Origin: an uncultured delta proteobacterium
Lineage (GTDB): Bacteria; Desulfobacterota; Desulfobaccia; Desulfobaccales; 0-14-0-80-60-11
DNA: 32,000 bases
Reading direction: 5' to 3'
Assembly (NCBI GenBank): GCA_963841475.1
Contig: CAWJCT010000002.1
Location: forward strand, 17,177 to 49,176
The first letter of the stretch is position 1. Each line of letters starts with the position of its first letter. This document shows positions 1-32,000 of this stretch, in pieces. Made by a program: the position numbers and the translations under genes. The notes below the pieces were generated by a model. The model worked only from the letters and a program-made list of their open reading frames with translations, was not told the DNA's origin and did no database searches.

Positions 1-447
1 CGCCAAGGCGGGCTTCAAGCGCCTGGAGGCCGCCGAACTTGCCGGCCCGGGCCTGAAGGCGAATTTGCCAGGCGTTAGGGATTCCGCCGGTCCTGCACAT
101 GGGGTCCTGCGTGGACAACACCCGCATCGTCAACCTGGCCGCGGTGCTGGCCAACGCCCTGGGGGTGGACCTGGACCAATTGCCCCTGGCCGCGGCCGCG
201 CCCGAGTGGTATTCCGAGAAGGCCGCCACCATCGCCTGCTATGCCGTGGCCAGCGGGATCTACACGGTGCTGGGGGTCATGCCCCCGGTCCTGGGGAGCA
301 GTGCGGTCACCGACCTTTTGCTCAACGGACTGGAGGCGCACGTGGGGGCCACCTTCGCGGTGGAGACCAGATCCCTCCAAGGCTGCGGACCTCATCATCA
401 ACCACGTGGAGGGCAAGCGCCGGGCGTTGGGCCTCTCGGCCCGGTAA
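1..447 (+). CDS. cooS: Ni-dependent CO dehydrogenase catalytic subunit (CooS/AcsA family), C-terminal fragment; 5' end outside window; frame broken twice as sequenced
   Basis: Frame 3 (nt 57 to ~370) reads ...CQALGIPPVLHMGSCVDNTRIVNLAAVLANALGVDLDQLPLAAAAPEWYSEKAATIACYAVASGIYTVLGVMPPVLGSSAVTDLLLNGLEAHVGATFAVE. GIPPVLHMGSCVDN and AAPEW.SEKA are hallmark C-terminal CooS motifs. The tail DPSKAADLIINHVEGKRRALGL continues in frame 1 to TAA 445-447. Nt 2-55 (AKAGFKRLEAAELAGPGLK) are in frame 2. Shifts lie near nt 55-62 and 365-375. Confidence 0.8.
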
Positions 448-506
448 GTTGTGGGGGTGCGCACGACGCATCGCCGTCCATTCAATCAGCGCCTGGAGGA
501 AGACCA

Positions 507-749
507 ATGTCAAACGGGGTTGACAAGCTGGGAGCCAAAGATTTCATTACGGGATGCCTGGTAATAATTGTCGCCGTAATTGTGGTGCCGATCCTGATCC
601 TGCTCTTTAAGGTAAGTGTTTATCTGGCGGTCGTCATTGCGGTGATTGTGGCGGTTATTTTAGGAATCGCCTTGTTGGGCAAGGTTATCAGGCTGATATT
701 TTTTGGGGGAAGATCAGACGATAAGCATGAGGACAAATATATTGAGTAG
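507..749 (+). CDS. small hydrophobic protein (80 aa, two predicted TM helices), unknown function
   Basis: ATG 507 is preceded by GGAGGA (495-500). Product: MSNGVDKLGAKDFITGCLVIIVAVIVVPILILLFKVSVYLAVVIAVIVAVILGIALLGKVIRLIFFGG... ORF-track entry 99..749 is a chimera of the shifted cooS tail and this ORF. The region is visibly AT-richer than its flanks. Confidence 0.45.
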   Translation: MSNGVDKLGAKDFITGCLVIIVAVIVVPILILLFKVSVYLAVVIAVIVAVILGIALLGKVIRLIFFGGRSDDKHEDKYIE

Positions 750-1142
750 CCCCGCTTCTGATGCCCAAGCAGTTGCACATGAGCCTGGGGCTCAACCAGA
801 GACCAGCAAAGATTTGGGCGCACAGCCTTTCCGGGCCGGGCGCGACTAACCCGCTTTCTTGACTCAGGTTGGCGAGCCTGCGCCACCGGTTTGAGGAGCT
901 TATAGGAACAGTCGCTCATGGGCCCCTGCGGCTCAGCCGCAAAGCCTGAAAAATTCAGGGGGCGGACCTCCGAGCCCGCTGCCGGCATAAGCTCAAGGTT
1001 CGTGGGACGCACCCTCCGAAGATTCTCTGGGCGGCACGCAGAGAACAACCTGCCGCCCGTCGCCCGCCTTTTCCCGGATTGTCCCTGGCAGGCCCAGGGC
1101 CGGATTGGGAGCGCCTTAGCGGTTCAGGCCCCGTAAAAGTCA

Positions 1143-1172
1143 TTGACAAAAAGCGCCCAAAAAGGGTAGTAA
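1143..1172 (+). promoter_or_regulatory. candidate sigma70-type promoter of trxA-trxB(-bamD)
   Basis: TTGACA (1143-1148), 18-nt spacer, TAGTAA (1167-1172). It is followed by the palindrome CCTAAA-T-TTTAGG (1186-1198) and AGGAGG (1201-1206), 6 nt before ATG 1213. Confidence 0.35.
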
Positions 1173-1212
1173 TAACAAAATTAGTCCTAAATTTTAGGTT
1201 AGGAGGACACGC

Positions 1213-1536
1213 ATGGCTGAACCTCTTCAGGTAAGCGACGCTGAATTCGAACAGGAAATCCTGAAATCAGATCTGCCGGCTTTGGTGGATTTTTGGGCTG
1301 CCTGGTGCGGCCCGTGCCGGGCCATCGCCCCGGTGGTGGAAGAACTGGCCCGGGATTACCAGGGCAAGATCAAAGTAGCCAAGATGAACGTGGACGAAAA
1401 CGCCAAAACCCCGGCAAAATATGGTATCCGGGCCATCCCGACCTTGATTATTTTCAAAGGGGGCCAGGTGGTGGAGCAAATCACCGGGGCCGTCTCCCGT
1501 TCCATCATTGAAAACGCTTTGAAGAAAGCCCTCTAA
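1213..1536 (+). CDS. trxA: thioredoxin
   Basis: 107 aa with the canonical WCGPC active site (DFWAAWCGPCRAIAPV), a thioredoxin-fold C-terminal half (GIRAIPTLIIFKGGQ) and a strong SD. Intact. Confidence 0.95.
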   Translation: MAEPLQVSDAEFEQEILKSDLPALVDFWAAWCGPCRAIAPVVEELARDYQGKIKVAKMNVDENAKTPAKYGIRAIPTLIIFKGGQVVEQITGAVSRSIIENALKKAL

Positions 1537-1550
1537 ACCACCGGTCCAAC

Positions 1551-2477
1551 ATGCCAGCGTGGGATTATGACCTCATCATTATTGGCGGCGGCCCCGCCGG
1601 TTTGACCGCGGGCATCTATGCCGGCCGGGCCAGGCTTTGTGCCGTTTTGCTGGAGAAGCTCATCCACGGCGGGCAGATGATGACCACCGACCTGGTGGAG
1701 AACTACCCGGGGTTTCCCGAGGGGATCACCGGGTTTGAGCTCAGCGACCGGATGCGGAAACAGGCGGAGCGCTTCGGCCTCCTCATCAAGAGCGCCGAAG
1801 TGTTGAGCATCGTTCCCGGCAACCCATTGCACACCGTGGTGATGGAAGACCGGAAGGTGACCGCCCCCGCCATCATCATCACCAGCGGCGCCACGTATAA
1901 GCACCTGGGAGTCCCGGGGGAAGACCGGCTCACCAGCCGCGGGGTGAGTTTCTGCGCCACCTGCGACGGGGCCCTGTATCGGGACCAGGAAATCGCCATG
2001 GTGGGCGGCGGCGACAATGCCCTCACCGAAATCCTTTTCCTGGAGCGCTTTGCCAAAAAGATCCACTTGATTCACCGCCGGGATCAATTCCGGGGCTGCA
2101 AATCCTTGCAGGAACGAGTCATGGCGCTGCCCAAGGTGCAACTCCACTGGAACACCGTGGTAACGGGATTCCAGGGGCAAGATGAGCTTAAAGCGGTGGA
2201 ACTCAAAAACGTCAAAACCTCCGAGGCCACCACACTCACAGTGGCCGGGGTCTTCATCGCCATCGGCATGGTTCCCAACACCGCCTGGCTCAAAGACCTG
2301 GTTAAGCTGGATCAATGGGGTTTCATCCTTACCAATGATGAGATGGCAACCAATATTCCAGGCATCTTCGCCGTGGGCGATGTACGGTCCAAGCTCGAGC
2401 GGCAAATAAGCACCGCCGTGGGGGATGGCACCATCGCCACTATCGCGGCGGAGAGATACCTGGAGGGAATTAAGTGA
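1551..2477 (+). CDS. trxB: thioredoxin-disulfide reductase
   Basis: 308 aa. N-terminal FAD motif IIIGGGPAG, redox-active CATCDG, second dinucleotide motif VGGGDNA, C-terminal GIFAVGDV. Lies 14 nt after trxA. Intact. Confidence 0.93.
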   Translation: MPAWDYDLIIIGGGPAGLTAGIYAGRARLCAVLLEKLIHGGQMMTTDLVENYPGFPEGITGFELSDRMRKQAERFGLLIKSAEVLSIVPGNPLHTVVMEDRKVTAPAIIITSGATYKHLGVPGEDRLTSRGVSFCATCDGALYRDQEIAMVGGGDNALTEILFLERFAKKIHLIHRRDQFRGCKSLQERVMALPKVQLHWNTVVTGFQGQDELKAVELKNVKTSEATTLTVAGVFIAIGMVPNTAWLKDLVKLDQWGFILTNDEMATNIPGIFAVGDVRSKLERQISTAVGDGTIATIAAERYLEGIK

Positions 2478-2487
2478 GGGTGGGTCA

Positions 2488-3219
2488 ATGACTCCGAAAA
2501 CCATCGCCAAGTTTTTCCTGATGCTGGTAATGGTCACTTTCATCAGCAACTGCAGTACCGTCAAGGGGTGGTTCGGCAAAAGCCAGAATACCGATAAGCC
2601 CCCGGATGTCTTGGCCCAGGAAGGCATCAAGGATTTGAAAAAGAAGAACTATGATGACGCCATCCAGACCTTCGAAAAAGTAAGGGACCGCTACCCATAC
2701 AGCGAACAGGCACTCCTGGCCCAACTCAAGGTGGCGGACGCCTATTTCTTTAAAAAGAAGTACGAAGAAGCCGTCCAGGCCTACCGGGAATTCGAAAAAC
2801 TCCATCCCACCAACAAGGCCGTGCCGTATTGCATCTACCGGGAAGGGCAGTGTTTCTATCGCCAGCGTTCTACCATCGACCGGGACCAGACGTATACCCA
2901 GAAGGCCATAGCCGAATTCAAGCGTCTTAAGCAGAAATTCCCGAACAGCGAGTACATCACCAAGGTGGATTTTTATCTGACCCGCTGTCGCAAGGACCTG
3001 GCGGAACACGAATTCTACGTGGCCGAGTTCTATTATCGGACCAAACGCTACCAGGCCGCCATCGACCGCTACCAGGCCTTGACGCAGGATTACCCCGAGT
3101 TTCCCAAGAACGCCGAAGCCAAAAAGCGCATTCAGGAGTGTCAGCAACTCCTGGCTGCCAAGGACCAGCCCAAAGGCATCCTGTCTCAAGTTACCAACAT
3201 TTTCGACGCCAAGTGGTAA
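2488..3219 (+). CDS. bamD: outer membrane protein assembly factor BamD (YfiO-like TPR lipoprotein)
   Basis: Start ATG 2488 gives MTPKTIAKFFLMLVMVTFISNC, a lipoprotein signal plus Cys. BamD-like blocks are present: RYPYSEQALLAQLKVADAYFFKKKY, LHPTN, DRDQTYTQKAIAEFKRLKQKFPNSEY, LAEHEFYVAEFYYR. Intact. Confidence 0.88.
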   Translation: MTPKTIAKFFLMLVMVTFISNCSTVKGWFGKSQNTDKPPDVLAQEGIKDLKKKNYDDAIQTFEKVRDRYPYSEQALLAQLKVADAYFFKKKYEEAVQAYREFEKLHPTNKAVPYCIYREGQCFYRQRSTIDRDQTYTQKAIAEFKRLKQKFPNSEYITKVDFYLTRCRKDLAEHEFYVAEFYYRTKRYQAAIDRYQALTQDYPEFPKNAEAKKRIQECQQLLAAKDQPKGILSQVTNIFDAKW

Positions 3220-3515
3220 GGGCGGCTCGGGGGCCGGCGCAGTCCCGGCCCCACTGATGCCCCTCTTCCCTGTCCACGCCTCCCTTTAGGCCTCATCGCC
3301 AACTTTTTCTGGGCACCCCCTAAAAAGAGAAAAACCCCCGGGCGAGGCTTAAAAAACTGCCGCAACCGCGGGGGGACTTGGTGCACGTGGCCCAGGCCTT
3401 TCGCCGGTAAGGGGCAAGTTTTAAGCCTGCGGCCCGTGAAAAATGGCGATTTGATAGGGGGCAGACCGTGGGCCCCGCCGGAGAACGAGCCGCAACAGCC
3501 CCTCCCTAACGGGTC

Positions 3516-4278
3516 TTAGCCCCACTTGAGCGTCTGTAAATCACTCAGGCTGCGGTAATCGGTGAGGTCGTGGTGGATGGGGGTAACGGAGATATAGCCC
3601 TGGGCCAGGGCCCCGTAGTCCGTATCCGGGTCGATGGCCGGGCGGGCGTTGATTTCCGCCAGCCAGTAATAGACGTGCTGCCGGGGGTCCACCCGGCGCT
3701 CGAAATGCTCCACCAGGGGGCCGGTGTCCTGGCGGGTAACCCTGACCCCCTTGACTTCGGACCGGGGCAGGGCCGGCAGATTGACGTTGAGACAGACCCC
3801 ATTGTTCCAGCACTCCAGCCCCGGACCTGCTCCAGCAGTTCCCGGGCCAGGCTGGCGGCGGTTTCAAAATCGGCGTTCTTGTCATAGGAGTTCAGGGAAA
3901 AGGCTACCCCTTTCACCCCCAGGATGCCGGCCTCGGTGGCCGCGGACACCGTGCCGGAGTAAAGCACGTTGATGCCCACGTTGGGACCCAGGTTAATGCC
4001 CGAAACCACCAGGTCCGGCGGGCTGGGGAGCAACTCCGCCATGGCGATTTTGACGCAGTCGGCGGGGAAGCCGCTCACCGCCCAGCCCTCGACGCCGCCG
4101 TTGATGGGACACTTCTTTCACCCGCAAGCGGCGTCATCAGGGTAATGGCGTGTCCCACGGCGCTCTGTTCGCTTTCCGGGGCCACCACCGCCACTTCTCC
4201 CAGTTGCTGCAGTTCCCGGTAGAGGGCCGCCAGCCCGGGAGCGTAAACGCCGTCGTCATTGGTCAAAAGTATCTTCAA
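3516..4278 (-). CDS. surE: 5'/3'-nucleotidase SurE; frame broken at least twice as sequenced
   Basis: TTG start 4278 with AAGGAG upstream. N-terminus [23 protein letters not shown]...[21 protein letters not shown]. Middle [12 protein letters not shown]...[32 protein letters not shown]-terminus [44 protein letters not shown]...[15 protein letters not shown]. The three pieces lie in different frames, with shifts near ~4085-4110 and ~3822-3830. Confidence 0.85.
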
Positions 4279-4563
4279 GGGGTGTTCTCCTTACTTTTTC
4301 TTTCTCAGTGGAGCGGTGCAAAATCCCAACCGGGCAACGGTTCAGATGGCGGTCCGAGACGGCCGCACGCCGGTCCAATTGCACCGATGGGGCGGATCTC
4401 CGGGCCCGTCGTATTCTCATGGGAAGGTGCGCAGGGCGCGTCTCACGTGCCGGCTAAGCGAGTGCCCATCACAAAATTGCACTCATGGTGCGTAGGACAT
4501 ACCCTACGAAAGACCTTTGAGAAGCCGTGGCCTCAAACAAGTCGCACCGGCCTGAACCTCGGT

Positions 4564-5940
4564 TCAATCCTTGCCGGCCTTGCCGCTCCCACCCTTCTCC
4601 TGGGCTTTCTTCGCGGTAACCGTCAGCCGGTGCATCTCTTCCTGCCACTGGCGAAAAGGCGCCCGGGGGATGAGGGCGGTAACCGCGGATTTCCCCTCGC
4701 CGGTGCGGACCTTGAGACGGTCTTTCTCCTGGGCTCCCACCTCCTCCAGGTTCAGGAGGGGTTTGCCGGCCTGATCCCGGAGTTCCAGGACAAAGGTCGA
4801 AGGGCCCTTGGCGGCGGGGCTCGAGGAGGGAACCGATTCGCCTTCCAGCTTCTGGAAATTCCACAGGGCCATCTCCAGGCGCACCGCCGGTTGCTGTGTG
4901 GCCGCCTGGTCCGGCCCGGTGATCTTCCAGGTGTCCTGGTCCTTTCGGGCGGTCCAGGTCTTGCCGGGAGGGCCCCAAACGACCTGGTGGACGGCGAGAA
5001 TCGCCCCGGACCACAAGCGGCGGTCTTTTAAAGTCGCCAGGGTCTTGTCGACCTCGCTGGCCAGGGCAGCCTCCACCAGCACCACGGGCCCGCCCGCCCC
5101 TATCCGGGCGTAAACCGCATCGTCTTTTTTGGTCCCCAACCAGAGGGTTTGGGCCCCGGCGGGCGTCGTAACCGTAATCTCGGTCCGCTGGTCCGGGAGC
5201 AGGCCCAGGGCCGTCAGCTTCTTGGGAGGAGGCTCCAGAAATTTTTTGGCCCGGGCAATATGGATATCGCGCACGAGTTTTTCCACCCGGTCGCCCCGCA
5301 CCCGAAAGTCAGAGCGTCCCACCCAGCGCCAGGTCTGGGGACCGGTCTTCTCCAGGGCCACTTTGGTCTTGGGGGTCTTGACCCTGAGGCCCTTGACCTC
5401 CCCGGCGATAAAGGCCAGCAAGGTCTTGTCCCTGAGGGCCAGGAGTTGGCGGTCCAGGGAATCTTTGCCTCCCGCGCTTATGGTCAGCAGGTGGGGATCG
5501 TGGTCCCTGAGGACGTAATAATTATGGTCTCCCGGGGCCTTGGCGCCGATGGCCAGCTGGTGCGGCTGCCCCAGGGCCGTGAATTTCACCACCAGACCGG
5601 GCTTATCCAGCCCGAAGGGTTTCAGGTTCTTTTCCTCCCCCAGGTCCCGCTCCTCCCGGAGCCGGACCAGGGTGGTCAGCATGGAGTCCACAATGGTCTG
5701 GTCGGCCTTGGTGTCCAGGGGGGCGGTGAGGCGCCAGACCTGGTCTTTTTTGACCAGGCGCACCTCGTCTTTACCCCGGACCAGGCTCAGGTCGCTGATG
5801 TCGGTTTCCTTGAGGTGGAAGACTTTTTTGGCCTGTTCGTCCCGAGCGACCTGTTGTTCCTGGCGCCAGCGCAGGCCGGCATAGGTCCCCACCAGGACCA
5901 GGAAAATCACCACATACGGGATCAGACGCCGGGGAGTCAT
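4564..5940 (-). CDS. DUF4340-like membrane-anchored protein, last gene of the GldG-type ABC operon
   Basis: ATG 5940 overlaps the gldG-like TGA (ATGA). The N-terminus MTPRRLIPYVVIFLVLVGTYAGL is a TM anchor, followed by a ~430-aa soluble region ending in a Lys/Gly tail. Position after GldG matches the usual ATPase-permease-GldG-DUF4340 order (established knowledge; the family call was not verified). The ORF track fuses it with gldG as one 769-aa ORF. Confidence 0.6.
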   Translation of the reverse strand: MTPRRLIPYVVIFLVLVGTYAGLRWRQEQQVARDEQAKKVFHLKETDISDLSLVRGKDEVRLVKKDQVWRLTAPLDTKADQTIVDSMLTTLVRLREERDLGEEKNLKPFGLDKPGLVVKFTALGQPHQLAIGAKAPGDHNYYVLRDHDPHLLTISAGGKDSLDRQLLALRDKTLLAFIAGEVKGLRVKTPKTKVALEKTGPQTWRWVGRSDFRVRGDRVEKLVRDIHIARAKKFLEPPPKKLTALGLLPDQRTEITVTTPAGAQTLWLGTKKDDAVYARIGAGGPVVLVEAALASEVDKTLATLKDRRLWSGAILAVHQVVWGPPGKTWTARKDQDTWKITGPDQAATQQPAVRLEMALWNFQKLEGESVPSSSPAAKGPSTFVLELRDQAGKPLLNLEEVGAQEKDRLKVRTGEGKSAVTALIPRAPFRQWQEEMHRLTVTAKKAQEKGGSGKAGKD

Positions 5941-7378
5941 CGCCGGGCCCGCCGCCGCCGGTAGGCCCAGATGCCGGCTACCAGCATCACCAGGGGAACC
6001 CGACCAGGTAACCAGGAACAACATCCAGGCCTGCCCGCTCTTGAGGGTCAGGAGCTGCGCCTTGCCGGCCCCCCGCACCGTAATCTGCTCCATGGCCCGG
6101 GCCAGGAAGTTCGTGGTGTTCAAAAACAGGTCCCCGTTGCCGAAGAGGTTGAAAAAGCTGTTGGCGGCGAAGTCCGCATCCCCGAAAACCACCAGGTAGG
6201 TCTTCGAGCCTTCCGGGGGCGCCGGCTGCTCCGCTCCTGCCTGGACCTTGCCGTCCTTCGGGGCCGGTTCGCTCTTTTTCGGGGCCAGCTTGATTTCGAC
6301 CTGGGCGGCCACCGTGAAGGGGCCCTGCTTGTCGATCTTGGCATCGAAGGCGGCTTTCTCGGCCTTGATCCACTCTTTACCCAGCTTCTCGTAGCTGGTG
6401 GACATGGTGGTGGCCAGGGGCAGCAGGGAGACGTCCGGATGGTCCTTGCGCAAAATCAAGGGGCGGGCCATGGGATAAATGGTGATCAGAGTTCTTAAAA
6501 TCCGGGTGATCTTGGAGGGGCCGTACTGGGACACCAGGGGCATGACGGCGCTGAGCCCCAGTGATTGACTCACCTGGTTGACGTCCAGGATAAGGCCGTT
6601 ATCCAGGCCGACGCCGTAGCCCGCCAGGAATCCCTGCAGGCCGCCGTCCTCAAAAGCCTCCAGCAGGATCAAGAGCCGGCCGCCCTTTTCCAGGTAAGCC
6701 TTCAGGGCCTGCACCTCGGTGGACATGAGCGGCTTCTTGGGGGCCGCCACGATGACCACCGCAGCATCCGGGGGAACCGCGCCCCGGCTCAGCAGGTTGA
6801 GGGACTCGATTTCGTAGCCCTCGTTGTCCAGGGCCCGCTTCGCCACCTGGAAGCCCTCCGGGCTTGGGGTCATCCAGGGCCCGCTCGCCGTGCCCGGCGA
6901 GGAAATAGACCTTCTTGCGCTCCTTCTTCAAGACCTTGCGCAGGGCATTGGTGATGGCGTTCTCGTCGGTCTGGTCGGCCATCTGGCGCCGCCCCTGGTA
7001 GTCCAGCAGCACGTTGCCGGCAAAGCGATACCCCGCCTGCTGGGCCTTGAGGGGTTCCCGCTCGGGGTCCACAAAGCGGTAGGTGACCTTGGGATTGTGG
7101 TACTCGTAGAGCTGCACAATCTCTTTGGCGCTTTGGCGTTCCGCGGCGCCCTCGGGCAAAAAGACCGTCAGGGTCAGAGGTTCGGTGACCTCTTTGAGCA
7201 GGGCCTTGGTGACCGGCGACAGGGACTGGGTCTGCTCCCGGGTGGTGTCCCAGCGCATGGGGTGCCAGTTGGCCAGCAAGGCCACCAGGCACAGGATGCC
7301 CAGCACCAGCAGCACCGACGCCACGGAGCCGGCGCCGTACAGCACGTTGCGTTTTTGGAATCGATCTCTCCAACTCAC
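5937..7378 (-). CDS. GldG-like auxiliary component of an ABC-type transport system (ABC_transp_aux family); two frame breaks as sequenced
   Basis: N-terminus MSWRDRFQKRNVLYGAGSVASVLLVLGILCLVALLANW (TM), then LTVFLPEG...VDPEREP...KKVYFLAGHGERALDD. After a shift near 6866-6884 it continues PEGFQVAKRALDNEGYEIESLNLL...VVIVAAPKKPL...GGRLLILLE. After a second shift near ~5985 the C-terminal TM VPLVMLVAGIWAYRRRRARR ends at TGA 5939..5937. Confidence 0.75.
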
Positions 7379-7380
7379 GA

Positions 7381-8172
7381 TTAAGCTCTCCAGCGCCGAG
7401 ATTCCAACTGTCTCTTGGTGAGAAAGAGGAAGAAGAAGATGAAACTCAGGCAGTACACCAGGTCCCGGGTATCGATCACCCCTTTGGTGAAGTTTTCGTA
7501 GTGGTCCAGCAGGGACAGGTATTTAAAGACCGCCCCCAGGTTGCCGGCCCCCAGTTCCTGGACCCAGCCGATGATCCAGAAGAGGAGTAGCAGGGCAAAG
7601 GCCACCACTCCGGCGACGATCTGGTTTTCGGTGAGGCTGGAGGCAAACAGCCCCAGGGACAGGCAGGCGGCCCCCAAGAGGACCAGGCCCAGGTAGCCGG
7701 TGCCCAGGGCGCCCCAATCCAGCCGGGTGATCAGGCCAAAGACCACGGGGATAGCAGGCGGTAAAGGCCAGCAAAATGAGATAGATCAGGAAGGCGGCGC
7801 CGAATTTGCCCGCGATCACCGCCCAGTCCGTCAACGGATAGGTGAACAAGCAGTTCCGCGGTCCCGGAACGCTTCTCTTCGGCCATCAGGCGCATGGTGA
7901 TGAACGGCACCAGAAACAGCAGGATGATGGCCAGGACCGCAAACAGGGGCCGGAAGACCATCTGCTGGGGATTGAGCTGGGCCGCGATCTGGGGGTTGGA
8001 CGGCCTGCTGGGCCGCCTGGAAGCTGATGATGCTGTAGTAGATGACGTTGGTGTAGAAAAAATATCCCGCCAGGAGCAGAAAGAAAAACCCGGTGATATA
8101 AAAAATGGGCGTGGCGAAATAGATGGTCAATTCTTTCCGCACCACCGCCAGCCAACCTCGTAACTGTTTCAT
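7381..8172 (-). CDS. ABC-2 type transporter permease (GldF-like); three frame breaks as sequenced
   Basis: Four consecutive hydrophobic fragments lie in different frames. They are MKQLRGWLAVVRKELTIYFATPIFYITGFFFLLLAGYFFY; NPQIAAQLNPQQMVFRPLFAVLAIILLFLVPFITMRLMAEEKRSGTAELL; FTYPLTDWAVIAGKFGAAFLIYLILLAF; VFGLITRLDWGALGTGYLGLVLLGAACLSLGLFASSLTENQIVAG...LLDHYENFTKGVIDTRDLVY. Shifts lie near ~7995, ~7852 and ~7748. Confidence 0.8.
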
Positions 8173-9120
8173 GACTCTTCTTCCGTGGTCTTCTTCCGTT
8201 ACCAGATTGAGGAACACTTCTTCCAGGGTGAACTCCTGGGACTTCAATTCCAGGAGGTCGCCAGCCCTGCTCCACCACCACCCGGGCCAGCTGCGGGCGC
8301 AGCTCCCGGCCGTTGTCGGCCTCCACCAGGTATTTGCCCTCGCCCTGGCTCAGCACCCGGTTCACCCCGGCAATAGCCGTCAGGGCGGCCGTCAACCTGG
8401 TCCACCGGCCCGGCCACCGTCATGAGCACCCGGGACCCCTGGCCCAGTTGCCGGGAGAGGTTTTCCGGGGTGTCGCTGGCCACGATCTGGCCCCGGTTGA
8501 TGATGATCACCCGGTGGCACAACTGGCTGACCTCCGGCAGGATATGGCTGCTCAGCATGACCGTGTGGGCCGCCTTCCAGGTTTTTGATCAACTGGCGGA
8601 TTTCCACGATCTGGGAGGGGTCCAGGCCGATGGTGGGTTCATCCAGGATGAGCAGCGGCGGCTGGTTGATCAGGGCCTGGGCCAGCCCCAGCCGCTGGCG
8701 GAACCCCTTGGACAGGGCCGCCACCAGTTTGCCCCGGACCTCTTCCAGGCCGCAGGCCGCCACCACCCGGTCAATTTCCGCGCTTTCGGCTTTGGCCGCT
8801 ATACCCTTGGCCCGGGCGGCGAACCGTAAGAACTGGGTCACCGTGAGGTCGGGGTAGATGGCCACGTTCTCCGGCACATACCCCAAGGAGCGGCGCACCG
8901 CCAGGGAGTCGGTGACGCAGTCGTAGCCGTTGATCCGGGCCGTGCCCGCGGACGGCGCCAAAAATCCCGCCAGGATCTTCAAGGTGGTGGTCTTCCCGGC
9001 GCCGTTGGGGCCCAGGAAGCCCACGATCTCCCCGGCCGCCACCTGGAAATCCAGGCGGCTGACGGCCAGATGCGGACCATAATACTTGGTCAGATCCTGC
9101 ACTTCGATCATCGTTTCCAT
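8169..9120 (-). CDS. ABC transporter ATP-binding protein (GldA-like); three to four frame breaks as sequenced
   Basis: Walker A GPNGAGKTT, Q-loop, signature-like LSKGFRQRLGLAQAL, Walker B LLILDEPTIGLD, H-loop MLSSHILPEV, and the C-terminal domain ending FTLEEVFLNLVTEE. Shifts lie near ~8568, ~8400, ~8258 and probably ~8185. As sequenced the frame runs without a stop into the permease ATG 8172. The out-of-frame TGA 8171..8169 (ATGA overlap) is the likely true stop. Confidence 0.85.
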
Positions 9121-9220
9121 ACGTTATTCCATCCAATGTCCTTGGCTTGCTGATTAAGGCAAGATGTTCTCAAAAGTGCTTGTCATCGAAAGCCCAGGCG
9201 TTAGCGCGGCAACCCAAATG

Positions 9221-9292
9221 CCCCTTTTCCAAAGGGGGACTTGATCGGCCCAATTCGTTTTAACCCCCCTTTCCTCAAGGGAGGCGGGGGGG
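9221..9292. repeat. two adjacent C-run/G-run hairpin elements (short intergenic palindromic repeat family)
   Basis: Copy 1 is CCCCTTT-tcc-AAAGGGG (9221-9237) followed by GACTTGA. Copy 2 is CCCCCCTTTCC-tcaa-GGGAGGCGGGGGG (9264-9292) followed by ATTTTT. A third copy lies at 24602-24621. On the minus strand they sit just downstream of the epimerase gene and could act as weak terminators. Confidence 0.5.
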
Positions 9293-9381
9293 ATTTTTCA
9301 TGGCGCCTGCAAGGCTGATCATCACCCATGACCATTTAGCCTGCGGTGGCACAGGCGGGACGCCTGCGCCCACCAAAGACT

Positions 9382-10323
9382 TTATGCACAAGTCCCGGCC
9401 TCCCGGAAGGCCGCCACGGTCTGGGCCAGGCCCTGGGCCAGGCTCACCTGGGGCTGCCAGCCCAGCTCCCTCTGGGCCAGGGTGCTGTCCAGGGCGCTGC
9501 GGCGCTGTTCTCCGGGCTTGGCCGGGCCGTGCGCCGGCCCCAGAGGAGAGTCCATGAGTTCCTGGAGCTGCAGATAAACCGTAAGGATATCCGTCTCCCG
9601 GCCGGTGCCGATGTTGAACGCCCCGGGCCGGGGATAATTGAGGGCCAGGAGATTGGCGGCCACGATATCCCCCACAAAGACGAAATCCCGGGTTTGCAAA
9701 CCGTCGCCGTTGATCAGGGGCTGCTGCCCGGCCAGGAATTTTTCGATGAAGATGGCCACTACCCCGGCTTCTCCCTGGCCGTTCTGGCGGGGCCCGTAAA
9801 CATTAGCGTAGCGCAGGACGGTGGGGATAATGCCGTGTTCCCGGTGATAAAAATGCAAGTAGTGCTCCACCGACAGCTTGGCGATGCCGTAGGGAGCCTC
9901 GGGCCGGGGCCGATCTTCTTCCCGGGCCGGCAGGGGGGCGTCATCTCCGTAAATGGCCCCGCCGGTGGAGGCGAAAATGACCTTTTCCAGCTTGGCTTCG
10001 GCCGCGGCCTGGAAGAGATTGAGGGACCCCAGGATATTTTCCCGGGCGTCGAAGATGGGATCGCTCACCGAGACCTGGACGCTCATCTGGGCGGCATGGT
10101 GCACGAGCACCTGGGGCCGCCAGCCCCGGATGAGATCAACGGTCTCCGGCGACTTGATATCATAAGGGTAGAACTGCGCCCCGGCCGGGACGTATTCCTG
10201 TTTGCCCATGCTCAAGTTATCCACCACCGCCACCTCGTGGCCGATGGCCACCAACTGGCCGGCCACATGGGAGCCGATGAAGCCGGCGCCGCCGGTAACC
10301 AGGATCCGTTTGGGCTTGCTCAC
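9382..10323 (-). CDS. NAD-dependent epimerase/dehydratase (extended SDR, UDP-glucose 4-epimerase-like)
   Basis: 313 aa, intact. N-terminal Rossmann motif ILVTGGAGFIGSH, catalytic YGIAK (YxxxK), and the typical LRYANVYGPRQ block. Confidence 0.85.
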   Translation of the reverse strand: MSKPKRILVTGGAGFIGSHVAGQLVAIGHEVAVVDNLSMGKQEYVPAGAQFYPYDIKSPETVDLIRGWRPQVLVHHAAQMSVQVSVSDPIFDARENILGSLNLFQAAAEAKLEKVIFASTGGAIYGDDAPLPAREEDRPRPEAPYGIAKLSVEHYLHFYHREHGIIPTVLRYANVYGPRQNGQGEAGVVAIFIEKFLAGQQPLINGDGLQTRDFVFVGDIVAANLLALNYPRPGAFNIGTGRETDILTVYLQLQELMDSPLGPAHGPAKPGEQRRSALDSTLAQRELGWQPQVSLAQGLAQTVAAFREAGTCA

Positions 10324-10538
10324 GAGTTCCCTCCCCTTAGCCTAAATTGTAATATTAACTGATTTAGCTTCTCTGATGCAATTGTTTCCCAGCAACCCGG
10401 GCCGAGGAAAGGTTATTATAAAAAATTAGGTGAATTTTCCCCAAGTCCCTGATAGTATCGGGCTTAATGTTTTTCTCTTGTTGAGAAGAAGGTTCAGAGC
10501 GTAGGTCAACCGTAATTTCCGTATCAAAGGAGGGGGAT

Positions 10539-12000
10539 ATGGTTCTTTGGGCCCGTTTGGGGGGACTGCTGGCCCTGGTCCTCTTGCTGGTGCCATTGGC
10601 GGCCAGCGGCGCTGAAACTCCGGAGTTCACCCTGAAACAACTCACCGCCATGGCCTTGAATTACAGCCCCGAGGTCAAGGCCACCAAGAGCGATGTAACC
10701 CTGGCGCAGGAACAAAAAAATGAGGCCCACGGCTACCGCTTCCCACAATTCGATGCGGTGGCCCTCGGGCGGAGTGGTCTCCAATGCCCAGCGGGGGGAG
10801 GTGCGCCAGGTCGGCAAAAATAAAACCCTCTTCTATCCTGATCCCGCCGGCAGCATCCATGGCGTGAACGTGTTCGGCAACCTGTCGTTCACCCTCATTC
10901 AGCCTCTTTACACCTTCGGCAAAATCGCCTACCGGGAAAGAGCCGCGGCCAAGAACATCGAGGTCCAAACAGCCGGGGTGGACCTCAAGAAGGGCGAGGT
11001 CATGGTCCAGGTGGCCCAGGCGTATTACGGCCTGATCCTGGCCACTCAGGGCAAGGATGCGGTGGCCGACGCCCGCACCTACCTGCGGGATGCCCGGGAA
11101 CGGATTACCCGCCTCCTGCAGATCAACTCGCCCAACGTCAAGGAGAGCGACAAATACCGCCTGGCCATGTATGAAGGCGGGGTGGAAAAATTTGCAGCCC
11201 AGGCGGAAGAAGGCGCCAAGGTCGCCTACCTGGCCCTGAAAGCCCTGGTGGGCTATGGCCCCAGCCAGGATTTCCGGGTGCCCCAAGAACTGCCGGTGCC
11301 CACCGCCCCGGGTGGCCTGGACCAATACATCCGGCTGGCCCTGGAACTGCGGCCCGAATTCACCCAACTCAAGAGCGGCCTGGTGGCCCGGCAATTGCTG
11401 GTGGACGCGGCCAAGGCCGACCGCTATCCGTCTTTCTTCTTTGCGGTACTGGGTCAGGTGGCCGGCGCCCCGGGCCGGGAACACAACCCCGACCCCTACG
11501 CCAATGACTTTTTTAACGGCTTGGGCGCCATGCCGGCGGTGGGGGCCCAATGGCACTTTGATTTCGGCATCCTGAAATCGAAAATCGGCCAGGCCCGGGC
11601 GGAACTGGATAAACTGCGCTACACCGAAAAACAGGCCCTCATGGGTATCCCGGTGGAGGTAGCCAGGGATTACGGCAAAGTCCAGGAGAATTACAAGGGT
11701 TCTTTGGGCTTGGAGAAGTCCTATGTCAATGCCCGGCGCTGGCTGGTCACCGCGTTCAGCAACTTCGACATGGGGCTGGGGAAAATGGAAGATATCTTCC
11801 AGGCCTTCGAGCGTTTCGGTTCTTTCCGGGGCGATTACCTCATGGCCCTCTATGATTACAACCTGGCGGTGGCCCAGTTAGACAAGTCATCCGGGGCGTT
11901 CCGCCGGAATCTGCCGCCGGACGGCAAACCCGAGAAAGACATCACCCCGGGCCGGGCCGTTCAGCCTGTGAGTGCTCCGGCCCCCGGCAAGACCAAATAG
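10539..12000 (+). CDS. TolC-family outer membrane efflux protein; one frame break as sequenced
   Basis: AGGAGGGGG SD and signal peptide MVLWARLGGLLALVLLLVPLAASGA. The N-terminal block FTLKQLTAMALNYSPEVKATKSDVTLAQEQKNEA is typical of OEP/TolC proteins. A shift near ~10768-10775 joins it to ...GGVVSNAQRGEV... and ~400 further aa with the repeated helix/strand halves (LIQPLYTFGKI...; YDYNLAVAQLDKSSG). Confidence 0.75.
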
Positions 12001-12031
12001 GCCTGCCGCCGTTACCGCCACGAAACCATCA

Positions 12032-12061
12032 GGGCAGGCCCCCGGGCCTGCCCTTTTTTAT
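12032..12061 (+). terminator. rho-independent terminator of the TolC-family gene
   Basis: Perfect 9-bp GC-rich stem GGGCAGGCC (12032-12040) / GGCCTGCCC (12045-12053), 4-nt loop, then TTTTTTAT. Confidence 0.85.
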
Positions 12062-12137
12062 CAAGAACCACTGAAGGTCGCTCAGGGGAGGCGGGACCCC
12101 CCGGCGCGGTTTCCGGCCTGGAGGGTTCCTGGCTGCC

Positions 12138-12452
12138 TCAGAGCCATTTAAGGCTCTCCAGGGCTTTTTCGTATTCTGTCAAAGCCTTTTGCCAGTAAAG
12201 CAAGTCTTGATGTTCTTGTTTCCAGTGCTCTATGGGATGCTGTCCGGACAGGCATCCCTCCTCCAGGGCTTGGAGATATGCTTCCGTCGCCATTCCGCCT
12301 TGCTTCTCCCGCCGTTCGAGCGAATCTTTCCACCGCCTTACCATTTTCCGGCAAAAGGCGATTTTCCTCCCCCTAAATATCTCGTATTCATCCGTATGCC
12401 TTGCCCAACCCTCTGTTCCGATAGAGATTGAAGCTAAATCCGGGTCTGACAT
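12138..12452 (-). CDS. hypothetical protein (104 aa), orphan
   Basis: ATG 12452 is preceded by GGAGG with a 6-nt spacer. Product MSDPDLASISIGTEGWARHTDEYEIFRGRKIAFCRKMVRRWKDSLERREKQGG...LLYWQKALTEYEKALESLKWL is charged and helical. No motif recognised. It sits in a visibly AT-richer stretch. The ORF track extends it to 12572. Confidence 0.4.
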   Translation of the reverse strand: MSDPDLASISIGTEGWARHTDEYEIFRGRKIAFCRKMVRRWKDSLERREKQGGMATEAYLQALEEGCLSGQHPIEHWKQEHQDLLYWQKALTEYEKALESLKWL

Positions 12453-12748
12453 TACCAGCCTCCAGAGGCAATGCCGATGATCGGGCCAAATGACCCTGCC
12501 CGAGACCGTAAACGATGGGCGTTGACGGGCCGCCAGGCACAACGCCCGTATATTGCCCCTGTCCCCGGTCAAGAGTTTTCGGCGGCGTTCCAGGAACGTG
12601 ACCCGGAAAAGGAACGTGCCTCCTGGAACAGAGGCGCTCAGGTATTGTGGCTTGATTAACGTGAACCCAATTGCTGAAGGCGGCAGGCGCTTCGCTTTCC
12701 CGCCCCAGGGCCGCTTGATTCATACCCCGGAACTGCTGAGCCGCAACC

Positions 12749-13573
12749 CTAACCGAACAGGAACAAGCGGACGTAGACTACCAGGGGGGCGGCAAAGAGG
12801 AGGCTGTCCAGGCGGTCCAGCATGCCGCCGTGGCCCGGGAGGAGCTCCGAGGCGTCCTTAACCTGGGCCTGGCGCTTGAGCATGGATTCGAACAGGTCCC
12901 CCAGCAGCCCCACCACGGCCAGGAGCAAGGCCAGGAGGCCAAGGCGCTTCATACTCATGCCGGGCAGGGCCCAGCGGCCCAGGGCGAGGCCGACGATCAA
13001 GGCGGCAGCCAAGGCCCCCCACCACTCCGGCCCAGGTCTTCCCCGGGCTCACCGCGGGATAGAGCTTGGTCTTGCCCCAGGTCCGGCCGGCGTAGAAGGC
13101 CCCGGTATCCCCGGCCATAATCACCAGCAGGAGCCAGAGGACCCACCACTGGCCGTCGCTCAGGTAGCGCAGCCAGACAAAGTGCCCCAGGAGCAAGGGG
13201 ATATAAAGGAGGCACAGGATATTGACCATCAAAGCCTGGCTCAGGTCGGCAATGTGGCTATAGGCAATGAGATAGAAGAGGAAGAGGAGAAAGAGAATCC
13301 CCACCAAGACGAAAAGGACATAGGTAGGGTTGCACAGGGTGGCGGCTCGCTGGGCGGTGCAAAAACTCAGGAGGAGTACCGATCCCAGGATAATGGTTTT
13401 CAGGCGGCGGAAGGTGTCGGCATCGGGGCTGGAACATGCCCAAAAACTCCCACTGAGCCAGCCCGCTTACCACCAGGAGCAGCAGGATGAACAAAACGTG
13501 CCCGCCCCTAAACAAGCACCGCCAACAGCAGCGGCAGGAGGATCAGGGCGGTCAGCCAGCGGCGTGCGTGCAA
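12749..13573 (-). CDS. cdsA: phosphatidate cytidylyltransferase (CDP-diglyceride synthase); about three frame breaks as sequenced
   Basis: The C-terminal signature GDLFESMLKRQAQVKDASELLPGHGGMLDRLDS is diagnostic. Upstream fragments are AGDTGAFYAGRTWGKTKLYPAVSPGKTWAGVVGG, hydrophobic TM segments, and a putative TTG start 13573 (MHARRWLTALILLPLLLAVL) after GGAGGTG. Shifts lie near ~13020, ~13430 and ~13508. Confidence 0.85.
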
Positions 13574-13633
13574 TGGTCACCTCCCCGGGTCAGTGAGCGA
13601 AGCAACTTGAGAGTTCAGCGTCAAGCCGTCTTG

Positions 13634-13704
13634 CCATCCTGAGTGGAGCGAAGGATCTTCTCTTTACGAGATTCTTCGCCCGCTCCGCTGCCTCAGCATG
13701 ACAG
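13634..13704. repeat. imperfect palindromic intergenic repeat, degenerate copy (same family as 18512-18592)
   Basis: Sequence CATCCTGAGTGGAGCGAAGGATCT...GAGATTCTTCGCCCGCTCCGCTGCCTCAGCATGACA. It shares the blocks CAT(C/T)CTGA, GGAGCG, AGGA(A)TCT, GAGATTCT, CGCTCCGC and TCAG(C/A)ATGACA, in the same order, with the copy at 18512-18592. Confidence 0.6.
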
Positions 13705-13773
13705 GTCAGGAGACTTCAGCACTAATCTCGACTCAATGTAACCGAAACCCAAAACCTCTAACCGAGAAGCCCA

Positions 13774-14562
13774 TTAATTCTGCTCCTGGCCTTGGGGCCG
13801 GGCTCGCCAGGTCCAGAAGAGCAGCAGGCCGCCGCAGACCAGGAAAAGCACCAAGGCGATAAGCTGGGTCATGGGCATCCAGCCGAAAAAGACGTGGCCG
13901 CGGTAATCCAGGGGGCTCCGGAAAAACTCCACCACGAAGCGCACCAGGCCCGCCAGGCAAAAGTACATGAGAATCAATTGGCCGTCGAAGCGTTTGCGGG
14001 TCCTGAACCAATAAAGCAACCCGAAGACTCCCAGGGCCAGGAAGGCCTCATAGAGCTGGGCTGGATGCAGGGGCACCCGCAGGGGACAGAGGGTATCGGG
14101 GTTGTTGAAGACCACGGACCAGGGCAGGTCGGAAGGGGAGCCCCAGCAACATCCGGCCATAAAGCAGCCGAGGCGCCCGAAAAATTGCCCCACGGGCGTC
14201 CCCAGGCCCAGGGCGTCCAGGGTGGCGCGCCAGGGCAGGCCGTGGCGGCGGATGTAGTAGGTAGCCACCAGGAAGGCCAGGATGGCCCCGCCTTGAAAGA
14301 CCAGGCCCCCTTCCCACAGGGCGAAGATTTTCAGGGGATGGGCCAGGAAGGTGCGCAGCTCCAGCAAAACGTAGAGCAGACGAGAGCCCACCAGGGCCGC
14401 CAGGATGATATAGAAACAGAGGTCGTAAAATTTATCTGGCGGTATTCCCAGGCGCCGGGCTTCCCGGCCGGCTACGAAGATGGCGCTCAAAAAGCCCAGG
14501 GCCAGGAGGAAGCCATAGGTAAAAATCTTGATCGGCCCGATTTCAAACAGGATTGGATGCAT
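13774..14562 (-). CDS. lgt: prolipoprotein diacylglyceryl transferase
   Basis: 262 aa, intact. N-terminus MHPILFEIGPIKIFTYGFLLALGFL is typical, the GRLGCFMAGCCWG motif region is present, and the protein is multi-TM. Its start overlaps the lspA 3' end by 20 nt. Confidence 0.9.
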   Translation of the reverse strand: MHPILFEIGPIKIFTYGFLLALGFLSAIFVAGREARRLGIPPDKFYDLCFYIILAALVGSRLLYVLLELRTFLAHPLKIFALWEGGLVFQGGAILAFLVATYYIRRHGLPWRATLDALGLGTPVGQFFGRLGCFMAGCCWGSPSDLPWSVVFNNPDTLCPLRVPLHPAQLYEAFLALGVFGLLYWFRTRKRFDGQLILMYFCLAGLVRFVVEFFRSPLDYRGHVFFGWMPMTQLIALVLFLVCGGLLLFWTWRARPQGQEQN

Positions 14563-15044
14563 CAGCGGTTTTCTCGTCTCGGATAATAACCCATACCATC
14601 ACTGCCGCCCCCACGCACACCAGGCTGTCGGCCACGTTGAAAGCCGGCCAGTGGTAGCGTCCCCAGTACACGTCAATAAAATCCACCACTTCTCCCAGGC
14701 GGACCCGGTCAATCAGGTTGCCCAGGGCCCCGGTCAGGATCAGGCTGTAACCCAGGGCCGCGGGCCACTGGTCATCGGGCAGCCGCCACAACAGGTAGCC
14801 CAGGACCACCAGCACCAACCCGATAGCCACCACAAAAAACAGCCAGGCGAAATTCGGCGACCAACCCGACAGCAGCCCGAAAGCCGCGCCCTTGTTGTGG
14901 ACATGCACCAGGTTGAGCAGCCCCGGGATGAGAGGCACCTGGCTTCCCAGGGGCAGCTTGAGCTGCACCAGCACCTTGGTCAGCCTGGTCCAGGGGCAGT
15001 CCCATCACCAGGATCACCAGAAAGATCATTAACTTGCGGGGCAC
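14543..15044 (-). CDS. lspA: lipoprotein signal peptidase (signal peptidase II); one frame break as sequenced
   Basis: GTG 15044 (MPRKLMIFLVILVMGLPLDQ) lies 3 nt after the ileS stop. After a shift near ~14980 the protein continues LVQLKLPLGSQVPLIPGLLNLVHVHNKGAAFGLL...GALGNLIDRVRLGEVVDFIDVY...WPAFNVADS, which are conserved LspA blocks. Confidence 0.88.
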
Positions 15045-15047
15045 GGC

Positions 15048-17841
15048 TTATTCCTCCAGGACCTGGCGGCAGCGGGCGCACACCTGGGGATGGTTGGGAT
15101 CTTCCCCAACCGAGGGAAAGCTGAACCAGCAACGGACGCATTTTTCGCCGGTCGCTTTACTCACCAGCACCACTAAGCCAGGAATCTCGGTCGGAGACCA
15201 TGCCTGCCCCCGAGAGAGATTCGATGGGTTCGACAGTGAATTCGGCCACTTGAGCCAGGGTTTGAAGCTCCGCGTTCTGAGCCTTCAGTTTATCGTACAG
15301 TTCACCCCCTGCCCCCAAAATTACCACGGCCTCCTGGGCCGTGGCAATGACGCTTCTCCTTCCGGGCCTCTTCCAGCCCTCGGTTGATTTCACCCCGCAC
15401 CTTGAGCAGGAAGTCGTACTTGGCCAGCAAGGCCTCGTCGGGAAACCCCGGGGGCGGCTCGGGAAGAGCCGCCCAGGTGGACGCTCTCGGGGCGGCCCGT
15501 GCCAGGAAGGTACTCCCAGATCTCATCGGCGGTAAAAGAGAGGATGGGGGCCATGGCCAGGGTCAGGCCCTGGAGCAGGTCATATAACGTGCTCTGGGCG
15601 CTGCGGCGTTCCCGGGAATCGGCTTTGGAGACGTAGAGGCGGTCTTTCAGGATGTCCAGGTAGATGGAGCTCAGTCTCCACGGCGCAAAACTGGTGCAGG
15701 CGGTGGAAGGCCTGGTGGAATTCGTAATCCTCGTAGGCCCGTTTGACCCGGGCCAGCAACTGGGCCAGCCAGGACAGGGCCAGGCGGTCCAGTTCCTCCC
15801 GCGGCGCCCGGCGTCAGCCAGTGGCTCCCGGGGTCGAAGTCGTAGAGGTTGCCCAGCATGAAGCGGGCGGTGTTGCGGAAGCGCCGGTAGGCGTCGGCCA
15901 GCTGCTTCAGGATGTCCGGAGACAGCCGCACGTCGTCCCGGTAGTCCTCCGCCGCCACCCAGAGCCTGCAGGATCTCGGCGCCGTACTTGTCCATGACTT
16001 CCTGGGGGGCGATGACGTTGCCCAGGGACTTGGACATCTTGCGGCCGTCGCCGTCCACCACGAAGCCGTGGGTCAGCACCCCCTTATAGGGGGCGTGGCC
16101 CCGGGTGCCCACGCAGGTCAGGAGGCTCGAATGAAACCAGCCCCGGTGCTGGTCCGAGCCCTCCAGGTAGAGGTCGGCGGGCAGGGCCAGGGTCCGGGTC
16201 GGGTTCCACCACCGCGGCCCAACTCACCCCGGAATCGAACCAGACGTCCAGGATGTCGGTCTCTTTTTTGAAGTCGGAGGCCGCCGCAGGCGCATACGGT
16301 CCCCGGCGGGCAGCAGGTCGGCGGCCGGGGTGTCGAACCAGAAATCCGCCCCCTCGGTGCGCACCCGCTGGATGATCCCCTGGAGAATTTCCGGGGTGAG
16401 GAGCACCGCGGCCGCACTCCCGGCAGTGAAAGGCCACGATGGGCACGCCCCAGGCCCGCTGCCGGGAGATGCACCAGTCCGGGCGCCGCTCCACCATCTG
16501 GTAGATGCGCTCCCGGCCCCAGCGGGGAATCCAGGTGACCCGGTCGATGGCCGCCAGGGCCTTGCTCCTGAGATCGTTGGCCTCCATGGAGATGAACCAC
16601 TGCTCCGTGGCCCTGAAGATGATGGGCTGCTTGCAGCGCCAGCAGTGGGGGTAGCTGTGGGTCAGGTCCGCGGCCGCCAGGAGTTTGCGGCGCTCTTTGA
16701 GGAGTTCGATAATGCCGGCGTTGGCCTCCCAGACTTTTTGACCGGCAAACTCCGGCACTTCCTGGGTAAACTTGCCGCCGTCGTCCACCGGCGAGTAGGG
16801 CGGAAGATTATACCGGCGGCCGCTGTCATAGTCCTCCTGGCCGTGCCCCGGAGCGATGTGCACCAGGCCGGTGCCCGCCTCCAGGGTGACGTAGTTCGCC
16901 AGGATGACCTGGGAGTCCCGGTCCAGCCAGGGGTGCCGGCAAATGGCGCCTTCCAGGGCACGTCCCTTGACCCGGAAGATCTCTTGGCCCTCAAGCCCCC
17001 AGGAGTTCAGCAGTCCCTCGGCCAGGTCCGCGGCCACCACCAGGACTTCATTGCCGGTATCCACCGCGGCGTATTCCAGGTCCGGGTGCACCGCGATGGC
17101 CAGGTTCGCCGGCAAGGTCCAGGGGGTGGTGGTCCAGATGACCAGGGAGACATTTTCGTGAGCGCCCAACTGCGGCAGATTTTCAGGGGCCTTACCCAGA
17201 GAAAATTTCACGAAAATCGTCGGGGTGCGCTGATTCTCGTATTCCACCTCGGCTTCGGCCAGGGCGGTGCGGCAGGTGGCGCACCAGTGGATGGGCTTTT
17301 TGCTCCGGTGAATGGCGCCGCTGAAGTAAAACTGGCCGTATTCCTCCAGGATTTCCGCCACGTAAGCGGGCCGCATGGTGAGGTAGGGATGGTCCCAGTT
17401 CCCCAGCACCCCCAGGCGCTGGAATTCCCGGCGCTGGATGTCGACGAACTTTTCGGCATAGGCCCGGCAGCGCTGGCGAATCTCCACCTTGGACAGACTG
17501 CCGCCTTTGGCCTTGAGCTCCTTGCCTACCTGGTGCTCGATGGGCAGGCCGTGGCAATCCCAGCCCGGCACGTAGGGGCTGTCGTAGCCCGTCATCTGCC
17601 GGGACTTGACGATGATATCCTTGAGAATCTTGTTTAAGGCATGCCCCAGGTGAATGTGGCCGTTGGCATACGGGGGGCCGTCGTGGAGCACAAACTTGGG
17701 ACGCCCCTTACTTTGGGCCCTGATCAGGCCGTACAGGTCGAGGTCGGCCCAGCGTTCCAGAAACAACGGCTCCCGCCGGGGCAAATCGGCTTTCATGGGA
17801 AAATCGGTGCGGGGCAGGTTAAGGGTCTCTTTGTAATTCAT
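15048..17841 (-). CDS. ileS: isoleucine--tRNA ligase; about ten frame breaks, all in the 3' 1.25 kb
   Basis: ATG 17841 has GGAGG 7 nt upstream: [25 protein letters not shown] motif [57 protein letters not shown] ([10 protein letters not shown]), and a C-terminal Zn motif GEKCVRCW...[11 protein letters not shown] ending at TAA 15050..15048. The frame is clean from 17841 to ~16410. Shifts then occur near ~16405, ~16300, ~16280, ~16205, ~15968, ~15808, ~15670, ~15485, ~15355 and ~15190. Confidence 0.93.
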
Positions 17842-18021
17842 CCAGCAGCCTCCGGAAGACAATTTTATTATGGTATCACATCCTATCCCGGCAAGGAATC
17901 AATAAGACACGGGGGCCCCAGGCCCGAATCCGGGAGCGCCCACCGTCCGGAGCCCGGCAAAAGCAACGGCCGGCGCCCCGGCTACCTTGACCGGAGGCGA
18001 ACCTTTGGGATAAGATGAGGC

Positions 18022-18363
18022 ATGCGGCCAGGGCTCAAGGCATTTCTCCTTTCGGCGTTCGTCTTTCCCGGCTTGGGGCAACTCTACAACCAGGACCGGC
18101 GCAAGGGCGTCGCCCTGGTCCTGGGGACCAACCTCCTGCTGGGCGTGGTCCTGCTGGTGAGCTTGGTGCTTTTTTCCCAGGAATACCTGTCGGTCTTCTA
18201 CCCCCGCCCCCTGACCTGGGAACTGGTCAAACTCCTACTCCTGGATACCCTGTCGCACCCCCTGTTCTGGATTCCCTTCGGCCTGCTCATGGCCGCGTGG
18301 GGCTTCGCCATGGTGGACGCAGTCCGGGGCGCCGGGCAGTCAAAGCCGGCGGCGAACCAATAG
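18022..18363 (+). CDS. small integral membrane protein (113 aa, about 3 TM), unknown function
   Basis: MRPGLKAFLLSAFVFPGLGQLYNQDRRKGVALVLGTNLLLGVVLLVSLVLF...FWIPFGLLMAAWGFAMVDAV. The PG.GQ.YN motif recurs in small TM2/DUF5683-like membrane proteins (a recollection, not verified). The overlapping 168-aa ORF 18015..18521 is Arg/Pro/Gly-rich off-frame noise. Confidence 0.55.
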   Translation: MRPGLKAFLLSAFVFPGLGQLYNQDRRKGVALVLGTNLLLGVVLLVSLVLFSQEYLSVFYPRPLTWELVKLLLLDTLSHPLFWIPFGLLMAAWGFAMVDAVRGAGQSKPAANQ

Positions 18364-18511
18364 CTATCAGCAGTCGGCTTTCAGCCCAAAACCACGGATT
18401 TGCGGAGGCGATGCAACTACCGGGTGAGCGCCTGCCGCCATGGCTGGCTTCAAGACCCGGGGGTCATAGGCTTCTGATAAGAAGTTGCCGCAAAAAACTA
18501 TTACTATTCAG

Positions 18512-18592
18512 GTCATTCTGAACGGAGCGCCGCGGAGTGAGGAATCTCTGCGGCGACAAAACCGAGATTCTGCGCTCCGCTCAGAATGACAA
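18512..18592. repeat. palindromic intergenic repeat (long hairpin-forming element), well-preserved copy
   Basis: The outer arms are GTCATTCTGAACGGAGCGC (18512-18530) and GCGCTCCGCTCAGAATGAC (18572-18590), a 19-nt inverted repeat with 1 mismatch. The inner arms are GAATCTC (18542-18548) and GAGATTC (18564-18570). A second, degenerate copy lies at 13634-13704. Confidence 0.7.
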
Positions 18593-18637
18593 AAATAGTC
18601 TTTTGATTTGCCCATCGGTGGCATGAGGTAAGGAACC

Positions 18638-18970
18638 ATGAGACAATACCAGCTGGATGAAATCGCCCGGGGCGATCTCCCCCGGGTCCGGGAGTATCTT
18701 AACCAACACGCCGTGGCCTCAAGCCTCGATGGTATCTGGTGGGTGGATTTATCGGAGGATTTGCTGAGTCCGGAACAGTTCTCCCACTCGGACTGCCGGC
18801 CGTTCAGGTTCGCGGTGGAACTGGGCGATGACTTCGTGCGCTTCGAGTTCCTCATCCGGAGCCGGGAGACCATGCGCTGCGCCTGCATCGGCTACGCCAC
18901 CCGGCAGCAGCGGGACTTCATCCTGGCCTTCGCCGACCGCCTGGTGGAGGAATTGACGCTCAGGACGTGA
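18638..18970 (+). CDS. hypothetical protein (110 aa), soluble, Cys-containing
   Basis: GAGGTAAGG lies upstream of ATG 18638. Product: MRQYQLDEIARGDLPRVREYLNQHAVASSLDGIWWVDLSEDLL...CRPFRFAVELGDDFVRFEFLIRSRETMRCACIGYATRQQRDFILAFADRLVEEL. Codon usage looks coding-like. No motif recognised. Confidence 0.55.
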   Translation: MRQYQLDEIARGDLPRVREYLNQHAVASSLDGIWWVDLSEDLLSPEQFSHSDCRPFRFAVELGDDFVRFEFLIRSRETMRCACIGYATRQQRDFILAFADRLVEELTLRT

Positions 18971-19413
18971 ACCCGGAACTCCCGGTTTTCCGCGGTGGCC
19001 GATGAGGTCGCCCCGGTCCAGGCGGGCGCCCGCAGTTGCCAATCACGGCAGGTGCAGCGCTGCTCCTCATCCGTCTCACCCCGACTATCTCCCGCCGCAA
19101 CAAACTTTCCTGAAAAAATCTCCCCCTCAGGCTAAAAAAATTTCCGGACAATTTACCTGAAAGCCCGGAGAGTTAATCATCATGGTTCACGTCCCGACGG
19201 GTGTTCCGGCTTTCATGCGGACCTGAAAGTAGGGTCTTTCTCCCCAGATCGGTCCCGAGTTCAGAAAATCAGCTAACATAATCGCCTCGAGATTTATCTA
19301 ATCTGTAAAGAAGAAATAAGGCGGGTGACCCAGGTGAAGGGGCGCCGCCCTGAACCCGGCGCCAATAGCGGGACTTAAGAGTCATTGCAACTGGTGGTTC
19401 AATCAGAAAAGGG

Positions 19414-20130
19414 ATGGCCAAAGGAGGCAGCATGGCCAACGTTTTTTTAGCGGCAGCTTTGTTATCCAGCATCCTGGCGGTATCGGGGTGCATGGGGGGG
19501 CTTCTTCCCAATCTTGGGGGTTTAGGGGCTTCCCTTGGGGGCTACCCCTCCCAAGGAGGCTACCCTGCCTATGGGGGGGGCCAGCCCTACCCCTATAATC
19601 CCGGGGCCGGCGGGGGCTATGCCCAGCCGGGCCAATCCTATTATCAACCGCAGCCCTACGCTTATTCCGGTTCCGGCAACCCAGAAATTTACTACCAGCC
19701 GACTCCCCAAGCGAGCCCGGGGTATACTGCTCCTTCGCCGGATCGTTGGACCGATCCGCGTCAGTTGCGCCGGCAGGCCCGCATCCAACCAGGACAGGCT
19801 TCCGGGCAATTAACCCCCAGAGAAGCCAGGCGTTTGCAAAGGGAGCAGCGGCGGATCAGGGGTGGGCCCGGACAGATGGGAGCCGATGGCAACCTGAGTA
19901 CTCAAGAACAGGGCCGCCTCAATCGCAGAACACCGGGAAGCAGCCAGAACATCTACGGGCCGGGGCAGAATGGCGTACAACCCGGACCTATGACGCGGTC
20001 CCGGCCCACGAGGGCCCAGCCGCCTGTGGCGCAAGCGCGCCCGGGGGGACAAGCGCAAGCCGAGGTCCAACCTCGAGGTACAGCCCAACCGCGGACCACC
20101 ACTCAGCGGCGGCATGAACAGCCGCAATAA
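19414..20130 (+). CDS. predicted lipoprotein with a Gly/Tyr/Pro/Gln low-complexity N-terminal half and an Arg/Gln-rich repeat C-terminal half
   Basis: Signal plus lipobox: MAKGGSMANVFLAAALLSSILAVSGC (alternative start ATG 19432 after AAGGAGG). This is followed by GGYPSQGGYPAYGGGQPYPYNPGAGGGYAQPGQSYYQPQPYAYSGSGNPEIYYQP. The C-terminal half carries two G.L(T/S)..E...RL..R units (GQLTPREARRLQREQRRI; GNLSTQEQGRLNRR). A terminator follows. Confidence 0.65.
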   Translation: MAKGGSMANVFLAAALLSSILAVSGCMGGLLPNLGGLGASLGGYPSQGGYPAYGGGQPYPYNPGAGGGYAQPGQSYYQPQPYAYSGSGNPEIYYQPTPQASPGYTAPSPDRWTDPRQLRRQARIQPGQASGQLTPREARRLQREQRRIRGGPGQMGADGNLSTQEQGRLNRRTPGSSQNIYGPGQNGVQPGPMTRSRPTRAQPPVAQARPGGQAQAEVQPRGTAQPRTTTQRRHEQPQ

Positions 20131-20238
20131 CGGCGGCGGCGAGGGTCGCCTCACGTAAACCCGGGGTGGCTGCCCGAATCCCCTTTTAGCTAAAAAGGTC
20201 GCGGCCGGGGTCTCCGGCCACGGCTCACCAGATTGAAG

Positions 20239-20275
20239 CCAGGACTCCCCCGTGATGGGAGTTCTGGTTTTTTTT
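20239..20275 (+). terminator. rho-independent terminator of the lipoprotein gene, between convergent genes
   Basis: 11-bp stem CCAGGACTCCC (20239-20249) / GGGAGTTCTGG (20257-20267) with one G-U pair, a 7-nt loop, then T8 (20268-20275). Confidence 0.85.
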
Positions 20276-20313
20276 ACCTGACTTCGCCCCCGGAGTGACG
20301 ATCGGGGCCGCCC

Positions 20314-21897
20314 CTATCTGAGAGATTTCGCCTTGTCAAAATCCAGGCGAGCCCGCTCTTCATCGCCTCTCTTCTGATGACACCTGCCGCGCAGTTCATA
20401 GGTCTCGGCCAGTTCAGTATTTAAAGATATGGCTTTGGCGAAGTCATCGAGCGCTTCTTCAAACTTTCTTCTTTCCATGTAGACCGTACCGCGATTCTTA
20501 TAAGCTTTGCCATAGCCGGGATCCAACGTGATCGCCTGATTAAAATCCTGGAGGGCCGAATTAAAATCGTTTCTGGCCAGGAATGCTTCTCCCCGGCCGT
20601 TATAGGTGGCGGCATTGCGCCAATTCAGCGGCAGGGCGTTGCTGAAATCGGTAAGGGCCAGGTCATATTTCTTGGTGCGCACGTAGAGATTGCCCCGGTT
20701 GAGGTAGGCCTCGAGGAGCTTCGGATCCAGATTGATAGCCTTATTATAATCCTCTAAGGCCTGGTCCAACTTACCCTGGAAAGCAAAGAGAAAACCGCGG
20801 TGGCTATAGGCCTTAGCCAGTTTGGGGTCTAACGCGATGGCCCTTTCATAATCCCTGAGGGCCTGGTCATATTCTTTGTTCTCATAAAAAACGAAACCCC
20901 GGTTGCAGTAGGCCTCGGCAAAGCCGGGGTTTATAGAGATAGCCTGGTTGAAATCCGCCATTGCCTGAGACTGCTTATCCAAGCCATCGTAGACCAACCC
21001 CCGGAGATTATAGGCGTTGAAGGAGTTGGTGAGGCTGGCGATGGCCTTGTCCAGGTCTGGGACAGCCTTTTGGTACTCCTTTTTATCTAAATAAGCCCCG
21101 CCCCGATGGATGTAGTAATAACCGGGTTTGGGGTTCAACTTAATAGCTTTGTTCATCAGGACGATTTTTTCATCGGGATCCTTGAGATTTCTGGCTTTTT
21201 GGAAATATTCGGCTGCGGCTGCTTCGGCGGCAGCGCCAGTGGGTGGTGCGGTCTCCTTGGCGCCCTCCGTCCGGCTCGACGGGCGCCTCTCAACCGCCAT
21301 CCAGACCACGCCCCCGGCCACTGTCGCCCCGATCACCAGGCCTAATAGAACCGCAAGTATTTTCCATTTGGGGACCCTCACGGTAATGGCGGCGGTCTCA
21401 TCGGCCGGCGCCACCCGCGGCCTCGGGCGCACCGGCACCTCTTCTTCTTCAGGAGGGGGGGACTTCAGGTGGGGTTCGACCACCTTCTCCCCCTGTTTGG
21501 AGATGATCGACTGGAGGATGCCCACCAGACTGTCCAGATGTTTCTCCAGGGGGGGCGTGAAGGCATCGAGCCAATGCTGGGTGCTGATAAAGTATTCCAG
21601 AGTCTTGGAAGGCAGGACATCATCAATGCGGAAGGGCACTACCGTGACGCCCTTGTTGACCGCCCGCTCAATCTCCCGCTTAATTTGCGGCGAGGCATTG
21701 GAATTGGCCGAAAAGACCAAAATCATGACCTTGCTTTCGTGGATTGCATCGATAATGGATTCCCCCCAATCGCTTCCGGGCATGACATCCCTGGGGGCAA
21801 TCCAGACGCGAATGCCGTTGGCCTCCAGGGAGGCGCAGATGGCGTCCGCCGTGGTCTTGTCCTTGACGGAATAACTGACGAAGACATCGTGTGCCAT
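20314..21897 (-). CDS. TIR domain / single TM helix / nine TPR repeats protein (527 aa from ATG 21897)
   Basis: Intact ORF (track 20314..21903). ATG 21897 has GGAGAAG 6 nt upstream. N-terminal TIR_2-like block DVFVSYSVKDKTTADAICASLEANGIRVWIAPRDVMPGSDWGESIIDAIHESKVMILVFSANSNASPQIKREIERAV. TM helix WKILAVLLGLVIGATVAGGVVWMAV. Nine units follow with an exact 34-aa period (for example EAYCNRGFVFYENKEYDQALRDYERAIALDPKLA). Confidence 0.88.
   Translation of the reverse strand: MAHDVFVSYSVKDKTTADAICASLEANGIRVWIAPRDVMPGSDWGESIIDAIHESKVMILVFSANSNASPQIKREIERAVNKGVTVVPFRIDDVLPSKTLEYFISTQHWLDAFTPPLEKHLDSLVGILQSIISKQGEKVVEPHLKSPPPEEEEVPVRPRPRVAPADETAAITVRVPKWKILAVLLGLVIGATVAGGVVWMAVERRPSSRTEGAKETAPPTGAAAEAAAAEYFQKARNLKDPDEKIVLMNKAIKLNPKPGYYYIHRGGAYLDKKEYQKAVPDLDKAIASLTNSFNAYNLRGLVYDGLDKQSQAMADFNQAISINPGFAEAYCNRGFVFYENKEYDQALRDYERAIALDPKLAKAYSHRGFLFAFQGKLDQALEDYNKAINLDPKLLEAYLNRGNLYVRTKKYDLALTDFSNALPLNWRNAATYNGRGEAFLARNDFNSALQDFNQAITLDPGYGKAYKNRGTVYMERRKFEEALDDFAKAISLNTELAETYELRGRCHQKRGDEERARLDFDKAKSLR
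20320..21222 (-). other. TPR array, about 9 repeats (aa ~228-528)
   Basis: Recurrent (A/T)Y.(N/H)RG..(Y/F).....(Y/F)..A(L/I).D(F/Y)..AI.L(D/N)P... with a 34-aa register from aa ~262 to 528. Confidence 0.9.
21292..21366 (-). other. single transmembrane helix (aa 180-204)
   Basis: 25 uncharged residues are flanked by RVPKWK (N side) and ERRPSSR (C side). Charge flanks do not decide the orientation. Confidence 0.75.
21520..21891 (-). other. TIR domain (aa ~5-128, ORF-track numbering)
   Basis: The pattern FVSYS...D....A..I...L...GI.VW...RD..PG..W...I..AI..S.....V.S.NS..S..I..E.E.A matches bacterial TIR_2. The candidate catalytic Glu is E77 in SPQIKREIERA (by-eye alignment to the S..W...E position). 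Confidence 0.8.
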
Positions 21898-21921
21898 TAT
21901 CACTTCTCCTCAGGTGATTGG

Positions 21922-21957
21922 GAGATATATCTCTATCCCGGCTCAATTAATTGAGCC
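21922..21957. promoter_or_regulatory. two perfect palindromes in the 94-nt spacer between the cyclase gene and the TIR gene (operator or RNA hairpin candidate)
   Basis: GAGATATATCTC (21922-21933, 12 nt) and GGCTCAATTAATTGAGCC (21940-21957, 18 nt) are both perfect. They lie 25-60 nt upstream of the TIR start codon. Confidence 0.5.
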
Positions 21958-21997
21958 CCGGAACGGCCAGGCACCCTCCGTACCTCAGTGGCCGGCC

Positions 21998-24286
21998 TCA
22001 CAAACCCGAGCGGCGCACCAGATACAAGGGAATGATGCCGGCATGTTTGGGCAGCGGGATCCGCCCCACGTACTCACAGGTAAAGCCCTGGACCCGCTGC
22101 GTGGACGCCAGGGCCGCAAATTGCTGGCTGGCGTACACCTGTCCCGGCGGGGTTATGGGTTCAATGCGGGCCGCCCGGACGATATGGGAGCCGGCGTAGG
22201 CCAACTCCTTGAAGAGCGGCTTTTTGTAGCAGTAAACCGGTCCGGCGTGCAGGGAGATGCGCAGATTGACCTCTTTGGGCAATCCCTTGGCCTGCCAATC
22301 GGTATCGACCACCAGGTCCCGCAACTTGAGGGCGAAATTGCCCCCGTCCTGCACCGAGGCGAAGACGGAATACAGGGCATCACCCCAGGTGTTGGTCAAC
22401 AAGGGCCTCTCGGGGGACTCGGCCACCAACTTATTGATGGCTCCCATAAAATATTCGACGAAGTTCGGGACCTGTTCCTCCATGATCTTACTGGACCCGA
22501 CCACATCGGCGAAAAGCATGGCCCTGATTTCCTCGGTAAAGCCCCGGGGCACGGACGCCACCGCCTCAGCCGGGGCCGCCGCTGGCGGGGTGGCAGCGGC
22601 TGCGGGCCCCAGGGGAGGGGTGTCGGCCAGCAGCCGGTTAAGGTCGATAATCTCAGGCTCCAGACCGTGGGAACGCCAGTGCTGCACCAGGCTGCTGGTG
22701 CCCCCGGGACCATCCCCCGCCCCGCCATCCCATACTACCAGGGGGATCAGTTCGGTATCCAGCATCTTCGTCCGCAGTATTGCCAGGCCATCGAGCAGCA
22801 GATTGGTGTATTCATAGACCATGGCATTCCCGGAAGCCCGGTTCTCGCTGGCAATAATAACCTGGCTGGCCTGCTCGAGCACCGCCTCGAACCGGGAACC
22901 CCAATCGCTCCCGGGGATGAGGTTAACGCTGCCCTTAAGAAAATCCTCCTTAAAGTGCGGGAGGATGATGTTGATCTCCCCTTCTCGTTTCAGCATGGCC
23001 TCGAGGAATAAAATGTCGGAACCGCACGCGGCTGAGGCGAACCCGATCCTGGCATCCACTCGCGCCAGGGTGGCGGCGATCTCTTGATATATCTTCGGGG
23101 CCAAATAATCCGGGAAACGAGGCTTCGGCCGGCCGGGCTGGTCGATCATGTGGCCGGCAAAGACCACCACCCGGGGAATTTGAAAGCAGGCTTCGATCCG
23201 TTGTTTCTGGTCAGGGTCCAGGTCCATCACGGTGAAGAGCAGCCGGGCGTTGCGCCGGGTGGAGGCCAGATCGCCATATCTCTGACCAGCCCCCCGGCCG
23301 GCCTGCGTGTACCACTTGATGGCGTCGCTTATCTCCCCCCGGATCAAGGCGGCTTCGCCCAAAGTGGCCCGAAGCCAATACAACTCCCCCGGATCCCCGG
23401 TTACCCGGGAAAGCTCCTGGAGACATTGCTCCGTGACCCGGTTCGCCAGGGCCGTGGCCTGCTCTTGATCATGTAAGGACCTGGCCAAGGTGGCGGCGTT
23501 GATGCCGGACCAATAGCCCCCGGTCCTCTCATAGGCCGAAGCGTAGGTTTCGTAGGCCAGCCTCCACTCCCTGGTCTTGTCCTTGAGGTCGGTGGCCAAG
23601 TTGGCGAAATCCTTATGGGCCCGGGCCAGGAGCCCCAGGGTCTCCTCATCGCGGTTATCCTCGCCAAACAGCTTCTGGAGCACCTCCAGGGCCTGCTGTA
23701 CCGCCCCGGAGCGCAGCAGCGCCAACGCCAGCAATTGTCGTAAGCGGGTCTCCTGGGGCCAGAGTTTGAGCCCCTCGGCCACGACGTCGTAGGCCAGCAG
23801 CGGCTCTCCCAACCTCATGATGTGCTGGCCGAGGTCCTGATAGAGTTTTGTCGGGAAGGGCCCGGAGCTCGATTTTAAGGTTTGCCAAAGCTCAATGGAT
23901 TTTACCAGGTCGAGGTTGTTCAGATCATCGCCGAGATGCTGCACTGTGGCCAGGTCCCCATAGGCCAGCAAGGTGCAGGCGGGGCCGGATAGGGCCGGAC
24001 GTGCGGGGGGGTCGACGCGGTATCCCAAGGCCAGCATGCCCTGGACGACACCCAGGGAGATTTTCCGATCGTATTCCTTCTCCGATTCCGGCAGGTCGTC
24101 GTAGGGGACGATGCAGGGGTGCTCCTTGAGCAAATCATCGCGGCGCTGCCCGTGGGTCCACCCGTCGGCCAAACGTTGCCGCACCCAATTATCATGGGTA
24201 ATTTCTGCCAACTGCTCCACCAGATCGATTAAATCTTTAGGAACCGCCACCGTGGTGAGATCAGGCGACTTGGGCACGTATGACAT
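21998..24286 (-). CDS. multidomain signalling protein: RyR domain / helical TPR-like (DUF4071-like) region / LOG-SLOG-like Rossmann module / class III nucleotidyl cyclase domain
   Basis: Intact 764-codon ORF (track 21998..24292). ATG 24286 has GGAG with a 6-nt spacer. There is no TM and no signal peptide. Domain evidence is given in the four sub-features. Confidence 0.85.
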   Translation of the reverse strand: MSYVPKSPDLTTVAVPKDLIDLVEQLAEITHDNWVRQRLADGWTHGQRRDDLLKEHPCIVPYDDLPESEKEYDRKISLGVVQGMLALGYRVDPPARPALSGPACTLLAYGDLATVQHLGDDLNNLDLVKSIELWQTLKSSSGPFPTKLYQDLGQHIMRLGEPLLAYDVVAEGLKLWPQETRLRQLLALALLRSGAVQQALEVLQKLFGEDNRDEETLGLLARAHKDFANLATDLKDKTREWRLAYETYASAYERTGGYWSGINAATLARSLHDQEQATALANRVTEQCLQELSRVTGDPGELYWLRATLGEAALIRGEISDAIKWYTQAGRGAGQRYGDLASTRRNARLLFTVMDLDPDQKQRIEACFQIPRVVVFAGHMIDQPGRPKPRFPDYLAPKIYQEIAATLARVDARIGFASAACGSDILFLEAMLKREGEINIILPHFKEDFLKGSVNLIPGSDWGSRFEAVLEQASQVIIASENRASGNAMVYEYTNLLLDGLAILRTKMLDTELIPLVVWDGGAGDGPGGTSSLVQHWRSHGLEPEIIDLNRLLADTPPLGPAAAATPPAAAPAEAVASVPRGFTEEIRAMLFADVVGSSKIMEEQVPNFVEYFMGAINKLVAESPERPLLTNTWGDALYSVFASVQDGGNFALKLRDLVVDTDWQAKGLPKEVNLRISLHAGPVYCYKKPLFKELAYAGSHIVRAARIEPITPPGQVYASQQFAALASTQRVQGFTCEYVGRIPLPKHAGIIPLYLVRRSGL
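22013..22531 (-). other. class III adenylate/guanylate-cyclase-type domain, aa ~588-760
   Basis: IRAMLFADVVGSS (metal Asp D595), TWGDALYSVF (metal Asp D638), NLRISLHAGPVY, and YAGSHIVRAARIEPITPPGQVYASQQF (the G..VN.AaR-like block with Arg R709). Confidence 0.8.
22658..23179 (-). other. LOG/SLOG-like Rossmannoid putative nucleotide-binding module, aa ~372-545
   Basis: A strand-Gly start (IPRVVVFAGHMID), then a Gly/Ser-rich helix start (RIGFASAACGSDILFLEAMLKREGEINIILP), then LIPLVVWDGGAGDGPGGTSSLVQHW. The last block resembles the LOG-family PGG.GT..E motif in position and composition. Confidence 0.5.
23189..23920 (-). other. all-helical TPR-like region, possibly DUF4071 / MAP3K TRAF-binding-like, aa ~125-368
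   Basis: Helical repeats (LRQLLALALLRSGAVQQALEVLQKL; ETLGLLARAHKD; WRLAYETYASAYERTGGYWSGINAATLA; LYWLRATLGEAALIRGEISDAIKWY). The Y.GINAATL motif is recalled from DUF4071-type proteins; this is tentative. Confidence 0.45.
24017..24241 (-). other. RyR (ryanodine-receptor repeat) domain, aa ~18-92
   Basis: LAEITHDNWVRQRLADGWTHGQRRDDLLKEHPCIVPYDDLPESEKEYDRKISLGVVQGMLALGYRV fits the bacterial RyR consensus (H..W...k...GW.yG...d...k.hP.lvpY..Lpe.eKe.DR...). Confidence 0.8.
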
Positions 24287-24410
24287 ACTCATCTCCTGAG
24301 GCGGAGGTCAAAACCGCTTATCGGCAACAGGGCAATGTCCTGCTTTCATCGACTTGAAAGTAAAATGGGCCGGGTAAGGACGCCCCAGTCCGATGGCAAC
24401 TCATCGATCC

Positions 24411-24438
24411 ACAATAGGTCATTTATATTTTTTGTCAA
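24411..24438 (-). promoter_or_regulatory. candidate sigma70-type promoter of the cyclase-TIR gene pair
   Basis: On the minus strand: TTGACA (24438..24433), 16-nt AT-rich spacer, TATTGT (24416..24411). It lies ~125 nt upstream of ATG 24286, inside a markedly AT-rich stretch. Confidence 0.4.
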
Positions 24439-24601
24439 TAAATACCCGGGGGTTACAGGTAAATCGCCTAAAGGAGCGCAGATTCAGGCGTACCCGGCCG
24501 AAGTTTGGGCGCCAGCTAAAAAGATTTTGAGAAATCATCGCAAAACTGATTTCCGTTATTACATGGGGTCAGCCGAAGGGGCTTACGTTGGGAAAAAATC
24601 A

Positions 24602-24621
24602 CCCCCCTTTAAAGAAGGGGG
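24602..24621. repeat. third copy of the C-run/G-run hairpin element
   Basis: CCCCCCTT-taaag-AAGGGGG followed by ACTCAA. Compare CCCCTTT-tcc-AAAGGGG followed by GACTTGA at 9221-9243. Confidence 0.45.
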
Positions 24622-24898
24622 ACTCAAAAACCTCTGGTCCTAGCCTCTTACTGGTTCAGGGAACAGGCTTACAGCCTAAGACAGGTTTTGCACCAGGTTC
24701 TGGGCAATCAGCAGCTGCCTCCCCTGATACGTGATAAATTTTCTCCCCATACCACCGATTCTTTCCTCATCCCGGAGGCCCGAAAACAGGCCCCGCCGGC
24801 CTTAACCCCGGCCGCAGTTGAAGCTCGGCCAGCCGGTGCCCCCAAAGTCGCGCCTCCGGGGCGGGGGCCGGAAGAACCTCGCCGCGGCCAGAATAGCC

Positions 24899-24927
24899 TT
24901 TACACTCAGGGCCAAGCCTAATATAAT
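24899..24927 (+). promoter_or_regulatory. candidate sigma70-type promoter of lptC-lptA-lptB(-rpoN...)
   Basis: TTTACA (24899-24904), exactly 17-nt spacer, perfect TATAAT (24922-24927). It lies 26 nt upstream of the lptC ATG 24953. Confidence 0.55.
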
Positions 24928-24952
24928 TTCAGAGGAAATCGCTAAATTTGGC

Positions 24953-25536
24953 ATGGAAAATAATTTGGATAGAGGGTCGGCTGGCCGGGGCCGCTTCCGG
25001 TGGCTCTGGGTGCTGGCCGGCATAGTGCTCCTGGCAGCAGGGGCTTGGGGGCTTTTGCGCCGCCAGCCGCCGCCCCCGCCGCCCAAGGCGGCCACGGCCC
25101 AACCCCCAGGATGGAGGGCCTCTCTCTCACCGAGATTCATGAAGGCGATAAAACGTGGGTCCTGGAGGCCAAGAAGGCGGATTTTAACCCGGACAAAACG
25201 ACCATCAGCATCACCGGGGTCCGGGTGGAATTTTTCGGGCCCGGAGAAGACATCCGGGTGAAGGCCGAGGCGGGGCTGTTTAACACCAAGACCCGGGTCT
25301 TGACCCTGAAGGGGCAGGTGGAGATGCGGCGCGGCGATCTCTGATCCAGACCAGCCTGGCCACCTATATCCCGGAAGAGCGCGCCTTGGTGGGGCCCGAG
25401 GATGGTGGTGATCACGCAACCGGGCCTCAAGGTGGAAGGCAAGGGGATGCGGGTGGAACTGGCCGACAAGAAGCTGGTGATCGCCCAACACCACTTCACC
25501 GAATTGCAGGTTAAGGATTGGAGGGGCAAGCGTTGA
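24953..25536 (+). CDS. lptC: LPS export system protein LptC; three frame breaks as sequenced
   Basis: N-terminal TM anchor MENNLDRGSAGRGRFRWLWVLAGIVLLAAGAWGLL. Then MEGLSLTEIHEGDKTWVLEAKKADFNPDKTTISITGVRVEFFGPGEDIRVKAEAGLFNTKTRVLTLKGQVEM, then IQTSLATYIPEERALVGPE and VVITQPGLKVEGKGMRVELADKKLVIAQHH. This is the LptC beta-jellyroll pattern, and the gene sits directly before lptA/lptB. Shifts lie near ~25105, ~25340 and ~25402. TGA is at 25534-25536. Confidence 0.75.
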
Positions 25537-26163
25537 AACGCCACGGGTTTTTAGTCCTCGCCGGGATTCTGGTGATATTGTGGGCCGGTTCGTCCCTGGC
25601 GTATGGCGCCCCCCCCAAGAAGCCGGGACCGGAAAAAGAGGTCCCCCTGCACATCACCGCCGCCCGCCTGGAAGCGGACCAGACCAAAGGGCTGGTCATC
25701 TTCACCGGTCCGGTGAAGGCCGTGTACGGCGATGCCACGTTATACTCGGATCAGCTGCAGGTCTACTTTAAGGCTAAACCGGCGCCTCCCAAAGGAACCC
25801 CCACGCCCCCCCAGGAAAAGGCGGGGCAGTCGCCCTCTCGGTGATATGGGAGCCGAGAAAATTGACCGCATCGTGGCCAAAGGCAACGTGCGCTTCGTCC
25901 AGGCGGACCGGGTGGCCACCGGGGATCAGGCCATTTACTACAAGGACCGGGATGAGGTAGTGCTGACGGGCAACCCCCAGTTATGGCAGGCCGAAAATAC
26001 CCTGAAAGGGGAACGGATCATCTTCAATCTCAAGACCAAGAAAGTGCTGGTGGAAAGTTCACCCCAACGCCGGGTGGAAGCCCTGCTCTACTCCCAGGGG
26101 GCTGCCGAAGGCAAAGCCAAGCCGCCTCTGAGCCCTAAAGCCCGCAAGGGCCGCCAGCCTTAA
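25533..26163 (+). CDS. lptA: LPS transport periplasmic protein LptA (OstA-like); one frame break as sequenced
   Basis: TTG 25533 overlaps the lptC stop (TTGA), with GGAGGGG 6 nt upstream. Signal peptide LKRHGFLVLAGILVILWAGSSLAYG. Conserved blocks include PLHITAARLEADQTKGLVIFTGPVKAVYGDATLYSDQLQVYF and, after a shift near ~25838, IDRIVAKGNVRFVQADRVATGDQAIYYKDRDEVVLTGNPQLWQAENTLKGERIIFNL. Confidence 0.8.
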
Positions 26164-26166
26164 GAT

Positions 26167-26889
26167 ATGCATCGCCTCGCCCTGCAATCTTTGGCAAGAG
26201 CTACGACGGCCACACAGGTGGTGGACGACGTCTCCATGGAAGTGAAGAGCGGCGAAGTGGTGGGGCTCCTGGGCCCCAATGGGGCCGGCAAGACCAGCAC
26301 CTTTTTCATGGTACTGGGGCTGCTGCAACCTGACGGCGGCAAGATTTTCCTGGATGGCGAGGACATTTCGCTGCTGCCCATTTATCGCCGGGCCCGGCTG
26401 GGCCTGCAATACCTGCCCCAGGAGCCTTCGGTGTTCCGGAAGCTCACGGTGGCCGAGAATATTATGGCGATCCTGGAAACCCTGGAGCCGGACCGCCAGG
26501 TGCGCCAGGACCGCCTGGAGAAGCTGTTGGCCGACCTGCGGATTACCCACCTGGCCAACCAGAAGGCCTCGGCCCTCTCCGGAGGCGAGCGACGCCGGGT
26601 GGAGATCACCCGGGCCCTGGTCACCGCCCCCCACTTTATCATCCTGGATGAGCCCTTTGCCGGCATCGACCCCCTGGCGGTGACTGATATCCAGAACATT
26701 ATCCGGGAGTTGAAAAACCGGGACCTGGGCGTGCTCATCTCGGACCACAACGTCCGGGAGGCCCTGGGGGTCTGCGACCGGGCTTATATCCTCAACGAGG
26801 GTGTCATCCTGGAAGAGGGCCCCCCGGAGAAATTGGTCCAGAGTGAGTTGGCCAAAAGAATTTACTTGGGCGAGACCTTTAAGTTATAA
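26167..26889 (+). CDS. lptB: LPS export ABC transporter ATP-binding protein LptB
   Basis: 240 aa, intact. Walker A GPNGAGKTSTFFM, LGLQYLPQEPSVFRKLTV, signature LSGGERRRVEITRAL, Walker B FIILDEPFAGIDP, ISDHNVRE, and the C-terminal YLGETFKL typical of LptB. Confidence 0.93.
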   Translation: MHRLALQSLARATTATQVVDDVSMEVKSGEVVGLLGPNGAGKTSTFFMVLGLLQPDGGKIFLDGEDISLLPIYRRARLGLQYLPQEPSVFRKLTVAENIMAILETLEPDRQVRQDRLEKLLADLRITHLANQKASALSGGERRRVEITRALVTAPHFIILDEPFAGIDPLAVTDIQNIIRELKNRDLGVLISDHNVREALGVCDRAYILNEGVILEEGPPEKLVQSELAKRIYLGETFKL

Positions 26890-26955
26890 TGCCTTTGTAT
26901 CCCGTCAATGATCGGGATTCTTATTCTGGACAAATTTTTTGCATAAGGCGAGCAG

Positions 26956-28445
26956 ATGGCCTTAGAAATCAGACAGAGCTTAAAACTAACTCAATCTCTC
27001 ATCATGACCCAGAAATTGCAGCAAGCCATCAAGCTGCTGCAACTTTCCCGTATGGAACTGGTGGGGGAAATTACCCAGGCCCTGGAAACCAACCCGGTCC
27101 TGGAAGATGATCAGTTTGAAGAAGAGCCGGTACCGGGAGAAGAAGAGCTCAGTCTGGGGAATCTATCCCCTGGCGATGGAGCGTCGCCGGAGGAGGCCAA
27201 ACCCGACGGCGAGGCCAAATCCACCACGGAAGACTGGGATTGGGACAGCTTCCTGAAAGATCGGCTCATGCCGCCCCCCATGGGCGAATACGAAGAACGG
27301 GAGGCCCTGTCCTTCGAGTCCCTGAATGCCGAAGAGACCACCCTGAAATCCCACCTCATCTGGCAACTTCGGATGGCCGAACTGGACCAGGAAGGCGACA
27401 ATATCGGAGTGATGATCATCGGCAACCTGGACAAAGACGGCTATTTCCGGTCCACGGCGGAAGAGATCGCCGATGAGATGGGCGGATCGAACCGGCCCGA
27501 GTGGAGCAGGTCCTGGAGATCGTCCAGGGCTTCGACCCTCCGGGGGTGGCCGCCCGGGACCTGAAAGAATGCCTGCGGTTGCAGCTCAAGATCCTGGGCG
27601 TCCAGGACCCCCTGGTGCTCGATATTATCGACCGCCACCTGAACAATCTGGGGAACAAAAATTACCAGGCCATCGCCCGGGACCTGAAGGTGCCCATCGG
27701 CAGAGTGGTGGAGGCCGGCGATCTCATCGCCAACCTGGAGCCCAAGCCCGGCCGGGGTTTCGACTCCGAAGAGGCAGACTACATCAACCCCGACGTTCAC
27801 GTGGAAAAGGTGGGGGACGACTACGTCATCCGTCTGAACGATGACGGCCTGCCCAAGTTGCGGGTTAACTCCTTTTACCTGGAGGCCATGCGAGGTCCCG
27901 ATAAACTCCCGGACTCGGTCAAGAGTTACATCCAGAAACACCTGGATAACGCCCTGTGGTTTATTCGCAGCATCCACCAGCGGCAAAAGACCCTGTACCG
28001 GGTGACCGAAAGTATCGTGCGTTTCCAGAGGGAGTTTCTGGACCACGGCCTGTCCCAGCTGAAACCCCTGACCCTGCGCCAGGTGGCGGAAGACGTCCAG
28101 ATGCACGAATCCACCATCAGCCGGGTCACCACCAACAAGTATGTGTATACCCCCCAGGGAGTCTTTAACCTCAAGTTCTTCTTCAACAGCGCCATTAACA
28201 TGTCTTTGGGGGAACAGATCGCCTCGGAAAGCGTCAAGGAAAAGATCCGCCAGCTCGTAGCCGGCGAGAACCCCGAGAACCCTCTGAGCGATCAGGAGAT
28301 TGCCGATAACCTGCGCCGCCAGGATGTGATCATTGCCCGGCGCACCGTGGCTAAATATCGAGGTATGCTGGGGGTGCTACCCTCCAGTAAACGCAAGAAA
28401 CCCGGGTACTTACCCAAGAGCCAGCCAGAAAATCACGCCTCTTGA
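26956..28445 (+). CDS. rpoN: RNA polymerase sigma-54 factor; one frame break as sequenced
   Basis: Region I MALEIRQSLKLTQSLIMTQKLQQAIKLLQLSRMEL, an acidic linker, then after a shift near ~27480 VEQVLEIVQGFDPPGVAARDLKECLRLQL. The HTH is LKPLTLRQVAEDVQMHESTISRVTTNKY, and the RpoN box is ARRTVAKYR. Confidence 0.93.
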
Positions 28446-28487
28446 AATCCCGGCTTTTCTGCGAGTCCAACCCTTTGGGAGGCAGTA

Positions 28488-29015
28488 ATGCAAATATCCG
28501 TAACTTTCAGGCAGATTGAACCCTCGGAAGCCTTAAAAAATTATGTGACCGACCGTTTAAACAAGTTCAAACGGTATGTGGACGGACCGGTGGAAGCCCA
28601 CGTGGTTTTGGGGCTGGAAAAATTTCGCCACCTGGCGGATGTTACTATCGACAGCAATGGCCACATCATCAAAGGCAAAGAAGAGAATACCGATATGTAC
28701 GCCGCCATCGATCTGGTGATGGACAAGATCGATATGCAGCTAAAGAAGTTTCGGGACAAGATGCGGAGCGTTAAGGGCGACCGGAGCCGTTCAACGCCCA
28801 CGGCGCTGGCCGAACCGGAGGAAACCCGGTCTCTACCAGCCATACGGCGCCAACAGGTGGACGTGCCGGCCCTGCAACTGACCGACGCGGTGGAACTCAT
28901 GCAAAGCGGGAAGGATACCTTGCTGGTCTTTACCAATGTGGCCAGCGGCAACTTGAACATCTTATACCAACGCCCGGACGGCAACTATGTCCTGGTCGAA
29001 CCCGATTTGGGATAG
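28488..29015 (+). CDS. hpf: ribosome hibernation promoting factor, long form
   Basis: 175 aa, intact. MQISVTFRQIEPSEALKNYVTDRLNKFKRY...MYAAIDLVMDKIDMQLKKFRDK, plus a C-terminal dimerisation-type domain (LLVFTNVASGNLNILYQRPDGNYVLVEP). It sits in the canonical position after rpoN. Confidence 0.9.
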   Translation: MQISVTFRQIEPSEALKNYVTDRLNKFKRYVDGPVEAHVVLGLEKFRHLADVTIDSNGHIIKGKEENTDMYAAIDLVMDKIDMQLKKFRDKMRSVKGDRSRSTPTALAEPEETRSLPAIRRQQVDVPALQLTDAVELMQSGKDTLLVFTNVASGNLNILYQRPDGNYVLVEPDLG

Positions 29016-29033
29016 AGGTAGCAGGGACACCGT

Positions 29034-29495
29034 ATGAAAATCATCGACCTTCTGGCCCCAAATTGTATTTTACCCAATTTGCAGACCACCAATAAAAAGG
29101 GAGTCCTGGAGGAACTGGCCCAACCCCTGGCGCCAGGCCCCGATGGGCTCTCGCTCCAAACCGTGATGGAGGTGCTCCTGGACCGGGAGCGCCTCGGGAG
29201 CACCGGCATCGGCGATAACATCGCCATCCCCCACGGCAAGCTGCCGCAACTTTCCAAGCTCATGCTCTGCTTCGGCCGCAGTCTGAAGGGGGTTGACTTC
29301 GACTCCATGGATGGCAAGCCTTCGCAGCTCTTTTTCATGCTGCTCGCCCCGGTGAACTCCGCCGGTCTCCATCTCAAGGCCCTGGCCAAGATCTCCCGGA
29401 TGCTCATGAGCCAGCCTTTCCGGGATAACCTGATGAAGGCTGAGGGGGCCGAAGAGATTTACCGCTTGATAGCCGAACGAGACGCGGAATTTTGA
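29034..29495 (+). CDS. ptsN: PTS IIA-like nitrogen regulatory protein PtsN (EIIA-Ntr)
   Basis: 153 aa, intact. RERLGSTGIGDNIAIPHGKL contains the phosphorylatable His, and LFFMLLAP...HLKALAKISRML is also present. It sits in the canonical position after hpf. Confidence 0.88.
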   Translation: MKIIDLLAPNCILPNLQTTNKKGVLEELAQPLAPGPDGLSLQTVMEVLLDRERLGSTGIGDNIAIPHGKLPQLSKLMLCFGRSLKGVDFDSMDGKPSQLFFMLLAPVNSAGLHLKALAKISRMLMSQPFRDNLMKAEGAEEIYRLIAERDAEF

Positions 29496-29571
29496 GGCCC
29501 GGTCTTGCTTTCCTTATCCGGCGATCCATGGTAACCATCCAGGTCTCTTGAGCTCACTACCTACGACAACA

Positions 29572-30500
29572 ATGGCCCAGGAATCAGGTCCGCACCCGGA
29601 ATCGAAACACCGCCACCTGTCCCCCTTTTCCATTCTCATCCTCACCGGACTCTCCGGTTCCGGGAAGAGTACGGTGTTGCGCGCCCTGGAAGATATCGGC
29701 TATTTTTGCGTGGACAATCTGCCCCTGGGCCTGCTCATGCCCTTTTTGGACATGCAGTCCGCGGCGGTGGCGAGCGGGCGGCGGATCGCCCTGGTCATGG
29801 ATGTCCGCACCGAAGGCTTCCTGAAGAATTTCAGCCAGGCGTTTCGCCATCTTGAAGAGATGGGCCATCATCTCCACATCATTTTTTTGGAGGCCGATGA
29901 CGCTACCTTGATTCGGCGTTTCAGCCAGACCCGCCGCCAGCACCCCCTGGCCGACCACGACACCATCGTCCAGGCCCTGCACCAGGAGCGCAACTCCCTG
30001 GCGGGCTTGCGTCAACTGGCCCACCGGATCATCGACAGCTCCCACTACAACCCGCATCAACTACGGGAGTTGATCAAAGATGAATACTCGGAGCTGGCGC
30101 CCCGACAGAGGATGTGGCTCCATCTCATCTCCTTTGCCTACAAGAAGGGCATTCCCCCGGAAGCCGACATGGTGCTGGATGTGCGGTTTTTGCCCAACCC
30201 TTACTTTGTGGAAGGATTACAGCCCCTTACCGGACGAAGACCCCGGGGTCCAGAAATACGTTCTGGAGCAGTCCTGAAACCCAGGCTTTTCTCGACCACC
30301 TGCTGCCGTTTGTGGACTTTTTGCTGCCCCGCTACCAGGAAGAGGGCAAGACGCACCTCACCCTGGCCATCGGTTGCACCGGCGGGCAGCACCGTTCGGT
30401 GGTCATCGCCAACGTCCTGGGGCAACATCTGAGCCGGGAAAATTATCCGTTCACCCTTAGCCATCGCGATATGCCGCGGTCCTCAGGAGAACAGTCATGA
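29572..30500 (+). CDS. rapZ: RNase adapter / nucleotide-binding protein RapZ; two frame breaks as sequenced
   Basis: P-loop ILILTGLSGSGKSTVLRALEDIGYFCVDNLP, and DVRFLPNPYFVEGLQPLTG. After shifts near ~30232 and ~30272 it continues EDPGVQKYVLEQ and PETQAFLDHLLPFVDFLLPRYQEEGKTHLTLAIGCTGGQHRSV. The start is uncertain (track TTG 29548; ATG 29572). The TGA overlaps the next ATG (ATGA). Confidence 0.85.
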
Positions 30501-30898
30501 TCGGAATATTAATCGTCACTCACCAGGAACTGGCCGAGGCTTTGATGAGCGTCTGGGACCTGATCCTGGGGCGTCAGGAGAACATCGCGGCCGTCTCCCT
30601 GGACCCCAGCGCCCCCCCTGAGGTCTCTCGTCAGCAGATCCAGCGCGGCCTGTCCCAGGTGAATGGCGGCAACGGCGTCATCATCCTCACCGACATGCTG
30701 GGGGGGACCCCCTCCAATCTGACCCTGTCTTTCCTGCAAGAGGGCAAGGTGGAGGTCGTCACCGGCGTCAACCTTCCCATGCTCATGAAACTGGCCCACA
30801 TCAGGGATCAACAAGACCTCCGGGAGGCAGCCCTGGCCCTGAAGCAATCCGGCCAGAAAGGCATTGCCGTGGCCAGCGAGGTTCTTCAAAAGAAATGA
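30497..30898 (+). CDS. PTS EIIA component, mannose/fructose/sorbose family
   Basis: 133 aa, intact. MIGILIVTHQELAEAL carries the active-site His in the VTH context, and GVIILTDMLGGTPSN is typical of EIIA-Man. Confidence 0.8.
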   Translation: MIGILIVTHQELAEALMSVWDLILGRQENIAAVSLDPSAPPEVSRQQIQRGLSQVNGGNGVIILTDMLGGTPSNLTLSFLQEGKVEVVTGVNLPMLMKLAHIRDQQDLREAALALKQSGQKGIAVASEVLQKK

Positions 30899-31368
30899 CC
30901 CAGGGGCTCCTCATCCGCCGGGCCGGCCTGGCGGATGTCTCGGCCATCTGGGCTATTGAAAAGGCCTCCTTCCCCACCCCCTGGTCCCGGTGGTCCTTCC
31001 TGGCGGAATTGGGCCATCGGCACAGCCACATCCTGGTGGCCGGCGCCTCCCCTCCCCTTCCCTGGCAGACCTGGGGCTACCTCATCTTCTGGGTCGTGCT
31101 CGACGAAATGCACATCCTCAACCTGGCAGTGCACCCCGACCAGCGCCGCCGGTCCATCGCCCAACGGTTGCTGGCCGAAGGCCTGGCCCAGGCCCGGACC
31201 TTAGGGGCCGAACTCGCCTGGCTGGAGGTGCGGCCCTCCAACCTCGCGGCCCGGACCCTGTATAAATCCTTCGGATTCAAAGAAGTGGGCCGCCGCCCCC
31301 GCTACTACGACGACACCCAGGAAGACGCCTTGCTGTTGACTTTGGACTGGAGCGAGGACGGAAAATAA
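30895..31368 (+). CDS. rimI: ribosomal-protein-alanine N-acetyltransferase (GNAT, RimI-like)
   Basis: 157 aa, intact, with an ATGA overlap with the EIIA gene. IWAIEKASFPTPWSRWSFLAEL, ILNLAVHPDQRRRSIAQRLL (acetyl-CoA Q/R-x-x-G-x-A-like site), LEVRPSNLAARTLYKSFGFKEVGRRPRYY. Confidence 0.8.
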   Translation: MTQGLLIRRAGLADVSAIWAIEKASFPTPWSRWSFLAELGHRHSHILVAGASPPLPWQTWGYLIFWVVLDEMHILNLAVHPDQRRRSIAQRLLAEGLAQARTLGAELAWLEVRPSNLAARTLYKSFGFKEVGRRPRYYDDTQEDALLLTLDWSEDGK

Positions 31369-31401
31369 CCAGGGGGAAAAGGTCGAGCCTTATCCCCCTG
31401 G
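31369..31401. terminator. hairpin between convergent rimI and the Mrp-like gene (terminator candidate without a clear U tract)
   Basis: Perfect 9-bp stem CCAGGGGGA (31369-31377) / TCCCCCTGG (31393-31401) with a 15-nt loop, directly after the rimI TAA. A second small hairpin GCAGG-ctaaaa-CCTGC lies at ~31414-31429. Confidence 0.4.
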
Positions 31402-31445
31402 GAACAGATCAGTGCAGGCTAAAACCTGCGGCTACCTTGGGCTGC

Positions 31446-32000
31446 CTACGGCGTGTCGCACTGGCAGCCGCAGCTCTCCGGGTGCTCCCGGGGGCTGGTG
31501 GTCAGGGTCTTCTTCAGGTATTTATCCACCAGGGCCTCCGGGGCTTCCAGGGGGGCGCCGGCGACGACTTCGATGCCTTTATGGGTCAGGAGGCCCTGGG
31601 CCTTCTCTCCCAGGGAGCCGGCGATGACGTGGGTTACGCCTAGACCGTCCAGCCATACGGGGAGGCCGCCCGGTTCGTGGGGCGGGTTGGGCATGAGCTC
31701 CTTGGGACCGACGGCGCCCTCTTTCACCGTGACGATGGCGAAGTGGGAGGCGTGGCCGAACTTATCCGACAGCTTGCCGTCTTCCACCGGCAGGGCGAAC
31801 TTCAGGACCCCGGGCTCCCGGGTTACCAGCGGCGTGGCGGGCAGGGTTTCCAGGATGTGATCCACAATGGGCTTCAGGGCCTGGAAGAAGGGGCTGTCGG
31901 CCTCCTTGACATCCAGGAGCTGGCCCTGGTCCGCGGCCTCCACCACAGCCGGGTCGAAGGGCAGGGCCCCCAGAAAGGGGACCTTGGCGGCCAGGGCAGT
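31446..32000 (-). CDS. C-terminal part of an Mrp/NBP35-type ATPase fused to a NifB/NifX-type (dinitrogenase FeMo-cofactor-binding-like) domain; 5' end outside window
   Basis: The frame is open to the window edge: TALAAKVPFLGALPFDPAVVEAADQGQLL is a typical Mrp/ApbC C-terminal block. It is followed by KFALPVEDGKLSDKFGHASHFAIVTVKEGAV...PVWLDGLGVTHVIAGSLGEKAQGLLTHKGIEVVAG (NifX/NifB-C-like) and a C-terminal HPESCGCQCD. Confidence 0.65.
   Translation of the reverse strand, partial: TALAAKVPFLGALPFDPAVVEAADQGQLLDVKEADSPFFQALKPIVDHILETLPATPLVTREPGVLKFALPVEDGKLSDKFGHASHFAIVTVKEGAVGPKELMPNPPHEPGGLPVWLDGLGVTHVIAGSLGEKAQGLLTHKGIEVVAGAPLEAPEALVDKYLKKTLTTSPREHPESCGCQCDTP

Follow-up and report, generated by a model that had tools for sequence, protein, structure and literature searches.

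In the 32,000-nt stretch of DNA analysed here (the window), two adjacent genes encode a TIR protein and a multidomain cyclase-like protein that, on balance, we lean towards reading as a Thoeris-like, two-tier nucleotide relay, in which the TIR product would be sensed by the partner protein and passed on as a cyclic mononucleotide output. The partner, gene 1, carries a cyclic-nucleotide cyclase domain together with three modules (an RyR domain, a TPR-S region and a SLOG-like domain) for which binding of NAD-derived signals is known or predicted, while gene 2 combines a TIR domain, a single transmembrane helix and a TPR array. These domain assignments, made by eye in the original prediction, hold for both genes according to Pfam, hydropathy and AF2/Foldseek. 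The pair matches no named system, as had also been anticipated: PADLOC returned no model for gene 1 at E ≤ 1 and only TIR-level matches for gene 2.

Both genes are intact and co-directional on the minus strand, as an ORF check of the window showed, and they lie between housekeeping operons, with leuS on one side and lptC, lptA, lptB, rpoN, hpf, ptsN and rapZ on the other, in agreement with the original prediction. With such flanks the locus is not a defence island, a placement that had been considered earlier. The gene 1 coding sequence (21998..24292, minus strand) spans 764 aa from the first ATG, but translation probably begins at the second ATG (24286; 762 aa), which has a better-placed GGAG and yields a protein identical (100%) to a 762-aa database entry (P0001). 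Gene 2 (20314..21903, minus strand) spans 529 aa from a GTG, and the ATG at 21897, giving 527 aa, is its probable start since GAGGAG is better spaced there. The predicted spacer of 94 nt is thus correct for the GTG start, whereas the 527-aa form leaves 100 nt. The proposed promoter (24411..24438, minus strand; sigma-70-type, TTGACA, 16-nt spacer, TATTGT), with 10/12 matches, is indeed the best such site between 20000 and 24900, but three similar sites were observed in this region against 1.8 expected, a statistically weak excess that leaves it no more than a candidate. The unit lies between two terminator-like hairpins. The one upstream of the promoter (24601..24623, minus strand; a 9-bp stem followed by a T-run) would shield the pair from upstream transcription, and the one 3' of gene 2 (20200..20222, minus strand) is paired with a plus-strand hairpin (20235-20271) serving a convergent lipoprotein gene. 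The spacer between the genes holds a perfect 18-nt palindrome (GGCTCAATT/AATTGAGCC; 21940..21957), whose stem ends are kept in the related loci L001 and L002 and which may act as an RNA hairpin or an operator; no promoter-like site was found on the minus strand of the spacer.

The TIR domain of gene 2 (aa 7-116 in the 529-aa numbering; 21556..21885, minus strand) was matched by TIR_2 with 85 bits and by ThsB_TIR with 21.4 bits. It carries a catalytic-type Glu, E77 in the same numbering (21673-21675, minus strand), within an S..S.W...E motif, and this residue is kept in 68/69 TIR neighbours of the gene 1 family. A single transmembrane helix at aa 182-204 (ILAVLLGLVIGATVAGGVVWMAV; 21292..21360, minus strand) was found by hydropathy. 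Given that no signal peptide precedes the TIR domain, an N-in/C-out topology is likely, which would make the TPR array extracytoplasmic. This array comprises 8-9 repeats within aa 240-527 (20317..21186, minus strand; TPR_1, 185 bits over 8 stretches), and its best NCBIfam similarities are to MamA, PilW, Tgl and NlpI-type TPR proteins. No NCBIfam Thoeris model scored above its cut-off in either protein of the pair. In PADLOC, gene 2 matched ThsB weakly, its best matches being effector-type TIRs (SAVED-TIR, 8.7e-9, and a pAgo-associated TIR), and Pfam found no cNMP_binding, SAVED or other nucleotide-sensor domain in it. Sequence does not distinguish signal-producing from NAD-depleting TIRs.

Gene 1 appears soluble, with no transmembrane segment detected by hydropathy, and its full-length AF2 model reached a pLDDT of 87.8 and a pTM of 0.81. 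Pfam assigned RyR (5-94), TPR-S (171-270) and Guanylate_cyc (591-748), with no family matching aa ~340-590. The RyR domain is of the R12 type (aa 5-94; 24011..24280, minus strand; PF02026, 86.9 bits), and its profile matches the repeats of RyR1/2/3 as well as Bacteroides 3NRT. A gapless BLASTP alignment with the phage protein RyDEP (43% identity over the ligand-binding core, E 1e-10) equates H33, W36, H58 and D75 of gene 1 with RyDEP H75, W78, H100 and D117, and the family retains these residues in 87/87, 87/87, 86/87 and 78/87 of its members, respectively. By this alignment, gene 1 keeps the four ligand and catalytic residues of RyDEP, which the original prediction had overlooked, as it had the presence of TPR-S in ThsI. 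RyDEP and its homologues act on 2'/3'cADPR by binding or by cleavage and differ in which of the two they do, the phage RyR proteins being glycosidases or nanomolar sponges (PMC13232231). In view of these activities and the retention of the four residues, the earlier idea that RyR stands here in place of an effector is too simple. A single RyR repeat would be expected to homodimerise. In relatives, the N-terminal slot is filled by GAF, by a cNMP-binding domain or by nothing, so that RyR appears to occupy a regulatory position.

What had been described as a helical, TPR-like region is indeed all-helical (aa 114-367; 23192..23953, minus strand; 14 helices in the AF2 model) but is more exactly TPR-S, with a Pfam core at aa 171-270 (23483-23782, minus strand; PF20308). 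The score of 66.4 bits is close to the 63.8 bits of Yersinia ThsI, whereas MAP3K_TRAF_bd reached only 22.4 bits, below its Pfam cut-off. Alignment of this region with ThsI by hhalign gave an E of 4.8e-5 and a probability of 68%, and the two share the motifs D.ET.G...K and Y[WY].G.N.A. Burroughs and Aravind are said to have predicted, in connection with the ASK signalosome, that TPR-S senses NAD-derived signals. ThsI is the effector of type VIII Thoeris and responds to canonical cADPR (Yirmiya et al., bioRxiv 2025, 10.64898/2025.12.03.692087).

The domain that follows (aa 374-557; 22622..23173, minus strand) is predicted to adopt a SLOG-superfamily-like Rossmannoid fold, in line with the original SLOG/LOG-like call. 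Its AF2 model (pLDDT 83.8) gave DprA 5mll (E 1.5e-6, probability 1.0), ShosA, Moco carrier protein, TM1055 and LOG as top Foldseek matches, although the TM-scores are low (0.37-0.46), ThsA does not appear in the 50 best structural matches, and neither a Pfam SLOG family at E ≤ 1 nor a PDB sequence match was found. The domain includes the motifs VVVFAGHMID, ASAACGSDILFLE and VWDG..GDGPGGT, with ASAACGSD and GDGPGGT present, and all 87 sequences compared share G380, D426, E431, W464, R467, G502 and W539. LOG enzymes carry a catalytic Glu after PGGxGT (PGGxGTxxE); this Glu is absent from gene 1, where the sequence reads GDGPGGTSSLVQHW. A SLOG domain is the sensor in ThsA, and the original prediction had assigned ligand sensing to it here. 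Considering that ThsI carries TPR-S too, SLOG is neither the sole nor the best-precedented candidate sensor in gene 1, and that assignment has to be widened.

The C-terminal class III nucleotidyl cyclase-like domain (aa 586-761; 22010..22537, minus strand) scored marginally against Guanylate_cyc (23.1 bits, cut-off 21.9), and Foldseek matched it to CyaB, Rv1900c, RhGC and sGC (TM 0.75-0.80, rmsd 2.7-3.3 A). No other region of gene 1 is as well conserved. Active-site residues were assigned by alignment to sGC 3ET6, and their conservation was assessed over 87 sequences. Both metal aspartates, D596 and D638, are present in 87/87, R678, H682, G701 and E711 are invariant, and the transition-state Arg (R709) is kept in 85/87. 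The position of the canonical transition-state Asn is V705 in gene 1 and is mostly Ser across the family (Ser 65, Val 12, Thr 6, Asn 3). Its specificity residues are likewise non-canonical: N634 (81/87) and a variable residue at 698 stand in place of the Lys/Asp of ATP-specific or the Glu/Cys of GTP-specific enzymes. GAF and cNMP-binding domains are typical allosteric modules of genuine cyclases. Given their occurrence in the N-terminal slot of relatives, the invariant residues and the structural match to adenylate and guanylate cyclases, the domain is probably active. It could nevertheless be a pseudo-enzyme, as the canonical Asn is missing, the specificity residues are non-canonical and the Pfam score is marginal.

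The association between the gene 1 family and TIR genes extends well beyond this locus. The genome set comprised 80 loci (874 genes) encoding homologues of gene 1, at 39-92% identity, from Desulfobaccales/Syntrophobacterales, Acidobacteriota, Verrucomicrobiota, Bipolaricaulia, Spirochaetota and cyanobacteria. TIR genes account for 45/874 genes in this set (5% of the flanking genes) and are concentrated next to the focal gene: 40/80 loci have at least one, and in 31/80 a TIR gene lies within 600 nt. After the addition of 80 metagenome loci, 94 loci from about seven phyla had at least 1.5 kb on both sides, and in 44 of them (47%) a TIR gene lies no more than 700 nt away; around half of the homologous loci, including most of those from cyanobacteria, have no adjacent TIR gene. 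Adjacency persists although gene order varies, with TIR upstream in L008-L012 and downstream in L036, L042 and L053. The expected co-occurrence of homologues as neighbours is therefore borne out for the two families but not for the exact architecture, since a strict TIR-TM-TPR orthologue of gene 2 is syntenic only within the deltaproteobacterial clade and other TIR architectures take its place elsewhere. Among these deltaproteobacteria the two genes diverge in step, with gene 1/gene 2 identities of 92/88, 84/82, 82/71, 57/41 and 54/41%. The link is thus conserved across phyla at the domain level. TIR genes adjoin 11/28 loci lacking RyR and 33/66 containing it (p = 0.37), so that adjacency is as frequent without RyR, which indicates that the TPR-S–SLOG–cyclase core carries the link. 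In the genome set, 29/45 TIR partners have a TIR-TM-repeat build, the repeats being TPR, WD40 or a ~400-aa C-terminal domain of unknown type. Near gene 1, the family loci were found to encode neither a cNMP-binding effector nor any other recurring downstream partner, leaving the cyclase output without a visible target, and no full-length family member occurs among 72,556 plasmids. Together with the housekeeping flanks, this absence makes the pair unlike typical mobile defence systems.

Among described systems, type VIII Thoeris (ThsB and ThsI) resembles the pair in having a TIR gene beside a soluble TPR-S protein, and ThsI reads a TIR-made NAD derivative, canonical cADPR. However, the 417 aa of ThsI hold a 'CMP hydrolase' (DrHyd-type) domain at the N terminus and TPR-S after it, in contrast to the RyR, TPR-S, SLOG-like and cyclase domains of gene 1, in which Pfam found no CMP-hydrolase domain and hhalign aligned the SLOG-like domain with ThsI 1-196 at an E of only 0.66. 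ThsB is likewise a 137-aa soluble TIR, unlike the 527-aa membrane protein encoded by gene 2, and the Yersinia system is carried by a mobilisable element rather than placed among housekeeping genes. The more general Thoeris arrangement, a catalytic-Glu TIR next to an effector, is found here, with three candidate signal-binding domains in the partner as judged from its sequence. Type I Thoeris (ThsB and the SIR2-SLOG protein ThsA) also pairs TIR with a SLOG-superfamily fold, which in gene 1 could, if the model is correct, sense a cADPR isomer; yet gene 1 has no SIR2 or other killing domain, and PADLOC and NCBIfam report no ThsA-type effector model for it. Phage RyDEP and the RyR sponges share PF02026 and the conserved H, W, H and D at the 2'/3'cADPR sites, but RyDEP is a small viral counter-defence protein, whereas the RyR of gene 1 is host-encoded, fused to TPR-S, SLOG and cyclase domains and linked to TIR; host architectures of this kind are not described by Lopez Rivera et al. 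(bioRxiv 2026, PMC13232231). The NTP-dependent conflict systems that Kaur et al. (eLife 2020, PMC7159879) catalogued in multicellular prokaryotes feature TIR, nSTAND1, WD40/TPR supermodules, SLOG, SLATT and cNMP cyclases, exactly the kind of neighbours found around the gene 1 family in Acidobacteriota and Bipolaricaulia, but RyR and the four-domain architecture of gene 1 are not mentioned there.

From the TIR-TM-repeat build of its relatives and the near-universal Glu, the TIR partner looks like a sensor and producer, and gene 1 looks like a receiver, given a TPR-S region as in ThsI, a SLOG-type fold and RyDEP-like RyR residues. In the relay that we propose, gene 2 would be anchored in the membrane with its N-terminal TIR in the cytoplasm, one transmembrane helix and an extracytoplasmic TPR array. 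On some cue, the TIR domain would turn NAD+ into a signal derived from ADP-ribose, probably an isomer of cADPR. The soluble receiver and transducer would be gene 1, reading this signal through TPR-S, the SLOG-like domain or both, and its RyR domain may be an additional ADPR-nucleotide-binding module that either regulates gene 1 allosterically or acts as a timer by cleaving the signal. The class III cyclase, which must dimerise, would then generate a cyclic mononucleotide as a second-tier output, presumably acting on targets encoded elsewhere.

More tentatively, the pair may be thought of as an 'inverted Toll-like receptor', in which a transmembrane TIR protein would sense an extracytoplasmic cue by its repeats and make a cADPR-type messenger that a host RyR/TPR-S/SLOG protein converts to a cyclic mononucleotide. 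Animal Toll-like receptors share with gene 2 a repeat ectodomain, one transmembrane helix and a cytoplasmic TIR, although the order is inverted, with TIR N-terminal, and the repeats are TPR or WD40, not LRR. A TIR- or cyclase-made cADPR-type messenger linked to an RyR-repeat module likewise recalls the cADPR-ryanodine receptor axis, but the ryanodine receptor is an ion channel and the RyR of gene 1 a soluble, one-repeat module joined to a cyclase. Both resemblances, drawn by analogy, are architectural only. If true, the pair would represent the first two-messenger cascade started by a TIR protein and the first cellular, non-viral RyR repeat acting as a receptor for a cADPR-family signal, and bacteria would provide a tractable model in which to study how cADPR and the ryanodine receptor are linked, a matter of long debate.

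Whether such a relay would act against phage or in envelope or cell-cell signalling bears on the nearest alternative. It is conceivable, if less expected than the relay as such, that the same wiring serves a physiological role, with the TPR/WD40 receptor reporting an envelope, peptidoglycan or cell-cell cue. The position between leuS and lptCAB-rpoN, its conservation in the related MAGs L001, L002, L004 and L021, and the setting in L005 and L006, where a 2xSH3_3 gene and mscL come after the pair and Omp85/BamA-like and BrkB genes flank it, are all consistent with this, as are the absence from plasmids, the blank PADLOC result for gene 1 and an output module that signals instead of killing. Yet characterised functions of bacterial TIR, TPR-S and RyR proteins are all in phage defence or counter-defence, and in Acidobacteriota, Verrucomicrobiota and Bipolaricaulia the neighbours of the family are conflict-system genes (nSTAND1-TPR, TIR-nSTAND1-WD40 and SLOG-SLATT). 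An improbable variant would make gene 1 mainly a negative regulator or buffer, similar to ring nucleases or self-limiting CARF effectors, in which RyR hydrolyses or sequesters a TIR-made cADPR isomer and the cyclase-like domain is a non-catalytic dimerisation or nucleotide-binding module. Conservation of H33 and D75, the equivalents of the RyDEP catalytic dyad, the glycosidase or sponge activity of phage RyR proteins and the atypical cyclase active site with its marginal score fit this variant, but RyR is dispensable for TIR association and exchanged or lost in relatives, and the cyclase region is the best conserved of the protein, with both metal aspartates invariant.

Reversing the polarity, so that trigger sensing and, through the cyclase, signal synthesis fall to gene 1 and the gene 2 TIR depletes NAD as the effector, appears more improbable still. 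TIR can be the effector in Pycsar and CBASS, a reading that the original prediction had entertained, and the best PADLOC matches of gene 2 are effector-type TIRs. Pycsar (PycC and a cNMP-activated effector, sometimes TIR) does place a cyclase beside a TIR protein. Here, however, the TIR partners, gene 2 included, carry besides TIR only a transmembrane helix and repeats, with no nucleotide-sensor domain; the sensor-type domains lie instead on the cyclase protein, where three modules of families that bind ADPR-derived ligands would be left without a role. PADLOC offers no model for gene 1, and Pfam and PADLOC found no CBASS CD-NTase (SMODS) synthase in either protein, so that this reading was not sustained. 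Least probable of all, to the point of being nearly negligible, is that the two genes are functionally unrelated neighbours. The roughly half of the loci that have no adjacent TIR gene would agree with it, and the palindrome in the 94-100-nt spacer could split the transcription units, but that spacer is devoid of a minus-strand promoter-like site, TIR genes cluster at the focal gene within the 5% that they contribute to its surroundings, and adjacency recurs in several phyla, with varied TIR architectures and in both gene orders.

The original prediction described two co-directional minus-strand genes set between housekeeping operons, and both ORFs were found intact. Gene 1 (window 21998-24292; 764 aa from the first ATG) encodes a soluble protein with RyR, TPR-S, SLOG-like and class III cyclase domains, and gene 2 (20314-21903; 529 aa from a GTG) encodes a protein with a TIR domain, a transmembrane (TM) helix and TPRs; residues are numbered here in the 764-aa and 529-aa frames. 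A second ATG of gene 1, at 24286, is better placed behind GGAG and yields a 762-aa product identical to the database protein P0001, while the probable start of gene 2 is an ATG at 21897 behind GAGGAG, giving 527 aa. The predicted spacer of 94 nt holds for the GTG start of gene 2, whereas the ATG start gives 100 nt. The proposed promoter (24438-24411, minus strand) is the top sigma-70 match of the region, but its statistics are not compelling (3 sites vs 1.8 expected). Terminator-like hairpins lie just upstream of this promoter-like site and just past gene 2; given that they bracket the pair, it looks like an insulated two-gene unit. The genes identified on its two sides, leuS and the lptC-lptA-lptB-rpoN-hpf-ptsN-rapZ cluster, agree with the predicted housekeeping location.

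Pfam places RyR at residues 5-94 of gene 1 (86.9 bits), TPR-S (PF20308) at 171-270 (66.4 bits) and a marginal Guanylate_cyc match at 591-748 (23.1 bits), along with a sub-threshold MAP3K_TRAF_bd match, and assigns no family to residues ~340-590. In a confident full-length AlphaFold2 model built from 87 homologues (pLDDT 87.8, pTM 0.81), the boundaries are 1-96 for RyR, 114-367 for an all-helical region, 374-557 for an alpha/beta domain and 586-761 for a C-terminal domain, with a disordered linker at 97-114 and another linker at 564-577. The RyR assignment made by eye is thereby upheld, and the region read as helical and TPR-like is indeed helical, with TPR-S as the family named by Pfam. The C-terminal domain superposes on class III adenylyl/guanylyl cyclase catalytic domains (TM-score 0.75-0.80, ~3 A rmsd). 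When aligned to the Chlamydomonas guanylyl cyclase 3ET6, its metal aspartates D596 and D638 are invariant across the 87 homologues and the transition-state arginine R709 is retained in 85 of them; the partner Asn position holds Ser, Val or Thr in the family, and of the purine-specificity positions one is an Asn in nearly all members (N634) and the other, 698, varies. The marginal Pfam match, the fold superposition and the two metal aspartates bear out the cyclase call, and these residues point to a divergent cyclase that is probably active. Cyclase matches dominated the Foldseek search with the full-length model, which was uninformative on ASK1-like TPR similarity.

The middle domain matched nothing by sequence in Pfam (E <= 1), a PDB profile search (E <= 10), NCBIfam or PADLOC, and only structure prediction gave a lead on its identity. 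For a separate AlphaFold2 model of residues 352-582 (pLDDT 83.8, pTM 0.80), the best PDB matches found by Foldseek were DprA from two species (E 1.5e-6, probability 1.0), together with ShosA, the Chlamydomonas Moco carrier protein, TM1055 and type I and II LOG, all of them members of the SMF/DprA-LOG (SLOG) superfamily; TIM-barrel matches in the same list were discarded as beta/alpha noise. The predicted SLOG assignment is thus supported by the top structural matches but not proven, since the TM-scores are low (0.37-0.46) and no sequence match accompanies them. The conserved motifs of the domain, ASAACGSDILFLE and VWDG..GDGPGGT, look similar to the superfamily's Gly-rich and PGGxGT loops. LOG enzymes carry a Glu after PGGxGT, and its absence from the middle domain argues for a putative sensor over a LOG-type hydrolase.

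Searched against 1.84 billion representatives, a profile of this domain retrieved 4,699 clusters (50% identity), with 1,029 reaching E <= 1e-30. The family has a constant core of TPR-S, SLOG-like and cyclase domains and a variable N-terminal slot, which is occupied by RyR, GAF, a cNMP-binding domain, an nSTAND1 NTPase or a second cyclase with a STAND ATPase, or is empty. Genuine class III cyclases are classically under allosteric control by GAF and cNMP-binding domains, whose presence in this slot supports an active cyclase and also RyR as a ligand-binding regulator. This core family (~4,700 clusters) is large, extends over many phyla and is without experimental study; its members carry generic database names such as 'TRAFs-binding domain-containing protein', 'RyR domain-containing protein' and 'class 3 adenylate cyclase/TPR'.

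Scanning one genome per species gave 417 gene 1 relatives, of which the best 80 loci were retained. Among these, a strict gene 2 orthologue (tblastn; TIR-TM-TPR) follows gene 1 in only 7 loci, all of the delta clade, in which gene 1 and gene 2 identities fall in parallel. Taken alone, this synteny would make the pair lineage-specific, a reading rejected once an HMM for TIR, built from divergent neighbours of gene 1 homologues, revealed a broad association at the domain level. Neighbour clustering showed that the two commonest families outside the delta loci are TIR proteins too. In the best 80 of 417 loci, the HMM identified 45 TIR genes among 874, with at least one in 40 loci and one within 600 nt of the gene 1 homologue in 31, upstream or downstream and on the same or the opposite strand. 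Metagenome contigs, scanned with RyR-less relatives as seeds, agreed with this, and in the pooled loci with at least 1.5 kb on each side a TIR gene lies within 700 nt in 44 of 94, so that the synteny on which the original prediction depended holds broadly at the domain level and, for strict orthologues, in the delta clade. Judged against a general frequency of TIR genes well below 1% of bacterial genes, the enrichment is large, and a functional link between TIR and gene 1 is therefore well supported at the domain-family level. RyR-containing loci are TIR-adjacent in 33 of 66 cases and RyR-less loci in 11 of 28 (Fisher p = 0.37), which argues that the core, not RyR, carries the TIR link and led us to reject RyR as the sole or specific receiver of a TIR signal. 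Among 115 operon-like non-TIR neighbours there was no recurrent cNMP-binding effector; this census gave only nSTAND1, TPR proteins, LSDAT-type SLOG, fused once to SLATT (a fusion that is the effector class of type VII Thoeris), and two stand-alone RyR genes. IspD and YqeY neighbours were dismissed as downstream partners, their proximity reflecting lineage synteny.

Gene 2 has the layout originally described: TIR_2 covers residues 7-116 (85 bits), one hydrophobic helix lies at 182-204, and the stretch to the C-terminus holds eight to nine TPRs. As no signal peptide precedes the TIR domain, we infer from the sequence that TIR is cytoplasmic and the TPR array extracytoplasmic. The same plan, an N-terminal TIR, one TM helix ~50-60 residues further on and a large C-terminal domain, recurs in 29 of the 45 TIR genes found in the loci of the best 80 of 417 gene 1 relatives. 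The C-terminal domain is made of TPRs in the delta clade and of WD40 propellers in Verrucomicrobiota and Bipolaricaulia. In Acidobacteriota (3425-5347 of homologous locus L012, and 15 similar loci), a ~400-aa domain without a Pfam match takes this place and is presumably extracytoplasmic, a putative sensor. The remaining TIR neighbours are soluble, mostly TIR-DUF4062-like proteins beside nSTAND1-TPR NTPases. A catalytic-type Glu is retained in 68 of 69 partner TIRs, and the TIR-TM-repeat layout of the partners suggests a role for TIR enzymes as transmembrane receptors in bacteria. In the two delta-clade loci that diverge most, the TIR-TM-TPR gene is followed by a third co-directional gene (L005 5415-6050 and L006 11281-11913), which is missing from the window; its 210-aa product has two bacterial SH3 (SH3_3) domains and may act in the periplasm as a partner to the TPR array.

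Among the characterised systems related to the pair is type VIII Thoeris, for which Yirmiya et al. (bioRxiv 2025, 10.64898/2025.12.03.692087) demonstrated the use of canonical cADPR; the main text and the supplements examined list no RyR or cyclase effector. The ThsB sequence in Table S1 of that work allowed us to recover the Yersinia enterocolitica locus (L162), where the experimentally validated pair of effector ThsI (417 aa) and TIR protein ThsB (137 aa) occupies 3743-5414. ThsI has TPR-S at 207-317 (Pfam, 63.8 bits) and, in an hhalign comparison with the profile of the gene 1 family, matches residues 148-269 of gene 1 (E 4.8e-5, probability 68%), with the common motifs D.ET.G...K and Y[WY].G.N.A. 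Their remaining halves are unrelated, and homology of the Rossmannoid domain of gene 1 to the ThsI hydrolase domain was rejected after comparison revealed no similarity. The Yersinia pair adjoins a MobA_MobL relaxase, TraD and shufflon genes and thus lies on a mobilisable element, in contrast to the housekeeping context of the window pair. The original prediction could not assign the architecture to any described system, and in keeping with this PADLOC has no model that gene 1 matches at E <= 1.

Proteins of phages that carry a RyR domain (PF02026) either bind 2'/3'cADPR with nanomolar affinity or cleave them (Lopez Rivera et al., bioRxiv 2026, PMC13232231). In one such protein, RyDEP (DyoEdafos gp78), H75 and D117 are the catalytic dyad, with W78 stacked against the adenine and H100 binding the phosphates (PMC13232231). 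Gene 1 residues 30-75 align without gaps to RyDEP 72-117 (43% identity, E 1e-10), so that H33, W36, H58 and D75, conserved in 87, 87, 86 and 78 of 87 family members, respectively, fall on H75, W78, H100 and D117. RyDEP is viral, whereas the RyR of gene 1 is host-encoded and TIR-linked; that study is confined to viral proteins and says nothing of RyR proteins of hosts, TIR operons, TPR or cyclases. Querying a phage collection with the gene 1 RyR detected RyR-domain genes in 240 phage records (34-50% identity), with hosts including Salmonella, Pseudomonas, Arthrobacter, Pectobacterium and Gordonia, and two unannotated human-gut 'Bacteriophage sp.' contigs matched 87-88% of the domain at ~44% identity.

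The best-supported reading of the pair is a Thoeris-like relay. The TIR-TM-repeat protein would be both the sensor and the producer of an NAD-derived signal, and gene 1 its receiver, with TPR-S and/or the SLOG-like domain as the family-wide receptor and the cyclase as the output. RyR would serve as an extra ADPR-nucleotide-binding regulator or as a built-in timer that degrades the signal. Class III cyclases have their active sites at the dimer interface and require dimerisation. The single RyR repeat does so too, RyDEP being a homodimer. Because both modules require dimerisation, ligand-controlled dimer geometry is a plausible means of coupling. A more far-reaching version, in which a transmembrane TIR receptor would drive a cascade from cADPR to cNMP with a cellular RyR repeat as its reader, is less likely than not. 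A Pycsar-like reverse polarity, with the signal running from the cyclase to the TIR protein, is unlikely because no TIR partner has a nucleotide-sensor domain.

What the Thoeris-like relay serves is a separate matter. To our knowledge, all characterised TIR, TPR-S and RyR precedents belong to defence or counter-defence, and the Acidobacteriota, Verrucomicrobiota and Bipolaricaulia neighbourhoods are rich in conflict-system genes, which also counts for a defence role. Several features speak against a mobile defence system of the typical kind: the envelope and housekeeping context (lpt and rpoN in the window; BamA-like, SH3 and mscL genes in L005 and L006), an output domain that signals and does not kill, and the lack of a PADLOC match for gene 1. 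The same wiring could instead support physiological envelope or cell-cell sensing. A search of 72,556 plasmids found no full-length family member, which gives no support for mobility and also favours physiological sensing. With the evidence thus mixed, we keep physiological sensing as a serious, though less likely, rival. In a Candidatus Bipolaricaulia MAG (L007 3012-15112), one co-directional block encodes a TIR-nSTAND1-WD40 protein, a gene 1 homologue, an LSDAT-type SLOG-SLATT_1 membrane protein, a 310-aa TIR protein and a TIR-TM-WD40 protein; in this multi-TIR island, the cyclase protein thus stands beside a SLOG-SLATT_1 protein, the killing-effector type of type VII Thoeris.

All characterised Thoeris-type systems that we know of end in a killing or depleting effector, unlike the TIR-linked protein described here, which ends in a second-messenger synthase. 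If the relay reading is right, TIR/NAD-derived signalling could feed cNMP signalling, as a relay with amplification or integration and not a direct death switch. With its SLOG-like domain counted, gene 1 unites all three families now implicated in reading cADPR-type molecules, TPR-S (ThsI), SLOG (ThsA, the type I Thoeris effector) and RyR (RyDEP), which makes it well suited to sorting out the ligand of each module. The presence of a host RyR repeat with intact ligand residues beside a TIR enzyme also bears on the question of whether RyR repeats are ancestral cADPR-family receptors. TPR-S was predicted to sense TIR signals and the TIR-plus-effector logic is known, so the finding is not categorically new. 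Burroughs and Aravind reportedly defined TPR-S in 2020 (J Bacteriol), and their figures may include part of the gene 1 architecture. That paper aside, we found in the literature examined no description of the four-domain protein, of a cyclase as TIR-linked output, of a host RyR in a TIR context or of TIR-TM-repeat receptor partners; Kaur 2020 (PMC7159879) and Kaur 2021 do not mention RyR or TPR-S.

The spacer between the two genes contains a perfect 18-nt palindrome, GGCTCAATTAATTGAGCC (window 21940-21957), and a second palindrome, GAGATATATCTC, immediately before the ribosome-binding site (the elements span 21922-21957). The closest relatives conserve the stem ends of the former as well as the latter. 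No T-run follows either of them, which sets them apart from classic terminators; they may be an operator or an RNA element tuning gene 2 expression. Downstream, a convergent gene (19414-20130, plus strand) encodes a lipoprotein-like product with a LAVSGC lipobox and a long low-complexity body rich in Gly, Pro, Gln and Tyr, for which Pfam gave no match. Close to the pair, the essential genes leuS, lptC, lptA and rpoN are broken up into overlapping ORFs that lie in different frames (window 15390-17862, 24818-26163 and 26956-28445); the alignment of LptC from homologous locus L002 to the window, for instance, runs through two frames and breaks near 25081-25105. Indel errors in a long-read MAG assembly are the likeliest cause of these splits, rather than pseudogene formation; gene 1 and gene 2, unlike these neighbours, are intact.

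Follow-up and report, generated by a model that had tools for sequence, protein, structure and literature searches.

Type VIII Thoeris consists of the TIR protein ThsB and the effector ThsI, the latter described as 'CMP hydrolase and TPR' (Yirmiya et al., bioRxiv 10.64898/2025.12.03.692087). The TIR product of this system is canonical cADPR, and the TPR of ThsI is taken as the likely cADPR sensor; according to Sorek's group, a role of this TPR in TIR signaling had been predicted by Aravind's group (bioRxiv 10.64898/2025.12.03.692087). In type I Thoeris, the SLOG domain of ThsA (SIR2–SLOG) is a 3'cADPR sensor that controls the enzyme on the same chain, and neither a cyclase nor a RyR effector appears in the text and readable supplements of the same Thoeris survey (bioRxiv 10.64898/2025.12.03.692087). 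The phage protein RyDEP belongs to the RyR Pfam family; it uses H75, W78, H100, and D117 to bind or cleave 2'/3'cADPR, and H75 and D117 form the catalytic dyad (Lopez Rivera et al., bioRxiv 2026, PMC13232231). When eight RyDEP homologs were assayed, six bound the signals and none cleaved them despite high sequence conservation (PMC13232231), so conservation of residues is no predictor of catalysis. In animals, the R12 domain of RyR1 senses plain ADP, with W882 stacking on the adenine and H904 contacting the phosphate. Class III cyclases require a head-to-tail dimer for catalysis, and the Pycsar layout is a pair of cyclase and TIR genes.

The window analyzed here, by which we mean the whole stretch of 32,000 nucleotides, encodes a soluble protein composed of four modules, an RyR domain, a helical solenoid, a SLOG-like domain, and a class III nucleotide cyclase. 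The gene and its parts are as follows.

21998..24292, minus strand: RyR–TPR-S–SLOG-like–cyclase gene, 764 aa (ORF list)
24411..24438, minus strand: promoter-like site, TTGACA and TATTGT spaced by 16 nt, about 120 nt ahead of the start codon (consensus scan, 10/12 matches)
24011..24280, minus strand: RyR (R12-type) domain, aa 5-94 (Pfam PF02026)
23957..24007, minus strand: disordered linker, aa 96-112 (pLDDT < 50 in the full-length model)
23192..23956, minus strand: 14-helix TPR-like solenoid, aa 113-367 (helix map of the AlphaFold2 model and Pfam)
23483-23782, minus strand: Pfam TPR-S PF20308, aa 171-270 (66.4 bits against a cutoff of 27.6)
22622..23179, minus strand: divergent SLOG-like Rossmannoid domain, aa 372-557 (AlphaFold2 and Foldseek)
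22559..22621, minus strand: Pro/Ala-rich flexible linker, aa 558-578 (read directly from the sequence; pLDDT < 50 for aa 563-578)
22010..22537, minus strand: class III nucleotidyl cyclase domain, aa 586-761 (Pfam PF00211, profile against PDB, Foldseek)

Public collections contain a 762-aa protein (P0001) that is 100% identical to the product of this gene. AlphaFold2 modeled the full 764-aa chain with a pLDDT of 86.1 and a pTM of 0.80, and the Pro/Ala linker that the first-pass annotation had placed before the cyclase is disordered in this model. The promoter-like site is suggestive only, the regional count of such sites being no higher than in shuffled controls.

The RyR segment named in the first-pass annotation was recovered by independent means. 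Pfam PF02026 matched aa 5-94 at 86.9 bits (cutoff 27.4), spanning profile positions 1-90 of 91, and RyR repeats in the PDB (3nrt, 6uag, RyR1-3) matched at E-values of 1e-27 to 1e-55, with 3nrt at 1.4e-27. Four residues that are predicted to contact ligand are conserved among 30 relatives (H33 30/30, W36 30/30, H58 29/30, D75 27/30), and their spacing equals that of H75/W78/H100/D117 in RyDEP, as judged by comparing residue numbers. In an ungapped alignment with RyR1, W36 falls at W882 and H58 at H904, the ADP/ATP contacts of the homologous animal fold. We predict from the sequence that H33, W36, H58, and D75 form a site for ADP-ribose-type nucleotides. The domain shares with the phage RyDEP and sponge-type RyR proteins (PMC13232231) the PF02026 family and the single repeat, which homodimerizes in those proteins; because the chain carries only one RyR repeat, it probably forms a homodimer. 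Whereas RyDEP and the sponges are small viral anti-defense proteins, the RyR domain here is encoded by the host, as part of a chain with sensor and cyclase modules, and its gene adjoins that of a putative TIR signal generator. The animal R12 domain differs in being a tandem pseudo-dimer within a 5,000-residue Ca2+ channel; so far it has been shown to take ADP/ATP, alone or together with dantrolene, as its ligand and not a cADPR isomer. The first-pass annotation held that no function is known for bacterial RyR domains; this is outdated, since binding or cleavage of 2'cADPR and 3'cADPR has been described for RyR-domain proteins of phages (PMC13232231).

The region that follows had been described as TPR-like. 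Helical repeats are present, 14 helices in all, and they include the defined TPR-S family; TPR-S was found in all 10 core-family representatives that were scanned individually. The 'Y.GINAATL' motif that had been noted is real, with N265, A266, A267, and T268 invariant in the 30 relatives. In the AlphaFold2 model the solenoid joins the SLOG-like domain directly, without a linker. By analogy, TPR-S in this protein is probably a sensor and not a spacer, because the family is tied to TIR signaling and is the presumed cADPR sensor in ThsI, whose TPR we take, by our own identification and not that of the survey, to be of the Pfam TPR-S family. Compared by published description, the locus resembles type VIII Thoeris in that a TIR gene adjoins a gene for a TPR and a Rossmannoid nucleotide-handling domain; it differs in that the Rossmannoid domain is SLOG-like and not a CMP hydrolase, and in having an additional N-terminal RyR domain and C-terminal class III cyclase. 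The solenoid also resembles the 'TRAFs-binding' TPR of ASK-family MAP3Ks (MAP3K_TRAF_bd, PF13281), which matches aa 180-316 with 22.4 bits, just under the cutoff, and is annotated for many relatives; the MAP3Ks, however, have a kinase context without SLOG, cyclase, or TIR partner. Burroughs and Aravind are said to have proposed in 2020 that the bacterial TPR-S scaffold is the ancestor of the ASK MAP3K TPR region.

The SLOG-like domain was detected by its fold. Searches of aa 350-560 with sequence profiles gave no Pfam, NCBIfam, or PADLOC match at E <= 1, a family profile of the domain found no PDB sequence at E below 1.7, and by sequence profile the domain falls into none of the described SLOG families (LSDAT, LOG, DprA, YpsA, others). 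For aa 335-565, AlphaFold2 gave a beta-alpha fold with high confidence (pLDDT 87.2, pTM 0.86), and Foldseek, run with this model, returned six PDB matches at E <= 1e-3, these being YpsA, DprA (four chains), and ShosA, with YpsA (2nx2) the best at 7e-6. We take YpsA and DprA to be members of the SLOG superfamily and ShosA to be DprA-like; the significant fold matches are then all SLOG proteins, in agreement with the first-pass call for aa 372-545. The model and the Foldseek matches assign these residues to a SLOG-like fold and not to a receiver/flavodoxin-like or other unrelated one. Weaker matches followed to the Moco carrier protein, TM1055, and LOG, and ThsA was absent among the 50 matches listed. 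As in ThsA, a SLOG-fold domain and an enzymatic output share one chain; the output of ThsA is an NAD+-depleting SIR2 whereas here it is a cyclase, and the SLOG domain here is recognizable by fold only, without a sequence family. The conserved positions lie in polar loops after the strands (G380-H-M-x-D384...R388...R392, S420-A-A-C-G-x-D426, E431, E439, W464, R467, Y495, N497, and W521-D-G...D527...G531-T532). Of the likeness to LOG proposed earlier, the P529-G-G-T532 segment is present, but the full PGGxGTxxE motif is not, there being no second Gly and no conserved catalytic Glu; the strand-1 loop reads G-H-M-x-D...R...R in place of the GGGxxG of LOG. Neither feature of LOG membership was thus found.

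The cyclase segment of the first-pass annotation was borne out, with only marginal support from Pfam (PF00211, 23.1 bits against 21.9). A family profile matched the class III cyclase 3mr7 in the PDB at 3.6e-8, and Foldseek gave an E-value of 1.6e-8 at a TM score of about 0.75, with TM scores of 0.74-0.80 overall. Aligned to sGC (3et6), the metal-binding residues D596 and D638 are each kept in 30/30 relatives and the transition-state residue R709 in 29/30. The position of the transition-state Asn is occupied by V705, being S, V, T, or I in the family and Asn in 1/30. Of the two positions that set base specificity, the Lys/Glu one holds N634 (26/30) and the other, A698, varies; neither the canonical Lys/Asp (adenylyl) nor the Glu/Cys (guanylyl) pair is present in the domain. 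Because the Asn and the base-specifying pair are absent, the activity of the cyclase and the base of its product are, as read from these residues, uncertain. The domain differs from canonical class III cyclases at these positions. Its class III fold, the two Asp residues that bind metal, and the Arg are shared with GAF-regulated cyclases and with PycC of Pycsar, and the placement of an N-terminal sensor before a C-terminal cyclase is shared with GAF-regulated cyclases.

These residues also bear on whether the output might lie elsewhere in the chain. With TPR-S as its activator, the SLOG-like domain could act as a nucleotide N-glycosidase of LOG or DrHyd type, comparable to the CMP-hydrolase domain of ThsI; the cyclase-like domain would then be degenerate and retained only for dimerization or regulation. 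Three observations would fit: ThsI contains a TPR of this kind together with a Rossmannoid domain that hydrolyzes nucleotides (bioRxiv 10.64898/2025.12.03.692087); invariant charged residues are numerous at the C-terminal strand ends of the SLOG-like domain (H381, D384, R388, R392, D426, E431, E439, R467, D527); and neither the canonical Asn nor the specificity pair is present in the cyclase. PGGT in place of the catalytic PGGxGTxxE does not, nor do the top folds, which are YpsA and DprA and not the LOG or DrHyd enzymes. To our knowledge, YpsA and DprA are not hydrolases. In the cyclase, moreover, the Arg and the two Asp residues that bind metal are retained, and no other part of the protein is as well conserved, its mean column identity across phyla being 68%. 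We consider a SLOG-like effector very unlikely.

Immediately downstream of the cyclase gene, on the same strand, is a gene for a TIR protein; this conserved neighbor, the most telling feature of the locus, had been missed in the first-pass annotation.

20314..21903, minus strand: TIR–TM–TPR partner gene, 529 aa (Pfam TIR_2, 85 bits, and TPR families)
21556-21885, minus strand: TIR domain of the partner, aa 7-116 (Pfam TIR_2)
21292-21360, minus strand: hydrophobic TM-like segment of the partner, aa 182-204
aa ~240-529 of the partner, minus strand: eight TPRs (Pfam TPR families)
20200..20222, minus strand: terminator-like hairpin and T-run after the TIR gene (consensus scan; suggestive only)

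The two genes are separated by 94 nt and form an apparent operon; a consensus scan and direct reading of the sequence found no terminator-like site in the gap. In PADLOC the partner matches TIR and ThsB-like models. To determine how general this arrangement is, TIR ORFs were collected from 83 related loci with an iterative TIR profile, giving 52 ORFs, each independently confirmed as Pfam TIR_2. A Glu in the context S..W...E, which we take to be the TIR catalytic position, is invariant in all 52 partners including that of the window. The locus thus has the feature of Thoeris in which a TIR gene with a catalytic Glu adjoins a partner gene. A cell-killing or growth-arresting effector domain, another feature of Thoeris, was not found in the cyclase protein, in which Pfam identified no nuclease, NADase, pore, or protease and for which the cyclase is the sole output domain.

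TIR genes lie within 8 kb of the homolog in 42/83 loci and within 700 bp in 35/83, counts that are not corrected for shared ancestry. When the count is restricted to loci flanked by 3 kb or more on each side, a TIR gene is present in 34/56, and in 34/44 outside the cyanobacteria, so that TPR-S is associated with TIR genes here as well. The linked loci come from six phyla (Desulfobacterota, Acidobacteriota, Verrucomicrobiota, Bipolaricaulia, Spirochaetota, Methylomirabilia). None of 19 cyanobacterial loci has a nearby TIR gene, indicating that the link is not universal or that it acts in trans. The TIR partners differ between lineages in position, strand, and C-terminal domains, a pattern suggesting that the linkage was selected repeatedly and is not merely synteny passed on by descent. 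Unbiased clustering of 647 neighboring ORFs found TIR/STAND/repeat-protein clusters to be the only function-specific ones recurring across phyla, and no cNMP receptor or toxic effector recurred in the neighborhoods. The partners bear sensor-type TPR, WD40, or nSTAND1 modules.

A cyclase gene paired with a TIR gene recalls the Pycsar layout, and Pycsar is named among the contexts of NAD+-depleting TIR effectors (bioRxiv 10.64898/2025.12.03.692087). Signal flow could accordingly run in reverse, with the cyclase upstream and its cNMP activating the TIR partner, which would deplete NAD+ as the effector. In the window's partner no cNMP-binding domain was found (Pfam, E up to 1, best 25 of 32 families). 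Six partners scanned one by one had none either, nor did one occur among the 25 families most frequent in the full set of 52. The PADLOC Pycsar models had no match, and the repeats and STAND NTPases of the partners are typical of upstream detectors. We regard this direction as highly improbable. Unlike a Pycsar locus, this one has no adjacent cNMP-binding effector; with no PADLOC hit for the cyclase protein and no cNMP-binding domain found in the partners by these scans, membership in Pycsar was not supported.

We lean slightly towards a Thoeris-like relay in which an ADP-ribose signal made by the TIR protein switches on cNMP synthesis by the RyR–TPR-S–SLOG–cyclase protein. The protein would be a soluble signal converter, probably a homodimer, in a TIR-based module. 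The TIR partner would detect a cue and turn NAD+ into an ADP-ribose-derived signal, for example a cADPR isomer, which would be bound by the RyR domain (H-x-x-W...H...D as in RyDEP and animal R12), by the TPR-S–SLOG unit, or by both. Ligand binding may then rearrange the dimer so that the C-terminal cyclase pair, tethered by the Pro/Ala linker, meets head-to-tail. The output would be a cyclic mononucleotide, whose base is not predictable from the non-canonical specificity residues, acting on receptors encoded elsewhere in the genome. Overall, an NAD-derived signal would be relayed into cNMP through two tiers of second messengers, the direction from TIR to cyclase being inferred. The signal conversion from sensor to cyclase suggested in the first-pass annotation is in part supported, the TIR linkage and the ligand residues favoring it at the level of sequence. 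Fusions of the core to the NTPase class found in TIR partners, and the conflict-type locus L010, both described below, also count in favor of the relay. Candidate receptors for the TIR product are three, the RyR domain with its conserved ligand residues, TPR-S, and the SLOG-like domain, as predicted from sequence and model. It is possible but doubtful that the RyR domain in particular serves as physiological receptor for a cyclic ADP-ribose isomer made by the TIR protein, and in this way switches on the cyclase.

If true, the relay would be a two-tier immune or stress cascade, from NAD-derived signal to cNMP, undescribed for any Thoeris type, and a receptor role for RyR would be the first cellular, non-viral cADPR-type signaling through an RyR-repeat domain. 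Whether cADPR acts directly on the ryanodine receptors of animals, a long-debated question, would become testable in a simple soluble bacterial protein. The TIR linkage and the RyR fusion probably give the bacterial 'ryanodine-receptor' domain a cellular context.

Several observations were counted against the relay. Three candidate sensors on one chain exceed its needs, and to these were added the TIR-less cyanobacteria, the housekeeping context, the absence of a PADLOC match for the protein, the non-canonical cyclase, and the want of a recurring cNMP receptor or toxic effector.

The RyR domain is an optional addition to the core. Thirty-one of the top 150 representatives have all four modules, and four further RyR-bearing fragments among them lack the cyclase. 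A TIR neighbor occurs in 34/50 RyR-bearing loci and 0/6 RyR-less ones (Fisher p = 0.002, not phylogeny-corrected). This distribution would also fit a built-in terminator, in which RyR acts as a RyDEP-like glycosidase or as a sponge for a TIR-made cADPR isomer, as would the exact counterparts that the RyDEP dyad H75/D117 has in H33 and D75. We consider such a role quite unlikely, and equally so its extension, in which the protein mainly sets the threshold of TIR signaling or resets it while TPR-S–SLOG–cyclase reports or regulates. None of the eight RyDEP homologs cleaved the signals, although six bound them (PMC13232231), and the universally conserved cyclase is left unexplained. The terminator reading is compatible with the relay.

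The architecture, which had been called unusual, is common. Relatives were found in 417 species genomes, the SLOG-like module forms 4,575 clusters at 50% identity, and a constant TPR-S–SLOG–cyclase core extends across thousands of proteins. The N-terminal slot before the core is variable, containing RyR, nothing, GAF, a cNMP-binding domain, or a STAND NTPase; its occupation by GAF and cNMP-binding domains in paralogous architectures is, by domain content, the pattern of a ligand-input position. The first-pass annotation had allowed for a widespread, already characterized family. Widespread it is, but we found in the literature no characterization of the family, nor any description of or experiment on a RyR–TPR-S–SLOG–cyclase protein.

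The breadth of the family raises the question of whether its role is a general one. The core might sense a cellular nucleotide or NAD-pool metabolite and set cAMP or cGMP levels in everyday regulation, the TIR association being secondary or lineage-specific. The very large family, the 0/19 cyanobacterial loci with a TIR neighbor, the resemblance of the GAF and cNMP-binding variants to ordinary regulated cyclases, and the sensing of plain ADP by animal R12 are consistent with this. So is the setting of the gene, whose neighbors in the window are housekeeping genes (leuS, lptA/B, rpoN, hpf, rapZ) without defense-island context, and for which no PADLOC model matches the protein. TIR adjacency in six phyla with varied arrangements argues against it, as does the TPR of ThsI, taken as TPR-S, which is described only within TIR signaling (bioRxiv 10.64898/2025.12.03.692087). 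Locus L010 likewise has the character of a conflict locus, a multi-TIR array with a SLOG–SLATT gene (TIR–nSTAND1–WD40 > homolog > SLOG(LSDAT)–SLATT > TIR > TIR). Fusions of the core to nSTAND1 and to NB-ARC-type NTPases also weigh against a general physiological enzyme, which we judge rather unlikely. Two of these fusions are P0207 (nSTAND1–TPR-S–SLOG–cyclase) and P0185 (cyclase–STAND–TPR-S–SLOG–cyclase), and the NTPase class in both is the class fused to neighboring TIRs.

The target gene and its downstream neighbour lie on one strand of the window:

21998-24292, minus strand: target, 764 aa, with RyR, TPR-S, SLOG-like and cyclase modules
20314-21903, minus strand: TIR partner, starting 94 nt downstream of the target, 529 aa, TIR–TM–TPR

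The target open reading frame was recovered at exactly the coordinates of the first-pass annotation, and a 762-aa protein in public collections (P0001) is 100% identical to it. Pfam matched three of the four modules. The region of approximately residues 350–560 had no match in Pfam, NCBIfam or PADLOC; over the whole protein NCBIfam gave generic TPR matches only, all of them sub-threshold, and PADLOC gave none. A full-length AlphaFold2 model, built with 30 relatives as input, was confident (pLDDT 86.1, pTM 0.80) and resolved the following organization.

Modules of the target protein
Pfam, aa 5-94: RyR (86.9 bits against a cutoff of 27.4)
Pfam, aa 171-270: TPR-S, 'Tetratricopeptide Repeats-Sensor', PF20308 (66.4 bits against 27.6)
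Pfam, aa 591-748: Guanylate_cyc (only 23.1 bits against 21.9)
Model, residues 9-95: RyR
Model, residues 96-112: disordered linker
Model, residues 113-367: 14-helix solenoid
Model, residues 374-557: beta-alpha domain
Model, residues 563-578: disordered Pro/Ala linker
Model, residues 586-761: cyclase

The four modules proposed in the first-pass annotation are thus confirmed, three by Pfam and the SLOG-like middle by the AlphaFold2 model together with Foldseek. For the latter comparison, residues 335–565 were modelled alone (pLDDT 87.2, pTM 0.86) and compared with the PDB. At E ≤ 1e-3 there were six matches, to YpsA, DprA (four chains) and ShosA, headed by YpsA 2nx2 (E 7e-6, probability 1.0); the Moco-carrier protein, TM1055 and LOG came next after ShosA. 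We take YpsA, DprA, the Moco carrier and LOG to be members of the SLOG superfamily and ShosA to be DprA-like. As far as the fold goes, the SLOG call stands, and the unrelated fold that would have refuted it, such as a receiver, is not what the comparison shows. The profile of the SLOG-like family had no relative by sequence among PDB sequences, so that the assignment is one of fold comparison only. The LOG-type motif reported for this module is present in part (P529-G-G-T532); its second Gly and catalytic Glu are absent, which rules out a LOG enzyme. The middle module represents a new, sequence-divergent SLOG-like family. Its invariant polar residues (G380-H-M-x-D384, R388, R392, D426, E431, E439, R467, N497, D527 and T532) are located in loops after strands, the usual ligand site in Rossmannoid folds.

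The first-pass annotation described this architecture as unusual, a view not supported by the size of the family. A protein search returned 1,675 relatives at E ≤ 1e-5, with more than 100 full-length relatives at 47–100% identity among the matches listed, and a search that took a single genome for each species placed relatives in 417 genomes from Desulfobacterota, Acidobacteriota, Cyanobacteria, Verrucomicrobiota, Bipolaricaulia, Spirochaetota and Methylomirabilia. The closest relatives are from Desulfobacterota (82–92% identity), which makes a MAG of that phylum the probable origin of the window, and the family is concentrated in this phylum and the three listed directly after it. When the profile of the SLOG-like module was run alone against 1.84 billion representative proteins, it matched 4,575 clusters (50% identity) at E ≤ 1e-3 and 1,018 at E ≤ 1e-30. 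We typed the best 150 representatives with home-made domain HMMs; 90 were TPR-S–SLOG–cyclase proteins, 31 were RyR–TPR-S–SLOG–cyclase proteins, and the remainder were fragments. This shared core indicates that TPR-S, SLOG and cyclase form an obligate triad. The N-terminal slot varies; besides RyR, it can be filled in other family members by a GAF domain (P0178), a cNMP-binding domain (P0224), an nSTAND1 NTPase (P0207), or a cyclase plus a STAND/NB-ARC-type (NB-ARC-like) NTPase (P0185). Cyclases classically receive small-molecule input through GAF and cNMP-binding domains, and an input role can be argued for RyR by the same token. In the cNMP-binding variant, the product of the cyclase may feed back on the enzyme. 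A further variant of the core, P0210, carries approximately 500 extra C-terminal residues bearing TPRs.

The output end of the protein was compared with class III cyclases of the PDB. The family profile matched 3mr7 (E 3.6e-8) and the sGC beta structure 3et6 (E 8e-6), and the modelled domain superposed on such cyclases with a TM of approximately 0.75. Residues were tallied over 30 relatives after alignment of the domain to 3et6. Both metal-binding Asp residues (D596 and D638) are invariant, and the transition-state Arg (R709) is kept in 29 of the 30. The Lys/Glu specificity position is occupied by Asn (N634) in 26, the second specificity position is variable, and in 29 the transition-state Asn is replaced by Ser, Val, Thr or Ile. 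A precedent for Asn in place of the Lys is Rv1900c of M. tuberculosis, whose structure (1ybt) is one of the PDB matches. From its residues the cyclase domain is probably active, with a substrate that is unpredictable.

A conserved TIR neighbour is context absent from the first-pass annotation. The TIR partner in the window consists of a TIR domain (aa 7–116), one hydrophobic segment (aa 182–204, WKILAVLLGLVIGATVAGGVVWMAV) and, following it, eight TPRs. The TIR domain is of cytoplasmic type, and the hydrophobic stretch is also present in the orthologous partners at the related loci L004, L005, L007, L008, L024 and L073. Should this stretch be a genuine transmembrane helix, the TPRs would lie in the periplasm, giving a topology like that of Toll-like receptors. 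A promoter-like site upstream of the target, a terminator-like hairpin after the TIR gene and the lack of a terminator-like site between the two suggest a two-gene operon, the counts of such sites being not above those of shuffled controls.

We searched 83 related loci with an iterative TIR profile, which yielded a final set of 52 ORFs. A potential concern with such a profile is drift, suspected here at a jump from 14 to 49 matches; this was ruled out by an independent Pfam scan, in which all 52 ORFs were TIR_2. A TIR gene was present within 8 kb at 42 of the 83 loci and within 700 bp at 35. When the count was restricted to loci whose two flanks each extend 3 kb or more, the figure was 34 of 56, or 34 of 44 outside the cyanobacteria.

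Loci with a TIR gene, by lineage
Desulfobacterota: 8 of 9
Acidobacteriota: 25 of 33
Verrucomicrobiota: 4 of 13
Bipolaricaulia: 1 of 1
Spirochaetota: 1 of 1
Methylomirabilia: 1 of 1
Cyanobacteria: 0 of 19

The TIR partners differ between loci in position, strand and architecture (TIR–TM–TPR; TIR-X of approximately 500 or 620 aa; TIR–WD40 of approximately 1,400 aa; TIR–nSTAND1–WD40), and some loci have a separate nSTAND1–TPR gene. This variety indicates a functional link rather than inherited synteny. All 52 partners share a Glu in an S..W...E motif context, which we take to be the catalytic residue of TIR NADases. The 19 cyanobacterial loci, with RyR or not (for example L026, Calothrix sp. NIES-2100, AP018178), have no TIR gene within 8 kb, and clustering of neighbours gave no cluster restricted to them; their partners, if any, are thus encoded elsewhere. 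A rival explanation, that the target is a general metabolic sensor, has to be weighed between these loci and the TIR linkage of the other lineages.

To our knowledge, the bacterial RyR domain has otherwise appeared only in structural-genomics entries and, since 2026, in phage counter-defence. The statement of the first-pass annotation that its function is unknown is out of date, the phage RyR-domain protein RyDEP being a homodimer that binds and cleaves 2'/3'cADPR (Lopez Rivera et al., bioRxiv 2026, PMC13232231). What is known of bacterial RyR domains therefore points to molecules made by TIR enzymes. The ligand residues of RyDEP are H75, W78, H100 and D117, conserved across PF02026 according to the authors (PMC13232231). 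The target has H33, W36, H58 and D75 at identical spacing, with a constant offset of 42, and these are conserved in 30, 30, 29 and 27 of 30 relatives, respectively. In an ungapped alignment to RyR1, W36 falls on W882, which stacks on the adenine of ADP/ATP, and H58 on H904, which contacts the phosphates. A rival explanation makes RyR a built-in signal terminator, as cleavage by RyDEP itself might suggest; among eight RyDEP homologs tested, six bound signals and none cleaved them, and two were shown to act as high-affinity sponges (PMC13232231).

On balance we lean towards a Thoeris-like relay, in which an ADP-ribose-derived signal made by the TIR protein would lead to cNMP synthesis. The TIR partner would be the detector, and that of the window may be a receptor whose TPRs face the periplasm and whose TIR domain is in the cytoplasm. 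Once activated, it would convert NAD+ to the ADP-ribose-derived signal, to be bound by the RyR domain, the rigid TPR-S–SLOG unit, or both. Because the RyR domain has only one repeat, an R12-like fold requires two copies to pair. An altered dimer would then bring the two cyclase domains, on their flexible Pro/Ala tethers, into the active head-to-tail dimer, and the cNMP produced would act on receptors encoded elsewhere, in defence or in other signalling. The opposite direction of flow, as in Pycsar, is a less likely rival explanation.

The relay would resemble Thoeris in that a TIR signal is passed to a sensor and an enzyme on the same chain, and the domain families are all known. In type VIII Thoeris, a TIR protein that makes canonical cADPR is paired with the effector ThsI ('CMP hydrolase and TPR'), whose TPR is proposed as the cADPR sensor, a role in TIR signalling having been predicted for it by Aravind's group (Yirmiya et al., bioRxiv 10.64898/2025.12.03.692087). 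By analogy with ThsI, the SLOG-like domain could instead be a hydrolase effector, a rival explanation to be set against the conserved cyclase of the triad. We found no earlier description of a cyclase as the output, of a host RyR domain acting in this way, or of a family built on the TPR-S–SLOG–cyclase triad. The text of Yirmiya et al. includes neither a cyclase effector nor an RyR effector, and none was found in the accessible part of its supplementary files. Searching the literature for TPR-S together with SLOG, or for SLOG together with RyR, cyclase and TPR, gave nothing relevant. The Aravind-group papers searched mention neither RyR nor TPR-S, and the single TPR mention in one of them concerns an unrelated TPR–GreA/B–PIN system. 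The architecture was not found described, and is possibly figured in Burroughs et al. 2015 (NAR) or Burroughs & Aravind 2020 (J Bacteriol). By the Thoeris survey's own account, Pseudomonadota and Bacillota are over-represented among sequenced genomes, and its test systems were chosen for kinship to E. coli or B. subtilis (bioRxiv 10.64898/2025.12.03.692087), which may explain why the family was overlooked so far.

Besides the size of the family, the novelty of a two-tier messenger relay, as predicted here, is of note. If the model is correct, bacterial TIR signalling need not end at a suicide effector and could be relayed into a cyclic-mononucleotide network, which would join the two largest nucleotide alarm-signal families. 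The bacterial RyR domain would also gain a host-side function, beside TIR, the class of enzymes that produce cADPR isomers. A direct action of cADPR on the R12 domain of animal ryanodine receptors has long been debated, and for this question a soluble RyR domain of approximately 100 residues, with the same ligand residues and an enzymatic read-out, would be a convenient test.

We also examined the wider neighbourhoods. Unbiased clustering of 647 neighbour ORFs revealed no function-specific family recurring across phyla beyond TIR, STAND and repeat proteins, and no recurrent cNMP receptor or toxic effector was found among them. The second-largest cluster, generic ABC ATPases (LptB in the target's lineage), was dismissed as an effect of chance or synteny. 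The clearest conflict-system-like context of the locus set is L010 (Bipolaricaulia), with the order TIR–nSTAND1–WD40, homolog, SLOG(LSDAT)–SLATT, TIR, TIR. This locus (L010:3012-15112) has three TIR genes, including a fusion with nSTAND1 and WD40, and the gene directly after the homolog encodes LSDAT-type SLOG, DUF4231 and SLATT membrane-effector domains. At eight acidobacterial loci (L017:10521-12034 and seven others), a conserved opposite-strand gene pair lies just downstream of the homolog, encoding a protein of approximately 146 aa without a Pfam match and one of approximately 350 aa with sigma-70 region 2; this could be a sigma/anti-sigma pair. Three other acidobacterial loci (L033:10375-11409, L035 and L043) have, between homolog and TIR gene, an O-methyltransferase gene (Methyltransf_2 and its dimerisation domain), whose product might modify a signal molecule.

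In the window itself, the neighbour genes inspected (leuS, lptA/B, rpoN, hpf, rapZ and transport genes) do not constitute a defence island. The following features were noted.

4564-6873: 769-aa ORF
15390-17862, minus strand: leuS, as two overlapping ORFs
25518-26163, plus strand: lptA, as two overlapping ORFs
26956-28445, plus strand: rpoN, as two overlapping ORFs
19414-20130, plus strand: 238-aa ORF

The 769-aa ORF was ruled out as a paralog of the target, being an unrelated ABC-transport auxiliary protein. The split leuS, lptA and rpoN genes are most likely due to indel errors in a metagenome assembled from long reads, rather than being pseudogenes; the target ORF, unlike these, is intact. 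The 238-aa ORF lies on the strand opposite to the TIR gene, just past that gene's terminator-like site, and encodes a protein without a Pfam match that has a lipoprotein-like N-terminus (…LAVSGC) and a low-complexity body extremely rich in Gly, Pro, Gln and Tyr.
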